In this document: positions 1-43,333 of the stretch, piece after piece | Layout of the letters: every line of letters begins with the position of its first letter | How positions within the stretch are numbered: position 1 is the first letter of the stretch | DNA from: Chloroflexota bacterium | Lineage (GTDB): Bacteria; Chloroflexota; UBA5177 | DNA: 43,333 nucleotides | Direction of reading: 5' to 3' | Assembly (NCBI GenBank): GCA_050695395.1 | Contig: JBOGSL010000155.1 | Span: 1-43,333 of the forward strand | Notes under the pieces: generated by a model | The model's input: the letters and a program-made list of their open reading frames with translations, nothing else | The model's database searches: none | Told to the model about the DNA's origin: nothing | Position numbers and translations under genes: made by a program

Positions 1-27
1 GTGCAGAGGAACAGCGTTCCTCTGCAC
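1..27 (-). terminator. Perfect 12-bp stem / 3-nt loop hairpin just downstream of the chaplin-like gene; candidate intrinsic terminator (any U-tract would lie outside the window)
   Basis: GTGCAGAGGAAC-AGC-GTTCCTCTGCAC read directly. The minus-strand stop TAA is at 45-43, 15 nt before the hairpin. Confidence 0.4.
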
Positions 28-42
28 GGCCTCTCAATCCGG

Positions 43-2481
43 TTATCGACGCATGAATTGCCTCACTATTCCCAGCCCGATCAACAGGAGACCGGAGCCG
101 ATAGGCAGGAGCGGTAACCCAGGCGAAGGTGCTCCGTCACCGCCGCCTGCGTGCGGCAGGCCCGAAAGCCGCGCCGCACTCGCAGCGCCGTTCTTCGTTA
201 CCTGAGCTCTCCGACCCAGCACTCCACGTACTGCGTGGCGGACTGCTCGACGCGTCGTCTGCCGCGCTCCCAGAACCTGGGCGTGGGGGGACGTCGAGAC
301 GAGGGTCACGGTCCCCGGGGAGGAGCTCCGTGTGCTCGACGGCGGGGTCGCGTGGGTAGACCCGACGATGGGGCTCGGGCTCGTGCTTGTCGTGCCGCGT
401 CCGCGGCCAACGGGCGCGCTCAGGCTGCTGACAGGCAAGATGCGGCTTGCCCGGGGCATCACCAGCTGGTTGTAATGAAGGGTCGTTGCGGTCGAGACGG
501 TCCCGCCGTTGCTGGTCGAGGCCGTGGTACCGCTTGTGAAACCGCCGCTGGACCCGGATCCACTGCCGCCGGGTCCATTACCGTTGCCGCCGGAACCATT
601 CCCATTGCCGCCTGATCCATTTCCTCCGCTCGTGGATCCTCCGGTGCCGCTCGTCGAGCCGCATGTGTTCTGCTGTGTGCCGCCCGCCAGCACCGCGGCA
701 TTGACGCCACACACCACAACCGGCGGATTTCCGGCGTTCACCGGTACCGAGATTACGCTGCCGCCGCCGCTATTCCCCCCGGTCGACCCGGACGTGCCCG
801 ACGTCTGACGCGCTGGCGCACATCCATTCGATTGGCTGCTTACGCCGCCGATGGCGCCGTTCACACCGCACACCGTCACGCCGGGGTTGCCCGCGTTGAT
901 CGGCGCGGAGATCACGGATCCGTTGAGCGTCGACGAACCGTTTCCGCTGCTGGACGAGCCGCTACTCTGAGTGACGGGCGCGCAGCCGTTTGATTGGCTG
1001 CTTGCCCCGCCGACCGCGGCATTGACGCCACACGCCGTCACGCCGGGGTTGCCGGCGTTAATCGGCGCGGAGATCAAGGATCCGTTGCCCGTCGACGAAC
1101 CGTTTCCGCTGTTGGACGAGCCGCTACTCTGAGTGGCAGTTGCGCAGCCGTTTGATTGGCTGCTTGCTCCCAGCGCACTTCCGTTGATGCCGCAGACCGC
1201 GGCGTTCGGATTACCCGCGTTCACCGGGATCGACGCGATGCCGTGCCCGCTTGATGGTGATCCGGCGCTGCTCGTGCCGCTCTGGTTGGTCGTCGCGCAC
1301 GTGTTGGCTTGGCTGCTCGCGCCGAGGACGCTGCCGTTAGCCCCGCACACCACCGCGTTCCCGTTGACCGCATTGATCGGTGCCGAGATTGTGCTGCCGC
1401 GTGACGAGGTCGATCCTGACGTCGCCGACCCCGCGTTTGCCTGGCTGTGCTGACTGCCGGTCGCACAACTGTTCGACTGATTTGAGAACCCGGCAACGGA
1501 CGCGTTGGCGCCGCACACAGCGGCATTCGGGTTCGCCGCGTTGACGGGGGCGGACACCAGGGACGCGCCGGCGCTGCTGCCGTTGGTGCCCGTGCTGCCG
1601 CTCGACTGATCATTTGCCGCACAACTGTTTGACTGCCCGGCCGCACCGCCCACGTTGGCATTGACGCCACAGACGCTCACATTGGGATTGACGGCGTTGA
1701 TCGGCGCCGAAACGACGTTCCCTGACTCGCCGTTTCCGCTGCTGCTGCTGCTGCCGGAACTCTGATTCGTCGAGGCCCCGGTGTTTGACTGAGAGGTCTG
1801 GGCGCCCGCGTTGACGTTCGCTCCTCCGGCGTAGACGTTCGGAGAAGCGGCGTTGGCAGGGGTCGTGACCGAAGGCTGGTTGGTAGAAGACCCGCTCTGA
1901 CTGCCGCTTGCCTGGATGGCAGGCGCGCAGCCGTTCGTTTGGGTGCCGGATCCTACCGCGCTGACGTTGGCCCCGCACACGTTGACATTGGCGTTGCCGC
2001 TGTTGACGGGAGCGGACGCGGTCGATGGGCCCGGCGATGCCGAGCCCGAGCTCGATCCGCTTGTCTGGGAGCTAGGAGCGCAGCCGTTCGTCTGGCCGGC
2101 GCTGCCGCCAACATTGGCGTTGACGCCGCACACGGTCACGCTCGGATTAGCCGCGTTCACGGGAGCCGAGACGAGCGCGTTTCCGCCGCCGTTGCTCGCG
2201 CTCGAGCTCTGGCTGGAAGGTGCGCACTGCTGACTCTGCGCCGACGTGCCGCCAACATTAGCGTTGACGCCGCACACCGTCACGTTGGGATTGGCGCCGT
2301 TGACCGGCGCGGAGACCACGGATCCGGATCCGTTGGCTGCTGCTGATGTAGTGACCTGCGCCGCGTGCCCGATGCCATCCGCGAAGGCGGAGTGGCCGAG
2401 CAGAACGGTGGCGATCACGGTACCGATCACGGCGACGGCAAGTCGCAGGAACAACGAGATCGGCAAACGTTGACGTTGCAT
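43..2481 (-). CDS. Secreted cell-surface protein with 11 tandem chaplin-like (two-Cys) repeats, a Gly/Ser/Asn spacer, a basic Ser/Thr/Pro linker and a sortase-type C-terminal signal (LPHAG + TM + RQFMRR)
   Basis: The ORF runs to a GTG at 2505. I prefer the ATG at 2481, which is preceded by GGAGGA. The signal peptide reads MQRQRLPISLFLRLAVAVIGTVIATVLLGHSAFA. The repeated unit is xSAPVNAxNPxVxVCGxNxxVGGxxxQxNxC. Every Cys of the protein (20) lies in these units. Confidence 0.9.
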   Translation of the reverse strand: MQRQRLPISLFLRLAVAVIGTVIATVLLGHSAFADGIGHAAQVTTSAAANGSGSVVSAPVNGANPNVTVCGVNANVGGTSAQSQQCAPSSQSSSASNGGGNALVSAPVNAANPSVTVCGVNANVGGSAGQTNGCAPSSQTSGSSSGSASPGPSTASAPVNSGNANVNVCGANVSAVGSGTQTNGCAPAIQASGSQSGSSTNQPSVTTPANAASPNVYAGGANVNAGAQTSQSNTGASTNQSSGSSSSSGNGESGNVVSAPINAVNPNVSVCGVNANVGGAAGQSNSCAANDQSSGSTGTNGSSAGASLVSAPVNAANPNAAVCGANASVAGFSNQSNSCATGSQHSQANAGSATSGSTSSRGSTISAPINAVNGNAVVCGANGSVLGASSQANTCATTNQSGTSSAGSPSSGHGIASIPVNAGNPNAAVCGINGSALGASSQSNGCATATQSSGSSNSGNGSSTGNGSLISAPINAGNPGVTACGVNAAVGGASSQSNGCAPVTQSSGSSSSGNGSSTLNGSVISAPINAGNPGVTVCGVNGAIGGVSSQSNGCAPARQTSGTSGSTGGNSGGGSVISVPVNAGNPPVVVCGVNAAVLAGGTQQNTCGSTSGTGGSTSGGNGSGGNGNGSGGNGNGPGGSGSGSSGGFTSGTTASTSNGGTVSTATTLHYNQLVMPRASRILPVSSLSAPVGRGRGTTSTSPSPIVGSTHATPPSSTRSSSPGTVTLVSTSPHAQVLGARQTTRRAVRHAVRGVLGRRAQVTKNGAASAARLSGLPHAGGGDGAPSPGLPLLPIGSGLLLIGLGIVRQFMRR
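590..2320 (-). repeat. In-frame tandem coding repeats (about 50-53 codons each, 11 units, unit 4 degenerate and Cys-free) inside the chaplin-like gene
   Basis: The periodic VCG...C motif is seen in the translated ORF. Coordinates are approximate, derived from residues about 63-640. Confidence 0.8.
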
Positions 2482-2499
2482 GATTCCTCCTCGAGTGGT

Positions 2500-2517
2500 C
2501 GACACACGAGTGTGTCG
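2500..2517. promoter_or_regulatory. Perfect 8+8 inverted repeat CGACACAC-GA-GTGTGTCG, 19-36 nt upstream of the preferred ATG of the chaplin-like gene; candidate operator or leader hairpin
   Basis: Read directly from the sequence. It lies in the 93-bp gap between the two surface-protein genes. Confidence 0.2.
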
Positions 2518-2574
2518 CCGGTTCGCTAGGGTCGCGTTGCCCTCGCGAAGGCGTGAGCCCTCACGAGCGCGACC

Positions 2575-3972
2575 TCAGCCGGGAGGAACCGGGTTTGAGA
2601 GAGTGACCCCTACGGGGATCAGGACGCGGCGCCTCCGGACGGCGAACCAGACCTCGAGCAGGAGTATGCCCAGCGTCAGGAGCAGGGCACCGGCCGAGGC
2701 GCCGGAGACGAACGAGAGACCTGTTGATAGAGCGCCGCCGGGACCGTTGGCGAGTGGCGACGGCAGATATGGAACAGCAGGCGAAGCCGGTGATCCGCGA
2801 TGAGAGTCAGCGGAGGCGCCACGACCCGATGTCGCCACAAGAGCGCTCGACTCTGCCGCACGGTTCTCCGAGAACGGAGCGACGACAGAAACGAGGGCCC
2901 TCGGGAATCGCGACAGGTTCGCGGAGACCACTGGGCCGTTCGCGGGCACATTCTTGGTGGCCGACGAGTGCAGCGGGCGATCTGCCAAGCTCGCGTATCG
3001 CGCTGCATGCCCCGCTGAGCCGCCCACGGTCTGTGCTCTACGTGTCTCGGGGAAGATCGTTCGCTGGACCGTCGCCTGACGGCTAGCCCGGGCGGACCTA
3101 TGAACGGGGCCGGCCGGCCGTCGCGCGATCGGTGAGTTGTTCCGGTACGAGTTCGTGGTGCTGATCGGCCGCTTGCTGCCCTCCGCTACCGCGCGTTGGG
3201 CCGGATCTCCGCGCCCGACAGTAGAAAGAGGCGAACGGTCGGAGGCACGTGACCGTTGAATCGTCCGAGTGCGGGCCGGCGAGGTCGATCGCGGCGAGGT
3301 GCCCGGCCTGGAGGCAGGCGAAGAGCGGACCAAGGTCGCTCTGGCGTTTGTGATTCTGCCGGATGCGGTCTGTGCCGGTTCGCTCGCCGTCCGGGCCGTC
3401 GTGCTCACGACCGAGGAAGCGGTCGACGTTGCCGTGCCGGCGGTGCTGCTCGCCGCTTGACCTGCTTGGCTCGCCGCGGCGCTTCCGGTAGCGACAGTTC
3501 CGGTTACGGCGTTCGTCGCTGAATTGACGGTAGTTTGGGCAGAGCCCGCGACCGGGGCTGCCGCTTGGGTTGCGCTGGTCGTGGTCTGGTTGACGGTTGC
3601 GGCCGTCGTTCCCGTCGTCGCTTTCACGGTACTTGTGGTGGTGTCGACTGTCTGATGGGCGGTAGTCGAGACACTGGAGGTGGATGATGTCACGGTCCGA
3701 GTGGCCGAGGACGTGGTCTTGCCGGTGGTGGCCGACGCGCCGTTGATGGTTGACGACGCCGTGGCGGTTGCGCCTTTGACGGTCGAGCTTGTCGCCGAGG
3801 TGGCCTTGCTTGTGGTGGACGACGCGGCGTTACCGACCGCGGTGGTCACGGGCGCTAGTGGGGGCGAGGCCGCGAAGGCCCGCTGCGAGCCAAATAGCAC
3901 GACAAGAATGACGCTCGCGAGGATTGCGGCCGCGAGGCCCATCAGTCGACCTATGGTTTGTGCTGTGTTCAT
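2575..3972 (-). CDS. Secreted Thr/Ser/Ala-rich low-complexity surface protein with a basic Pro/Arg/Ser linker and a C-terminal TM helix followed by RRRR
   Basis: The ORF is 2575-4005 with a GTG at 4005. The ATG at 3972 gives the signal-like N-terminus MNTAQTIGRLMGLAAAILASVILVVLFGSQRAFA. A long T/S/A-rich tract follows. The C-terminus reads LANGPGGALSTGLSFVSGASAGALLLTLGILLLEVWFAVRRRR. The start is uncertain. Confidence 0.7.
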   Translation of the reverse strand: MNTAQTIGRLMGLAAAILASVILVVLFGSQRAFAASPPLAPVTTAVGNAASSTTSKATSATSSTVKGATATASSTINGASATTGKTTSSATRTVTSSTSSVSTTAHQTVDTTTSTVKATTGTTAATVNQTTTSATQAAAPVAGSAQTTVNSATNAVTGTVATGSAAASQAGQAASSTAGTATSTASSVVSTTARTASEPAQTASGRITNARATLVRSSPASRPGTSPRSTSPARTRTIQRSRASDRSPLSTVGRGDPAQRAVAEGSKRPISTTNSYRNNSPIARRPAGPVHRSARASRQATVQRTIFPETRRAQTVGGSAGHAARYASLADRPLHSSATKNVPANGPVVSANLSRFPRALVSVVAPFSENRAAESSALVATSGRGASADSHRGSPASPAVPYLPSPLANGPGGALSTGLSFVSGASAGALLLTLGILLLEVWFAVRRRRVLIPVGVTLSNPVPPG

Positions 3973-4131
3973 GGTTGTCGAGGGAAGGCCTGTTCCCACC
4001 TCCACACTTCCAATCTAGACTCGCGTTTGTCGAAAAATCAGCGGCACGGGGTTACGGTTGGGTTTCGAATCGCGGATGGTAGAAACGCGTTGCAGAGCCG
4101 CTGGCTCATCCCGGCGGGCTAAGATTGGCGT

Positions 4132-4614
4132 GTGAACTGGGTCGATATTGCCATCGTGGTGCTCCTCGCGCTTGATGTTCTGTACGGGCTGCACCGTGGC
4201 TTCATTCTCGAGGTGGCCACGATTATCGGTGTGCTCGCTGCCCTAGCCGTGGCCAAGGCGGACTACTCGGTAGTGCGCAACCTGCTCGATCCGCTGGTTC
4301 ACGGGCACCCACACTGGCTCACCGTAGTCTCGTATCTCATAGTCTTTGTGGTGGTCTGGGCCGCCATCCTGGTGGTGGCGGGCAGGATTCGCAGCCTGAT
4401 CCATCTGCTCTTTCTGGGCTGGCTCGATCGGCTGGCCGGTGGCTTCGTGGGCCTGATCCAGGGACTGATACTGGTCGTCGTTTTGCTCGGCCTGGCCAAA
4501 CACTATCCCAACCACACCTTGCGTCACGCCCTGCATCACTCTCAGCTAGCCTCGAGCCTTGGTCGAGCCGGACCCTACGTGGATCACCTCTTGCCCCACG
4601 CCCAGTATTACTAA
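4132..4614 (+). CDS. cvpA: CvpA family (colicin V production) integral membrane protein
   Basis: GTG start. The N-terminus MNWVDIAIVVLLALDVLYGLHRGFILEVATIIG is typical of CvpA. About four TM segments. Confidence 0.75.
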   Translation: MNWVDIAIVVLLALDVLYGLHRGFILEVATIIGVLAALAVAKADYSVVRNLLDPLVHGHPHWLTVVSYLIVFVVVWAAILVVAGRIRSLIHLLFLGWLDRLAGGFVGLIQGLILVVVLLGLAKHYPNHTLRHALHHSQLASSLGRAGPYVDHLLPHAQYY

Positions 4615-4626
4615 ACGGGGGTAGTT

Positions 4627-5556
4627 GTGGGCCGGATCGTCTTACTCTTCCTGATCACCAGCATAGCCGGATGCGCCTCGACGTCCGTGCCCGCGGCTAC
4701 GTCGATTCCCACGCTTGCTTCCCGGGCCAACGGCTCGGCACCTACGCCGCCGCCCACTCCCAGCGGGACTCGTCCCGACGGCGCGATCTATCTCTACTAC
4801 AACCTCATCAGCCAGCGGCGCTACCAGCAGGCCTACCGGCAACTGGACACCGGGGGACGGCCGGCGTTCGGGAATTGGCTGGAAGGATACGGTAAGACCG
4901 CCGAGATCGCCGTGTCGCATCTACAAGAGGCCTCGTATCGATTCCGCGACGGAAGTACCTTCACCTGTGCCGGCGTTTCTCTCATCTCGCGACAGCGAAA
5001 CGGCAACATTCAATCGTTTGGCGGTTGGTACATGCTTCGAAAGGTAGGAGCCGGCCACTGGCTGATCGACCTGGCAGGCAGCGACATCGGGCCGGGCGCA
5101 AAGATCCATGTTCCCTCCAGCGATGCCTGCCGGAGTGGTGTCTCGCACACGTCCAGTGCCTGTGCGCCTAACGCCCTGCGCCTCAGCGCGACGTGGCAAG
5201 GGGCGAGCGGCCCTTTGGTGGGCGAAGCCCGGCTCAGGAATGTCGGCCGGAAGACGTGCGTTCTGGCAGGCCTCCCGGTGGTGAGTCTCATCGATGCGCA
5301 TGGCCGCTATCTCCGGGTTTTGGACACGGCGATCGGTCTCCCCCCGGAACGTGAGTTGCGCCTCGCGCCCGGCCACCGTGCCGGCACCCATCTTGAATGG
5401 TCCAACTGGTGCCAAGGCAAAGTTGCCACGCCGATCACCCTTCAGATCGAGCTCCCGTCTAATCAGGGAGGTCTTACGTCTCAGGTTGGCGTAAGAACGC
5501 CACGCTGCGACTCATCCTCTCGCCCCTCGACCTTGCAGGTTGGCTTGCTGAGCTAG
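4627..5556 (+). CDS. Lipoprotein with a C-terminal DUF4232-like domain
   Basis: Lipobox LITSIAGC near the N-terminus. The C-terminal half (CAPNALRLSATWQGASG...LRNVGRKTCVLAGLPVVSLIDAHG...HLEWSNWC) fits the DUF4232 Cys pattern. Confidence 0.7.
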   Translation: MGRIVLLFLITSIAGCASTSVPAATSIPTLASRANGSAPTPPPTPSGTRPDGAIYLYYNLISQRRYQQAYRQLDTGGRPAFGNWLEGYGKTAEIAVSHLQEASYRFRDGSTFTCAGVSLISRQRNGNIQSFGGWYMLRKVGAGHWLIDLAGSDIGPGAKIHVPSSDACRSGVSHTSSACAPNALRLSATWQGASGPLVGEARLRNVGRKTCVLAGLPVVSLIDAHGRYLRVLDTAIGLPPERELRLAPGHRAGTHLEWSNWCQGKVATPITLQIELPSNQGGLTSQVGVRTPRCDSSSRPSTLQVGLLS

Positions 5557-7002
5557 TTATTCCGATTCCCGTAGATGCTGCATCCGGTCGGGCAGCACCA
5601 GATCGAGCAGCGTCCGAATCACCAGCGCCGTCACGATGGCGGCGATGAAGCCAAGATCCACTCCCACGCTCGTGCCAAGCAGACCCTGACCGAGCTTGCC
5701 CCAATCCACTTGGGGTAGAGGATACATGCCGAACCAGGCGGCGACGAGGGCAGCTAGCAGCGCGATAGTGGGTCCAAACCCGGCGGGCAAGGAGGAGCGC
5801 CTGTCCCAGTCCCGGGGATCGTAGTGGCCGCCTCGCTTGAAGAAGTTGTACAGGATCAGTACGAACCAGGCGCCCACCCAGTAGGACAGCAGCAGCAGAA
5901 ACGCCTGAAACTTATCTGCGAAATTCTGCAGAAAGAGGATGGCCGCGATCGCGCTGAGCGCCCCTCCGGCAAGCGTCACCGCCCAGCGGGGCACGTGCAA
6001 GCCGGCGGCCTGGACGGATAGACCGCCCGTGTAATCATTGGGAATGTTGTTGGAGACCGTGCTCAGTCCGATGATGAGCACGCCGGCAACCACCCAGCCG
6101 TTGTTACCCAAAACCGCTGGGACACCGTGCACAACGTTCGTCGCCGCGGTCACCTTGAAGGCGGTGGTGGTGAGCAGCGCTCCCAGCGACTCGACCCAGA
6201 CAGCGGAGAGCGTCAACCCCAGGAAACTGCTGACGAACACCGCGGGCAGAGAGATCGTGCTGGGCAGCTTGCGGCTGTAATCGGAGACATAGGTGATCCA
6301 GCCGATTCCGAAACCGAACGAAGTGAGCACCATCCCGAGCCAGTTCTTCCAGAAAGCTCCGCCTGATGTGCTGCTGGCCCCCGCGTTCGGATGGTGCGAG
6401 AGGACGGCTATGGTGATGATGGCGAAGATAAGGATGGTGAGGTAGGTCGACCACTTCTCCCAATGGAGGACCAGGTTGTAGCCGATCACGCTCACCGTCG
6501 TGGTAATGGCGGCGATCACGATGATCCATAACGTGTACGATCCCTTTCCAGGTCCAAGAGCGCTCAGTCCGAGGAGCAGGAAAGCCAGCTGAACCGCGGC
6601 GACACCGGTGACCAGATTCACGGCGCTCCAGGAATAGGTATAGAGCGCGTTGAAGAATCCGATGATGCGACCGACGGTGTAGCCGAAGGTGAAGCGGGAG
6701 AACAGGATCTGGACCATGCCGGTTCGAGGACCGAACGTCGAGGCAAACCCCAGGCCGAGTGCCGCGATGATCGTGCCGACCGCGATGGCGCTGAGCGTCG
6801 CCCAGAAGCTCAGGCCGAATGCTACCGGGCCGAGGAACCCGACGAAGAGGGAAGACACTACCGCGTTGGCCCCGAACCAGACGCGGAACTGGCTGGCGGC
6901 GCTGCCGTAGCGAATGTCGACGGGAACCGGCTGTCTGCCACGCCGCTCGAAAAGCCGGTGCTCGGCTTCCTCCGCCGACAGCGGAGTCGCTTCGGCGCTC
7001 AC
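5557..7002 (-). CDS. NCS1 family nucleobase (purine-cytosine/allantoin-type) permease
   Basis: Polytopic membrane protein with a CodB-like segment FRVWFGANAVVSSLFVGFLGP...FGPRTGMVQILFSRFTFGY. The start is trimmed from 7158 to the GTG at 7002, which has AAGGAG 5 nt upstream. This removes the overlap with the upstream gene. Confidence 0.8.
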   Translation of the reverse strand: MSAEATPLSAEEAEHRLFERRGRQPVPVDIRYGSAASQFRVWFGANAVVSSLFVGFLGPVAFGLSFWATLSAIAVGTIIAALGLGFASTFGPRTGMVQILFSRFTFGYTVGRIIGFFNALYTYSWSAVNLVTGVAAVQLAFLLLGLSALGPGKGSYTLWIIVIAAITTTVSVIGYNLVLHWEKWSTYLTILIFAIITIAVLSHHPNAGASSTSGGAFWKNWLGMVLTSFGFGIGWITYVSDYSRKLPSTISLPAVFVSSFLGLTLSAVWVESLGALLTTTAFKVTAATNVVHGVPAVLGNNGWVVAGVLIIGLSTVSNNIPNDYTGGLSVQAAGLHVPRWAVTLAGGALSAIAAILFLQNFADKFQAFLLLLSYWVGAWFVLILYNFFKRGGHYDPRDWDRRSSLPAGFGPTIALLAALVAAWFGMYPLPQVDWGKLGQGLLGTSVGVDLGFIAAIVTALVIRTLLDLVLPDRMQHLRESE

Positions 7003-7039
7003 CGGCACTCCTTTCGCCTGAAAGTGTCCTCCAGTATTG

Positions 7040-8035
7040 TCACCAATCCGACCGGCAGTTCTCCATTCCAGCCTCCAGCCCCGCCCGCAACTCTGGGTCG
7101 TTCCCCAGCTCACCCCGACCGGGATTGTGATCCCTCCACGCGTACGCCAGAATGGCACTTGCCCCTCCCTTGCAGAACGCGGTTACTTGAGTTGCGAGGG
7201 CTGACCCTGTTTCCGGCGCCCAATCAACACCACCGGCATGAAGCGGCGTAAACGCCTGCGGGATCCCGACAAGCGGTTCCCGCTTGATGTTCCAGCCACG
7301 GCGCCGCAGGTACGCCTTCTCGTAGGGCAAGACGCGGTGCATGGTCCAGTCGACGGAGTGGACGCTGAACCAGGGGCTTTCGCCGTAGATGTACAGGGCT
7401 ACCATATCGCAGCCGCGGGGAGTGAAGTTCGCCATGGCCTGCTTGAAGGGACCGTCGATCGACTGCCAGCGCGCGTGTGGGCCCGAGCGGTAGTCGAGAT
7501 TACCCGTGAACCCGCAGATCATCGGCCGGTTCACTCCTGCTTTCCGATTTGCCTGCGTTACGAGAACATGAATTCGGTCGAGGGTGTGGCGCACATCACC
7601 ACCCGGATAATCATCGAGCACCCAGAAGCCCGCTACCGCCGACTGGCGCGCGATTCGGGCCAGATGATCGCGTGTCTCGCGCTCGATCCTTCGTTCGAGC
7701 CCCGGCGATATGACGCAACGCTGATGCGTCTTGAAGCTGATCTGGCAGGCCTGGGAGATGTAGTCCCAGAAGCTCTCGTCCAGCATGTGAAGCCCGTCCG
7801 CTGCCATCTTGGCGGGCACGTTTCCTACCTGGTATGGGTACGACATCTGGTCGAGTCCGATACCGTGCTTACCTGCCGCACGAACGTCGGGAAGCGCGTT
7901 GTTGTTGAAGACGCCGACCTGGCCCTGGATTTCGGGCCACGTGAAGGGGCTGGTCGGGAAGAGAAGACGAGCGACGGCAAGGCCGACCAGCACGACCAGA
8001 ATGACGACGGCAACCAGAAACAGGCGATGGCGCAT
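7040..8035 (-). CDS. Hypothetical membrane-anchored protein (single N-terminal TM, extracytoplasmic domain of unknown family)
   Basis: 331-aa ORF with N-terminal MRHRLFLVAVVILVVLVGLAVARLLF. It is co-oriented with the permease and 37 nt upstream of it. No motif was recognised. Confidence 0.6.
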   Translation of the reverse strand: MRHRLFLVAVVILVVLVGLAVARLLFPTSPFTWPEIQGQVGVFNNNALPDVRAAGKHGIGLDQMSYPYQVGNVPAKMAADGLHMLDESFWDYISQACQISFKTHQRCVISPGLERRIERETRDHLARIARQSAVAGFWVLDDYPGGDVRHTLDRIHVLVTQANRKAGVNRPMICGFTGNLDYRSGPHARWQSIDGPFKQAMANFTPRGCDMVALYIYGESPWFSVHSVDWTMHRVLPYEKAYLRRRGWNIKREPLVGIPQAFTPLHAGGVDWAPETGSALATQVTAFCKGGASAILAYAWRDHNPGRGELGNDPELRAGLEAGMENCRSDW

Positions 8036-8075
8036 GGCGAGCCTATCTTATACTGGCGGGGATAAAGCGGGGAAG

Positions 8076-9551
8076 ATGATCGTCAAAAGTGGCTTGGTGG
8101 TCCGACCTGATGGCACAACCACCCAGCTTGACATTCGCATCAGGGACGGTCGGATCGAAGCGCTAGGATCCTTTGACGCCGATGATGATACCATCGACGC
8201 GTCACATTGCCTGGTGGCTCCCGGCATCATCAATACCCACTGCCACTCCAACGAGAACTTCTTCAAGGGGTTGTTCGACAACATGCCCCTTGAGATCTGG
8301 CTCCTCTTCTCCTACCCGGTGCTGGCCGCCTCTCCGCAGTCCCCGCGCGAGATCTACGTGCGGACCATGCTCGGCTGCATCGAGATGCTCAAGACCGGGT
8401 GCACCACGGTGGTCGATTTCCTGTATGAGATGCCCGAGACCAATCCAGACACGGTGGCGGCCGTGCTGCAGGCCTACCTGGACAGCGGCATGCGCGTGTT
8501 GCTCATCGTTGGCTATGCAGACAAGGTCTACTACGAAACCACGCCGCTTGCCACCGACCTTTTGACTCCCGAGCTCAAGAACCGCATCGATAGCACTCCG
8601 CTCCTGTCTGCCGAGCAGAACATCGACCTGGTCGATTCGATCCGGTCGGAGTGGCACGGGCGCGGGGACCGCATCATGATCGGTCTCGGCCCCAGCGGCC
8701 CGCAGCGCTGTACCGACCGGCAGCTCGACCTCTCGGCGAACTATGCCGAACGGCACGATCTCCAGATCCACATCCACACCCTGGAGACCAAGATGCAGGC
8801 GTACAGCGGTCATCTTTACTACGGCAAGACGATCATCCAGCATCTGGCTGAGCTCGAGTTTCTGAGCTCGCGCGTCAGCCTCAACCACGCGATCTGGCTC
8901 ACGGAGCAGGACATCGATCAGGTTGCTTTATCCGGCGCCGGCACCACGCACAATTTACTGAGCAATTTCAAGCTGGGGAGCGGTATATCGCCCGTCCCCG
9001 AGATGCTCGCCAAGGGCATCAACGTGAGCATCGGCACCGACGGGAAGAGCAGCAATGACAGCCAGAACCTCTACGAAGTGCTGAAGTCCGTGGCCCTACT
9101 GCACAAAACGCAGCAGCCGGAGTTCGAGCGATGGCTTGGTGCGCCGGAAGCGTGGCGGATGGCGACAGTTGGGGGGGCGCGATCAGTCGGTATGCGAGAG
9201 GAGTTGGGCTCGATCGAACCCGGCTACCGCGCGGACCTGGTTTTGTTCGACCTGCGCAGCGTTCCGTTTACACCGCTCAACAATCCCTTACATCAACTGG
9301 TCTATTGTCTGCCGAGCAGCGCGGTGAAGACGGTTCTAGTCGAAGGCAAGGTCGTGGTGAGCGACGGGCAGTTGTGCGGCGTGGACGAAGGGGTATTACT
9401 GGCCGAAGGCCAGGAGCTTGGCCGTGAGTTTGTCGGCCGAAGCGGTCCCACGTTCGAGCTTGCTCGGCAGCTCGTGCCGAGCGTGGCTGCGGGATACCGA
9501 CGGGCAGTGGCCCAGTGTGTAGGAGTGAACCGGTATGTCGGAAACAATTGA
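8076..9551 (+). CDS. Amidohydrolase superfamily protein (MtaD/guanine-deaminase/chlorohydrolase-like aminohydrolase)
   Basis: The ATG at 8076 gives MIVKSGLVVRPDG...LVAPGIINTHCHS, the HxH metal motif. Later segments read ...HIHTLET... and ...GTDG.... The ORF portion upstream of 8076 is antisense to the neighbouring gene. Confidence 0.8.
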   Translation: MIVKSGLVVRPDGTTTQLDIRIRDGRIEALGSFDADDDTIDASHCLVAPGIINTHCHSNENFFKGLFDNMPLEIWLLFSYPVLAASPQSPREIYVRTMLGCIEMLKTGCTTVVDFLYEMPETNPDTVAAVLQAYLDSGMRVLLIVGYADKVYYETTPLATDLLTPELKNRIDSTPLLSAEQNIDLVDSIRSEWHGRGDRIMIGLGPSGPQRCTDRQLDLSANYAERHDLQIHIHTLETKMQAYSGHLYYGKTIIQHLAELEFLSSRVSLNHAIWLTEQDIDQVALSGAGTTHNLLSNFKLGSGISPVPEMLAKGINVSIGTDGKSSNDSQNLYEVLKSVALLHKTQQPEFERWLGAPEAWRMATVGGARSVGMREELGSIEPGYRADLVLFDLRSVPFTPLNNPLHQLVYCLPSSAVKTVLVEGKVVVSDGQLCGVDEGVLLAEGQELGREFVGRSGPTFELARQLVPSVAAGYRRAVAQCVGVNRYVGNN

Positions 9552-10041
9552 CGTCGTCGTCGAGATTCCTAGAGGTAGCCGCAACAAGTATGAGTACGAT
9601 CACGTCACGAACCGAATCCGGCTGGATCGCGTGCTGCACTCGTCCGTCCACTACCCTACGGATTACGGATTCCTTCCCGAAACGCTTGCCACGGACGGGG
9701 ATCCGCTGGACGTACTGATCATCGTCCACGAACCAAACTACCCCGGCGTGGAGCTTCCGGTACGACCGATTGGAGTTCTGCGCATGCGAGACGAGCACGG
9801 TGAGGATGAGAAGATACTGGGCGTTCCTGTTGGCGATCCGCGCTTTGACGACATCGAAGATATCGAAGATCTACGCCAGCATTGGCTCAAGGAAATCGAG
9901 AACTTCTTCGCAACGTATAAGCTTCTGGAAGACAAGGAGACTGAGCTCCACGGGTGGGAAGGCTCTCGTCAGGCTCGGGCAGTCATCGCCGAGAGCCGTC
10001 GCAGGTATCGGGAGACGATCGAGGGTTCCGCCGCACCGTAA
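9535..10041 (+). CDS. ppa: Inorganic pyrophosphatase (family I)
   Basis: EIPRGSRNKYEYDH...RLDRVLHSSVHYPTDYGFLPETLATDGDPLDVLI. An AGGAG SD sits upstream. The gene overlaps the previous gene by 17 nt. Confidence 0.95.
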   Translation: MSETIDVVVEIPRGSRNKYEYDHVTNRIRLDRVLHSSVHYPTDYGFLPETLATDGDPLDVLIIVHEPNYPGVELPVRPIGVLRMRDEHGEDEKILGVPVGDPRFDDIEDIEDLRQHWLKEIENFFATYKLLEDKETELHGWEGSRQARAVIAESRRRYRETIEGSAAP

Positions 10042-10061
10042 GGCAGCGGCGCCTGCAGGCG

Positions 10062-11849
10062 TCAGGCGTGAGGGCCGTCGGCCAGACGCCAATCTCGCAG
10101 TTGCACTTGCGGCCTCGAGGCTCCACGCCAGTTGTCAATCTGAAGGTGGAAGGCCACGTCTAGCCTCGCCCCATCCGGAACCTGCTGAAACGACGGCGAC
10201 GCATTGAAGAAAACGCCGTTCACGCGGCAGTTGCCTTGCCGCACGGTGAGGCCTATGTGTTTTCCATTCTGCGAGACGCGCCGGCGCCGTATGGTCACGC
10301 CCCGTGCCATGAAAACCGGCTCGTCGAAACCCATGCCGAACGGCGCCAGGCTCCTCACCAGTTCGGCGGCCCTCATATCAAGCTGAGATAGAGACACCTC
10401 GGCATCAACCTTCAGGGTCTTCTCCAGGCAATCAATCGGTACCGCGGCTAGCGCTGCGTCTTTGAGAAGTCCCTCGGCAATCTCGAGCCGGTCGGCCGCT
10501 ACCCTGAAACCGCCTGCCCCCGCGTGCCCGCCGAATCCCAGGAACAACCCGCCGGCCAGACTCGCCTCGCAAGTCTCCAGGAGAGAATCTATGCGGACGC
10601 CGGGTGCGCCGCGGCCCGATACGGTCACCACGCCCTCGGCATCCACGCACCCCGCAAATGCCGGCAGACCGTATCGATCCACCAATTTTGCCGACAGGAG
10701 GCCCGAGATTCCAGGCGCCCAGTCGCCGGTCACGATCAGCACCGGAGCCATCGCCCCAGAAGCGACCTTCGCCAGCACCTCTTCGACTGGACCCAGTGTC
10801 CCCGCCAGTGCCGCGAAGCGCTCACTTACCATCTTCTGCCGTTCGCCGTTGAGGGAACTGAGACGTGATGCCAACTCTCCGGCCCGGCTCGGGTCATCGG
10901 CGGTGAGCAACTCGTAGGCCAGAGCGGGCGACGCCATTCGATTGGCGGCGTTGATGCGGGGCGCAAGATAAAAGCCCACCGAGACCGGGTCGATCTTGTC
11001 TTGCTCAACCCGCGCCACATCGAGCAGTGCTAAGAGTCCCGGCCGAGCTGACTGCCGCAGTGCCTGAAGACCGGCTATCACCAACGATCGATTCTCGTCC
11101 CGGACGGGCACGACGTCGGCTATCGTGCCCAGCGCTACGAGATCAAGTTGGTCGGATGGGTCAGGACCTCCCAGCTTTTCATGTAGGGCCTGGGCCAGCT
11201 TATAGACGACCCCGACGCCGCACAAGTGCCGGTATGGATACGTCGAATCGTAGCGGGTCGGGGCGACGGTCAGGCAGTCGGGCAGAGACAGGTCCGGGCG
11301 GGCCTCATGGTGATCGGTCACCACCACATCCATCCCAAGGTCTTGGGCCACCTGAACTTCGGCGAGGGCCGTAACAGCGCAATCGGCGGTGATAATCAGG
11401 TTAACTCCGCGGTCCGCGAGGCGCGTCAGGCGGTCGAGATGAAGGCCGTGACCATCACCTCGGTCAGGAATCTCCACCAGTGGGTCGGCTCCGAGCCGAC
11501 GAAGGGTCGTATCCAGCAATGCTGCCGAGGTTATCCCGTCGCAGTCGAAGTCGCCGTACACAGCTATCCGCTCGCCATCCGCCAGCGCTCGCCCGATGCG
11601 ATCTACCGCCGCGCCCATATCCGGAAGAAGAAAGGGATCGTGCGAGATAGGAATCTGCGCAAAGAACTCGGCGATTTCGCGCACGGTTCGATAGCCGCGG
11701 CAGTACAGCAAATGCGACAGCATTACGCTGCGGCCGTCTATCTCAGCTCGAATCTCATCCGGCAGCGGCGAGGCGAGATTCCATACTGCGCGCTCGCCGC
11801 GAAGAGCTTCGACAGGCACAGTGTCTTGACTCACCACATACTTTAACAA
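10062..11849 (-). CDS. recJ: Single-stranded-DNA-specific exonuclease RecJ
   Basis: DHH-family motifs GDFDCDGITSAALL, ADCAV and VVTDHHE, plus a DHHA1-like GGHAGAGG. The start (TTG at 11849 or nearby GTGs) is uncertain. Confidence 0.9.
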   Translation of the reverse strand: MLKYVVSQDTVPVEALRGERAVWNLASPLPDEIRAEIDGRSVMLSHLLYCRGYRTVREIAEFFAQIPISHDPFLLPDMGAAVDRIGRALADGERIAVYGDFDCDGITSAALLDTTLRRLGADPLVEIPDRGDGHGLHLDRLTRLADRGVNLIITADCAVTALAEVQVAQDLGMDVVVTDHHEARPDLSLPDCLTVAPTRYDSTYPYRHLCGVGVVYKLAQALHEKLGGPDPSDQLDLVALGTIADVVPVRDENRSLVIAGLQALRQSARPGLLALLDVARVEQDKIDPVSVGFYLAPRINAANRMASPALAYELLTADDPSRAGELASRLSSLNGERQKMVSERFAALAGTLGPVEEVLAKVASGAMAPVLIVTGDWAPGISGLLSAKLVDRYGLPAFAGCVDAEGVVTVSGRGAPGVRIDSLLETCEASLAGGLFLGFGGHAGAGGFRVAADRLEIAEGLLKDAALAAVPIDCLEKTLKVDAEVSLSQLDMRAAELVRSLAPFGMGFDEPVFMARGVTIRRRRVSQNGKHIGLTVRQGNCRVNGVFFNASPSFQQVPDGARLDVAFHLQIDNWRGASRPQVQLRDWRLADGPHA

Positions 11850-12116
11850 TCGGACTTTGGGCGATGGTGGGGCTGCAGATACGGGCGACTCCTCGCTGTA
11901 GTAGCGTTCCCGCCCCTGGAGGGTCGTGAATACCGAACGGCGCCGGATTCACTAGTACAGGAACTCCGGCGCCGCGCAGTGAAAAGAGAAGGCTCTCTTA
12001 GTAAGCCACGGTTTTCCTGGATCCGACAGTGCCGGCGGTCCCGCCGTGAAGGGGAGTATCGACCCTCGAGGCGCCCGGGGCACGCATCTTGCGCGCCCTT
12101 GCAGTTGGAGGTTCGT

Positions 12117-12422
12117 ATGGACAGATCACTGACCGAAGAGCAAGAAGATCAAGCCGCCGGAGGTGACATTGGCATAGGCGACGGGGATATTGCAGCCACG
12201 AACAGACCAAGTCGCCGCAATCCGGCTGATGGGACAGGCACTCCAGAGGGAACCGACACTGGTGAGACCGGAGTGATCCGTACGAGTGCAGCGCCCGGAG
12301 AGACTGGCGGCTACGGCAGTGAAGCCACCCCGGGGAGCCTCCCGAAGGATCAGGGGGGACTCAGTGGCGGCTACGGCACCGGAGGCGTGGACCCCGAGGA
12401 ACAGGCCCAGGAGCCCGAGTAA
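12117..12422 (+). CDS. Small acidic Gly/Thr/Glu-rich hypothetical protein
   Basis: ATG at 12117 with GGAGG 5 nt upstream. The translation starts MDRSLTEEQEDQAAGG... The stop lies 2 nt before the next ATG. No family was recognised. Confidence 0.4.
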   Translation: MDRSLTEEQEDQAAGGDIGIGDGDIAATNRPSRRNPADGTGTPEGTDTGETGVIRTSAAPGETGGYGSEATPGSLPKDQGGLSGGYGTGGVDPEEQAQEPE

Positions 12423-12424
12423 CC

Positions 12425-12685
12425 ATGGATGAGCAAGACGGAGACGCACCGGTTCCGGCCACCATCGGAGTCACCGGAACCGATGAGATGAACGTGACGG
12501 TCGAGCCCGACGACCCAAATGTGGCGAGCGAAGGTTTTGCCGCCTCTGATTCGGGATCCACCGCCCCCTTCGAACCGTCGGACGAGCTCCTGACGGGCCG
12601 GGTAGAGCGCCCGGAAGCGGCGCGACATGGCGAGACATCGGAAGAGGGCCAGGAGCCGCCGGGCGCCTGGGAGAGAAAGCCGTAA
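12425..12685 (+). CDS. Small acidic hypothetical protein, apparently translationally coupled to the preceding ORF
   Basis: The junction reads TAA-CC-ATG. The product is an 86-aa Asp/Glu-rich protein. No family was recognised. Confidence 0.35.
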   Translation: MDEQDGDAPVPATIGVTGTDEMNVTVEPDDPNVASEGFAASDSGSTAPFEPSDELLTGRVERPEAARHGETSEEGQEPPGAWERKP

Positions 12686-13278
12686 ACCGGTTTTCCTTAA
12701 CCTAATCGCAACCCTCAACGATTGGCTACGTCCGCTCGCCGGGGTATGCTGCGCCCATGGAATTGATCTGGATCGACAAAGGTAACCGGCCCAGCACGGC
12801 CGATGTGGCGATTGACAGTCCGGCGGCCGCGTTGCACTGCCAAACCTTCAACCCGGCACCTTATGTGGCTCTCTTGGCCGGCTTGTCGTGTGTTGCCATC
12901 CTCGCCGTGTCGTCGCTGGGGAGCTTGATCGCGCTTCTGTAGGGCGACGCGGGACCACCCTCATCGTTGCTCGGAGTTGAATCCGCCAAAACGGTGACGC
13001 GCCGAAGTTCGACGCGATTCCCTTCTCTGCCCCCTCGGAACGGCGTCACGCTCGTAGGCCGGTGGGGAGCCGCCGCTGCCTGAAGAAGGGGCGCGGGATG
13101 TCGTGTTCCCTGAGGGGGAAGGGAGGCAGCGGGGCGGCGAACCGCGCCGCTGCCTGATTGCCTGCATTATCTGGTCACTTCGGACCTTTGTCAACGGTTT
13201 CTTTTTGAAGCTCAGTCGTGGCAACCAGGGACGAAGGAGGCCCTGGGAGCGGGAGCCGAGCCGCAACGCGCTCTCGTC

Positions 13279-15633
13279 TTACGCCGAGCGACGCGATTCC
13301 TGCCGGAGCCAGAGAAGCAACTCGCCGGCCGGAAGCGGCTGGCTGAGATAGTAGCCCTGTATGCCATCGCAACCCATCGCTGCTAGAGTATCCCAGGTGT
13401 CGCGGCGCTCCACGCCCTCTGCGATCACTGCCAACCCCAGATTGTGCCCCAGATCAATTACCGCCCGTACGATCACCTCGTCGTTATTGCCGTTGGCCAT
13501 GTCAGAGACGAACGAACGGTCGATCTTCACCTCGGCTGCTGGGATCTGTTTGAGATATGCCAAGGACGAGTAACCGGTACCGAAATCGTCAATCGATACA
13601 CGCACACCCATCTCGTGTAGCGGCTGCAGAATAGCCATGGCTTGGTGAACATCCGCCATCACAGCGCTCTCGGTCACCTCCACGGCTAGCACAGACGGAT
13701 CGAGCTTGTGATGAGCGAGATTGGTAGCAATGGTCGACGTGAGATCTCTATCGAGTAAACACTGGGCGGAGAGATTGATAGCGACCATGACATCCGACCC
13801 TGCGGCCCGCCACGCGCGGCACCACCGCAGCGCCTCGTTCAGCACCCAGAGAGTGAGGGGTTTAATCAATCCGGTTTGCTCCGCCAGGGGAATAAATTCA
13901 TCGGGCGCAATCATGCCGCGGACGGGATGGTGCCAGCGAGCGAGCGCCTCGACTCGGTTGACGTCACCGTCGCTCAGGCGCAAGCGCGGCTGAAAATTGA
14001 GAGAAAGCTGTCCGTTGTGGATGGCCTGGCGTAGGTCTTCAATGAGGTCGAGCCGTTCCGGCTGGTGCTGGTCGTGCTCGGATTCGTACACCACGATGCC
14101 CCTGTGCGACCTCTTTGCAACGTACATCGACACGTCGGCGCGACGTAGCAAGGACTCGCTGTCGTCACCGTGCTCGGGAAACAGGGCTATGCCGATACTG
14201 GCCTCGACCGTGAGGCGGTGGCCGTCTATCGGAAACGGGTGAGCCAGGGACGCCTGAATCTTGTTGGCCACCCGCACCGCGCCCAGCAACTCGGCTTCCG
14301 GCAGAACCACTGCGAACTCGTCACCACCCAGTCGAGCCACAGTGTCCGGCTCGCGCAGAACCTGCCTTAGCCTGGTGCTCGTTTGTGAGAGCAGGAGATC
14401 TCCGTAGTGATGACCGAAGGTATCGTTGATCTCCTTGAAACCGTCGAGGTCCATGAGTAACAGCCCGACGCGTCGGTCGGTGCGGCGAGCGGAGAGCACG
14501 GCTTGCCGCAGTCTGTCGTTCAGCAACGTTCGATTGGGCAGATCCGTGAGAGCGTCATGCAGGGCCTGATGCTCGAGGGCGGCCTCGAAACGACGGCGTT
14601 CGCTCACATCCCGTCCGATCCCCTGGACGCCGATCGGGCGTCCGTCCCGGTAGAGCAACTGAGTATTGACTTCGATGGGGAGACGGCCGCCATCACGCTT
14701 TGTGATGCTCAGCTCGTACGTGGTCGACTCGCCTCCCGCAAGTTTGTCAGCGATCATTCGGCGGGCCTGGTCGAGCGACTCCGGAACGATCACATCGGCC
14801 ATATTCAGGGCCAACGCCACCTCTTCGCTATACCCTGTGAGGCGCTCGGCCATGCGATTGATGGACGTGAAGTTGCCCTGCAGGTCGATGGTGAAAACGA
14901 TGTCGCCCGCATTTTGAAAGAGGTCGTGATAGCGCTGCTCCCGCTCGCGCAATGCCTCTTCTCGCTGCATCCGTTCCGATATATCGTGGGCCACGAACGT
15001 GATTGCGACGGCCCGCCCATGGTCGTCCGTCACCGTTGCTGAACTGACTTCGGCGGGAAAGAGCGAGCCGTCCGACCGGCGGGCCTGATAAACGGAATTG
15101 TACCCGCTTTCCACTTCCAGATTGGCGCGCTCCCGCAGCACCGCCGCGACGCGGTCGCCTTCTTCCTCGGCGGCCATCTCGGCGATGTGCTTTCCCAAGA
15201 TCTCGTCGGTAGAGTAGAGGAAAAGCTCCGCTGCCCGACGATTGACCTGGCAGATGCGTCCTTCCAGGTCCGTGACGGCGATCGCGTCCGGCGATGTCTC
15301 TATCAGGCTGCGATAGTGCTTTTCACTGGCGCGAAGGCTTTGTTCAACCTGCGCTTGGCGGGAATTGGCCTCGCGAAGAACGTCGGTCTCCGATCGCGCC
15401 CTGGCTCGTTCCTCCTTTACCTGAAACGAAGAGAGCCCCAGCAGGCAGACACCCACGATCAAAGCGAGGATCGCCATTCCGGCGTCCCCTGCAATGAGTG
15501 TCTTGACATCGATGATAGCCATACTGGCCAGGGCGACCGCCAGGATCGGCAGTCGAGGCCACCAGCGCTCGAGATGAATCGTTTCCCCACTCCCCGAAAC
15601 GGGCGCGATTGACGAAGGTCGCATGGGGAGCAT
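13279..15633 (-). CDS. Membrane-anchored PAS-PAS-GGDEF-EAL c-di-GMP signalling protein (diguanylate cyclase/phosphodiesterase)
   Basis: Intact RLGGDEFAVV, EALARW and IDDFGTGYSSLAYLK motifs. Two N-terminal TM segments and PAS-like segments are present. Confidence 0.9.
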   Translation of the reverse strand: MLPMRPSSIAPVSGSGETIHLERWWPRLPILAVALASMAIIDVKTLIAGDAGMAILALIVGVCLLGLSSFQVKEERARARSETDVLREANSRQAQVEQSLRASEKHYRSLIETSPDAIAVTDLEGRICQVNRRAAELFLYSTDEILGKHIAEMAAEEEGDRVAAVLRERANLEVESGYNSVYQARRSDGSLFPAEVSSATVTDDHGRAVAITFVAHDISERMQREEALREREQRYHDLFQNAGDIVFTIDLQGNFTSINRMAERLTGYSEEVALALNMADVIVPESLDQARRMIADKLAGGESTTYELSITKRDGGRLPIEVNTQLLYRDGRPIGVQGIGRDVSERRRFEAALEHQALHDALTDLPNRTLLNDRLRQAVLSARRTDRRVGLLLMDLDGFKEINDTFGHHYGDLLLSQTSTRLRQVLREPDTVARLGGDEFAVVLPEAELLGAVRVANKIQASLAHPFPIDGHRLTVEASIGIALFPEHGDDSESLLRRADVSMYVAKRSHRGIVVYESEHDQHQPERLDLIEDLRQAIHNGQLSLNFQPRLRLSDGDVNRVEALARWHHPVRGMIAPDEFIPLAEQTGLIKPLTLWVLNEALRWCRAWRAAGSDVMVAINLSAQCLLDRDLTSTIATNLAHHKLDPSVLAVEVTESAVMADVHQAMAILQPLHEMGVRVSIDDFGTGYSSLAYLKQIPAAEVKIDRSFVSDMANGNNDEVIVRAVIDLGHNLGLAVIAEGVERRDTWDTLAAMGCDGIQGYYLSQPLPAGELLLWLRQESRRSA

Positions 15634-15743
15634 ATCTCAAGCCAATGTGTACTTCAACTGGTCGAAAGGAGAATAGGGGCGGCCGGCCGACGTCGTCGCG
15701 TCGGCGGCCTCCGTTCCGTAGCCTCAGGGGAACACCAGGGCGC

Positions 15744-16505
15744 CTAGGAGTCGATCAGGACGACGGGCTCCGGGCCGGTCAATCCCAGCGCGGTCCACTG
15801 GGCCAGGTCGTGGCCGAAGACACAGCGTGTATTAGGGCGTTCCGCCAGCCGGCGTAAGCGCCGGAGGCTCGAACGGGCCGCAGTTACATCTACAACTGCC
15901 CCTAACTTGTCCTCCCGCCAATGCTCTTCTGTGTAGACGGCGTCCCAGGTGAACAGCCAGTCTTGGCCGGGGCTGTGGATCAAGACCGATTGGTGGCCCG
16001 GCGTGTGTCCGGGCGTGAGCAGCATATCGACGCCGCTCACCGGCGACCAGTCACCCCGCACGTTGCGAAATGTGACAAAGGGACCATCCCAAAACGCCGG
16101 ATCTTCACTATCTGCCACCGATTCCAGTTCTGCATCCTGGACCCAGAGGGGGACGTCGCGCAACAGCGGATTGCCTCCGGCATGGTCGAAGTGTAGGTGG
16201 GTGTTCACCACCATGTCGAGTTCGGAGGTACGGAGTCCGAGAAGCTCCAGTTGTGCGTCAACTCGCTCGTGAGGACCGACGAGGGGCTTGATCCAGGCGG
16301 GGTCCAGGTCAAAGGCCCGACTGAGACCGCCCGGGTCACCCGCAGCGGCCGGCGGAACTCCAGTGTCGATGAGAATGTTCTTTCCGTCTTGCTGAACCAG
16401 GAGCATCATGACCGGCAGAGTTATCTTCCGGTGCGAGTCGTCGCCAGGGTGGATGACGGCCCGGTCAACGGATAAGCGGCCCCCCGACAGGGCAGAAACC
16501 TTCAG
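15744..16505 (-). CDS. AiiA/AhlD-like N-acyl-homoserine-lactonase-family MBL-fold hydrolase, probably starting at a CTG codon
   Basis: HLHFDHAGGN, TPGHTPGHQSV and FGHD motifs. The first ATG is at 16409. However, the frame is open upstream and encodes LKVSALSGGRLSVDRAVIHPGDDSHRKITLPV, which aligns with the AiiA N-terminus. The only start-type codon there is the CTG at 16505. Confidence 0.8.
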   Translation of the reverse strand: MKVSALSGGRLSVDRAVIHPGDDSHRKITLPVMMLLVQQDGKNILIDTGVPPAAAGDPGGLSRAFDLDPAWIKPLVGPHERVDAQLELLGLRTSELDMVVNTHLHFDHAGGNPLLRDVPLWVQDAELESVADSEDPAFWDGPFVTFRNVRGDWSPVSGVDMLLTPGHTPGHQSVLIHSPGQDWLFTWDAVYTEEHWREDKLGAVVDVTAARSSLRRLRRLAERPNTRCVFGHDLAQWTALGLTGPEPVVLIDS

Positions 16506-16509
16506 GCGT

Positions 16510-18780
16510 CTACCCGTTGGCTTCCGGACTCGTCACGATGACTTCTTCTACCGGCGGCTCGTCGGACGAGGTGGTGTCACCCATGTAGCCCGCGTCGGGC
16601 GGATCGTACGGATCGGGGTCATGACCGGTGCCGACCTCGACGCCGCCGCTGGTTGTGCCCGAGTAGCCGCTTCCCTCTCGTACAGTACCGGGGCCCGCGA
16701 TTTCGTCGCCCGTTGGAAAGGGAGCGCTGTGGGTGCTCGGCGCGACCTCGTTGTCAGGTTGATTGTCCTTCGTCATGCCGTCCTCCGTTGCCATCGCTGA
16801 TGCCACCCGCATCATCCGTACCGCGGCACCGCGGAGGCGCGTGCCGTTTGTTTCGGGAGCAACGTAGCGCAACGTGAGCCGGCCGTTGGTCTGTCGCTTG
16901 AGGACATCCCCCGACTGCGCGCCCCACCGGTACTCGATCCATTGACGGTGGTAGTCGCTGGGCGTTTCTACCGTAAGTACGCCATCTGCGCACGACAGGG
17001 GGCGGAGCGGCGCAAACCAGCCCTCGATAGCAAGCGCCCCGACCGACTTCTCAAGCTCGCGGCAAAGGAGGCTCCACTCCGCCGTTCCTTCGCTGACAGG
17101 TGTGCGTGGGCTACCATGGCTTTCCTTGCCGTTGTCACTGCCGTGATGGGCACCATTTCCATTGGCGTGAGCTACGCCATTCCCGTTGGTGTGGCCGGCG
17201 TCACCGACGGAAATCGGCGCGAGCTCAGCCTGCCAATCCGGACGAGCCGGCACCGGCGGCGTCGGCTCGCCCTTTCTCGTTTCATATCCGTAGGGCTGAT
17301 AGTTGTCGCTGCGATAGTAGGAGTCATTGCCGCGATTGACGCAGTTTACGATGCAACCGGCGATGTTGATGCCGGACGGCCCCAGTACCTCGATCGTTCG
17401 CGCCACCGTCCGTCGCGTGGTCGAGCCGAGACGGACGACGAGGACCGCTGCATCACAAAGGCCGGACAGGATTGCCGAGTCGGCGAGAGGAAGCACCGGG
17501 GGACTGTCGATTACCACGATGTCAGCGTGATCTTGTAGCTCGCGTAGAACCTGCCCCATCCGGTGGGAACTGATGATTGGGCCGGGATTGGGCGGCAGGG
17601 GGCCGCTGACTATTACTCGAAGTCGAGGCTGCTCCGTAGGGAGCAAGTAGTCTTCCGTAGTAGCCGATTCGTCCAACAACAAGCTGGTCAGACCCGGCTG
17701 TACGTCCGGGTGAAAGATGGAGGCGACACTTGGCCTGCGTAAATCCAGATCGACCAGGATGGTCGACTTGCCGGATTCGGCGAAAGCCGAGGCTAGATTG
17801 CTGGCCACGGTTGACTTGCCTTCTCCCTCCATCGCACTCGTGACGAGCAGGGTACGGGGGTGCTTGTCCAGCGTGGTGAAGGCGATGTCCGCGCGCGCAA
17901 GGCGGAAGGCTTCGGCCACGGGCGAGGACGGGTGATGGGCGAGGATCAGCGATCGGTCCGAGGGGCGCTTGCGTGGGAACTCGCGTGTGTCGGGAATGGC
18001 GCTGAGTATGGGAAGGTCGGTGACGCGGCTCAGGTCCTCGGATCGGCGAATGGTGCTGTCCATCTGGTCGATAGCTACGCCGCCTACTCCGACGATGAGG
18101 AATACCAGCAAAAAGGCCAACGCGGCATTCAGCGACCGGTGCGGGCTGCTCGGCGTCAGGGGCGCCACTGCCGGGGAAACAACACGAACTATGTTTGACC
18201 GCTGCAGCTCCGCCATGCGGGTGTTGTTTTCTACCTGAACAAGATTGTCGTAGCGGTTTCTGTCGTGCGCTCTCTTGGCGGCGTGTTCGTCGCTTTCTAT
18301 CCGGTCGAGGAGTGCCTTGTAGAGCGACTGATCCCACGACTGCTGCCCCTTGATGAACACCCTGGCGACGGCGTTGACCATTGCGGCCGCCAGCACCGGA
18401 TCGTGAGACGTGGCGGAGCAGCTGAAAAGCGATGTAGTCCCGCTGCTCTGGCAGACCAAGTTTTGGGTAAGGACCTTCTTTTCCCCCGCTGATAGCGTGG
18501 GGTGCAGCGCCCCTTTGACCATAGCCAGCGCAGCTTTGATGTTGGGGGGCTGCGCCGCGACCGTGGCGTCCGTGAGCGCGCCGGCGCTGTCGTACTGGGG
18601 ATCAACCGGATTTGCCTGACTGGGTTGGCCGATCTGCACCTGCATCACGCTGGTGGCCGTGTAGAGCGGGCGAATCTCGTACTTCGTGTAGACATACGAT
18701 CCCGCCCCGGCCAGCAGGGCTAGCACCAGGGCTATAGGCAGCCAGCGCTTTGCAATTCGAAAGTAATCGTTCAGCCGCAC
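16510..18780 (-). CDS. Polysaccharide co-polymerase / BY-kinase (Wzz domain + CpsD/Etk-like tyrosine autokinase) with a roughly 255-aa C-terminal extension
   Basis: N-terminal TM plus a Wzz-like periplasmic region and a second TM (LAFLLVFLIVGVGGV). Walker A is SAMEGEGKST, Walker A' is ILVDLDLRRP and Walker B is IVVIDSPPV. The Tyr cluster reads DSYYRSDNYQPYGYE. A long extra tail follows. GTG start. Confidence 0.9.
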   Translation of the reverse strand: MRLNDYFRIAKRWLPIALVLALLAGAGSYVYTKYEIRPLYTATSVMQVQIGQPSQANPVDPQYDSAGALTDATVAAQPPNIKAALAMVKGALHPTLSAGEKKVLTQNLVCQSSGTTSLFSCSATSHDPVLAAAMVNAVARVFIKGQQSWDQSLYKALLDRIESDEHAAKRAHDRNRYDNLVQVENNTRMAELQRSNIVRVVSPAVAPLTPSSPHRSLNAALAFLLVFLIVGVGGVAIDQMDSTIRRSEDLSRVTDLPILSAIPDTREFPRKRPSDRSLILAHHPSSPVAEAFRLARADIAFTTLDKHPRTLLVTSAMEGEGKSTVASNLASAFAESGKSTILVDLDLRRPSVASIFHPDVQPGLTSLLLDESATTEDYLLPTEQPRLRVIVSGPLPPNPGPIISSHRMGQVLRELQDHADIVVIDSPPVLPLADSAILSGLCDAAVLVVRLGSTTRRTVARTIEVLGPSGINIAGCIVNCVNRGNDSYYRSDNYQPYGYETRKGEPTPPVPARPDWQAELAPISVGDAGHTNGNGVAHANGNGAHHGSDNGKESHGSPRTPVSEGTAEWSLLCRELEKSVGALAIEGWFAPLRPLSCADGVLTVETPSDYHRQWIEYRWGAQSGDVLKRQTNGRLTLRYVAPETNGTRLRGAAVRMMRVASAMATEDGMTKDNQPDNEVAPSTHSAPFPTGDEIAGPGTVREGSGYSGTTSGGVEVGTGHDPDPYDPPDAGYMGDTTSSDEPPVEEVIVTSPEANG

Positions 18781-18861
18781 CTAGTGCCATCCCTTCCCCG
18801 CGAGCAATTTGGGGGGTTTAAGGATAACACTAACGCATCGAGAGGCATTTGTCATCACCCC

Positions 18862-20301
18862 TTACGGGGAAATGTCTCCTACCACTAATGGCCCACTTCC
18901 GGGCCGCACATTCTCGGAAGCCAAGTGATCGCCTAAACGGGGGTAGAGGAGGCCGAAGCAGGTGATGATGCCGAGAGACGGCATCATCCAGTGTTCCTTG
19001 ATCATGCTGCCCGCGACCATGGAGCTGAGCAAAATGACTGCGATTCCTATCGCAGCTGGATGTCGCCGGCTCTGGAACAGAACGATGCGTCCAAGAACGG
19101 ACAGCATCGCAAGCAGTGCCATGAATCCGATGAGGCCGAAATCCGCCAGGGCTCGAACGAAGTCACTCTGCGCGCTTCCGACAGCGATGTAGCTGGGCAG
19201 CGACGCTTCCAGCTGTTCTGCCCCCACACCCGTAATTGGGTGCTGCACGAAGTCCTGCCAACCGACCTGCCAGATCGGCAATCGGAGATTTAGCGTACTG
19301 ATGTCGGTAGACTGAAAGCGATTCTGGAAGTACCAGGGCAGGTGGCCGGTGTTAACCAGAATGATGAGCGTGAGACCGCCCAGAAGGGCTATAGGCGCCG
19401 CGGCGGCGCGAGCCTGATAACCGCGGGTGAAGACGACGATGGCGGCAATGGCCAGCGCGACGCTCAGCAAAACTTGCCGAGAGTCGACGATGATGACCGC
19501 GACGCCGATCGCCGGTATGCTGGCAAGCGTCAACAATAGTCGCCGCGCCTGCTTCACTCCCTCCAGCGCTATGTACGCAAAACCGGGTACCACCGCCAGA
19601 ATCGCTCCAAGCTCATCCGCGTTCAGATCCTGTGCGAGTCCTCCCCGGTACGCTTGTATGTTCGGCGCTACGGAGTTGAACCCACCCTGGGAATGAAACA
19701 CCGCGATCACGTACAGAGCCAGGCCGGTGCCGACAATCGCGTAGGTGGCGGCCGCCTGCCGGACCCCACGTGCATCGACCAGCGTCATCACCATCAGAGT
19801 GAAGAACGACGCCATCTCGATGTCGTTGCGCACGCTCTGCGATAACGTTGCGCTGTCGGCTTGCGACCACATGACGCTGAGAGCCGCCCACAGGAAGTAC
19901 ACCCAGACCGCAACCACAGCGAGACCCGCCCTGCCTCGTAATCGCGCAACAGGGTCGCATCGGCCCTGCGCCATACCGATGATCAATGATGCAAGCACCA
20001 GTCCGCCGACTGCGTCGGAAGCAGTGGCGCCCTGCGAAAAAACGCCGTAGGAGGTGTACACCGGAGAGCCCTGAATGAGAAACAGGGCGACCATGAGAAA
20101 GACCCCCGTCGTAGGAAATGCCAGCGTGGCGCCGACCGCTATTAGCCCGACGAAAGCCAGTGCCGTGACAAACGGCGAGAGGGCAGTCCCCACGACGACG
20201 GCCGCACAAACTGCGACGAGACCCCCGAGGATGCCGGCGCGCTTCCATGTTCCACCGTGAAGTTGAACCATCGAAGCGCGGTGGGCACCTACGTTGAGCA
20301 T
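18862..20301 (-). CDS. O-antigen ligase/polymerase (Wzy-like) family polytopic membrane protein
   Basis: At least 10 hydrophobic segments with a larger loop, positioned directly upstream of the BY-kinase. The start is uncertain (TTG 20322, ATG 20301 or ATG 20271). Confidence 0.55.
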   Translation of the reverse strand: MLNVGAHRASMVQLHGGTWKRAGILGGLVAVCAAVVVGTALSPFVTALAFVGLIAVGATLAFPTTGVFLMVALFLIQGSPVYTSYGVFSQGATASDAVGGLVLASLIIGMAQGRCDPVARLRGRAGLAVVAVWVYFLWAALSVMWSQADSATLSQSVRNDIEMASFFTLMVMTLVDARGVRQAAATYAIVGTGLALYVIAVFHSQGGFNSVAPNIQAYRGGLAQDLNADELGAILAVVPGFAYIALEGVKQARRLLLTLASIPAIGVAVIIVDSRQVLLSVALAIAAIVVFTRGYQARAAAAPIALLGGLTLIILVNTGHLPWYFQNRFQSTDISTLNLRLPIWQVGWQDFVQHPITGVGAEQLEASLPSYIAVGSAQSDFVRALADFGLIGFMALLAMLSVLGRIVLFQSRRHPAAIGIAVILLSSMVAGSMIKEHWMMPSLGIITCFGLLYPRLGDHLASENVRPGSGPLVVGDISP

Positions 20302-20382
20302 TGTCCGGCGAGTGTAGCACAATACTGGGACAAAGAGGACCCCTTGAGAGGTAACTATGAGCCGCCCTACTCTTCGCCGGTG

Positions 20383-21336
20383 ATGTCCCTGAGTCGCGCC
20401 CCGGCCTCGGCCGTTCGCCGCCTAATTCGCTGGGCCGCTCTGTATCGCAAGACTGGATCAGCGGCTCTCACACTCGCTCTGGTTGCAGAACACGCATCGG
20501 TTCCGGCCCTCATCGCCCTCGCTAGAGGCGGCGCGCTGATCGGCAACGATGGGCATGTCACTCTCTCGTATGGCGGTCATGACTACATGTTTGCCCTGGG
20601 GGCGTCAACCGCCCTTGGCGATGTGGTCGACATGCTTGACGCCGGCTGCGAGCTGGAGATGGAAGCCGGCGAAGCGACGCTCCGGCTCCCCTGCGGCGTC
20701 GCTTTTCGACTCGAGCCGGAGGCGATGGCAACCAATCTGTCGCTCATCCGGGAGACCTTCTACCAGGGCCAGTACGACTTTCTGAACGTTGTTGGAAGGG
20801 TCGTGTTGGATATTGGCGCCAACATCGGTGACACGCCTCTGTTGTTCGCCTCGAGAGGAGCCAAGCGGGTGTATGGCTTCGAGCCGTTCAGCTTCCTCGC
20901 CGAACAAGCGGCTTCCAATGCCTCGCAGAGCCTCGTTGGAGACCGAGTTCAAATCTTTCAGTTGGGCGTCGGAGCGAGCAGCGGCGCCGGCTTTGGGAGG
21001 TACGAATCCACAAACCCCCTCGGTGCTTCCGTTCTCTCGCGGTCAACGGTCCCATCAGCTGACCTTGAACAGGTTATGACGGTGTCTCTCGAGGAGGCGA
21101 TTCGCATGTGCCGGTTGGACCCTGAGGAACGGCTGGTATGCAAGGTTGACTGCGAGGGCTGCGAGTTTGAGATCTTTTCGGGCGACGTCCTGCCCGCGCT
21201 GAAATCGGTGGATGAGCTTGCTCTGGAGTTTCACGATCTACCGCCGGACTCGATCGTCCGAGTGCTGGAACGAGCCGGCTTCGCGGTCCAGATTCTCAAA
21301 GAAGGTCCGCGCGGCCATCTGCACGCCGTTCGATAA
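20383..21336 (+). CDS. FkbM family methyltransferase with a roughly 140-aa N-terminal extension
   Basis: VLDIGANIGDTPLLFASRGAKRVYGFEP and KVDCEGCEFEIF motifs. The start is uncertain (ATG 20383, GTG 20380 or TTG 20344). Confidence 0.75.
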   Translation: MSLSRAPASAVRRLIRWAALYRKTGSAALTLALVAEHASVPALIALARGGALIGNDGHVTLSYGGHDYMFALGASTALGDVVDMLDAGCELEMEAGEATLRLPCGVAFRLEPEAMATNLSLIRETFYQGQYDFLNVVGRVVLDIGANIGDTPLLFASRGAKRVYGFEPFSFLAEQAASNASQSLVGDRVQIFQLGVGASSGAGFGRYESTNPLGASVLSRSTVPSADLEQVMTVSLEEAIRMCRLDPEERLVCKVDCEGCEFEIFSGDVLPALKSVDELALEFHDLPPDSIVRVLERAGFAVQILKEGPRGHLHAVR

Positions 21337-21387
21337 CCGGCACGACTATTGCCCGTCGACGCGACACCATCTCCGGGGAGGAAGCAC

Positions 21388-22089
21388 ATGAAGCGTCTCG
21401 CTCTGCTCGTCGTGCCCTGTGTAGCCCTTATCACGTTGCCCATGAGCGCTCATGCACAGGCGGTCCCGCCGCCTCAGGCTCGACTTGCCGCGGCTCTGAA
21501 TATGGTGCGTCACACCTCGGGAGTCCATCTGGCGGGCGAGGTTACGGTTTCGTCGGGCCCCGTCCACGCCCGGATCCTCCTTGCCGGGGATGTCGCGCCG
21601 GTTCGGCATGAAGCCGACCTGACTTTGGCGCTACGCCTCGCGTCAGGCGGAAAGACCGGGAGGGTGGTTTCGACACAAGCACGGGCGATTCTGGTCGGGA
21701 ACCGGTTGGCACTTCGGACCGGCAACGGCCCATTCAAGTGCCGTCCCATCACGCAGATTCCCGGCCAGTATAAGTCCGCGCTCACTATGCTGCACTTCGG
21801 CGTCGGCCAGGCCCAGGCGGCCGTCCCCGCGATCCTCAACGGCATGAACACCTATCAGATTCAAACGACTTCGCACGTCTCGATCCTCGGCACGCGTGTC
21901 CCGCTCGCCGCGAAGCTGTACATTACCCGTCCCAAGGGCCGGCTGGTGGCCGAGATCGCGACGACTCATCTCGCGCTCTCGGGCAACGCGGTCAAACTCC
22001 ATGAGGTCCTTTTGTTGACGAAATACGGCGAACACGCCAACATAGTGTTCCCGTCGTGTGGCACAACTGGGGGAACAGGACGAGGCTGA
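21388..22089 (+). CDS. Secreted hypothetical protein
   Basis: ATG at 21388 preceded by GGGGAGGAAG. The signal peptide is MKRLALLVVPCVALITLPMSAHA. No family was recognised. Confidence 0.6.
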   Translation: MKRLALLVVPCVALITLPMSAHAQAVPPPQARLAAALNMVRHTSGVHLAGEVTVSSGPVHARILLAGDVAPVRHEADLTLALRLASGGKTGRVVSTQARAILVGNRLALRTGNGPFKCRPITQIPGQYKSALTMLHFGVGQAQAAVPAILNGMNTYQIQTTSHVSILGTRVPLAAKLYITRPKGRLVAEIATTHLALSGNAVKLHEVLLLTKYGEHANIVFPSCGTTGGTGRG

Positions 22090-22093
22090 CGTT

Positions 22094-22645
22094 CTATTCC
22101 GGCGTCTCCTCACCGACGAGCCCGTCGATGGACTCCCGGATAAGGTCGGCATGCCCGACGTGCCGCGAGTATTCCTCGATCATATCGATCATGAGTCGCC
22201 GAAGACTGGGTACCCGCCCGTCCGGCCAGGTGAATCGAGACGGCTGGTCTAGACCACCCTCGGCCAGCGCTTCCGCCACTGCGGAGCGGGAGCGATCCAC
22301 GGCGCCCTGCCAGAGCGCGACGAGCTGCTCCGGGATGTCCTCGGCGGCCGAGTGCCACTCCCAGTCTGGGTCTGCGTCCCAATCAGCAGTGTTCCAGGGA
22401 GAACCGTACGGTCGGCCCAGCAGCTTCACCGAGAAGTAATTGTCCTCGATAAGGGCCAGGTGCTTGAGCATGCCGCCGAGGGTAATGGTCGAGGGCGGCA
22501 GAGTCGCCCGCATTCCGGCCGCGTCCAGCCCTCCGCACTTCCATGCGATGAAGGAACGCACACGGTCGAGGGACCCGAGGAGGGTAGCGATTTCGTCGCC
22601 CGCGACGGGCGGCCCGGCGCGGCTCTGCTCGTGAAGCTCAGTCAC
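22094..22645 (-). CDS. DinB-like / DUF664 (mycothiol-dependent-enzyme-like) family protein
   Basis: FIAWKCGGLDAAGMRATLPPSTITLGGMLKHLALIED...EYSRHVGHADLIRESIDG. Confidence 0.7.
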   Translation of the reverse strand: MTELHEQSRAGPPVAGDEIATLLGSLDRVRSFIAWKCGGLDAAGMRATLPPSTITLGGMLKHLALIEDNYFSVKLLGRPYGSPWNTADWDADPDWEWHSAAEDIPEQLVALWQGAVDRSRSAVAEALAEGGLDQPSRFTWPDGRVPSLRRLMIDMIEEYSRHVGHADLIRESIDGLVGEETPE

Positions 22646-22672
22646 GCAACAAAACTCCTTTCGCCGCCAGGC

Positions 22673-23248
22673 CTATCTCTCCGCCAGAAAAGCGAGCACT
22701 CGCTGGGTGAGAAGCGACGCCGCGTCGGGGTCGTACGAGGGCAGCGAGCTGTCGGCGAACAGGTGCTGATTGCCGGGATAGAGGAACATCTCGGCTTTAG
22801 GGGCCTCCTCGACCAGAGCACGCGCCGCGTCGATGTCACCGTCGCCGACGAAGAACGGATCTGCGTCCATGGCATGTATCTGCACCGGTACCGACGCCGG
22901 CCAGACAGAGCCGAACTCCGAGGTGGGGAGGCATGCATGGAAGAAGAGCGCAGCGCGCGCCCCGGCACGGGTCTGCGCCAGCTTCTGCGCCGGCATCACC
23001 CCGAGCGAGAACCCTCCGTAGACTAATTCGTCAGGCAGGCCGTCGACCGCCCGGACGCCCCTCTCGAGCACTTCATCGAAGCCGATTTCCCCGGCATGGT
23101 TCACTCCCTCCTCCACAGTCTCGAACGTGCGGCCCGCGTACAGGTCGGGCGTGTGCACGGTGTGCCCGGCGCGGCGCAACTCGTCGGCAAACGCCGTGAC
23201 TCCGGGCGTCAGCCCTTGCGCGTGGTGAAATATGACCACTTCAGCCAT
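22673..23248 (-). CDS. Dienelactone-hydrolase-family alpha/beta hydrolase
   Basis: ATG at 23248 with AAGGAG upstream. The translation starts MAEVVIFHHAQGLTPGVTAFADELRRAGHTVHTPDLY and includes a GFSLG nucleophile elbow. Confidence 0.7.
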   Translation of the reverse strand: MAEVVIFHHAQGLTPGVTAFADELRRAGHTVHTPDLYAGRTFETVEEGVNHAGEIGFDEVLERGVRAVDGLPDELVYGGFSLGVMPAQKLAQTRAGARAALFFHACLPTSEFGSVWPASVPVQIHAMDADPFFVGDGDIDAARALVEEAPKAEMFLYPGNQHLFADSSLPSYDPDAASLLTQRVLAFLAER

Positions 23249-23415
23249 CTTCAGAGTTCTCCTTGCGCCTATCAAAAGCAAAAATACGCGGCTTGTCCCC
23301 GCCGTTACAGTCTGTACCTCGGCAGCAACACGACGCAAGAGTTCGGCAAACCACCGTGCCGCCTTACGTACATTACTTTCACACCTGGTATTCTGACGGC
23401 ATTGGAGTCGGGACT

Positions 23416-24978
23416 ATGACAGCAATCGATACAGCGCCGGCCCAGCCGCTCTCGCGCGTTTCGCGCTCGCGTCTGATCTCGAGCTCGGTGTATTCGACCG
23501 CCAGCCAGGTTCTGAGTCTGCCGATAGCGCTGGTGGTCAATAGCTTCGTGGTGCACCGGATTGGACTCGACAACTATGGAATCTGGGCCACGCTGACGAT
23601 GATCCTTGGATACGGGAGCCTGCTCAGCCTCGGAATCAATGAATCGCTCGTCAAATATGTGGCCGAGTACATGGCGTCCGGGCGGCGACACGAGATCAAC
23701 GCGCTGGTGAGTACCTCGATGGTCGTGTATTCGGTTATCGGTATGGCGTTCGTGGCCGTAATGGCACTGGCCGCCAACTGGATCTTGATCCACGAGTTCC
23801 ACGCCCAACCGGGCAACACAGAGCTGTACGAGTTCTATCTGGCTGTCGTCGTTGGCTGCGCCGTGTCGCTCGCCCTCAGCGTGCTGAATGCGCTGGTCAT
23901 CGGCTTGCAGCGGGCCGATCTGGTCGCGAAGGCCCTGCTCGCCTATAACTTGATCAACGCCGTCGCAAGCGTGATCGCGGTTATGGCCGGCCTCGGCTTT
24001 GCGGGCCTCGCCCTCGCGTGGCTGATTTCTCAGTTCTGCGGCGAAATCATCCTCTGGCTGATTGCCCGCCATCTCTTCCCCGAGCTGTCCCTCAATCCGT
24101 TCCTCTTCCGTCGATCAACCCTGAAGCAGATAGCGCGGTTTAGCAGCAAAGTGCAGGTCACCACGCTCACCCTCACCCTCAACGACCAGGTGGACCGAAC
24201 GCTTATCGGCTTTGCTTTGGGGCCGGCGATGCTCGGCGCGTACGCTCTGGCCTCTCGCGCCGCCTCGGCCCTGCGAAAAATATCGTTTGGGGTCATGTCC
24301 GGCGTTTTAGCCGCGGGCTCCGATCTCTCGGCTCTCGACGATGCCACGCGTCTGCGGCGGCTCTACCTGCGCGCCAGCCGGTACATCGCCATCGTTGACT
24401 TTGGCTTGATGGCGGCAACGGGAGGACTCGCCGTACCCCTCGTGTGGGCGTGGCTGGGCGATGGGTTCGCGCGAACAGCAGTAACCCTGATGATCATTGT
24501 GGCCGGCTATGCCATCTGGCTTCCGGATCAGGCCACCTCCGATCTCCTGTACAGCATCAACAAGCCGGGAATCCGCATGCGGGCCGACGTGGCCTTTCTT
24601 TGCATCCATCTCCCGATTAGCATTGTGCTCATATGGCGATTTGGTTATTTCGGCACGGTGGTTGGAACAGCCGTGGCCTTGTCGATCACGCGCCTGTATC
24701 TCTACCGCGCCGGCTCTCGCGCGCTGGGTGTGCCGTCCCTGGAGCTCGTGCGCAAGAGTTTTCTTCAACCCGCTGTCGCTGCTCTACTGGCCCTGGGAGC
24801 TGTCGCGGCGGTCCAGATCAGCGGTATCCCCCTTTCATTGCCGGCCCTGGTCGGTGAGATCGCCCTGTTCGTTGCCGTGTACGGCGGATATATCGCGGCC
24901 TTTGCGCTCGATCGGTACGATTACGATCTGCTTCAGAGCTACCTCCGGCCCCTGGTGAAGCGCCTGCTTCCCGCATAG
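23416..24978 (+). CDS. Wzx-type polysaccharide flippase (MOP superfamily)
   Basis: ATG at 23416 with GGAG upstream. About 12-14 TM segments. The N-terminal segment SSVYSTASQVLSLPIALVVNSFVVHRIGLDNYGIW is typical of RfbX/Wzx. Confidence 0.8.
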   Translation: MTAIDTAPAQPLSRVSRSRLISSSVYSTASQVLSLPIALVVNSFVVHRIGLDNYGIWATLTMILGYGSLLSLGINESLVKYVAEYMASGRRHEINALVSTSMVVYSVIGMAFVAVMALAANWILIHEFHAQPGNTELYEFYLAVVVGCAVSLALSVLNALVIGLQRADLVAKALLAYNLINAVASVIAVMAGLGFAGLALAWLISQFCGEIILWLIARHLFPELSLNPFLFRRSTLKQIARFSSKVQVTTLTLTLNDQVDRTLIGFALGPAMLGAYALASRAASALRKISFGVMSGVLAAGSDLSALDDATRLRRLYLRASRYIAIVDFGLMAATGGLAVPLVWAWLGDGFARTAVTLMIIVAGYAIWLPDQATSDLLYSINKPGIRMRADVAFLCIHLPISIVLIWRFGYFGTVVGTAVALSITRLYLYRAGSRALGVPSLELVRKSFLQPAVAALLALGAVAAVQISGIPLSLPALVGEIALFVAVYGGYIAAFALDRYDYDLLQSYLRPLVKRLLPA

Positions 24979-25100
24979 CCGGACGTGCGACGTTCTGTGA
25001 CTCCTAGAAGCTACGCCCCTCGTACCAGAGGCCGGTCCTTGCGCTCCATCCCGTCTTTCGGGCGCCTCGACAGACCGGGGCCGGTAGGATAAGCTTCGTC

Positions 25101-26210
25101 ATGCGCATCACCTGCGTGATCACCGCGCTCCGGACTGGCGGCGCAGAGCGGGTTCTGACAATCGCCGCCAACTACTGGGCGAAGCAAGGCGACGCGGTCA
25201 CAATTCTGACTCTGGACGACAGCGATACCACCGCCTTCCCCCTGGATGCCCGCGTCTCTCATCGCGCCCTCGCCCTGGCCGCCGTCTCCGGCAACTTCAT
25301 CGTTGGGCTCCGCAACAACGCCCGTCGACTGCGGAAACTTCGGAGCGAGATTGGCCGCACAGAGCCGGACGTCATCGTCTCCGTTCAGAGCCGGACCAAC
25401 ATTCTCGTCATCCTTGCTACTCTTGGCCTCCGGGTCCCGATTGTGGTGTGCGATGTCTCCAATCCGGCCTACCGGAAGCCTTCTCAACGGCTTTGGGACG
25501 TTTTGCGCCTCCTGACCTACCCCTTCGCGTTTCGGCTGATCGCCCAGACGGAAGCAGCGAGGAAACAGTACCCGCGGCTCATTCACCCCTTGCTCGAGAT
25601 AATCCCCAACCCGGTACAGGATCACGAGCCACGCCTGCCGTCGCGACGACCAAAGGCAGAAACAGGGACGATTGCTGCCATGGGACGTTTCACGGAGGAG
25701 AAAGGCTTTGATCTGCTCATCCGTGCCTTCGCCGCAATCGAGGGCGGCTGCCCCGGATGGAATCTCGTCATTTGGGGCGACGGCAAACTCCGCCAAGAGT
25801 TGGAGAGCCTTGCGCGCGCCCACGGTCTCGACGACCGTATCACGATGCCGGGCTTCAGCCGGGAACCCCTTCGTGACTTGCACGAGGCCGATCTCTTTGT
25901 GCTGTCATCCAGATCGGAAGGCATGCCGAATGTCCTTTGTGAGGCCATGTCATGCGGCCTTCCCGTGGTCAGCTTCGACTGTCCCAATGGGCCGGCGGAG
26001 GTGATCCGACCCGGAGTCGACGGCGTGCTCGTACCAGCCGAAGACTGGCGGCAACTTGCCGGCGCGCTCGAGAGATTGATCCATAATCCGGATGAACGTT
26101 CTCGCCTGGCCGAGCGGGCGCCGGACGTCGCCGATCGCTTCAGCCTGGAAAAAGTTATGTCGCGGTGGCAGCAGGTTCTCGACCAGGCAGCCGAGAAGCG
26201 GGGAGTATAG
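25101..26210 (+). CDS. Glycosyltransferase family 4 (GT-B)
   Basis: MRITCVITALRTGGAERV...; EGMPNVLCEAMSCGLPVVSFDCPNGPAEVIRPGVDGVLV. Confidence 0.9.
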   Translation: MRITCVITALRTGGAERVLTIAANYWAKQGDAVTILTLDDSDTTAFPLDARVSHRALALAAVSGNFIVGLRNNARRLRKLRSEIGRTEPDVIVSVQSRTNILVILATLGLRVPIVVCDVSNPAYRKPSQRLWDVLRLLTYPFAFRLIAQTEAARKQYPRLIHPLLEIIPNPVQDHEPRLPSRRPKAETGTIAAMGRFTEEKGFDLLIRAFAAIEGGCPGWNLVIWGDGKLRQELESLARAHGLDDRITMPGFSREPLRDLHEADLFVLSSRSEGMPNVLCEAMSCGLPVVSFDCPNGPAEVIRPGVDGVLVPAEDWRQLAGALERLIHNPDERSRLAERAPDVADRFSLEKVMSRWQQVLDQAAEKRGV

Positions 26211-26228
26211 ACCATCCCTAAGATTCGA

Positions 26229-27341
26229 GTGCTGTTTCTGATTCGCTCTTTGATCAACCATGGAGCCGAACGGCAACTGGTCGAACTGGTAAAGGCGCTC
26301 AACAAAGACCGCTTCGAAGCCACTGTGGTGACCTTCTATGATGAGAATCCACTCAGCTCCGAGATCGAAGACCTCCCCGGTGTGCGGGTCGTCAGTCTTG
26401 GCAAAAGGTCGCATTGGGATCTGAGACCGTTCGGGCCGGCGCTCTATCGAGTGGCACGGCGCGAACGTCCCGACATCATCCACGGATACCTTGAAACCGC
26501 TAACCTCCTCAGCATTCCGCTGTCCCGGGCGTTGCGGTGTCGGGCCATCTGGGGAATTCGAATTGCCGATCCCGGGGTGCCGTTCCGGGCCTGGTCTCTC
26601 GCCGACCGCGTGATCTTCAAGCTTGATGCAGTGATTTCGCGCTTCGCCCACGCGATCATACTGAACGCCGACGCAAGTAGGCGGTACATGATCGCCGAGG
26701 GATTCCGACCCGACCGCATGAGAGTCATTCACAACGGCATCGACACCGAACGCTTCAAGCCAGACACCGTCGCGCGGAAGCAAATTCGGCGAGAGTGGGG
26801 TTTGGACGACGACAAGATTGCCATCGGCCTCGCGGCCCGGGTGCACCGCGTGAAAGACCATCGCGGGTTCCTGGAGGCAGCGTCGATCCTCTCCCGCCGG
26901 CGAGATGATGTGCGTTTCGTCTGCGCTGGTCGCGGTACGGATGAGGAGTGGGATGAACTTCGAAACTATGCGGCTTCTCTTTCTCTCGGCGGTCGTGTGA
27001 TCTGGCTTGGCAATCAGCCGGACATGGTTAGCGTGTACAACGGCCTTGACGTGCTCGCCTCCAGTTCCATCGGCGAATCGTTCTCAAATTCGATTGCCGA
27101 GGCCATGGCCTGCGGCGTCCCCTGCGCGGCTACGAATGTCGGTGATAGCGCCGTGCTGGTTGGCGAGACTGGTTTGGTCGTCGAGCCGCGAGATCCCGAG
27201 GCCATGTGTGACGCGTGGGTTACGTTGCTCGAGGGAGACCGTGCTGGTCTCGGTCGGGCAGCGCGCGCGCGGATTGTCTCCGAGTTTGGAGTGCAGCCGC
27301 TTGCCCGCCGAACGGAGGCGGTGTTCGAGGCAATCATCTGA
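26229..27341 (+). CDS. Glycosyltransferase family 4 (GT-B)
   Basis: GTG start. LFLIRSLINHGAERQLV...; ESFSNSIAEAMACGVPCAATNVGDSAVLVGETGLVV. Confidence 0.9.
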   Translation: MLFLIRSLINHGAERQLVELVKALNKDRFEATVVTFYDENPLSSEIEDLPGVRVVSLGKRSHWDLRPFGPALYRVARRERPDIIHGYLETANLLSIPLSRALRCRAIWGIRIADPGVPFRAWSLADRVIFKLDAVISRFAHAIILNADASRRYMIAEGFRPDRMRVIHNGIDTERFKPDTVARKQIRREWGLDDDKIAIGLAARVHRVKDHRGFLEAASILSRRRDDVRFVCAGRGTDEEWDELRNYAASLSLGGRVIWLGNQPDMVSVYNGLDVLASSSIGESFSNSIAEAMACGVPCAATNVGDSAVLVGETGLVVEPRDPEAMCDAWVTLLEGDRAGLGRAARARIVSEFGVQPLARRTEAVFEAII

Positions 27342-27519
27342 TCGGTTGACGCGGGGGCGACAGAAAAGCCGCTCACGGGACTGCGCTTTGGGAACCCCTT
27401 ATCGCCGTCTTGCCTTTGTCCAAACTTTCGGTGATTATCGTCTGGATAGCCGAGCGCAAAGACGCGTCCGGACGAGATGAGGGTGATATTCTTCACGAGA
27501 TGGGGCAAGGAGAGTAGCG

Positions 27520-28479
27520 ATCGATCCTGACGGAACCTTCATCCTATCCCTCGATACGGAAATCGCCTGGGGCTCGTTTGACGGCGACCTATCGCGGCGG
27601 GCGGCGGCGTTCAACTCCGTCCGTGCCACCATCCGACGGCTTGTCGATCTCCTCGATCGCCATCAAATTCCGGCGACGTGGGCGTTTGTCGGCCATCTAC
27701 TTCTCGACGAGTGTGAACGCGTCAGCGGCACCACGCATCCGGAAGTCCTCAGACCGTCGTACCGCTGGTATCCTCACGACTGGCACTATCATGATCCCGG
27801 CACCGACCAAGAACGAGATCCGTGGTGGTACGGGAAAGACGTTCTGGATATGGTACTGTCCGCCGAGCTGAATCACGAGATCGCGACGCACACCTTCTCG
27901 CACATCGTCGTGGGCGATCCGGATTGCGATCGAGATATTTTTCGGTCGCAGTTGGCGGCCTGCAAACGGCTCCACGATGGGCTCGGGCTTCCGTTTGCTT
28001 CGATCGTCTACCCGCGCAATCGAGTGGCTTTCGTCGACGTCTTGCCGGAGTTTGGAATCACCTCCTACCGAGGCCGACAGGTGGGCACCCGCGGCGGAGG
28101 AGTTGCCGGCCGGGCTCTGACGCTGGCGGATCGCATTGCCGCCCCCACGCCGCCGACCTACAAGCTACCGGTCCGCGGCGATCAGCGGACCGTCAACCTG
28201 CCCGCGTCAATGCTCTATTCTTCGCGCTCGGGCGTGCGCCGACTAGTGCCGATGCGCTCGCGCCTGAGACAAGCGCGACGGGGAATCCGAGAAGCCGCCG
28301 AAGCCGGTCACCTCTTCCACCTCTGGTTTCACCCCTTTAATCTGAGCGGCGACGATGAGCTCTTCTTCGGACTTGACACGATTCTCCGCCGGGTGGCGGA
28401 GTACCGAGAGGCAGGGCGGCTTGACGTTTTGACCATGCAGCAGACAGCAGAGCGCTCCACGGCATCCGCCGCCCTATGA
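27520..28479 (+). CDS. Polysaccharide deacetylase (NodB-homology) family protein; the 5' end lacks a canonical start (candidate ATC start at 27520)
   Basis: The frame is open from 27487 and encodes IDPDGTFILSLDTEIAWGSFDG...IPATWAFVGHLLL...HEIATHTFSH. This covers the Asp motif and the HxxxH metal motif. The first ATG, GTG or TTG in frame is at 27850, downstream of the Asp motif. AAGGAG lies at 27507-27512, 7 nt before the ATC at 27520. Confidence 0.65.
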   Translation: MDPDGTFILSLDTEIAWGSFDGDLSRRAAAFNSVRATIRRLVDLLDRHQIPATWAFVGHLLLDECERVSGTTHPEVLRPSYRWYPHDWHYHDPGTDQERDPWWYGKDVLDMVLSAELNHEIATHTFSHIVVGDPDCDRDIFRSQLAACKRLHDGLGLPFASIVYPRNRVAFVDVLPEFGITSYRGRQVGTRGGGVAGRALTLADRIAAPTPPTYKLPVRGDQRTVNLPASMLYSSRSGVRRLVPMRSRLRQARRGIREAAEAGHLFHLWFHPFNLSGDDELFFGLDTILRRVAEYREAGRLDVLTMQQTAERSTASAAL

Positions 28480-29252
28480 TCATCCTCGCCCACCACCGCG
28501 TGAATCCTGGCTATCGGGGTGTCCTCTCCGTGACGAACGACGACTTTCGCTGGCAGCTGGAGTCTCTCCTCGCACGAGGCTATCGTTGCGTGTCTCTGGT
28601 CGACGCTGTTCGCAATGGCCGCACTCGTCAACGCAATGCTTTCGCCATCACCTTTGACGACGGATATCGCGACAATTACCTGCACGCGATGCCCATCCTG
28701 AAGGATCTAGGGCTGTGCGCCACCGTCTTCGTCACGGTCGATCACATCGACACCAACCGGCTGTACCCCTGGGACGAACAAGAGGTTGATCAATGGGGCG
28801 GCCCGGCCGACGAGGACCGATCGGTCACCTGGGAGCAGCTTCATGAGATGAGAGGAACAGGCATCTTTTCTATTGGTTCTCACACGAGCACGCATCCTAA
28901 CCTGGCGGAAGTTGACCCGGAACTCGCAAACCGGGAAGTTGTTCAATCAAAGGCGGCTCTGGAGGAGCACCTCGGAGAGCCGGTGGACCTGTTCTGCTAC
29001 CCGAGAGGCAGCCTGAATCGTCAGGTCATTCGCATGGCGCGCCAGGCCGGCTATCGAGCGGCGGTGGTCTCGGAGGGCGCCTGGCCGCGTTCCTCTTTCA
29101 CGCTTCCACGGACTCCCGTGTACGGAACAACCAGCCGCGAGTGGTTTCGGCGCCGGGTCGGGCCGGCCTACCAGGGATTGCTGGCGACCGGGGGATTGCG
29201 CTACCTGCAGCGCGCCCGGCGCGTGATAAACAGCCGGCGGAGCGTGCTTTGA
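28476..29252 (+). CDS. Polysaccharide deacetylase (NodB) family protein
   Basis: AFAITFDDGYRDNYLHAMPILKDLGLCATVFV, GSHTSTHPNL and FCYPRG motifs. The start overlaps the stop of the previous gene (ATGA). Confidence 0.9.
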   Translation: MIILAHHRVNPGYRGVLSVTNDDFRWQLESLLARGYRCVSLVDAVRNGRTRQRNAFAITFDDGYRDNYLHAMPILKDLGLCATVFVTVDHIDTNRLYPWDEQEVDQWGGPADEDRSVTWEQLHEMRGTGIFSIGSHTSTHPNLAEVDPELANREVVQSKAALEEHLGEPVDLFCYPRGSLNRQVIRMARQAGYRAAVVSEGAWPRSSFTLPRTPVYGTTSREWFRRRVGPAYQGLLATGGLRYLQRARRVINSRRSVL

Positions 29253-30340
29253 AGGTAGCGTTCGTGATGAGCGCGCGCCGGATCGGGGGAGCGGAGAAGA
29301 ACGTGCTTGATTTTGTGAGTCAAGCCGGCCGGCCCGAATTCGATCTCTCTGTCATTGCTCTGCGCGGCAAGGGCTCGTTTCATAAGCACCTGGCCGAGCA
29401 GGGCGCGGCTGTGTTTGATGTGCGAGGCCCGGCAGGTCCAGTGGTCCCACTCGCCCGCGTTCTCCGTCGCACACGGCCCGATATTGTCCACCTCTTCGGC
29501 GCCCGGGCCAACGCCTGGGGCGGACTGCTGGGCCGTAGTGTCGGAGCCCGGGTCGTCTCCGCCATCATGGGGGCAGATCCCCATCCGCCCTGGTTGAAGC
29601 TGCTACTCAATCGCTCCAGCGGTACCCTCATCGATCACTGGATTGCCAATTCGGAGGCGGGGATTGGGTTAGTCGCTAGCCAAATCGGGGTGTCTCGAGA
29701 TCGCATCAGCCTGATTCGCAACGGGGTCGACATTCGACGTTTTGCTCCGCCGATGGACAAGACGCAGGCCAAGCGGGCCCTCGGCCTGTCGGGAGATGAG
29801 CCCGTGGTCATCCAGGTTGCGAACCTTATGCCTGTTAAGGGTCACCTCCGGCTGATGGAGACCATCCCCGAGCTGCTAGAGACAGCCGGTCCGCTGCAGT
29901 TTCTGTTGGTGGGCGAAGATTACATGGGCGGTGCGGTCCAGCGCAGGGCAGCCGAGCTGGGTTTGAACGGGCGGGTGCGCTTTACCGGGCGACAGCAGGA
30001 CGTTGTGCCGTTCCTGGCTGCCGCCGATGTGTTCGTTCTCCCGTCGCTTCACGAGGGACTTCCCACTTCCGCCATGGAAGCCATGGCAGTGGGGCTACCG
30101 GTGGTTGCCTCTCGAGTCGGTGGCATTCCCGAGCTAGTGGTCGACGCCGAAACGGGACTGCTGGTCGATCCGGACGATCCGCGCTCTCTCGCCGCGGCTC
30201 TCGCTGGTCTCCTGAGCGGCCACTCCCTGGCTTCCCGGTTTGGGTCGGCGGGCCGCAAGCGAATCGTGGAGCACTTCTCGCTGGAGCGGATGGTCCGCGA
30301 CCAGGAAGAATGCTACCGTGAGGTTCTTCGCCGGAGCTAA
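29249..30340 (+). CDS. Glycosyltransferase family 4 (GT-B)
   Basis: The TTG at 29249 overlaps the upstream TGA. The product starts (M)KVAFVMSARRIGGAEKNV and includes EGLPTSAMEAMAVGLPVVASRVGGIPELVVDAETGLLV. The start is uncertain (the ATG at 29267 is an alternative). Confidence 0.85.
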   Translation: MKVAFVMSARRIGGAEKNVLDFVSQAGRPEFDLSVIALRGKGSFHKHLAEQGAAVFDVRGPAGPVVPLARVLRRTRPDIVHLFGARANAWGGLLGRSVGARVVSAIMGADPHPPWLKLLLNRSSGTLIDHWIANSEAGIGLVASQIGVSRDRISLIRNGVDIRRFAPPMDKTQAKRALGLSGDEPVVIQVANLMPVKGHLRLMETIPELLETAGPLQFLLVGEDYMGGAVQRRAAELGLNGRVRFTGRQQDVVPFLAAADVFVLPSLHEGLPTSAMEAMAVGLPVVASRVGGIPELVVDAETGLLVDPDDPRSLAAALAGLLSGHSLASRFGSAGRKRIVEHFSLERMVRDQEECYREVLRRS

Positions 30341-30478
30341 CCCGGGGGGCTGAACCGCGAAGCAGCGTGGCCGCTCGGCGACGATGCGGCGGAGGTGCCG
30401 CGGATTCGCCCGGTGAAGGCCCACAGCCTGGCTCCGCACTACGACGGCCTTCCGCCTTTCGGGTCGCGGCTGGGAGGA

Positions 30479-31591
30479 TTAGTTGAGCCGGGGGCTTGCA
30501 TAGATCGGCCGCCCGTGCGACCAATCGATCTCGATGTACTGGCGGGTGTGCGCCAACGGAGACCGATAGGTCACCATGTGCAGGGTGTGGGTGTCGATCA
30601 CCTCACCGGTGTCTCCCACGAAGACGTATCGTCCGCCCCGGCTGAAGCTGAGCCAGCCTTCGCGTGATTCGTACTCGTTCTCCAAGCCCGCCAGTCCGTG
30701 CTTGAGCTTAATGTTGGCCACCTCCCGGGGAGGTGAGGCGGGCAATCCGGAGACGTCGAAGACGTGAACATAGTTATTCGGCATGTCAATCACCCAGACC
30801 CTCTTGCCGTTGGGTGACAGGGCGATCCCGTGTGAAGGCACTCCCTCCGATGTTTGGTTCCAGCTGAAACCCTTCGGGGCCACGGTGTAGAGCACCTTGC
30901 CGGTTTTCAAACTGCTGACCTGGAAGCCCAACAATCCCTGAGAGGTGGTGAAGGCCAGCGTCTCGGCATGATTGATAACGAAAGGCGTAACTCCTCCGGC
31001 CAGCGGGCCTATGCGTTTCGTCACGCGATTGGTCTTCGTGCTTGCCACGTAGAGATACGGGTCGCTGTGGGGCCCCATGTACACCCGGTGACGGCCGCAG
31101 GCCGTGTCATGCGTCCCGAGCCCCGTCTCGATCGTAGCCACTACGTCTCCGTTAGCCGTATCAATGACCCGCCAGTGGGTGCCCTGCGTGTAGTCGCCTT
31201 CGGGGAGATACATGCGCTTTCCGTTGGGAGTAAGACACATGGAGTCGACGCCGATGCTGTACGAGCGCCGCCAGACGAGTCGGCCCGTCTGCAGTGTGTA
31301 GGCAGCCACCCAGCCGTCCGACCGGGACACGAGGTAACTGACGTACAGGTCGCCGTTCTTGACGCTCGCCGCCACACCCTTGATCTCCGTAACGCCCGGA
31401 AGGCGAAACGTTCCCGCGGCCCTCATGTGGTGATCGATGTCATAGATGTAAGCGCGTCCATCGGCGAACACGTACTCCTGGTGCTTCACTCCCGGACTCG
31501 ATTCATGTCCGTCGGCTCGACCCGAACACGCCGCGAGCATCCAACAGGCGATCAGCAACAAGACCACGACCCGGACCAGACGCCCCGTCAC
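30479..31591 (-). CDS. Beta-propeller (YVTN/lactonase-like repeat) lipoprotein
   Basis: The GTG at 31591 gives VTGRLVRVVVLLLIACWMLAAC (lipobox LAAC). Repeated blade-like segments are present (LTPNGKRMYLP, IALSPNGKRVWVID, YVFVGDTGEVID). The start is uncertain. Confidence 0.65.
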   Translation of the reverse strand: MTGRLVRVVVLLLIACWMLAACSGRADGHESSPGVKHQEYVFADGRAYIYDIDHHMRAAGTFRLPGVTEIKGVAASVKNGDLYVSYLVSRSDGWVAAYTLQTGRLVWRRSYSIGVDSMCLTPNGKRMYLPEGDYTQGTHWRVIDTANGDVVATIETGLGTHDTACGRHRVYMGPHSDPYLYVASTKTNRVTKRIGPLAGGVTPFVINHAETLAFTTSQGLLGFQVSSLKTGKVLYTVAPKGFSWNQTSEGVPSHGIALSPNGKRVWVIDMPNNYVHVFDVSGLPASPPREVANIKLKHGLAGLENEYESREGWLSFSRGGRYVFVGDTGEVIDTHTLHMVTYRSPLAHTRQYIEIDWSHGRPIYASPRLN

Positions 31592-31657
31592 GATTTGCCC
31601 AGCGCGAATCGACGCCCTAAGTTGCTTGGCAGCGGATCCCGGCGGCCTGTTACATTG

Positions 31658-33028
31658 ATGCCACTTGGCACCCAAAGGATGCGAATGCAAGCCGCCGCCG
31701 ACCCCTTTCTGTCCGAGTCGGGCGATCTGGTGCTCAGAACTGCCGCCTGGTACGGCGATCGCCAAATCCGGTTGCCGGTTCGCCCGGCGTGGTCGATAGA
31801 GGTGAACGGTCCGAGAATCGGAGTAGCTTTACCATTATCTGACGATGATATCGCGACGCGTCTCACCGCGCCAACAGGGACGAAGACGCTTCGGGAGCTT
31901 GCTGAGGGCAAGAAGCATCCACTCATCGTGGTGGATGACCTCAACCGACCCACACCGACGGCGCGGGTTATCCCGACCATTCTGGCGGAACTGGCCGAGG
32001 CCGGCATCGAGGCGTCGAGCGTGGGGATCATGCTTGCTCCCGGAACACACGGAGCGCCGCCGCCGGACGGTCCGGCGAAGAAGGCGGGGGACATCGGGGC
32101 CCGTAACTGCCGGCTCTACGTTCATGACTGCCGCGGCGAGACTGTCAACGCCGGCTCAACTTCCTTCGGGACACCCATCCTGGTCAATCCTCTCGTGATG
32201 AAATCCGATCTGCTCATCGGTTTGGGCGGTGTCTATCCGAACCAGACGGCCGGTTTTGGCGGCGGGACGAAGCTGGCCCTGGGCGTGCTCGGTTTTCGTT
32301 CGATTGCCCATCTCCATTTGTCTCACACCCCGTCGGCATGGGGACATCCGGATCAGGCGAGCGCTCTGAGAACGGACCTGGACGAAATATCGCAGCGGAT
32401 TGGGCTTCGGTTCGTGATCTCACTGGGGCTCAACGCCAATCGCGACGTGGTACGGGTAGATTGCGGCGATCCCCAGCGCTACTACCCGGAGGCTGTGCAG
32501 TGGGCGCGGGAAGCATACCTCTCGGCTCCGCCCGGAACTGACTCGAACGTGGTGATAGCGAATGCGTACCCCAATGACTGCTCTCTCACGTTCATCACCA
32601 TGAAGGGGTTGGCTCCGTTTCGCGGCGCCCCGGCCGGCGCATCGCGTGTCGTTATCGCCTCGTGCCCCGAGGGCCATGGGTTCCACGGGCTGTTTCCATA
32701 CGGGAACGCCCCGAAGGAACATGGGCGCGAAATGATGGCTCTGCGCGCAAGTCTCGCCTTGCGCCGCCCTGGTCGCTGGATCCCCAAGATCGCCCGCAGG
32801 CTTCAGGCGGAGGTCCGCAAGCATGGCCCTCTCGAATCGGACGCCGAGCGTCCTGTCTGGCTTTACCGTCCTCCCGGACCAGATCAACCGCCGCTATCCG
32901 AGCGCCCGGGCTTGAAGATCCGGTCCAACTGGCACGATATCGTTCACGAGGTCAATCGAGAACAGGGCGACGAGAATCTGAAGGTCGTCCTCTATCCCTG
33001 CAGCCCGCTCCAATACGTCGCGACCTAG
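31658..33028 (+). CDS. LarA-family (DUF2088, nickel-pincer 2-hydroxyacid racemase/epimerase-like) protein, divergent
   Basis: LIVVDDLNRPTPTARVIPTIL, MLAPGTHG and GGVYPNQTAGFGGGTKLALGVLGFRSIAHLH parallel the LarA N-terminal-domain motifs. Start candidates are ATG 31658, 31679 and 31685. The first 268 codons of the 724-aa ORF are antisense to the propeller gene and were discarded. Confidence 0.7.
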   Translation: MPLGTQRMRMQAAADPFLSESGDLVLRTAAWYGDRQIRLPVRPAWSIEVNGPRIGVALPLSDDDIATRLTAPTGTKTLRELAEGKKHPLIVVDDLNRPTPTARVIPTILAELAEAGIEASSVGIMLAPGTHGAPPPDGPAKKAGDIGARNCRLYVHDCRGETVNAGSTSFGTPILVNPLVMKSDLLIGLGGVYPNQTAGFGGGTKLALGVLGFRSIAHLHLSHTPSAWGHPDQASALRTDLDEISQRIGLRFVISLGLNANRDVVRVDCGDPQRYYPEAVQWAREAYLSAPPGTDSNVVIANAYPNDCSLTFITMKGLAPFRGAPAGASRVVIASCPEGHGFHGLFPYGNAPKEHGREMMALRASLALRRPGRWIPKIARRLQAEVRKHGPLESDAERPVWLYRPPGPDQPPLSERPGLKIRSNWHDIVHEVNREQGDENLKVVLYPCSPLQYVAT

Positions 33029-33062
33029 GCTTCGCTCCTTCACGTATTGCTCCCGCCCGCTG

Positions 33063-33156
33063 GCACTAAGTGCTGGCTTGCGGCCGAGCGCGCTATGCTC
33101 GTGCCGCCAGCACTAAGTGCTGGCTTGCGGCCGAGCGCACTATGCTCGTGCCGCCG
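33063..33156. repeat. Tandem direct duplication, 2 x 47 bp, containing a stem-loop (GCCAGCAC-TAA-GTGCTGGC in copy 2) at a convergent gene junction
   Basis: Copy 1 is 33063-33109 and copy 2 is 33110-33156. They differ at two positions (G/A at unit position 30 and the last base). The repeat supplies the last codons and the stop of the methyltransferase gene. Confidence 0.85.
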
Positions 33157-33773
33157 TCGGCGTATTGTTGCAACCGCTGTTGCAGGAGTATCCCGAGCCG
33201 GTCCGGAACCACCTGGCGTCCCAGGAGCGTAAATGGACCATATCCGAATCCATCGACTCGTTGGATATCGAGATCTGCAGAATTCAGCAATTGGATGAGA
33301 TCTCGCTGCCGAAAGGCGTGGGTGGAGAACGGGAACTCCCCCTTTCGACCCACGAACCGCTTGACAAGTTCCCTCGGAGCCTTTAGCACCGGCCAGAACC
33401 TAGGATCGAAGAGAAAGGTGAGGCGAGAACTGTTGTCAGAAGTCAGCAACACGTGCGCATCCGGCTTCAGAACGCGTGCTATCTCGCCGAGCGCCGCCTC
33501 CGGAGAGTCGAGAAATGGCAGCACGCCAAGCATGGTTACTAGATCGAACGAGCCCGAATCGTAAGCGAGACAATGGACGTCTCCCTTTCTCACCTCGATC
33601 TGGTCGATGAAACCGGACGCGCGGGCCTGCGATTCTGCCAGCTCTACCATTGCGTCGCTGACATCCAGACTGTGTACCGTGAACCCTCGCCTTGCGAGAT
33701 CAATGGCGAGTAGGCCGGTACCAGCTCCAACCTCGAGCACCCGGCTCTCCGCCGCGAGATTGAGCTCGTCCAC
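33093..33773 (-). CDS. Class I SAM-dependent methyltransferase (Methyltransf_11/25-like); the true N-terminus probably lies upstream of the GTG at 33773
   Basis: VLEVGAGTGLLAIDLARRGFTVHSLDVSDAMVELAE. The frame remains open to 34031 and encodes QVQAYFDRAGPAWTEVYRERTVWGEIHQLRRALALAR without any ATG, GTG, TTG or CTG. Confidence 0.75.
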   Translation of the reverse strand: MDELNLAAESRVLEVGAGTGLLAIDLARRGFTVHSLDVSDAMVELAESQARASGFIDQIEVRKGDVHCLAYDSGSFDLVTMLGVLPFLDSPEAALGEIARVLKPDAHVLLTSDNSSRLTFLFDPRFWPVLKAPRELVKRFVGRKGEFPFSTHAFRQRDLIQLLNSADLDIQRVDGFGYGPFTLLGRQVVPDRLGILLQQRLQQYADGGTSIVRSAASQHLVLAARA

Positions 33774-33967
33774 ACGGGCGAGCGCGAGCGCCCTCCGTAG
33801 TTGATGAATTTCGCCCCAAACAGTTCGTTCACGGTAGACCTCGGTCCAGGCGGGGCCGGCGCGATCGAAGTAAGCCTGTACCTGGCGCCGGTGCTGACCG
33901 GAGTCTGGGTCAGTTGCGTCTATCGAACGAGCGGGGAAAAGCTTAGACCGTTGCGTGGCGGATCCGT

Positions 33968-34738
33968 TTACAGATGTTTGATTGCCACGACTTGTCCGGT
34001 TCCCAGAACGATCAATGGGACGTCGCGCGAATCAAAGAACTCATCCACACTTTGTCGCGTGGATCTTCGAAAGCGGTACAGGCCGTATTCGTTAATCATA
34101 ATAGCCCCTCCGGCCTTGAGCCGCGGCCAGAACCACTCCAGGCACACCCGAGTGGCCTCGTAGGATACGACGTTGACGTGCACGAACGCGTACTCGTCGA
34201 TGTCAGCCACTTCTTCCAGCGTGTTTGGAATCACCCCGGGGTGAAAGACAGCAAAATCGAATGGTGCCAGACGGGCTTCGACCTGGGCGAGGCTCGCGGC
34301 AAAATCACCCGGCTCGGCCGCGTCCCGTTCTGGGACGGTTGTTTCCCGCGGCATGCCCGTGAATGTATCAAACAGGTGGAGGTTGCGCGGCTTGCCGTCT
34401 GCCTCAATGAGCAGCGAGAGCAAGTGCGCGCTTCCACCGGTCGCCACGCCGCACTCGGCCACGTCGCCCGTTATGGCCGCGGACGTTTTGAAGAATTGAT
34501 AAAGCATGTAGCCGTGCGGCTGCTCCCACAGGACGTGCCCGGAACGGTGCACAGTATCCCATGAACGGTGAAACTCTCCGGCCGGGTCGTACCACGGCGC
34601 ATAGACACGGCGACCGTACGGAACGCTTACCGGGTACGCGTGATTCCTGTACCAGCGTCGCTCGATGAGCTTCAGCCCTCTGTACCACGGAGTGCGAAGA
34701 ACCCCGCTAATGCCGGACTTGCCCGGAACTACACTCAT
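33968..34738 (-). CDS. TylF/NovP/MycF-like (macrocin-O-methyltransferase family) methyltransferase
   Basis: The ATG at 34738 overlaps the ATP-grasp stop (ATGA), with GGGGGAGG upstream. Motifs are GDVAECGVATGGSAHLL, LHLFDTFTGMP and KAGGAIMINEYG. The upstream 171 codons of the 427-aa ORF overlap the ATP-grasp gene and were discarded. Confidence 0.75.
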   Translation of the reverse strand: MSVVPGKSGISGVLRTPWYRGLKLIERRWYRNHAYPVSVPYGRRVYAPWYDPAGEFHRSWDTVHRSGHVLWEQPHGYMLYQFFKTSAAITGDVAECGVATGGSAHLLSLLIEADGKPRNLHLFDTFTGMPRETTVPERDAAEPGDFAASLAQVEARLAPFDFAVFHPGVIPNTLEEVADIDEYAFVHVNVVSYEATRVCLEWFWPRLKAGGAIMINEYGLYRFRRSTRQSVDEFFDSRDVPLIVLGTGQVVAIKHL

Positions 34739-35988
34739 GCTTGAACCTCCCCCTCGCGAGCGCGGAACCGGGCCGCCCCGTCGCGCGATATGCCAACAGA
34801 AGAACGTTTCCTCCGCTTTCGATCGCCACCTCGCCGAATCGAAGCGGAAGCCATGCGCCAGAAGGGCTTCATGTCGTCCGCCGCGAACCAGCAGCACTCC
34901 CTCACGCCCCGTAACGAACGCACCCACGCGCCCACTCCGAGGTTGCTGGTGCGCATGTGGTGCAAGGATGACACGACATCGAACGGCTCCATGAGCCACT
35001 TGCGACCGTCCGACATCACTCCGGCCGGCACCTGCTGGCCCGTGAGATCGAGGTACATCGCTCGGGCAACGTCCGTCCCCGACGAGTCGACAAAGAGGCG
35101 GAAGGTGGCACCGATTCGCGGATTGACGTCGAGCAGCTTGTAGCGCCCGTCCCGTCGATCGTACTTGAAGCCGATGTCGAGTATACCCCGGTATCCCACG
35201 TCCTTCATGAATCGCTCGGTCCGGCGGCTGACCGTGTCGTTTGCCTGGCATACCCCGAGGCTGGTCACGCCGCCCTGACTGGGAAACTCGCGCAGCTTTC
35301 GACCGGTCCCCCCGAAGAGGCAGCGCGAGTCGTCATTGAAGTATCCGTTGAACATCCAGATATCCTGTGAGTCGCCGGGGACGTACTCCTGCAGCATTAC
35401 ACTCGGCCGGCCAGGCGTCTCCAGCGCATCGTACTGCGTCAGCAGGGACTCCGGGTCACCGGCCAGAACCATGGCTACCCCGGTTCGCCTCTTGAGCGCC
35501 GCGGTGTCGATACCTTTGAGCATCACGGGAAATCCCGCGTGCCGTGAGAATTCTTCAACCTGGCCTCGGTTTTCCGGAAAGACCGTCGATGCCGTCGGCA
35601 CGTCGTGTTCCTGACAGAGCCTGTACATCGTTCTCTTGTTGGACAGACGGTCGGCTAAATCTGGCGGCTGAGCCGGGAAGAGGAACGTATCGCAAAGCAT
35701 CCGAGCGTTGCTGGACACGAACAAAGCGCCGCGATCGTCCGTCGGAATCAGGAGCGGCTGTCCCCCCACCCGCTCGCCCAGGCGCACGAGCCATTCCACT
35801 GATTCGGGTTCCGCCCTTGCCCGGAAGTCCCAGCAGTGGCTCTGAATCCAGAAGCGCGAACGAGCGACGGGCGAGCGCATGTCATCGTGAACGCCGATGA
35901 CCGGGACGCCGAGCCGCCCGAGACTCCGCGCTATGCCGTGGCCCACGCCGCTGCCGGCCAGCACCACCACCGGCTTCGAGACATCCAA
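34735..35988 (-). CDS. ATP-grasp carboxylate-amine ligase (COG3919-type predicted ATP-grasp enzyme)
   Basis: KPVVVLAGSGVGHGIARSLGRLGVPVIGVHD..., FPVMLKG, MLQEYVPG and LLDVNPRIGATF. TTG start at 35988, 8 nt after the comB stop. Confidence 0.75.
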   Translation of the reverse strand: MDVSKPVVVLAGSGVGHGIARSLGRLGVPVIGVHDDMRSPVARSRFWIQSHCWDFRARAEPESVEWLVRLGERVGGQPLLIPTDDRGALFVSSNARMLCDTFLFPAQPPDLADRLSNKRTMYRLCQEHDVPTASTVFPENRGQVEEFSRHAGFPVMLKGIDTAALKRRTGVAMVLAGDPESLLTQYDALETPGRPSVMLQEYVPGDSQDIWMFNGYFNDDSRCLFGGTGRKLREFPSQGGVTSLGVCQANDTVSRRTERFMKDVGYRGILDIGFKYDRRDGRYKLLDVNPRIGATFRLFVDSSGTDVARAMYLDLTGQQVPAGVMSDGRKWLMEPFDVVSSLHHMRTSNLGVGAWVRSLRGVRECCWFAADDMKPFWRMASASIRRGGDRKRRKRSSVGISRDGAARFRAREGEVQA

Positions 35989-35996
35989 CTGAGTGT

Positions 35997-36758
35997 CTAT
36001 CCCGCTGCCTCGACTGCCGTGGCCGATAACTCGAGATCCGCCCGCGTGCCGATCGCTGTGATCTCGCCCCGTTGGTATCGATAAACACCGGACAGGTCGT
36101 TGATGTGCGTAAGAACGAACTCGAGATCAGCATCCTGGCCGCTGCGGCGAAGATACTCCGCGCTCTTCCCGCCCAGGATCGCCTCGACCGGAGCCTCCGC
36201 CCAGCGGTCGATCACGGCGCGAGTCTGTTCATTCACCGGCTGGTATCCGGCCTCGAGCAGTCCCGCCGCCACGAGAGCACAGCCAAGTTGGTCCTCTTCG
36301 CGGAACTCGGCCCGCGATCCCGCTCCGATAATCGCGACCCTGGGGTGGCGATCGACGAGATATTCGATCTGAGCGCTGTAGTTGCGCAGACATGCGACAT
36401 ACATGGCCTGCGACTCGGCGGCGTTGCAGATGAGCTGAGTTCCCGAGGTGGAGAGCAGAATCATGGGCCGGTCTATGTCGCTTCGACGAGCGACCTGGGC
36501 CGGGCTGTTGGTGATATGGAACCCGTACGGCATATTGCCGCCCAGTTCTCCCGCCAGCAGCGGATAGTTGAGCCAGGCCGCCACGGGCACCGCCGCCTCG
36601 AGCGACGGGACCGGAAAGCAGCGGCGTCCCAAATCAACGGCCGTAACGGCTGTCGTGGTAGCGCGGATGACATCGATGGCCACAACGGCGTATCCGCCGG
36701 CGTACGACGAGACACTTTCGGGGAAACAGTCAATGGCGACCAGGCGAGGCACCGACAC
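35997..36758 (-). CDS. comB: 2-phosphosulfolactate phosphatase (ComB family)
   Basis: VVAIDVIRATTTAVTA, LAGELGGNMPYGFHITNSP and LLSTSGTQ match ComB-family signatures. The GTG start lies 1 nt after the comA stop. Confidence 0.8.
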   Translation of the reverse strand: MSVPRLVAIDCFPESVSSYAGGYAVVAIDVIRATTTAVTAVDLGRRCFPVPSLEAAVPVAAWLNYPLLAGELGGNMPYGFHITNSPAQVARRSDIDRPMILLSTSGTQLICNAAESQAMYVACLRNYSAQIEYLVDRHPRVAIIGAGSRAEFREEDQLGCALVAAGLLEAGYQPVNEQTRAVIDRWAEAPVEAILGGKSAEYLRRSGQDADLEFVLTHINDLSGVYRYQRGEITAIGTRADLELSATAVEAAG

Positions 36759-36759
36759 G

Positions 36760-37569
36760 CTACGCCCTATCCGCTCGCGGCCGCAGATTTGGCTTGGCGA
36801 AAGCGTCGGAATGTAGGCCGCGTCGGTAGATCTCGACTCTCAGTAGCTCCTCTAACCGGACGTTACAGAGCTGCACTTGATTGCCGAAGTGATCGAGCAG
36901 GGCGAACTGGCTGGGCTTGTTGGGGGCCTCGAACATCACGGTGTCGAGCCCAAACGCCCCGGCGAATCGATCGGCGAAGGCCGGATTAAAGTGGCCGCTG
37001 TCGTCGAAAAGTCCCACACCCTGCGCACTTTCCCGCGCCTCGACCACGAGCCGCTTCGCTCCCGCCTCCAGCCAGCTGTAACCTTGCTGGATTAGCTCGT
37101 TGACCGTTTCGTCCACGAACGGTCCGGTGTGTTTTTTGCCCAGCTCGAACTGAACCTCGAGGCCACGCTCTGATGCCATTCCGATGATCTTGTTGGGGTC
37201 CAGAGCCACATCGGTGAAACCCTCGCCGCACTCGATTCCCGCAGCACCCACATCTGCGCATAGATCGAGGTAAGCCTCGAGCTCACCTTGGGTCACTGCG
37301 ACCTCGAACGGTCCGCCGCCAGTGCAGGTGGCCACGCCGTGCTCTCGAGCGGCGGCGAACTTGCGCCGCGTCGCAGCTTCGTCCGCCACCAGCCAACAGG
37401 CCATAGAGATCTTCAGCGATGACATCAGGTGTGCACTCTGGTCTAGATGGCTCTCCAGCGTCACAGGGTCGTACCCCGGATCGAAGGGGCTGGTCAGAGG
37501 CTGCAAATCCGGAACACCAATGCGATGCAGGTAATCACGAGTGGTGGGGCGACTGGCAATATCGGTCAT
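36760..37569 (-). CDS. comA: (2R)-phospho-3-sulfolactate synthase (ComA family)
   Basis: ATG at 37569 with AAGGA upstream. VVEARESAQGVGLFDDSG and VMFEAPNKPSQFALLDHFGNQVQLCNVRLEELLRVEIYRRGLHSDAF closely parallel methanogen ComA as I recall it (IIEGRESGKSIGLFDKEG and VIFEAPQKSQQVAFILKFG...LETLRRGLRGDTF). Confidence 0.85.
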   Translation of the reverse strand: MTDIASRPTTRDYLHRIGVPDLQPLTSPFDPGYDPVTLESHLDQSAHLMSSLKISMACWLVADEAATRRKFAAAREHGVATCTGGGPFEVAVTQGELEAYLDLCADVGAAGIECGEGFTDVALDPNKIIGMASERGLEVQFELGKKHTGPFVDETVNELIQQGYSWLEAGAKRLVVEARESAQGVGLFDDSGHFNPAFADRFAGAFGLDTVMFEAPNKPSQFALLDHFGNQVQLCNVRLEELLRVEIYRRGLHSDAFAKPNLRPRADRA

Positions 37570-37619
37570 AGAAACGTCCTTCTCGCTAAAGCTGCGACAC
37601 CTTCTCGCAACGTGGGGAG

Positions 37620-37648
37620 AGCATAGCACGGAAGCAGGATGACGGCAA
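37620..37648 (-). promoter_or_regulatory. Candidate sigma70-type promoter of the comA operon: -35 TTGCCG, 17-nt spacer, -10 TATGCT
   Basis: The minus strand reads TTGCCG(37648-37643)-17 nt-TATGCT(37625-37620), about 50 nt upstream of the comA ATG. This is a pattern match only. Confidence 0.3.
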
Positions 37649-37898
37649 TGGGTGCCGACATGAGCGCCGAGGGAAAGTCGTCGAGGCTGTATGTGAGGAG
37701 AGGCGATGCAATGCGTCTGACCATTGACCAGGGATCCAGTTGCGCCGTAAAAATGTCGCCCGGAAACCTAGTGCGGACGAATCGCGAAGAGACGGCCGCC
37801 GCGCCGACGCCGAGGTCTCGCCTCCTCGCCCGCGGACGGCCGCACGCCGCAGCCGACACCAGGGGTCGCATTCTCGGCCAGGTGACGGCGAACGGCTC

Positions 37899-38378
37899 CT
37901 AGCGGTTAAAGAGTTCCTTAGCGGCGATGGCTGTGATGCCGGACAAGGCTGCTCGCGCCACCGGATTGCCTCCCGACCCGGCGGATTGACCAAGGAGCTG
38001 GCCGAGGATCCCGGGTTGCTGCTGATGTAGCTGGCCTGTCAACTGGGTGAGGAAACCGGGATCTTGAAGCTTCTGGCTGCTTGCTCCGTTCAGAGTCTGC
38101 TGGTACTGGGCGCCGCCGTGCTTTCCCCCGCCGGTCTGGTTCTGCAGCCACTGGCCGAACTGCGCGCGTTGCTGCGGAGTCATATTCTGGTAGGACTTCT
38201 TCGCCGCGTTCTCCCATCTGTCCTGCGGCAATTGTGCCGCGACGTTGCTGTAGTGCTTCGCAACTTCTTGGTCGGAACAGTTTTGGGCAGCGTGGCCGGA
38301 CTCGTACTGCTGCACGAAGTTCTGCAGGGACTGCTTCTGCTCGCCACTTCCAAGCAGCGTTTCCGCTAGCTGTTCCAT
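37899..38378 (-). CDS. Gln-rich hypothetical protein
   Basis: ATG at 38378 preceded by GAGGAGGAAG. The 159-aa product is Q/G-rich (QQYESGHAAQN..., QFGQWLQNQTGGGKHGGAQYQQTLNG..., LGQLLGQSAGSGGNP). No family was recognised. Confidence 0.6.
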   Translation of the reverse strand: MEQLAETLLGSGEQKQSLQNFVQQYESGHAAQNCSDQEVAKHYSNVAAQLPQDRWENAAKKSYQNMTPQQRAQFGQWLQNQTGGGKHGGAQYQQTLNGASSQKLQDPGFLTQLTGQLHQQQPGILGQLLGQSAGSGGNPVARAALSGITAIAAKELFNR

Positions 38379-38527
38379 TTCTTCCTCCTCTTGGCGCTAT
38401 CGAGGAACACGCAAGACCCGTGCCCCCGGGTCGGCCAGGGCATTGGACCGGCGCGGCCGTCTGAAGGCAGGGCCGTTGTTGGTTGCTGGATTGACAGTCA
38501 CCGCGCGGCGGTGTAAGGTGCCCGTAG

Positions 38528-39796
38528 ATGCTTGGCGGAGACGTGTCGGCCCGGACCGGCCTGGGGGAGCGCGAAGTGCGAGAGGCGGCGAGGCCGCTGG
38601 TCAGCCATGTGATCACGCTGGGTGATCCGATGACGGGTGCCCAGCTCAACACTCTGACTTGCTTGCAAAAAACCCAGGCGCGGTATGGTGTCGAGCTCGT
38701 GATGGGTTGCGATGGACCGATGCGCCAGGCCTGTCACGACAGAGGGATTCGCGCGTTGGTCATCCCATTCAAAAACACGATGCTTGCTCCGTTCGCCGAT
38801 ATTCGCGCCATCGTAGCCCTTATTCGCCACTTCCGCCGTGTCCATCCCGAGATTGTGCAGACGCACTCCAGTAAAGCCGGCGTGCTGGGAAGGATTGCGG
38901 CGCGTCTCGCCGGTGTCCCGATCGTCGTCCATACCTGGCACGGCCCGTCCTTTCATGAGACGCAGCCCCCAATAGTGCAGTTTGTGCTCCGCTCGCTTGA
39001 GCGATTGCTGAGCGGCCTCACCGACTTTCACGTCTGCGTGGCGGATACGTTGCGCGCCGATCTGATCGACTCAAAAATTGCGGTGCCTGAACGGATCGCC
39101 ACGGTACGTAGCGGCATTCGAGCCGAACCGTTCCGAACACATCGAGCAGACGCCCGCCGAGAGATTCGACGCGAGCTCAATATATCGGCGGAGGCGCCGG
39201 TGATTATCAGCGTTGGAACGTTGCAAGCCAATAAGGCTCATCACCTGCTGATCGAAGCTGCACGGAGGCTGCTGCACCGCTATCCTGACTCTCGCTTCCT
39301 TATTGCCGGGCCGGCCGTGATGCTTGAGTCCGAGGTCCCGGGCGACCTTCAGCGACGAATCGACCAGGCCGCCATTGGAGATCGAGTCCAGCTCCTGGGA
39401 TCGCGCCAGGATGTGCCGTCGCTGTTGGCGGCTTCGGACATCTTTGTTCTCACGTCATGGCGCGAAGGGTTGCCTCGATCCGTCATCGAGGCCTTATGCA
39501 GCGGGCTGCCCGTCATAGCCACCGACACGGGTTCCACACGAGACGTCGTTGTGGAAGGAGGCAACGGATTTCTCATCGGTCCAGGAGATGTCGATGCTTT
39601 GACCGATCGACTGGAGAGGCTGCTGGCTGATAAACCATTGCGGGGGGATATGGCGGCTCAAGCGTCGCGCTTTGATGCGACGAGTTGGAGCCCGGACGAG
39701 ATCGGAAAGACATACGTCGCGCTGTACCAACACCTTTTAGAACACGCAGCACCAAGCGGCGACATCCGCATGGGTGCGTCGCAGGGGGAGGCTTGA
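38528..39796 (+). CDS. Glycosyltransferase family 4 (GT-B)
   Basis: HVITLGDPMTGAQ..., IVQTHSSKAGVLGR and REGLPRSVIEALCSGLPVIATDTGSTRDVVVEGGNGFLI. The start is uncertain (ATG 38528 or GTG 38576). Confidence 0.85.
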   Translation: MLGGDVSARTGLGEREVREAARPLVSHVITLGDPMTGAQLNTLTCLQKTQARYGVELVMGCDGPMRQACHDRGIRALVIPFKNTMLAPFADIRAIVALIRHFRRVHPEIVQTHSSKAGVLGRIAARLAGVPIVVHTWHGPSFHETQPPIVQFVLRSLERLLSGLTDFHVCVADTLRADLIDSKIAVPERIATVRSGIRAEPFRTHRADARREIRRELNISAEAPVIISVGTLQANKAHHLLIEAARRLLHRYPDSRFLIAGPAVMLESEVPGDLQRRIDQAAIGDRVQLLGSRQDVPSLLAASDIFVLTSWREGLPRSVIEALCSGLPVIATDTGSTRDVVVEGGNGFLIGPGDVDALTDRLERLLADKPLRGDMAAQASRFDATSWSPDEIGKTYVALYQHLLEHAAPSGDIRMGASQGEA

Positions 39797-39797
39797 A

Positions 39798-40790
39798 GTG
39801 GTAAGGACATATCTGGTCACGGGGGCGGCTGGGTTTATTGGCAGTCACGTGGCAGAGGGCCTGTTGCGACGCGGGGATCGCGTCGTCGGACTCGATAATT
39901 TGAACGATTACTATAGCCCGGTGCGGAAGCGCGCCAATCTTCTCGAGGTGCAGAGCGGCGCACCCGATTCATTCCAGTTCGTTCAGGGCGACGTTCGCGA
40001 CTCGGGTCTGGTGAACGAACTGTTCGCTCAGGAAAACTTCTCGGCGGTGATCCATCTGGCCGCCATGGCCGGAGTGCGGGCTTCGTTGGAGGATCCGTTT
40101 CTCTATTACGACGTCAACGTCATCGGCACCTTGACCTTGCTCGAGGCCGCCCGTACCTATCACCCCAATTTTGTCTTCGCGTCTACTTCGTCCGTGTACG
40201 GCCGCACCGACAGGATTCCTTTTGTCGAAGACGACGTCTGCGATCGTCCCCTGGCTCCGTACTCCGCCAGCAAACGGGCCGCCGAGCTGCTGTGCTTCAG
40301 CTACCATCATTTGTACCGCCAGAGCGCTACCATTCTTCGCTTCTTCTCCGTGTACGGGCCCCGCGGTCGTCCCGATATGATGGCTTACAAGGTGGCGGAG
40401 AGCACATGTTCGGGGCTCCCGGTCCCGCTATATCGAGGCGGTCAGATGTACCGGGATTGGACATACGTTGACGACATCGTTCAGGGCGTTGTCGCGGCCG
40501 CGGACCGCCGTCTGGGTTACGAGATTATCAACCTGGGGGCCGGCCGGCCCGTCTTGCTGGCGGACTTCGTGGCCCAGCTCGAGACACTGTCCGGGCGAAA
40601 GGCGAATCTCGAGACGGCTACGATGCCCGATGCCGATATTGAGTACACCTACGCCGATATCAGCAAGGCGCGTGAGCTCCTGGATTATGAACCCACCATG
40701 CTTGTAGACCAGGGCGTCCCCGCCTTCTGGCGGTGGTACGCGGGCAGCGCGATCCAGGAGCCGGTCGTTGCAGCCGGCTCGGGCGTCTGA
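39798..40790 (+). CDS. NAD-dependent nucleotide-sugar 4-epimerase (UDP-glucuronate / UDP-GlcNAcA 4-epimerase-like SDR)
   Basis: GTG at 39798 with GGGGGAGG 6 nt upstream. VTGAAGFIGSH Rossmann motif and YSASKRAAE (YxxxK). Confidence 0.85.
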   Translation: MVRTYLVTGAAGFIGSHVAEGLLRRGDRVVGLDNLNDYYSPVRKRANLLEVQSGAPDSFQFVQGDVRDSGLVNELFAQENFSAVIHLAAMAGVRASLEDPFLYYDVNVIGTLTLLEAARTYHPNFVFASTSSVYGRTDRIPFVEDDVCDRPLAPYSASKRAAELLCFSYHHLYRQSATILRFFSVYGPRGRPDMMAYKVAESTCSGLPVPLYRGGQMYRDWTYVDDIVQGVVAAADRRLGYEIINLGAGRPVLLADFVAQLETLSGRKANLETATMPDADIEYTYADISKARELLDYEPTMLVDQGVPAFWRWYAGSAIQEPVVAAGSGV

Positions 40791-40798
40791 CGCCCGTG

Positions 40799-42118
40799 AT
40801 GGGCGACCATCGGGCGAAGCTGCTCGATGCACTGGAAAAGCGAGAGGCTCGGGTGGCGATTGTGGGCCTCGGCTACGTCGGCCTCCCGCTGGCCGTAGCC
40901 TTCGCTGAGGCCGGTTTCCGGGTAACGGGCATCGATACGGATGCGGCGAAAGTGGAGGCGATTCGCAGAGGAGAGTCGTATGTCATGGACGTTCCGTCGC
41001 AGAGCCTGTCTGCATTGGTTGCGGACGGCACGCTCACCGCGACCGTCGATTTTTGCGCCCTCGGCTCGGCGGACGCCGTCTCGATCTGTGTCCCCACGCC
41101 GCTGCGCAAAACGGGCGATCCCGACATATCGTTCGTCGTCTCTGCGTCTGAACAGGTAGCGAAATATCTCCACCCGGGCATGGTGTTGGTACTGGAGTCC
41201 ACCACCTATCCGGGCACTACCCGCGAGGTGCTGCTTCCCTATCTCGAGGACAGTTCTAATCTGACCCTGGGAGAATCACTCTTCGTGGCGTTTTCGCCTG
41301 AGCGAGTGGACCCGAGCAGGACCGACTGGACCACACGCACGACGCCGAAGGTGATCGGCGGTCTCACGCCCGCCTGTCTCGAGGTCGCCTCTGCTTACTA
41401 CAGCGCCGCCATCGAGACCCTCGTCCCCGTCAGCTCACCCGAGGCGGCCGAGATGGTGAAGCTTCTCGAAAATACGTTCCGGGCCGTCAACATCGGACTT
41501 GCCAACGAGGTGTTGCTGATGTGCGAGACACTGGGCCTTGACGCCTGGGAGATCATCGATGCGGCCGGCACCAAGCCGTTCGGGTTCATGAAGTTCTCTC
41601 CCGGTCCGGGGCTGGGGGGCCACTGCATTCCAATCGATCCGATCTATCTCTCCTGGCGGCTCAAGGCGCTGAATTACCAGGCTCGCTTCATCGATCTTGC
41701 CACCGCCATCAATGGGGATATGCCGCGATACTGGGTTCGCAAGGTTCAGGACGCGTTAAACGATCGTTGTCGATCGCTGAGAGCAAGCAAAGTTCTTGTC
41801 CTCGGAGTGGCTTACAAGAGGGACGTGAGCGACGTGCGAGAATCTCCCGCGCTCGATATCATCAGGCTGCTGCAAGAGGCAGGCGCGGAGGTCGGCTACC
41901 ATGACCCCTATGTCGAGTCGCTAGAAGGCCACGGGGCGCAGCTAAACAGCGTGCCGGACCTTGCCGGCGCATTGGCCTCCGCCGACTGCGTTGTGGTGGT
42001 CACCGATCATTCCAGCTACGACTGGCGCTGGGTTGAAGCACAGGCACACCTGATCGTCGACACGCGACATGTTGTTGCTTCCGAGGTAGCTGCCGAGCTG
42101 GCGCCGCCGCTTTCGTAG
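40799..42118 (+). CDS. Nucleotide-sugar 6-dehydrogenase (UDP-GlcNAc/ManNAc dehydrogenase-like, WbpA/TviB/WecC group)
   Basis: VAIVGLGYVGLPLAVAFAEAGFRVTGID and GGHCIPIDPIYLSW (catalytic Cys motif of the N-acetylhexosamine dehydrogenase group). Start is ATG 40799 or GTG 40796. Confidence 0.85.
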   Translation: MGDHRAKLLDALEKREARVAIVGLGYVGLPLAVAFAEAGFRVTGIDTDAAKVEAIRRGESYVMDVPSQSLSALVADGTLTATVDFCALGSADAVSICVPTPLRKTGDPDISFVVSASEQVAKYLHPGMVLVLESTTYPGTTREVLLPYLEDSSNLTLGESLFVAFSPERVDPSRTDWTTRTTPKVIGGLTPACLEVASAYYSAAIETLVPVSSPEAAEMVKLLENTFRAVNIGLANEVLLMCETLGLDAWEIIDAAGTKPFGFMKFSPGPGLGGHCIPIDPIYLSWRLKALNYQARFIDLATAINGDMPRYWVRKVQDALNDRCRSLRASKVLVLGVAYKRDVSDVRESPALDIIRLLQEAGAEVGYHDPYVESLEGHGAQLNSVPDLAGALASADCVVVVTDHSSYDWRWVEAQAHLIVDTRHVVASEVAAELAPPLS

Positions 42119-42247
42119 TCCTACCACCGGGTTTGCAGTCAGCGTAAAGCTACGTCTTCGAGCTTGCAACTGCAGCTCGGGGTCCTGTCCTCCGGCGCGA
42201 GCGAAGCGAGGCGCGTCACGATATAGCCTTCGAACACCATCACCATG

Positions 42248-42775
42248 CTACCGAGGGAGGCGGTTCCATACGATCAAAGGACCTTCGTCGCTGCTCCGGC
42301 TGCCGGTACGCACGAAACCGGCCTTCTCGAGCACGCGAATCGAGGCGATGTTTTCGGCCAGGCACTCGGCCGCCACGCGACGGACCGCTCTTTGCCGTAA
42401 AGCCCACTCCGACAGAGCTCCCGCCATCTCGGTCGCGTAGCCGCGACGCTGGTATGCAGGGCTCACGTTATACCCAATCTCCACCACCCCGTCCTTGTCC
42501 GCCAGGCCCTTGAAACCCATCTGGCCCACCGCGGCGAGATCTGTCTTGTCGATTATCGTGCCGCTCCAGAGCTCTCGGTCGCTGTCCATTTCGTCGATCC
42601 AGTGGGGAAACAGGCCAAGTGAGTCGCCCGGCCACTCCGAGGGAAAGAGAATCATCTCCCGAGTGCCGCCAACGTTCACATAGTCCTCGAAATCCTCCTC
42701 GGATAGACGCCGAGACAGAATCTCGCGCGGCGTCTCCACCAACAAGAGTCTTCGAGACTCGACTAAGAATGTCAT
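42248..42775 (-). CDS. GNAT family N-acetyltransferase (RimJ/RimL-like)
   Basis: GYNVSPAYQRRGYATEMAGALSEWALRQRAVRRVAAECLAENIASIRVLEKAGFVRTG. Confidence 0.85.
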   Translation of the reverse strand: MTFLVESRRLLLVETPREILSRRLSEEDFEDYVNVGGTREMILFPSEWPGDSLGLFPHWIDEMDSDRELWSGTIIDKTDLAAVGQMGFKGLADKDGVVEIGYNVSPAYQRRGYATEMAGALSEWALRQRAVRRVAAECLAENIASIRVLEKAGFVRTGSRSSDEGPLIVWNRLPR

Positions 42776-42908
42776 CGGCGCATCCCGGGACCGCCCGCTG
42801 CCTTTTTCATCGAAGCGAGGTGTGAGGGTTCATCGCGGTCACGGCTCGGAGCACGACAAGCATCGCGAGCACAAGCGCGCGGCTACGCGATCCCGCGAGC
42901 CGGACCAT

Positions 42909-43187
42909 CTAGCGCTCCACCATCACTTCGCTGTACACGACGTTCTGCGCCGCCTGCCCCCGGAGAAACTCCCAGGTAATCTGGGCGAAGTCCTCGGCCG
43001 TCTGCAGATAGCCGGCGCATAGTTGATACGTCTCGATGAAGTGCAGGAATGTCGTGTAGCGGTAGTGGGCCTCCATCTCACCGAGAGAGGCAGCCGGCAG
43101 CTTTATGTTGTTCTTGTCCGCCAGGCCCAGCACCGTGGCAGGCTGCATTGTTCCTTCCAGATGGACGTGCAGCTCCACGTTGGCCAT
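42909..43187 (-). pseudogene. add: 5' remnant (92 codons) of an adenosine deaminase-family gene
   Basis: MANVELHVHLEGTMQPATVLGLADKNNIKLP...FLHFIETY...LQTAEDF...VVYSEV matches the adenosine deaminase N-terminus. It stops at a TAG after residue 92. Only 133 bp remain before the next gene, whereas full-length enzymes are several-fold longer. Confidence 0.6.
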
Positions 43188-43333
43188 TTCGCGGACTGTT
43201 CGCTCGACGTCTATTGGCGCCGCTCCTTCTTCACTGTTTCTCGAGGATATAGGCAGGAGGCGAAGTCAAGGCACTGCTTCCCCCGCCTTACCTTCTTATA
43301 CCCCTGACATCTTCCATCTCAATACTGCATAAT

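Follow-up and report, generated by a model that had tools for sequence, protein, structure and literature searches.

A Chloroflexota repeat protein built from a previously undescribed two-cysteine unit and carrying a putative sortase-type C-terminal signal

Several described systems place tandem repeats or small cysteine-paired domains on the bacterial surface. Curli CsgA and Pseudomonas FapC are secreted proteins of tandem, imperfect, Asn/Gln/Gly/Ser-rich repeats that are nearly uncharged and beta-prone. LPXTG-anchored tandem-repeat surface proteins, which are substrates of monoderm sortases, combine a signal peptide and a variable-number repeat array with a Pro/Ser/Thr-rich wall-proximal region, a pentapeptide, a hydrophobic segment and a basic tail. 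Chaplins, whose domain is highly hydrophobic, are surface-active and assemble into amyloid fibres; their sortase signal is LAxTG. The chaplin domain has two cysteines joined by an intradomain disulfide, both of which are missing in ChpE (PMC7766987), and the long chaplins end in a C-terminal sortase signal (PMC7766987, PMC4255298). Chaplin-like genes were recorded among actinobacteria only in a published survey (PMC4255298).

The gene described here lies on the minus strand of the window, by which we mean the whole analysed stretch of 43,333 nt, a contig from the MAG of an uncultured soil Chloroflexota bacterium. The mechanical extent of its ORF in the window's ORF list reaches a GTG at 2505. 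Because a GGAGG stands 5 nt upstream of the ATG at 2479–2481 and the closest homologue also begins MQRQR, this ATG is the likely start, giving a protein of 812 aa and the same extent as in the original prediction (Table 1). The signal peptide, MQRQRLPISLFLRLAVAVIGTVIATVLLGHSAFA followed by DG, has a basic n-region and a 20-residue h-region, as read directly off the sequence, and its AxA cleavage site is kept in the N-termini of the homologues. A promoter and terminator scan of positions 1–4300 gave no signal above that of shuffled sequences.

Table 1 Features of the repeat-protein gene, its product and the gene upstream of it.
Feature	Residues	Position	Strand	Remarks
CDS, 812-aa repeat protein	1-812	43..2481	(-)	stop TAA 43-45, ATG 2479-2481; evidence from homologues
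Shine-Dalgarno GGAGG		2487..2491	(-)	5 nt 5' of ATG; context GAGGAGGAATCATG
Signal peptide	1-34	2380..2481	(-)	A-F-A then D as likely cleavage site
Unit 1	55-96	2194..2319	(-)	two Cys
Unit 2	103-144	2050..2175	(-)	two Cys
Unit 3	154-195	1897..2022	(-)	two Cys
Unit 4	204-245	1747..1872	(-)	Cys-free; G/G at both Cys positions; T/S-rich loop
Unit 5	256-297	1591..1716	(-)	two Cys
Unit 6	308-349	1435..1560	(-)	two Cys
Unit 7	364-405	1267..1392	(-)	two Cys
Unit 8	415-456	1114..1239	(-)	two Cys
Unit 9	469-510	952..1077	(-)	two Cys; 162-bp DNA tandem repeat shared with unit 10
Unit 10	523-564	790..915	(-)	two Cys
Unit 11	576-617	631..756	(-)	two Cys
Uncharged Gly/Ser/Asn-rich spacer	612-660	502..648	(-)	holds 21-bp DNA repeat at 560-621
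Basic Ser/Thr/Pro/Arg-rich stalk	661-774	160..501	(-)	14 K/R, 0 D/E
LPHAG pentapeptide	775-779	145..159	(-)	position equivalent to homologues' motifs
Hydrophobic segment LPLLPIGSGLLLIGLGIV	789-806	64..117	(-)	
Basic tail RQFMRR	807-812	46..63	(-)	
Conserved upstream partner gene		2575..4005	(-)	476 aa from GTG, or 465 aa from ATG at 3972

The signal peptide is followed by 11 units of ~52 aa each, as had been predicted (11 repeats of ~50 aa). The predicted core motif also held in the consensus of 69 units from seven proteins, xVSAPVNAxNPNVxVCGVNANVxGxxxQSNxCAPxxQxSGS. The unit itself spans 32–42 aa, the linkers between units are uncharged and composed of Ser/Gly/Thr/Gln, and identity to unit 2 is 45–83% across the units. 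A profile of the unit scored 547 bits on the repeat ORF, whereas all the remaining six-frame ORFs in the window stayed below 8 bits. The repeat region contains only three D/E and two K/R among its 577 residues, with a GRAVY of -0.09. Pfam (E ≤ 1) and NCBIfam gave no match on the whole 812-aa protein, and ten single units searched against Pfam at E ≤ 10 had none either. A PDB sequence search with the unit profile likewise gave no true match; a ribulose-phosphate epimerase was returned at E = 0.5 on a chance 16-residue match. Judged by these profile comparisons, the repeat unit is a previously undescribed family.

All 20 cysteines of the protein fall within the units, two in each of ten units at a constant spacing of 16 residues, and unit 4 is Cys-free, exactly as originally counted. 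The distance from first Cys to first Cys in successive Cys-bearing units is 48–56 residues, and 102 across unit 4. Among the 69 distinct units of the seven proteins, 61 have both cysteines, eight have neither and none has a single one, so that the two are present or absent jointly (Fisher's exact test, p = 1.2e-10); the two Cys columns (16 and 32) are also the top covarying pair of the unit alignment. Since the cysteines are kept or lost together and their columns covary most, an intra-unit disulfide probably joins the two Cys of each unit. Such a bond would close a beta-hairpin running through CGVNANV, a turn at the conserved Gly24 and then xxQSNxC, and the outcome would be eleven stapled mini-domains along a flexible string. 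AlphaFold2 gave a pLDDT of 43.5 for a three-unit segment, in which the cores contained short strands and the linkers were modelled as coil (the alignment consisted of sliding windows over paralogous units), and of 44.6 for one unit with a 20-row alignment. As these models are of low confidence, the hairpin fold draws no support from structure prediction.

Searching 1.84 billion proteins with a profile, together with two contig scans, gave six relatives in all, and their sources were soil metagenomes and one Chloroflexia MAG (“uncultured Chloroflexia”). Among the 1.84 billion protein representatives, only P0001 and P0122 were true matches to the unit profile; a third match, P0123, was rejected as an unrelated protein of leucine-rich-repeat-like type that aligned on “NVAYGGLNVNYA”. 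Neither the window nor five related loci contained a second unit-bearing ORF. The repeat family is very rare. The number of repeats differs among the relatives, from 11 to 15 or more. That the ORF is non-functional, either a long frame arisen by chance in repetitive DNA of high GC or a pseudogene in decay, is extremely improbable. The gene region has a G + C content of 66–67% with several long ORFs overlapping in other frames, two homologues are broken by frameshifts, and the exact sequences of the repeat protein and its upstream partner had no match in the protein collection. However, the homologues in six other contigs show frame-specific amino-acid conservation at 41–60% identity and retain the signal peptide, the Cys pairs and the C-terminal signal, and the window gene has a consensus ribosome-binding site. 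The frameshifts fit sequencing error, because they occur in assemblies of MAGs or metagenomes and units continue to be encoded in the alternative frames.

The repeat protein had originally been described as chaplin-like. With the long chaplins ChpA–C (PF03777) it has in common Sec export, tandem small two-Cys units and, putatively in its own case, a C-terminal sortase-type signal, and units and chaplins alike contain the short motif VxVCGxNxNVxG and a loop closed by NxC, as read from the alignments. The short motif and the overall layout of that description stood, whereas membership of the family was not supported by HMM, hhalign, profile search or hydrophobicity. Neither the whole protein nor the single repeats matched PF03777 (single repeats at E ≤ 10), the comparison that the original prediction had proposed. 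In hhalign, the unit profile aligned to 22 real ChpD chaplins with a probability of 0.8% (20 units) or 2.5% (69 units), the ChpD alignment being of low diversity (Neff 1.4), and only 12–13 columns were aligned (“nVxVCGxNxNVxG”). A local HMM built from the 22 real ChpD domains scored a mean of 1.3 and a maximum of 7.0 bits on real units, against 0.2 and 8.5 bits on shuffled ones. The unit-profile search of the 1.84 billion proteins returned multi-unit relatives only and no chaplins.

The two kinds of protein also differ in composition and build. The unit core has a GRAVY of 0.27 with 20% V/I/L/F/M/W, compared with 0.48 and 36% in the ChpD domain, so that the repeat units are much more polar and rich in Asn/Ser/Gly. 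The two cysteines are 16 residues apart in the units and 18 in chaplins, there are 11 units (11 or more in homologues) instead of the two of long chaplins, and the units are parted by long uncharged linkers, unlike those of long chaplins. The sorting motif of the repeat family is of the LPxTG and not the LAxTG type, and the host belongs to Chloroflexota, whereas chaplins are from Actinomycetota. Chaplins have short, secreted single-unit partners that polymerise, but no short single-unit protein was found for the repeat protein among the 1.84 billion proteins, in the window or in the five related loci. A true but very diverged poly-chaplin, assembling as a wall-anchored functional amyloid or hydrophobic sheath, is distinctly unlikely. 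The resemblance of chaplin P[VI]N[VL]CGN[ST][VI]N[VI][IV]G to PNVxVCGVNANVxG of the unit (the sole segment aligned by hhalign), the joint loss of the Cys pair as in ChpE, the NxC closure, the sorting signal and the mean HMM score slightly above that of shuffles speak for it. Against it stand the lack of any PF03777 match, the hhalign probabilities, a best real unit scoring below the best shuffle, the absence of chaplins from the profile search, the Cys spacing, the far lower hydrophobicity, the missing short secreted proteins and the other host phylum. By these comparisons the repeat protein resembles a long chaplin in layout only, and homology is not detectable.

The protein ends with ...LSGLPHAGGGDGAPSPGLPLLPIGSGLLLIGLGIVRQFMRR. 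At the position equivalent to LPHAG, the homologues have the canonical LPHTG, LPLTG or LPRTG, or, in the closest homologue, MPHSG, which like the window's own motif departs from LPXTG. In all five lineages the pentapeptide is followed by GG, ~10 Pro-rich residues, LPxLPI with a hydrophobic stretch, and R/K, so that a hydrophobic segment and a positively charged tail always occupy the extreme C-terminus. The result is a tripartite signal, [L/M]Px[T/A/S]G-GG, hydrophobic segment and basic tail. Together with the signal peptide, the variable-number array and the Pro/Ser/Thr-rich region before the pentapeptide, this is the build of LPXTG-anchored surface proteins. In contrast to these, the repeat unit lacks a match among described domains, the anchor matches no model of the TIGR01167/PF00746 type, Ala (window) or Ser (closest homologue) takes the Thr position, and a gap of ~10 residues separates motif and hydrophobic segment. 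For five homologues, the C-terminal 60 residues gave no match to LPXTG-anchor or C-terminal sorting-signal HMMs (NCBIfam, Pfam Gram_pos_anchor) at E ≤ 10; curated anchor HMMs are short and mostly based on Firmicutes. The layout of the originally proposed sortase-type anchor was upheld, and the motifs at the equivalent position in four homologues strengthen this reading of a putative anchor.

No sortase domain was present in the 39 window ORFs scanned with Pfam, a search that covered the 43-kb contig only, and a scan of the window for the TLxTC motif gave no plausible ORF. Sortases were not found within 10 kb of the repeat gene in P0001 or L001, nor in the sequence flanking the related loci. 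To our knowledge, sortases in Chloroflexota are little studied. We found nothing specific in the literature on sortases or chaplins in Chloroflexi/Chloroflexota, and all that an old survey gives for Chloroflexus is an N-terminal region resembling sortases (PMC1586193).

Among loci with readable DNA, a conserved partner gene lies directly upstream of the repeat gene at four (the window, L001, L002 and L005). In its product, a signal peptide is joined by a region rich in Thr/Ser/Ala, a second, basic region of S/P/R composition and a TM segment at the C-terminus, with RRRR and the conserved tail LIPVGVTLSNPVPPG. On the P0001 contig, a 325-aa gene without a Pfam match occupies the place directly upstream. 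A Wzy_C (O-antigen-ligase family) gene is found directly upstream of the gene pair in L001 but is not kept across loci; the window holds a large polysaccharide cluster that includes a Wzy_C gene. The Wzy_C family includes protein O-oligosaccharyltransferases. Pfam searches of the window ORFs revealed no curli- or Fap-type secretion genes near the repeat gene.

These neighbours and the anchor results bear on a somewhat unlikely alternative, namely that the protein is a type-I membrane-anchored, mucin-like glycoprotein that escapes sortase cleavage, with O-glycosylated Ser/Thr-rich linkers and with Cys-stapled units whose only role is that of stiff spacers, resistant to proteases, in a glycocalyx or sheath. 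Such a plain anchor would agree with the lack of a sortase on the contig, the two non-canonical motifs among five (LPHAG and MPHSG), the silent anchor HMMs and the partner protein, itself held by a C-terminal TM segment; the two Wzy_C genes and the polysaccharide cluster would agree with glycosylation. However, the pentapeptide keeps a constant distance to the TM segment across five lineages between which the flanking stalks cannot otherwise be aligned, and three of the five motifs are exact LPXTG. A plain TM anchor is hard to square with a pentapeptide so conserved in spacing and sequence, and the varying Wzy_C neighbour weakens the glycoprotein part.

The best explanation, to which we assign a probability of about 0.6, is a surface protein of familiar, wall-anchored architecture whose repeats belong to a new family; it is encoded by a real Chloroflexota gene and would be Sec-exported and held at its C-terminus. 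The function that we suggest is read from this architecture. A sortase encoded elsewhere in the genome would cut the C-terminal signal and link the protein to peptidoglycan, or the signal would hold the protein in the membrane if no sortase cleaved it. The basic stalk would cross the wall, the uncharged Asn/Ser/Gly/Val-rich array may form a surface fibril or coat, and the protein probably works with the upstream Ser/Thr-rich membrane protein.

An extension of this wall-anchored reading, in which cross-beta sheets would form by self-association of the Asn-rich, Cys-stapled units, is unlikely but deserves mention. The protein would then be a wall-anchored amyloid or sheath, a counterpart of the chaplin layer that is either convergent or too diverged to be recognised, with the upstream partner as a membrane-side organiser. 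Compared from family descriptions and Pfam, CsgA and FapC and the repeat protein are alike in their tandem, imperfect, near-uncharged, beta-prone and Asn/Gln/Gly/Ser-rich repeats. The repeat protein differs from them in its long linkers, its Cys pair per unit and in being putatively anchored and not released, and neither it nor its single units matched curlin or Fap repeats in Pfam. Chloroflexi are counted in a review among the phyla with identified functional amyloids (PMC7766987).

Chloroflexota, an abundant soil phylum with mostly uncultured members, have a largely uncharted set of cell-surface proteins. If the wall-anchored reading is true, they possess a lineage-specific surface protein made from an undescribed disulfide-stapled mini-repeat with an LPXTG-type signal, which would indicate sortase-type wall anchoring in the phylum and give the study of its envelope or sheath a concrete starting point. 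If the units form amyloid-like sheets, the chaplin design would have been invented independently, and the amyloid-like surface material that stains on Chloroflexi would gain its first candidate gene. Should neither wall anchoring nor amyloid hold, the locus would still provide a clean new domain family and a conserved two-gene cassette, fit for family databases.

The repeat protein in the window is a genuine feature: a new repeat family with a familiar architecture. Its ORF ended with a TAA stop at 43-45 and the frame was open as far as a GTG at 2505; the ATG at 2479-2481 is the likely start, because GGAGG lies 5 nt upstream and the N-terminus of the closest homologue is also MQRQR. The original prediction had set the gene within these boundaries (812 aa), and the layout it described was confirmed in every particular. 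The protein is exported, built of repeats and carries a conserved LPXTG-like tripartite C-terminal signal, and its repeat array has almost no charge. A tandem repeat was recognisable at the DNA level only in units 9-10 (162-bp period, 87% matches); this makes the array an old one in which at least one duplication is recent.

Among 5.8 billion proteins, the word-indexed search brought up a single relative, the JGI metagenome protein P0001 (44% identity). An exhaustive search of 1.84 billion representatives with a 20-unit profile retrieved three proteins: two relatives (P0001 and P0122) and a chance match, an unrelated leucine-rich-repeat-like protein. One locus was found among 185,579 species genomes (L001, in a MAG labelled "uncultured Chloroflexia bacterium", 48% identity), and a scan of JGI metagenome contigs added four loci (L002-L005, 41-60% identity). 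These protein, genome and metagenome searches show a family that is real but very rare, and that has so far turned up in uncultured Chloroflexota-type organisms only. Unit numbers differed among relatives, with 11 in the window, 13 detected in L002, 15 in L003 (in an N-terminally cut protein), 13 in L001 and 11 in L004. Frameshifts break two homologues: units of L001 are read in three frames, and the Arg/Gln-rich tail of P0001 resembles an off-frame reading of the repeat DNA in the window (ORF 1610-1978). These frameshifts are probably assembly errors; pseudogenisation is a less probable explanation.

Features of the repeat protein, its relatives and their neighbourhoods
Feature	Location	Description
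Repeat gene	window 43-2481 (-)	812 aa
Signal peptide		MQRQRLPISLFLRLAVAVIGTVIATVLLGHSAFA, then DG
Units	start residues 55, 103, 154, 204, 256, 308, 364, 415, 469, 523, 576	n=11
Spacer of repeat protein		Gly/Ser/Asn, uncharged
Stalk		Ser/Thr/Pro/Arg, basic, wall-proximal
C-terminus		LPHAG, ~10 residues, LPLLPIGSGLLLIGLGIV, then RQFMRR
C-terminal pentapeptides		LPHAG (window), MPHSG (L002), LPHTG (L001), LPLTG (L003), LPRTG (L004)
Cys-free units	window 1747-1872 (unit 4); P0001 units 2, 3, 4, 6; L002 unit 4; L004 unit 2; L001 9890-10875
Frameshifted regions	L001 9890-12923; P0001 residues about 480-622
Hairpin	window 2500-2517 (-)	CGACACA-CTCG-TGTGTCG
Partner gene	window 2575-4005 (-); L001 8115-9837; L002 171-1289; L005 about 380-1670	same strand as repeat gene, directly upstream
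Three-gene arrangement	L001 4173-8004	just before the two-gene cassette
Fusion protein	window 16510-18780 (-)	756 aa
Polysaccharide cluster	window 18862-42118
ComA and ComB homologues	window 35997-37629
Epimerase ORF	window 39774-40790
tRNA-Gln(CTG) call	window 40698-40787 (+)	90 nt
UDP-glucose dehydrogenase ORF	window 40733 (mechanical start)

The Cys pattern was as first described: the protein has exactly 20 Cys, two in each of ten units and always spaced by 16 residues, and in unit 4 Gly takes the place of both. Seven proteins supplied 69 distinct units, of which 61 had both Cys, eight had neither and none had a single one (Fisher's exact test, p = 1.2e-10, with units as non-independent samples), and the two Cys columns (16 and 32) were the strongest covarying pair. 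This both-or-none pattern would be the signature of an intra-unit disulfide. With Gly24 conserved at the midpoint between both Cys (62/69 units), the simplest geometry of a unit would be a disulfide-closed hairpin (CGVNANV-xGx-xxQSNxC). Cys-free units occurred in five of the seven proteins. They make up a subtype of their own, Thr-rich, with a QSTQTTT loop and with Gly/Ala in place of the two Cys; wherever the N-terminal, distal part of an array is visible, that is where they sit. AlphaFold2 gave a pLDDT of 43.5 for a three-unit segment (alignment of 16 sliding windows of paralogous units), with short strands in the unit cores and coil linkers at low confidence, and 44.6 for one unit (20 rows); both models are too poor for fold comparison. 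The unit profile had no meaningful match among PDB sequences.

The protein had originally been read as a "poly-chaplin", after the Streptomyces surface proteins of Pfam PF03777. What stands of this resemblance is a real short motif and an analogy of architecture, without detectable homology; profile, HMM and database searches all went against family membership. Pfam and NCBIfam gave no match to the whole protein, nor did Pfam to ten single units at E<=10. Against a chaplin alignment of low diversity (Neff 1.4), made of database sequences only (ChpD and relatives, every one with PF03777), hhalign gave the unit profile a probability of 0.8% (20 units) or 2.5% (69 units) over only 12-13 columns (nVxVCGvNanvxG vs pvnvCGntvnvig), and the broader Pfam model was also without a match. 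Run without filters, the chaplin-domain HMM scored 58 real units at a mean of 1.3 and a maximum of 7.0 bits, and 1,138 scored composition-matched shuffles at a mean of 0.2, a 99th percentile of 5.3 and a maximum of 8.5 bits. No chaplin was retrieved in the exhaustive unit-profile search. The Cys are 18 residues apart in chaplins rather than 16, and the unit core is markedly more polar than the domain of chaplins (GRAVY 0.27 vs 0.48), with less V/I/L/F/M/W (20% vs 36%) and more N/Q/S/T (34% vs 26%). Published accounts describe chaplins as highly hydrophobic, with sortase-anchored long forms and secreted short forms (PMC7766987, PMC4255298). No short single-unit protein of the repeat family was found in the unit-profile database search or near the repeat gene. 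"Poly-chaplin" is best given up as a family name and used as an analogy only.

The sortase-type anchor also proposed for the protein fared better. Its three-part layout is present and conserved in five lineages: after each pentapeptide come GG, ~10 Pro-rich residues, LPxLPI with a hydrophobic stretch, and R/K. Textbook LPXTG occurs in three of the five, and the pentapeptide is under selection, since the preceding stalks are alignable only within the closest pair. On the other side, curated anchor models (NCBIfam, Pfam) did not match the five C-termini, no sortase gene turned up on the 43-kb contig or within 10 kb of the P0001 and L001 homologues, and Ala replaces the Thr of LPXTG in the window, which weakens the case. 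On the whole, the balance tips towards sortase anchoring. A literature search on sortases in Chloroflexota found only an old remark that a Chloroflexus protein has an N-terminal region resembling sortases, its function unproven (PMC1586193).

The partner gene, which encodes a Ser/Thr-rich membrane protein, was the only conserved neighbour in the neighbourhoods compared; on the P0001 contig, the gene directly upstream (325 aa) has no Pfam matches. In the partner product, a signal peptide is followed by a Thr/Ser/Ala-rich periodic region, a basic Ser/Pro/Arg region, a C-terminal TM segment, RRRR and a cytoplasmic tail of conserved sequence, [LI]PxGIxLS[NS]PVPPG (...PVGI(V/T)LSNPVPPG). It received no family assignment; its Thr/Ser/Ala-rich region matched Apolipoprotein A1/A4/E weakly (E = 0.00096), far below Pfam's cutoff. 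The 93-nt spacer between both genes contains a perfect 7-bp hairpin just upstream of the ribosome-binding site, has a folding energy of -45.3 kcal/mol as a whole, and is largely kept in L002 and not in L001. A search for terminator-like sites gave none.

The three genes before the cassette in L001 encode an ECF-type sigma factor, a 382-aa protein without known function and a membrane protein of the Wzy_C (O-antigen-ligase) family, 682 aa long. They may point to regulated O-glycosylation of the Ser/Thr-rich proteins; the window does not share this arrangement. The window holds a large polysaccharide biosynthesis cluster, encoding a Wzy_C ligase/polymerase, a flippase, four GT4 glycosyltransferases, a polysaccharide deacetylase, FkbM/TylF-type methyltransferases, an epimerase and a UDP-glucose dehydrogenase, together with ComA and ComB homologues (phosphosulfolactate synthase, phosphatase) that hint at a sulfonated sugar or acid substituent. 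At its head lies an unusual fusion: weak matches to GNVR (sub-threshold) and to ParA/MinD-type P-loop ATPases recall a polysaccharide co-polymerase / BY-kinase, and a further match is to the DnaA N-terminal domain (PF11638, E = 2e-7). ARAGORN called a tRNA-Gln(CTG) within the 3' end of the epimerase ORF, overlapping the start of the UDP-glucose dehydrogenase ORF; either the call is false or these ORF ends are over-extended.

We propose that each unit would be a beta-hairpin mini-domain stapled by its disulfide, joined by flexible linkers. These may be O-glycosylated, an idea based on the Wzy_C-family genes directly before the pair in L001 and in the window cluster. A sortase encoded elsewhere would cut the C-terminus and join it to peptidoglycan, and repeat protein and partner would together build a fibril or coat on the cell surface. 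Lateral, amyloid-like packing of the Asn-rich hairpins is a more speculative possibility. The family is notable for its rarity, its clean Cys-pair signature and its conserved two-gene cassette, and it would imply LPXTG-type anchoring in Chloroflexota.

Follow-up and report, generated by a model that had tools for sequence, protein, structure and literature searches.

An exopolysaccharide-cluster BY-kinase with a C-terminal DnaA domain I-like module on a Chloroflexota metagenome contig

BY-kinases of the fused PCP-2a type, such as Wzc and Etk in E. coli, and the split CapA/CapB pair in S. aureus have two transmembrane helices around an extracytoplasmic domain, a cytoplasmic P-loop kinase bearing the Walker A, A′ and B motifs and, towards its C-terminus, a Tyr cluster; their genes lie in Wzx/Wzy-type polysaccharide clusters that include Ugd. 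Known BY-kinases end between a few and about 35 residues past the Tyr cluster. To our knowledge, substrate selection by BY-kinases is poorly understood, and DnaA domain I, the other protein family of concern here, is a module for protein-protein interaction and self-association wherever it has been studied. BY-kinases phosphorylate proteins far outside the polysaccharide machinery, such as SSB and RecA in B. subtilis (PMC4754617). In E. coli DnaA, a hydrophobic patch on helix α1 of domain I mediates dimerisation, and residue E21 is needed for binding to DnaB and DiaA (PMC5448010).

The gene described here appears to share the architecture and genomic setting of the PCP-2a BY-kinases but extends well beyond them at its C-terminus. 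It lies on a 43,333-nucleotide stretch of DNA from an uncultured Chloroflexota bacterium (contig JBOGSL010000155.1), referred to below as the window, and consists of one uninterrupted ORF of 756 aa with a GTG start (Table 1). The product is a polysaccharide co-polymerase/BY-kinase fusion protein, and NCBI lists an identical protein as 'polysaccharide biosynthesis tyrosine autokinase [Chloroflexota bacterium]'. The TIGR01007 (eps_fam) model scores 149.6 bits over aa 290-490 against a cut-off of 108, and in a phmmer search of the PDB the best match to the kinase is CapA/CapB (4jmp, E = 5e-37), followed by Etk, BceF, VpsO, and Wzc, with the CapA/CapB, Etk, and Wzc structures spanning E = 5e-37 to 1e-24. 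The Walker A, A′, and B motifs all align with the same motifs in CapB. The Tyr cluster, C-terminal to the catalytic core, has five Tyr in 12 residues, and its YY pair is invariant in a ten-sequence alignment of the query with homologues P0002-P0010. The earlier note, which had called the protein a BY-kinase and had placed the Tyr cluster at about 17284-17319, was right on both points. The N-terminal part has two hydrophobic stretches, read as TM1 (aa 13-31) and TM2 (aa 217-237), on either side of a predicted extracytoplasmic loop, an arrangement that the alignment shows to be common to P0002-P0010. A GNVR domain (PF13807) is matched only below threshold (20.7 bits, aa 176-235) and, unlike in the PCP-2a BY-kinases, the Pfam profile search gave no significant Wzz (PF02706) match in the protein. 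Judged from these matches, the kinase part appears intact and of the membrane-anchored Wzc/CapAB type, with a catalytic domain whose predicted cytoplasmic location follows BY-kinase topology.

Table 1. Positions of the fusion gene and of the features of its product within the window.
Feature	Residues	Position (nt)	Strand	Basis
BY-kinase fusion gene		16510..18780	(-)	ORF list; complete, stop codon 16510-16512
N-terminal membrane part		18070..18744	(-)	hydrophobic stretches in translation; weak GNVR match
BY-kinase catalytic domain	aa 271-500	17281..17970	(-)	phmmer vs PDB, motifs aligned
Walker A, MEGEGKST	GEGKST = aa 319-324	17809-17832	(-)	
Walker A′, ILVDLDLRRP	aa 341-350	17731-17760	(-)	
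Walker B, IVVIDSPP	aa 421-428	17497-17520	(-)	
Tyr cluster, YYRSDNYQPYGY	aa 488-499	17284-17319	(-)	
Low-complexity linker	aa 501-566 (66 aa)	17083..17280	(-)	composition; pLDDT <50 in AF2 single-sequence model
DnaA_N (KH-like) module, predicted	aa 567-645 (~79 aa)	16846..17082	(-)	Pfam, PDB sequence search, HMM, AF2/Foldseek
C-terminal tail	aa 646-756 (111 aa)	16513..16845	(-)	composition; AF2

Where known BY-kinases stop, another 257 residues follow Tyr499 in this protein (aa 500-756, nt 16513-17283), and the extra sequence is predicted to include a folded domain. The earlier note had estimated about 255 residues, made up of a His/Asn/Gly-rich stretch, a segment of about 75 aa and an acidic Pro/Asp tail; the same three parts are recovered here as the linker, the module, and the tail. 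The linker is rich in Gly, Pro, Ala, His, and Asn and is predicted to be disordered. The tail is acidic (net charge -13) and rich in Gly, Thr, Pro, and Asp, with one low-confidence helix at about aa 651-666 followed by predicted disorder (AF2 pLDDT 53-66 or <50), and it has no Pfam or PHROGs match. That BY-kinases normally end soon after the Tyr cluster, as the same note had assumed, agrees with three sets of data. Across 82 BY-kinase loci, the tail beyond the position matching residue 500 measures 23 aa in the median and at most about 117 aa in real cases, compared with 256 here; of the nine closest homologues, which align at 37-50% identity, most end 25-35 residues past the conserved YY; and the alignment to solved BY-kinase structures reaches within a few residues of their C-termini. 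The exception among the nine is P0010, whose tail of about 250 aa is unrelated to the extension and was rejected as a divergent DnaA_N domain (hhalign probability 0.07%). In general, BY-kinase C-terminal tails vary strongly in both length and sequence.

The middle segment of the extension matches DnaA domain I over the full domain. The Pfam DnaA_N profile (PF11638, gathering cut-off 24.6) scores 31.0 bits when run on the whole protein and 36.1 bits (E = 5e-9) when run on the segment alone, phmmer retrieves B. subtilis DnaA domain I (4tps_B, residues 11-85 of 85) at E = 1.5e-5, and an HMM from whose build the module was excluded scores 84.3 bits over aa 568-644. The module aligns almost without gaps with 39 DnaA_N sequences, including those of E. 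coli and B. subtilis. The column equivalent to W6, the invariant Trp of helix α1, is the same in all 40 sequences, and W569, W588, P591, Y610, and W614 correspond to W6, W25, P28, F46, and W50 of E. coli DnaA, so that the Trp/Pro/aromatic core of the domain is present. Every conserved DnaA_N core position is retained, with no decay, internal stops or indels, and the sequences closest to the module are the N-termini of genuine DnaA proteins (32-50% identity). An AF2 model with the topology α1-α2-β1-β2-α3-β3 has a pLDDT of 91-95 throughout, although it was built on an MSA of DnaA_N sequences and therefore leans towards the DnaA domain I fold. Its best Foldseek matches in the PDB are DnaA domain I structures from three species (4TPS, 2E0G, and 2WP0), with E = 3e-6, a target-normalised TM-score of 0.78-0.80 and an rmsd of 1.6 Å over 75 columns for 4tps_D/B. 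The single-sequence AF2 model of the whole extension is poor (pLDDT 43); its order of secondary structure elements agrees. The resemblance to DnaA domain I proposed in the earlier note thus withstood both profile search and structure comparison, and the sequence family together with the predicted fold supports a folded, KH-like DnaA domain I.

The fusion protein itself is not a DnaA. With TIGR00362, whose cut-off is 343.9 bits, it scores no more than 16.9-19.2 bits, and the match is confined to model positions 1-76; tblastn with nine DnaA proteins matched the window only at nt 16825-17136, with no remnant of the AAA+ domain III or of domain IV. Domain I is the only part of DnaA that the protein matches, and it occupies the C-terminus of a membrane kinase, whereas in DnaA it stands at the N-terminus of an AAA+ initiator. 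As domain II follows domain I in DnaA, a predicted disordered segment follows the module, and the tail may be the counterpart of domain II (PMC5448010).

The fusion was found once. It is the sole member of its protein cluster, from one contig, and the DnaA_N domain is absent from the other 119 BY-kinase homologues listed and, at E ≤ 10, from 162 BY-kinase neighbourhoods (1.6 Mb), which also led us to reject an origin by fusion with a neighbouring DnaA_N gene. There are no kinases among the best 50 of the module's closest relatives. In GTDB genomes and JGI metagenomes, pattern searches for relatives of the extension gave matches, none of them confirmed by tblastn, and an index of 5.8 billion proteins gave none at E ≤ 1e-3; the latter search is weak evidence of absence, as it also missed the parent protein, probably because its word index is limited. 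Full-text literature searches found no BY-kinase fused to DnaA domain I, in keeping with the earlier note, whose author knew of no such fusion to an EPS tyrosine kinase. The survey of BY-kinase C-termini thus bore out that the long tail is unusual but revealed a DnaA_N tail in no other homologue or locus. Because the domain recurs in no other BY-kinase surveyed, these data lend no support to the idea that selection maintains the fusion. With a single occurrence on one MAG contig, its biological meaning is unproven.

Our preferred reading, to which we assign a probability of roughly 0.55, is that this is a genuine EPS-cluster BY-kinase gene to which a dnaA-derived docking or self-association module has been appended. 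Its surroundings form an EPS cluster that also encodes Wzy, Wzx, GT4 glycosyltransferases, a deacetylase, an epimerase, and Ugd, and the Wzy-kinase gene order is common to its relatives. Synteny with the relatives stops where the kinase gene ends. In the two closest relatives a DUF4012 gene lies directly downstream of the kinase; it is missing from the window, which indicates a lineage-specific rearrangement of the 3′ flank. Beyond the stop codon of the fusion gene lies an unrelated MBL-fold gene, and beyond the junction also a PAS-GGDEF-EAL gene that is 43% identical to one in a relative's locus. We infer that the module derives from dnaA: the 5′ portion of a dnaA-type gene, comprising domain I and a domain-II-like disordered stretch, may have been joined to the kinase gene by a rearrangement at its 3′ end and would now lie behind the Tyr cluster on a flexible linker of about 66 aa. 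Two other origins were considered and discarded, as the extension has no protein or DNA similarity to DUF4012 that would mark it as a degenerate remnant, and no PHROGs match indicates a phage origin of module or tail. Searches of the junction for repeats, a terminator or a promoter gave nothing meaningful.

The same rearrangement, or the loss of a stop codon, could also have been an evolutionary accident, in which the kinase works as usual and merely reads into a captured dnaA 5′ fragment, leaving a neutral or slightly deleterious tail that will be lost. The single occurrence with no orthologue carrying the fusion, the rearranged 3′ flank that the missing DUF4012 gene indicates, and the great variability of BY-kinase tails would all fit such an event. 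Nevertheless, we consider it unlikely, as the core of the module is intact, with 84 bits in the leave-one-out HMM and no sign of decay, and as module and tail reach the GC3 level of established genes. Furthermore, no DnaA found shares more than 50% identity with the module, which fits either long independent evolution as an intact domain or an unsampled donor.

The reading frame and the assembly also bear on whether the gene is real. Metagenome assembly or base calling might have merged two genes through a lost stop or an indel, or a misjoin might have occurred inside the low-complexity linker; a protein unique to one MAG contig invites this suspicion, all the more as an exact look-up of the encoding contigs found the product not on record and as the junction coincides with the end of synteny. 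The GC1/GC2/GC3 values are 0.66/0.51/0.76 in the module and 0.67/0.61/0.74 in the tail, matching the rest of the gene and the neighbouring genes, while the linker, at 0.70/0.61/0.64, has the weakest codon-position contrast, for which its low-complexity composition could be the cause. The only in-frame ATG, GTG or TTG in the linker is a GTG at aa 510, and there is none from aa 511 to 636, so the module lacks a start of its own; with no such codon within 57 codons upstream, it could not begin a separate gene, and both other reading frames of the linker contain many stops. Had the contig been wrongly joined to a real dnaA gene, the sequence should continue into the AAA+ domain, but what follows is a low-complexity tail, a stop, and the MBL-fold gene, and the window holds no trace of domains III and IV. 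Tetranucleotide composition shows no break across the junction, with correlations of 0.94-0.96 between the segment downstream of the gene and upstream segments, as within either side, and the PAS-GGDEF-EAL gene shared with a relative lies on the far side. There is no sign of a frameshift or chimera in codon-position GC or tetranucleotide composition. We thus regard an artefact as quite improbable, and the uninterrupted ORF agrees with the earlier note in treating the fusion as one gene.

If the fusion is a genuine gene with an appended module, as we prefer, the most likely function of the module would be that of a tethered cytoplasmic docking or self-association domain. Such a role would parallel that of the FHA and TPR tails of other BY-kinases. 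Compared with E. coli DnaA, the α1 dimerisation patch is kept in character (W569, L571, L572, C573, and C597), and the α2/α3 partner hot-spot is kept in part (W588, Y610, and W614) (PMC5448010). The module would be tethered to the kinase ring by a long flexible segment on the cytoplasmic side. As a docking site, it could recruit partners or substrates, a possibility that the earlier note had also raised; through self-association, it could join neighbouring kinase protomers independently of the ring contacts that phosphorylation controls.

A further possibility is that the module serves as a decoy or adaptor for the partners of DnaA domain I, such as DnaA itself through self-association, the helicase or its loader, or a regulator of the DiaA/HobA/SirA type. 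Brought to the membrane kinase, these partners would be sequestered or phosphorylated on Tyr, and replication initiation would thereby be tied to the biofilm state or to polysaccharide production. That the module is closest to true DnaA N-termini would be consistent with this, as would the Trp or other aromatic residues at the equivalents of W6, W25, F46, and W50 (roles in PMC5448010) and the action of B. subtilis PtkA on SsbA, SsbB, and RecA (PMC4754617). However, W6, W25, and W50 are conserved in nearly all DnaA_N sequences, so their presence is uninformative on specific partners, and the position of E21, on which DnaB and DiaA binding depends, is an Ala (A584) in the module. In addition, the window contains no replication gene, and the kinase-DnaA_N arrangement does not recur in the other bacteria surveyed. 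Such coupling therefore seems very unlikely, and we give hardly any credence to the module being a functional adaptor that holds the replication-initiation machinery at the membrane kinase and so links EPS/biofilm signalling with chromosome replication control.

DnaA_N domains do occur outside DnaA. P0160 combines an HTH with a C-terminal DnaA_N, P0138 and P0170 carry a C-terminal DnaA_N, and DnaA_N-like domains are found in P0122 (a DnaX_C-like triple repeat) and as the KH-like domain of DciA. Where the domains of such carriers are recognisable, the contexts are DNA binding or replication, and none is a kinase or a polysaccharide-export membrane protein. Other Chloroflexota-like BY-kinases carry domains after the Tyr cluster: besides P0010 with its long helical tail, P0037 has an FHA domain (709-762 of 774) and P0063 a TPR (589-622 of 727). 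The fusion appears to follow the same architectural principle, although its appended domain belongs to a different family. FHA has an obvious link to phospho-signalling, whereas we know of none for DnaA_N.

Overall, only one MAG contig is known to carry the fusion, which limits the weight of the case. With a recognisable docking domain of its own, a BY-kinase would be a natural experiment in the recruitment of substrates or partners, and if the module still recognises DnaA partners, envelope polysaccharide production would be tied to replication control. Domains appear to accrete behind the Tyr cluster of BY-kinases, FHA and TPR being joined here by DnaA_N, and whatever the function of the fusion, DnaA domain I would here behave as a portable interaction module.

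The kinase gene (ORF 16510-18780, minus strand) is uninterrupted and encodes 756 aa from a GTG start; the identical protein at NCBI is named 'MAG: polysaccharide biosynthesis tyrosine autokinase [Chloroflexota bacterium]', and its protein cluster has one member. Judged by sequence, the first 500 aa are a fused-type BY-kinase: the P-loop domain scores 149.6 bits with TIGR01007 (cut-off 108), and the kinase domain matches the solved structures of CapA/CapB, Etk, BceF, VpsO, and Wzc (E 5e-37 to 1e-24). The Tyr cluster lies exactly where the earlier note had placed it.

Features of the kinase fusion protein and of its surrounding gene cluster
Feature	Position	Strand	Remarks
Hydrophobic helices	aa 13-31 and aa 217-237	-	on either side of the extracytoplasmic segment
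Walker A			GEGKST, in kinase domain
Walker A'			ILVDLDLRRP, in kinase domain
Walker B			IVVIDSPP, in kinase domain
Tyr cluster	aa 488-499, nt 17284-17319	-	YYRSDNYQPYGY
Linker	aa 501-566		rich in Gly/Pro/Ala/His/Asn
Module	aa 567-645
Tail	aa 646-756		rich in Gly/Thr/Pro/Asp; net charge -13
Wzy_C protein gene	directly upstream of kinase gene		same strand as kinase
MBL-fold hydrolase gene	downstream of kinase		same strand as kinase
PAS-PAS-GGDEF-EAL protein	13279-15633	-	same strand as kinase, two genes downstream
ComA/ComB/TylF/lactate-racemase region	35997-37629, with 33968-35251 and 30854-33028	-, with - and +
Other cluster genes			Wzx-type flippase; four GT4 glycosyltransferases; polysaccharide deacetylase; FkbM methyltransferase; epimerase/dehydratase; UDP-glucose dehydrogenase

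The gene sits in a typical Wzx/Wzy-dependent exopolysaccharide (EPS) cluster. The PAS-PAS-GGDEF-EAL protein is 43% identical to the product of a similar gene, in the opposite orientation, near the kinase of a close relative (locus L001), which suggests that c-di-GMP signalling is tied to this EPS cluster. Genes for ComA (phosphosulfolactate synthase) and ComB (2-phosphosulfolactate phosphatase) also lie within the cluster, next to a TylF-type methyltransferase gene and to a 724-aa ORF whose N-terminal domain is that of a lactate racemase, a grouping that may indicate an unusual sugar decoration, either sulfonated or lactyl-type. At the left end, two long ORFs, 43-2505 (-) and 2575-4005 (-), have an abnormal GC2 of 0.68-0.70 that exceeds GC1; a Pfam search of the former gave no match, and both are probably not true reading frames.

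Past Tyr499 the chain has another 257 residues, divided into linker, module, and tail, a length that is unusual for BY-kinases. The closest homologues (37-50% identity, ten-sequence alignment) reach their C-terminus 25-35 residues past the invariant YY, except for P0010, whose tail of ~250 aa was rejected as a relative of the module (hhalign probability 0.07%). Tail lengths past the residue-500 equivalent, taken over 82 BY-kinase loci, have a median of 23 aa and reach ~117 aa as their true maximum. Protein-interaction domains are appended after the Tyr cluster in two other homologues, an FHA domain in P0037 (774 aa; aa 709-762) and a TPR in P0063 (727 aa; aa 589-622). Another recurrent tail variant of BY-kinases is found in loci L006, L013, L027, L033, L044, and L045 (Coriobacteriia and Actinomycetota MAGs), where a tail of ~85 aa behind the Tyr cluster ends in a strongly hydrophobic, TM-like helix, which would give the kinase domain an anchor at each end.

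By every test run, the module is DnaA domain I, as the earlier note had proposed for a segment of ~75 aa within a long C-terminal extension of a BY-kinase. Pfam DnaA_N (PF11638; gathering score 24.6) gives 31.0 bits for the whole protein and, when the segment is searched by itself, 36.1 bits (E 5e-9), with no competing Pfam family for the module, and the NCBIfam DnaA model aligns through its positions 1-76 only. Phmmer against PDB sequences returned DnaA matches only, the best being domain I of B. subtilis as solved together with SirA (4tps_B, E 1.5e-5, residues 11-85 of 85). An alignment of 40 sequences, among them the DnaA proteins of E. coli and B. subtilis, is nearly gap-free over the whole domain; its sole invariant column is a Trp (W569, E. 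coli W6), and W588, P591, Y610, and W614 align with E. coli W25, P28, F46, and W50. A leave-one-out HMM, built from this alignment minus the module, scores 84.3 bits on the protein (aa 568-644). AF2 predicts an a1-a2-b1-b2-a3-b3 topology at pLDDT 91-95, in a model biased toward the DnaA_N fold by its MSA of 69 DnaA_N sequences; the single-sequence prediction is of low confidence (pLDDT 43), with the same order of elements. The top Foldseek match of the MSA-based model in the PDB is 4TPS (E 3e-6, target-normalised TM 0.78-0.80, rmsd 1.6 A over 75 columns), followed by E. coli 2E0G, H. pylori 2WP0, and the DciA KH-like domain.

An exhaustive phmmer search of 1.84 billion representative proteins gave 50 matches at E <= 1e-3, and all those examined were of DnaA_N type except P0129, a spurious repetitive protein. 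Some of the matches are true DnaA proteins and others are short N-terminal fragments, while a small number place the domain outside DnaA, for example in HTH+DnaA_N or in a DnaX_C-like triple repeat. Certain proteins (P0121, P0127, and P0122) carry DnaA_N in tandem, with two or three copies each. One of them, itself among the matches, is a full DnaA of Longimicrobium sp. with three copies of domain I preceding AAA+ (P0121, 815 aa); another is 429 aa long, has three repeats of DnaA_N/DnaX_C-like type, and occurs in 24 cluster members.

The kinase fusion protein itself, from its sequence, is no DnaA: with nine DnaA proteins as queries, tblastn matched the window at nt 16825-17136 only and found no AAA+ or domain IV remnant anywhere in it. 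The module together with the tail, which is predicted to be disordered, resembles DnaA domains I-II truncated ahead of domain III, which suggests that a 5' fragment of a dnaA was captured at the 3' end of the kinase gene. The donor would be either old or unsampled, because the nearest DnaA N-termini are just 32-50% identical to the module.

The fusion is known from a single MAG occurrence, without sign of conservation. Among the best 120 of 1,537 significant BY-kinase homologues, only the query carries PF11638, and no relative of the extension was found in the word-indexed protein collection, GTDB species representatives, or JGI metagenomes. The leave-one-out HMM, run in six frames over 162 BY-kinase loci (1.6 Mb; 160 loci with 6-kb flanks, 80 of them from genomes and 80 from metagenomes, plus the relatives' loci L001 and L002), detected no DnaA_N-like module at E <= 10, fused or in a neighbouring gene. 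The collections searched yielded no second case of the fusion, and nothing on a BY-kinase fused to DnaA domain I was found in the full-text literature.

An assembly or base-calling artefact is distinctly unlikely, although the source is a MAG contig, the low-complexity linker has the weakest codon contrast, and synteny with the two closest relatives stops exactly at the kinase 3' end. Read in one frame with the kinase part, the module (0.66/0.51/0.76) and tail (0.67/0.61/0.74) have the same codon-position GC signature as that part and the genes nearby. No in-frame ATG, GTG, or TTG occurs at aa 511-636, so the module is not a separate gene merely lacking an upstream stop, and in its two other frames the linker contains stops throughout. 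The tetranucleotide profile has no break, the 5.4-kb segment directly downstream of the gene correlating at 0.94-0.96 with upstream segments. A misjoin into a true dnaA would be expected to run into domain III, which does not follow the module. A DUF4012 gene (659-674 aa) begins 29-38 nt past the BY-kinase stop codon in each of the two closest relatives (window 16410-16512 against L163:3118-5134 and L001:9582-11634). The kinase 3' flank appears to have been rearranged in this lineage, because the 43-kb window contains no DUF4012 and the gene after the kinase encodes an MBL-fold hydrolase. The extension has no similarity to DUF4012. The fusion is probably a real lineage-specific rearrangement. 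That the extension is a neutral evolutionary accident would fit a singleton fusion beside a rearranged flank, but the domain is perfectly intact, and we consider this unlikely.

The protein comprises, in order, a competent-looking BY-kinase, a predicted-disordered stretch, a domain-I-type fold, and a second predicted-disordered stretch. As BY-kinase topology places everything past TM2 in the cytoplasm, the module would hang from the kinase ring on a leash of ~66 residues. According to a review, what domain I conserves most is its capacity to dimerise and to bind proteins: the E. coli domain dimerises through an a1 patch (L5, W6, Q8, C9, L10, and L33), and partners (DnaB, DiaA, Hda, YfdR, HobA, and SirA) bind at an a2/a3 hot-spot (E21, W25, N44, F46, and W50) (PMC5448010). 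The module has a hydrophobic a1 patch (E568, W569, L571, L572, C573, and C597) and keeps the hot-spot in part, with A584 replacing E21, followed by W588, S608, Y610, and W614. Nearly all DnaA_N sequences conserve these positions, which therefore identify no partner. A true link to replication, in which the module binds DnaA or its partners, is conceivable in view of the phosphorylation of SsbA, SsbB, and RecA by a BY-kinase in B. subtilis (PMC4754617), but it has no direct support in the present data and seems very improbable. The best-supported reading is that the module may serve as a tethered docking or self-association module, an accessory of the same type as the C-terminal FHA of P0037 and TPR of P0063, and the architecture is that of a BY-kinase bearing an unusual accessory interaction domain.

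Follow-up and report, generated by a model that had tools for sequence, protein, structure and literature searches.

Genes for a phosphosulfolactate synthase-like protein (ComA), a 2-phosphosulfolactate phosphatase-like protein (ComB), and an ATP-grasp ligase appear, from gene order and sequence comparison, to form a conserved and horizontally spread cassette, which is a new finding. In the 43,333-nt contig JBOGSL010000155.1 of a Chloroflexota bacterium, referred to here as the window, the cassette is part of a single operon within a Wzx/Wzy-dependent polysaccharide locus. The reading that we prefer, to which we assign a probability of roughly 45%, is that sulfolactate would be made from phosphoenolpyruvate (PEP) and sulfite and ligated by the ATP-grasp enzyme, via an acyl-phosphate, to an amine on a repeat-unit sugar, producing a sulfonated glycan.

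Results

The operon region (positions 33093 to 37648) contains five minus-strand genes arranged head to tail in the order ComA-like, ComB-like, ATP-grasp, TylF-like, and Methyltransf_11. Open reading frame (ORF) positions and Pfam matches agree on this point with an earlier, sequence-only reading, and direct inspection of the sequence reproduced the junctions that it had described: 1 nt separates the comA stop from the comB start (TAG-C-GTG), 8 nt lie between the comB TAG and the TTG start of the ATP-grasp gene, and the ATP-grasp stop and TylF-like start overlap by 4 nt (ATGA). The Shine-Dalgarno sequence GGGGGAGG lies upstream of the TylF-like start. The promoter that had been placed upstream of comA was not reproduced because a consensus scan of positions 32900 to 38600, which include the DNA upstream of comA, contained no sigma-70-like site.

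The polysaccharide context of the operon was confirmed by Pfam. A BY-kinase/PCP-like protein (16510 to 18780; a weak GNVR match and ParA/CbiA P-loop matches) and a Wzy-type polymerase (18862 to 20322; Wzy_C) are encoded on the minus strand. The plus strand encodes a Wzx-type flippase (23263 to 24978; PF13440 and PF01943), four GT4 glycosyltransferases (25101 to 26210 and 26229 to 27341, both PF00534 and PF13439; 29141 to 30340, PF00534, E = 1e-38; and 38528 to 39796), an NAD-dependent sugar epimerase (39774 to 40790), a UDP-sugar 6-dehydrogenase (40733 to 42118), and a LarA homolog. In the closest related locus, L028, an epimerase and a dehydrogenase that are 66% and 69% identical to those of the window adjoin the cassette. 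Among the window ORFs scanned, none was identified as an initiating phosphoglycosyl transferase.

Searching through ComA yielded 80 related genome loci, 49 of them full length, and the order ComA>ComB>ATP-grasp was kept in about 70 of the 80. They span at least six phyla, with representatives in Acidobacteriota, Chloroflexota, Bacteroidota/Ignavibacteria, Gemmatimonadota, and Bradyrhizobium elkanii. In a reverse test, 80 metagenome loci were found through the ATP-grasp protein; ComA was present in 39 and ComB in 37 of the 45 that were informative. All three ATP-grasp matches that were inspected individually had the order methyltransferase-ComA-ComB-ATP-grasp. The gene order is seen too often to be due to chance, in about 70 of the 80 independent genome loci and in most of the 45 metagenome loci. 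ComA is the most conserved gene of the cassette (65 to 75% identity); ComB is 44 to 64% and the ATP-grasp protein 43 to 57% identical. In all, the set of comA, comB, and ligase genes is seen in glycan loci from hundreds of soil bacteria. These comparisons suggest that the core module of methyltransferase, ComA, ComB, and ATP-grasp is mobile and widespread among soil bacteria. The co-occurrence of comA and comB with ATP-grasp genes, which the sequence-only reading had put forward for a survey, was borne out in both search directions.

The ComA-like protein (36760 to 37569, minus strand), named phosphosulfolactate synthase by NCBI, matches PF02679 (E = 7.5e-46) over profile positions 12 to 243 of 243. 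Its ORF is open back to a GTG at 37629 (36760 to 37629), but the ATG at 37569 is the likely start because homologs align from about residue 21. It aligns over its full length with Methanocaldococcus jannaschii ComA (1qwg; 114 bits), and 44 of the 92 near-invariant columns among cassette ComA proteins are identical in the M. jannaschii enzyme, including K137, E103, E133, E168, R170, E205, and K209. The ComB-like protein (35997 to 36758, minus strand; PF04029, E = 2.7e-34) has 2yyv, 2z0j, and 1vr0 as PDB relatives and keeps the family motifs DVIRATTT, GE..G..P.GF..NSP, and AG...F..ED. These matches, the alignment, and the conserved residues uphold the earlier assignment of both proteins to their families, and both look competent, with full-length matches and charged residues kept.

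Both proteins score under the NCBI equivalog cutoffs (150 bits for the ComA-like protein against TIGR03849, where the cutoff is 280 bits), as they might if they supplied a different PEP-derived 2-hydroxyacid, lactate-, glycerate-, or malate-like and free of sulfonate, for ligation. ComB enzymes are reported to hydrolyze other 2-phospho acids, and the neighboring LarA homolog is nearest to malate racemases. We nevertheless judge this distinctly improbable: the characterized PF02679 members (M. jannaschii ComA, XcbB, and the misaugamycin cassette) all add sulfite to PEP, charged residues are common to the window and M. jannaschii ComA proteins, and the high identity of ComA is maintained between phyla.

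The proposed sulfolactate:amine ligase (34735 to 35988, minus strand) has weak Pfam matches and was assigned from an AF2 model, Foldseek matches, and synteny. The model (pLDDT of 84.5) matched biotin carboxylase, PurK, PurT, and L-amino-acid ligases with E values of about 1e-15 and query-normalized TM-scores of 0.46 to 0.62; sequence identity was at most 19% to every PDB match, none of which is a close characterized structural relative. Residues K158, E201, D287, N289, and R291 are invariant across 40 homologs, and in the model the ATP-grasp fold and the nucleotide/Mg motifs look intact.

Two loci, L151 and L162, have other genes upstream of the ATP-grasp gene, namely an OCD/mu-crystallin gene and a different Methyltransf_11 gene, and no ComA or ComB was detected on either contig. 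The ATP-grasp protein of L151 is 50% identical to that of the window and its gene is followed by a Wzx gene; the L162 contig ends directly after the ATP-grasp gene. Because so similar an enzyme occurs without ComA and ComB, specificity for sulfolactate is not readable from the ATP-grasp sequence. The arrangement in these two loci would look like a small-acid:glycan ligase served by swappable acid-supply modules.

Pfam supports both methyltransferases that had been described in the operon, but only one belongs with the cassette. The Methyltransf_11 protein (33093 to 33923, minus strand; PF08241, E = 4e-22) is 34 to 43% identical to cassette methyltransferases (best E = 4e-71), which identifies its gene as the ortholog of the one usually found directly upstream of comA elsewhere. 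Its first canonical start is a GTG at 33773 (33093 to 33773 as an ORF); homology extends about 45 residues upstream of this codon, where there is no canonical start, and the gene probably starts near an ATA at 33923, about 44 nt past the TylF-like stop. Homologs were found by tblastn in 44 of the 80 genome loci, and ORF clustering placed such a methyltransferase as the immediate upstream neighbor of ComA in 21 loci. The accessory TylF-like SAM O-methyltransferase (33968 to 34738, minus strand; PF05711, E = 6.8e-13) had no homolog in any of the 80 related genome loci; its gene is specific to this window and lies outside the conserved cassette. A hydropathy scan found no signal peptide or transmembrane segment in either methyltransferase. 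Since both enzymes are soluble, methylation of the exported polymer, as earlier suggested, is unlikely, and methylation would be cytoplasmic and precede export.

Glycan genes were found by tblastn within 10 kb in 42 of the 49 full-length loci, and four of the remaining seven, when spot-checked, contained Wzx, GT4, or DUF354 genes or adjoining 2-hydroxyacid dehydrogenase and aldolase genes. The recurrent neighbors are GT4, GT2, Bac_transf, Wzx, Wzy, Poly_export, UDP-sugar dehydrogenase, and a NusG-like antiterminator, and the cassette is almost always embedded in glycan loci of the Wzx/Wzy type or export type. This setting argues against a free small sulfonate, unattached to polysaccharide, whose genes lie in glycan loci through co-mobilization only. 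Such a product, either sulfolactate itself or a sulfolactyl amino-acid conjugate, might serve as an osmolyte or a signal or arise from the detoxification of sulfite; in spores of Bacillus, ComA/ComB homologs give rise to a pool of free sulfolactate. A few loci, such as L014, L029, L033, and L060, with few recognizable glycan genes near the cassette, would fit a free product, as would Bacteroidota loci in which AMP-binding enzymes, FemAB-like enzymes, and a second ATP-grasp suggest peptide-like chemistry. Of the seven full-length loci outside the 42, however, most of those inspected have Wzx, GT4, or DUF354 genes adjoining the ATP-grasp gene, which stays beside Wzx and glycosyltransferase genes even where ComA and ComB are absent, and there is no recurrent small-anion exporter except an RND pump in Bryobacterales. 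A free sulfonate is therefore rather unlikely.

In class I methanogens, coenzyme M biosynthesis begins with the two reactions catalyzed by ComA and ComB (PMC9457059). That the proteins serve this pathway here is barely credible: comC, comDE, and xcbC-E are absent from the window, where the lack of comC and comDE had already been remarked, and from the recurrent neighbor families of 160 related loci. The cassette is carried by soil heterotrophs, within glycan loci, and its ComA and ComB genes have an ATP-grasp ligase gene as their constant partner.

The window encodes two NodB-type deacetylases, as previously described, one clear and one divergent. The NodB/CE4 polysaccharide deacetylase (28476 to 29252, plus strand; PF01522, E = 5.5e-29) had no signal peptide or transmembrane segment in a hydropathy scan. 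The divergent CE4-like protein (27520 to 28479, plus strand) was recognized by hhalign against the NodB group (probability of 94.9%, E = 4e-8); its PDB matches, to ArnD and a peptidoglycan deacetylase, are weak, and its Asp/His/His and Arg motif columns are invariant. A conserved N-terminal region lies upstream of its first canonical start, with AAGGAG 7 nt ahead of an ATC at 27520. It is a homolog of “u355,” encoded directly upstream of comA in Bryobacterales. Among loci with a scorable upstream gene, a CE4-like gene directly precedes comA in 12. In three loci NodB separates LarA from comA, and DegT is found in 20, mostly together with a PglF-like dehydratase. At least one amine-generating gene lies within 6 kb in 24 of the 49 full-length loci; in about half, mostly of the Terriglobia type, no recognizable one was found within this distance.

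The ATP-grasp enzyme could instead amidate a uronic acid carboxylate, formed by the UDP-sugar dehydrogenase, with an amine, in which case the ComA/ComB product would first be converted to an amine such as cysteate, be ester-linked through its hydroxyl, or have a separate role. Such an enzyme would resemble an ATP-grasp amidoligase that reportedly acts on the Campylobacter jejuni capsule. The window has UDP-sugar dehydrogenase/epimerase genes, as do many related loci, among them Terriglobia-type loci without DegT and NodB, and the 2-hydroxyacid dehydrogenase, FMN dehydrogenase, or DegT of some loci could in principle convert sulfolactate via sulfopyruvate to cysteate. We consider this route unlikely: sulfolactate itself has no amine, the conserved core includes no dehydrogenase or aminotransferase, tblastn with the window enzyme found UDP-sugar dehydrogenase in only 9 of 80 loci, and DegT is paired with a 4,6-dehydratase, as is typical of sugar amination.

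The LarA-family (nickel-pincer) 2-hydroxyacid racemase homolog (31679 to 33028, plus strand; PF09861, E = 1.8e-33) is convergent with the operon. Its presence had been correctly read, and LarA-like genes lie within the operon in other genomes, but it lacks one catalytic histidine. Lactate racemase has two; here H108, K184, and H200 are kept and H174 is Asn, as it is Asn or Gln in the 10 cassette-linked homologs. Among NCBIfam models it scores best against the malate racemase families LarAH6 (156 bits) and LarAH5 (141 bits), in both cases below the cutoff, and no larB, larC, or larE was found on the contig. LarA adjoins the cassette in 10 of the 80 genome loci and in 16 of the 80 metagenome loci, and its link to the pathway is uncertain. 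In different genomes, three unrelated kinds of α-hydroxyacid stereo-enzyme flank the cassette (LarA-like, mandelate-racemase-like, and a D-2-hydroxyacid dehydrogenase with an FMN dehydrogenase), which fits a free 2-hydroxyacid intermediate.

Discussion

In the sulfolactyl ligation pathway that we propose, ComA would add sulfite to PEP to give (2R)-phosphosulfolactate and ComB would dephosphorylate it to 3-sulfolactate, as expected from family membership. The neighboring LarA homolog may invert, or otherwise act at, C-2 of the hydroxyacid. Conserved synteny and ATP-grasp chemistry suggest that the ligase would activate the sulfolactate carboxylate as an acyl-phosphate in the cytoplasm and transfer the acyl group to the free amino group of a sugar in the repeat unit, while this is carried on a nucleotide or a lipid, to form an N-(3-sulfolactyl) amino sugar. 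The amine would be exposed in this window by the two CE4/NodB-type de-N-acetylases or, in Bryobacterales, would come from a 4,6-dehydratase and DegT aminotransferases. The Methyltransf_11 and TylF-like enzymes would methylate before export, and the GT4 transferases, Wzx, Wzy, and BY-kinase would build a sulfonated acidic glycan and export it.

The logic is similar to that of NodB and NodA, in which de-N-acetylation is followed by re-N-acylation. A precedent is a ComA homolog cassette that leads to the N-terminal 2-sulfoacetyl group of misaugamycin-B and responds to sulfite (PMC9136965); XcbB of Xanthobacter, another PF02679 member, also adds sulfite to PEP (PMC9457059). The sequence-only reading had known of no polysaccharide pathway that uses ComA and ComB, and the literature searched gave no counterexample and no description of one. 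The recurrence of the cassette points to an undescribed route for placing sulfonate groups on surface polysaccharides.

Identity and organization of the operon genes

All five minus-strand genes described in the sequence-only reading were recovered when the ORFs of this 43.3-kb contig of a Chloroflexota MAG were checked one by one. The ComA-like gene (ORF 36760-37629, probable start ATG 37569) matched PF02679 over the full profile (E = 7.5e-46). It is followed on the minus strand by a ComB-like gene (35997-36758; PF04029, E = 2.7e-34), a gene for an ATP-grasp protein recognized by the fold of its predicted structure (34735-35988), a TylF-like methyltransferase gene (33968-34738; PF05711, E = 6.8e-13), and a Methyltransf_11 methyltransferase gene (33093-33773 from the first canonical start; PF08241, E = 4e-22). 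The junctions are exactly as claimed: TAG-C-GTG between comA and comB, TAG plus 8 nt plus TTG between comB and the ATP-grasp gene, and an ATGA overlap, preceded by GGGGGAGG, between the ATP-grasp and TylF-like genes. The promoter claimed upstream of comA was not reproduced: a consensus scan of 32900-38600 found no sigma-70-like site. Terminator-like matches in the same interval were at background level. Rfam had no match anywhere in the window and nothing credible in the comA leader; a riboswitch is absent from the window.

Several gene starts required correction. A 427-aa ORF at 33968-35251 was rejected because it overlaps the ATP-grasp gene; the TylF-like gene really begins at ATG 34738, behind a Shine-Dalgarno sequence. 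Alignment of relatives showed that N-terminal homology of the Methyltransf_11 protein runs ∼45 residues upstream of its first canonical start, through a region (33774-33970, minus strand) with no ATG, GTG, or TTG back to the preceding stop, and the gene probably starts at a non-canonical codon near ATA 33923. Similarly, a conserved N-terminal region (27484-27852) precedes the first ATG, GTG, or TTG of a CE4-like deacetylase gene in the surrounding locus; none of these codons occurs back to the preceding stop, and AAGGAG lies 7 nt before ATC 27520. These upstream regions would be explained by ATH codons used as non-canonical starts or by minor errors in the MAG assembly. Directly upstream of comA lies a gene for a Gln-rich 159-aa protein (37899-38378, minus strand) with no family match.

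Neither a signal peptide nor a transmembrane segment was found in the operon proteins or in either deacetylase of the locus. Their chemistry, including that of the methyltransferases, would therefore take place in the cytoplasm.

ComA and ComB are family members with conserved residues

ComA scored 157 bits against PF02679 (cut-off, 25.2; profile positions 12 to 243 of 243), and ComB scored 118.7 bits against PF04029 (cut-off, 26.4). With the NCBI equivalog models, ComA reached 150.5 bits for the archaeal TIGR03849, short of the 280-bit cut-off, and ComB reached at best 76 bits, short of 235. The two proteins are therefore family members and not archaeal orthologs. Over the whole chain, ComA is 31% identical to Methanocaldococcus jannaschii ComA (1qwg; 114 bits), which makes it far closer to the archaeal enzyme than to Bacillus YitD (1u83; 58 bits). 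In an alignment of 64 cassette ComAs, 44 of 92 near-invariant columns match the M. jannaschii protein. Both ORFs were checked for loss of catalytic residues: ComA keeps conserved charged residues in common with M. jannaschii (K136/K137, E103, E133, E168, R170, E205, and K209), among them Lys137, which is presumably catalytic in that enzyme, and ComB retains the motifs that its family shows in 2yyv and 2z0j. Given equivalog scores below cut-off on one side and this degree of residue and motif conservation on the other, it is quite improbable that the cassette makes a hydroxyacid that is not a sulfonate.

Sulfite is added to PEP by ComA, and ComB then removes the phosphate to leave 3-sulfolactate (PMC9457059). 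On this family knowledge, the proteins of the window would convert PEP and sulfite to phosphosulfolactate and then to sulfolactate. The same two families, encoded by adjacent genes with the same predicted chemistry, serve coenzyme M synthesis in M. jannaschii and, with XcbB, in Xanthobacter. Unlike those pathways, the window pair is not accompanied by downstream coenzyme M genes, and it and the related cassettes instead have an ATP-grasp gene and one or more methyltransferase genes in polysaccharide loci of non-methanogenic soil bacteria. As the sequence-only reading had noted, comC and comDE are absent from the window; no comC, comDE, or xcbC/D/E was found among the window ORFs scanned or among the recurrent neighbor families of 80 genome loci. 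Coenzyme M synthesis was rejected for lack of later genes in the window and these neighborhoods and is scarcely credible, despite the shared first two enzymes.

Two other systems offer comparisons. In Bacillus subtilis, the ComA/ComB pair YitD/YitC stops at sulfolactate and does not lead to coenzyme M, as is predicted here, but that product is a free solute, and the Bacillus genes have no ATP-grasp partner or glycan context. The nearest precedent for a ComA homolog that supplies a larger molecule with a sulfonated acyl group is misNOPQ of misaugamycin biosynthesis, a small mobile cassette proposed as the source of an N-linked 2-sulfoacetyl group (PMC9136965). Activation in that system uses an acyl-CoA ligase, an ACP, and a glyoxalase (PMC9136965) where the window has ComB and ATP-grasp, and the acceptor is a peptide N terminus, while we propose a glycan.

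A divergent ATP-grasp ligase

By sequence, the ATP-grasp protein had only marginal matches to biotin carboxylases in the PDB. Its structure was predicted with 40 homologs (pLDDT, 84.5), and Foldseek matched the model to biotin carboxylases, PurK, PurT, and L-amino-acid ligases at E values of ∼1e−15. This search confirmed the superfamily and returned no close functional relative. Among homologs, K158, E201, D287, and N289, the ligands of the nucleotide and Mg, do not vary, and the Asp-x-Asn motif is kept; together with the fold, these ligands argue that the protein is a competent carboxylate-activating ligase. It shares its fold and nucleotide-binding motifs with D-aspartate ligase (the COG3919 label), PurT, and the ligases RizA, YwfE, and BL00235, and ATP-grasp carboxylate-amine ligases of this kind join a small acid to an amine through an acyl-phosphate, the chemistry predicted here. 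The window enzyme differs from them in sequence, being at most 19% identical to any solved structure. The name “D-aspartate ligase” attached to its homologs is an automatic JGI label only, and the context in the window is not that of peptidoglycan synthesis.

The cassette is conserved across phyla

In a scan of one genome per GTDB species, close ComA relatives were found in 233 genomes, and the best 80 loci (ComA identity, 65 to 75%) were analyzed. They come from Acidobacteriota (Terriglobia and Bryobacterales), Chloroflexota, Bacteroidota/Ignavibacteria, Gemmatimonadota, Actinomycetota, and Proteobacteria, the last including the cultured Bradyrhizobium elkanii WSM2783, and also from two MAGs labeled Bathyarchaeota. 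ComB (44 to 64% identity) and then ATP-grasp (43 to 57%) directly follow ComA in the same order in ∼70 of the 80 loci, and many of the exceptions are truncated contigs. By tblastn, 44 of the 80 contain an ortholog of the Methyltransf_11 gene that ends the window operon; ORF clustering placed Methyltransf_11 (34 to 43% identity to that of the window) directly upstream of ComA in 21 loci. None of the 80 has a counterpart of the TylF-like gene, which was ruled out as a conserved member of the module.

The association also held in reverse. A metagenome scan with ATP-grasp as the query found at least 548 contigs, and among the 45 of the best 80 that had at least 1.8 kb of upstream sequence, ComA was present in 39 and ComB in 37. 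Three ATP-grasp matches looked up singly all showed the order methyltransferase-ComA-ComB-ATP-grasp. The association of ComA, ComB, and ATP-grasp greatly exceeds what chance would give and has persisted through transfer between phyla; it strongly supports a role for all three proteins in a single pathway.

In a few metagenome loci, ATP-grasp still lies within a glycan locus, and neither ComA nor ComB was detected on the contig. In two of them, L151 (3865-8902) and L162 (690-3977), an OCD/mu-crystallin-family gene is followed by a different Methyltransf_11 gene and then by ATP-grasp; the L151 protein is 50% identical to that of the window and a Wzx gene comes next, and the L162 contig stops right after ATP-grasp. 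In a third, L117, ATP-grasp lies between GT4 and Wzx genes. This retained position suggests that the clade consists of ligases joining small acids, drawn from interchangeable supply modules, to a glycan acceptor. The existence of such close ComAB-independent homologs also means that sulfolactate specificity cannot be read from the ATP-grasp sequence alone, and it weakens the case for sulfolactate as the ligated acid.

Two MAGs labeled Candidatus Bathyarchaeota (loci L074 and L076) carry a bacterial-type cassette with a ComA ∼70% identical to that of the window and GT2/GT4 neighbors, reflecting either inter-domain transfer or mis-binned bacterial contigs. In the cultured rhizobium B. elkanii WSM2783 (locus L073, at about 53 to 74 kb of NZ_AXAP01000035.1; positions 7327-18613 of the locus), the order is membrane protein, Methyltransf_11, ComA, ComB, ATP-grasp, and a mandelate-racemase-superfamily gene, and the cassette adjoins Wzy and GT4 genes.

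Polysaccharide loci enclose the cassette

A Wzx/Wzy-type polysaccharide locus at ∼16.5 to 42.1 kb encloses the operon in the window. Pfam matches upheld this part of the sequence-only reading: Wzx (23263-24978), Wzy (18862-20322, a Wzy_C match), a 756-aa BY-kinase/PCP-like protein with a weak GNVR match and a P-loop (16510-18780, minus strand), three GT4 transferases, and a fourth in the stretch 38528-42118 with an NAD-dependent epimerase and a UDP-sugar dehydrogenase. An FkbM methyltransferase is also encoded in the locus. No initiating phosphoglycosyl transferase of the Bac_transf or WecA type was found among the window ORFs scanned, and one of the Bac_transf type is found in related Terriglobia loci.

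Two NodB deacetylases had been proposed. One is a clear NodB/CE4 match (28476-29252). The product of the gene just upstream (27520-28479) has no Pfam match at an E value of 1e−3 or better over its C-terminal 209 residues; its family is related to CE4 deacetylases by hhalign (probability, 94.9%; E = 4e−8), with the Asp and His-x3-His motif columns (D12, H124, and H128) invariant. The proposal of two deacetylases was therefore right.

Other genes of the contig are less readily placed. The BY-kinase/PCP-like ORF has an unusual C-terminal extension, after the P-loop domain, that matches the DnaA N-terminal domain (PF11638, E = 2e−7, residues 568 to 621). Genes of the DinB/mycothiol-S-transferase family and for a dienelactone hydrolase (22094-23338, minus strand) lie mid-locus on the opposite strand, with the FkbM methyltransferase region on one side and Wzx on the other. 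Between a GT4 gene and a LarA homolog is a gene (30479-31765, minus strand) whose product is predicted to be a lipoprotein (lipobox LAAC) and has YVTN-type beta-propeller repeats. The left 16 kb holds unrelated genes (RecJ, amidohydrolase, and permease), and a PAS-PAS-GGDEF-EAL protein (13279-15633, minus strand) immediately adjoining the polysaccharide locus is a possible c-di-GMP regulator of its expression.

Glycan-synthesis genes were detected by tblastn within 10 kb of the cassette in 42 of 49 full-length genome loci. Four of the seven loci without a tblastn match were spot-checked; three have Wzx, GT4, or DUF354 beside the cassette, and in L014, the fourth, their place is taken by a 2-hydroxyacid dehydrogenase and an HpcH-type aldolase. 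A free sulfonate metabolite as the end product, comparable to the Bacillus solute, is unlikely when set beside these counts.

The neighborhoods fall into recurrent architectures. In Bryobacterales, the order is DegT, a PglF-like 4,6-dehydratase, an unknown gene, DegT, CE4-like, ComA, ComB, and ATP-grasp, often followed by an RND pump and GH123. In Terriglobia, it is BcsQ-like, NusG-like, UDP-sugar dehydrogenase, epimerase, Bac_transf, methyltransferase, ComA, ComB, ATP-grasp, a multi-pass membrane protein, and, further on, Wzy. A third type has methyltransferase, LarA, in some cases NodB, ComA, ComB, and ATP-grasp. In Bacteroidota/Ignavibacteria, NodB, a FemAB-like gene, an AMP-binding enzyme, and a methyltransferase precede ComA, ComB, and ATP-grasp, and a second methyltransferase and ATP-grasp, a FemAB-like gene, and GH9 follow. 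In seven loci of this last group (L016, L017, L020, L021, L047, L056, and L069), the cassette is surrounded by the extra AMP-binding (adenylating) enzyme, Acetyltransf_6 proteins of the FemAB-like kind, and another methyltransferase/ATP-grasp pair, which suggests a more elaborate, possibly amino-acid-containing, substituent.

A CE4-like gene is the immediate upstream neighbor of ComA in 12 loci, and a DegT, NodB, or CE4-like gene lies within 6 kb in 24 of the 49 full-length loci. This arrangement resembles the logic of NodB/NodA in Nod factor synthesis and of Pgl-type N-acylation of 4-amino-4,6-dideoxy sugars, in which a sugar amine is exposed, by a cytoplasmic CE4 de-N-acetylase or by a dehydratase and a DegT aminotransferase, and re-acylated with an unusual acid. 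Unlike NodA and Pgl systems, acylation here would use an ATP-grasp ligase and a free acid instead of an acyl-ACP or acyl-CoA transferase. About half of the loci lack a nearby amine-generating gene, which weakens the idea that a sugar amine is the acceptor. The ATP-grasp enzyme might instead amidate a uronate, for which the ATP-grasp amidoligase reported for Campylobacter jejuni offers a comparison and the UDP-sugar dehydrogenase genes of the window and of Terriglobia a context; we regard this as rather unlikely and favor ligation of sulfolactate to a sugar amine.

Enzymes of 2-hydroxyacids flank the cassette

A LarA homolog (∼31679-33028, plus strand) converges on the window operon; a 724-aa ORF at 30854-33028 is over-extended, and the LarA start lies near 31679. 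LarA homologs are linked to the cassette in 10 genome loci (L003, L007, L008, L019, L020, L025, L026, L030, L032, and L060) and 16 metagenome loci. Like the nickel-pincer racemases, the window protein has a Lar_N domain, the NPN-tethering Lys184, the Ni ligand His200, and the catalytic His108, and all cassette-linked homologs keep Asp72, Arg75, His108, Lys184, and His200. Unlike those racemases, it lacks catalytic His174, scores far below the family cut-offs, and has no cofactor-synthesis genes on its contig. Position 174 is Asn in the window and Asn or, in one case, Gln in all 10 cassette-linked homologs; its replacement in all 11 members makes the classical two-base racemase mechanism doubtful, and these proteins look like a distinct subgroup that is possibly not a two-base racemase. 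The closest NCBIfam families are malate racemases, and malate is the carboxylate analog of sulfolactate, on which the LarA homolog may act. No description of a LarA-type sulfolactate enzyme was found in the searchable literature.

Other enzymes occupy comparable positions. In B. elkanii, the ATP-grasp stop overlaps a gene of the mandelate-racemase superfamily, and in L014 and L082 the cassette has a D-2-hydroxyacid dehydrogenase as a neighbor, joined in L082 by an FMN dehydrogenase. Thus, depending on the genome, the cassette is flanked by one or another of three unrelated kinds of enzyme that act on the alpha-carbon of 2-hydroxyacids, which fits a free 2-hydroxyacid intermediate whose configuration matters. 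They recall the racemization of sulfolactate by two dehydrogenases (Denger and Cook 2010, as cited in PMC7324677).

Proposed function and significance

With gene identities, operon structure, conserved synteny, and glycan context established, we propose that a horizontally mobile module of Methyltransf_11, ComA, ComB, and ATP-grasp decorates the amino sugars of surface or extracellular polysaccharides with N-(3-sulfolactyl) groups, and does so in several hundred or more bacteria from soils and sediments that span at least six phyla, a reading to which we assign a probability of roughly 35%. Synteny and ATP-grasp chemistry suggest that the ligase would convert sulfolactate to sulfolactyl-phosphate and pass its acyl group on to the amine of a sugar; the expected product is an N-(3-sulfolactyl) amino sugar (+152 Da). 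In the window, the two cytoplasmic CE4 deacetylases would free this amine, a task that would fall to DegT pathways elsewhere. The GT4 transferases would then assemble the repeat unit, Wzx would flip it, and Wzy would polymerize it. The sulfolactyl-decoration interpretation of the sequence-only reading is thus substantially strengthened by the conserved cassette and its glycan context and stops short of proof.

The families of the parts are known. What we propose as new is the use of sulfolactate-forming enzymes and a new ATP-grasp clade for glycan decoration, a combination undescribed in the searchable literature, in which, in line with the sequence-only reading, we found no paper that links ComA/ComB or sulfolactate to polysaccharides. 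To our knowledge, bacteria very rarely make sulfonated (C-S bonded) glycans, and no described pathway leads from sulfolactate to a polymer. Because the cassette is present in cultured B. elkanii WSM2783, the idea is directly testable, and this strain would be a practical organism for doing so.

If the proposal is true, these polysaccharides would be a new class of C-sulfonated bacterial glycan carrying a new modification, with a permanent strong negative charge beyond removal by sulfatases. Decoration of glycans would be a third biological fate of phosphosulfolactate, after coenzyme M and spore sulfolactate, and ComA/ComB would gain a role outside methanogens and spores; the accessory enzymes may include the first LarA-type enzyme acting on sulfolactate. 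A large uncharacterized ATP-grasp clade (thousands of metagenomic proteins, with at least 548 contigs in one scan) would acquire a function and define a family of small-acid:glycan ligases with swappable acid-supply modules. Finally, because the cassette is widespread among Acidobacteriota and further phyla that dominate soils, it could supply part of the organosulfur (sulfonate-S) of soils and affect the properties of the soil EPS matrix.
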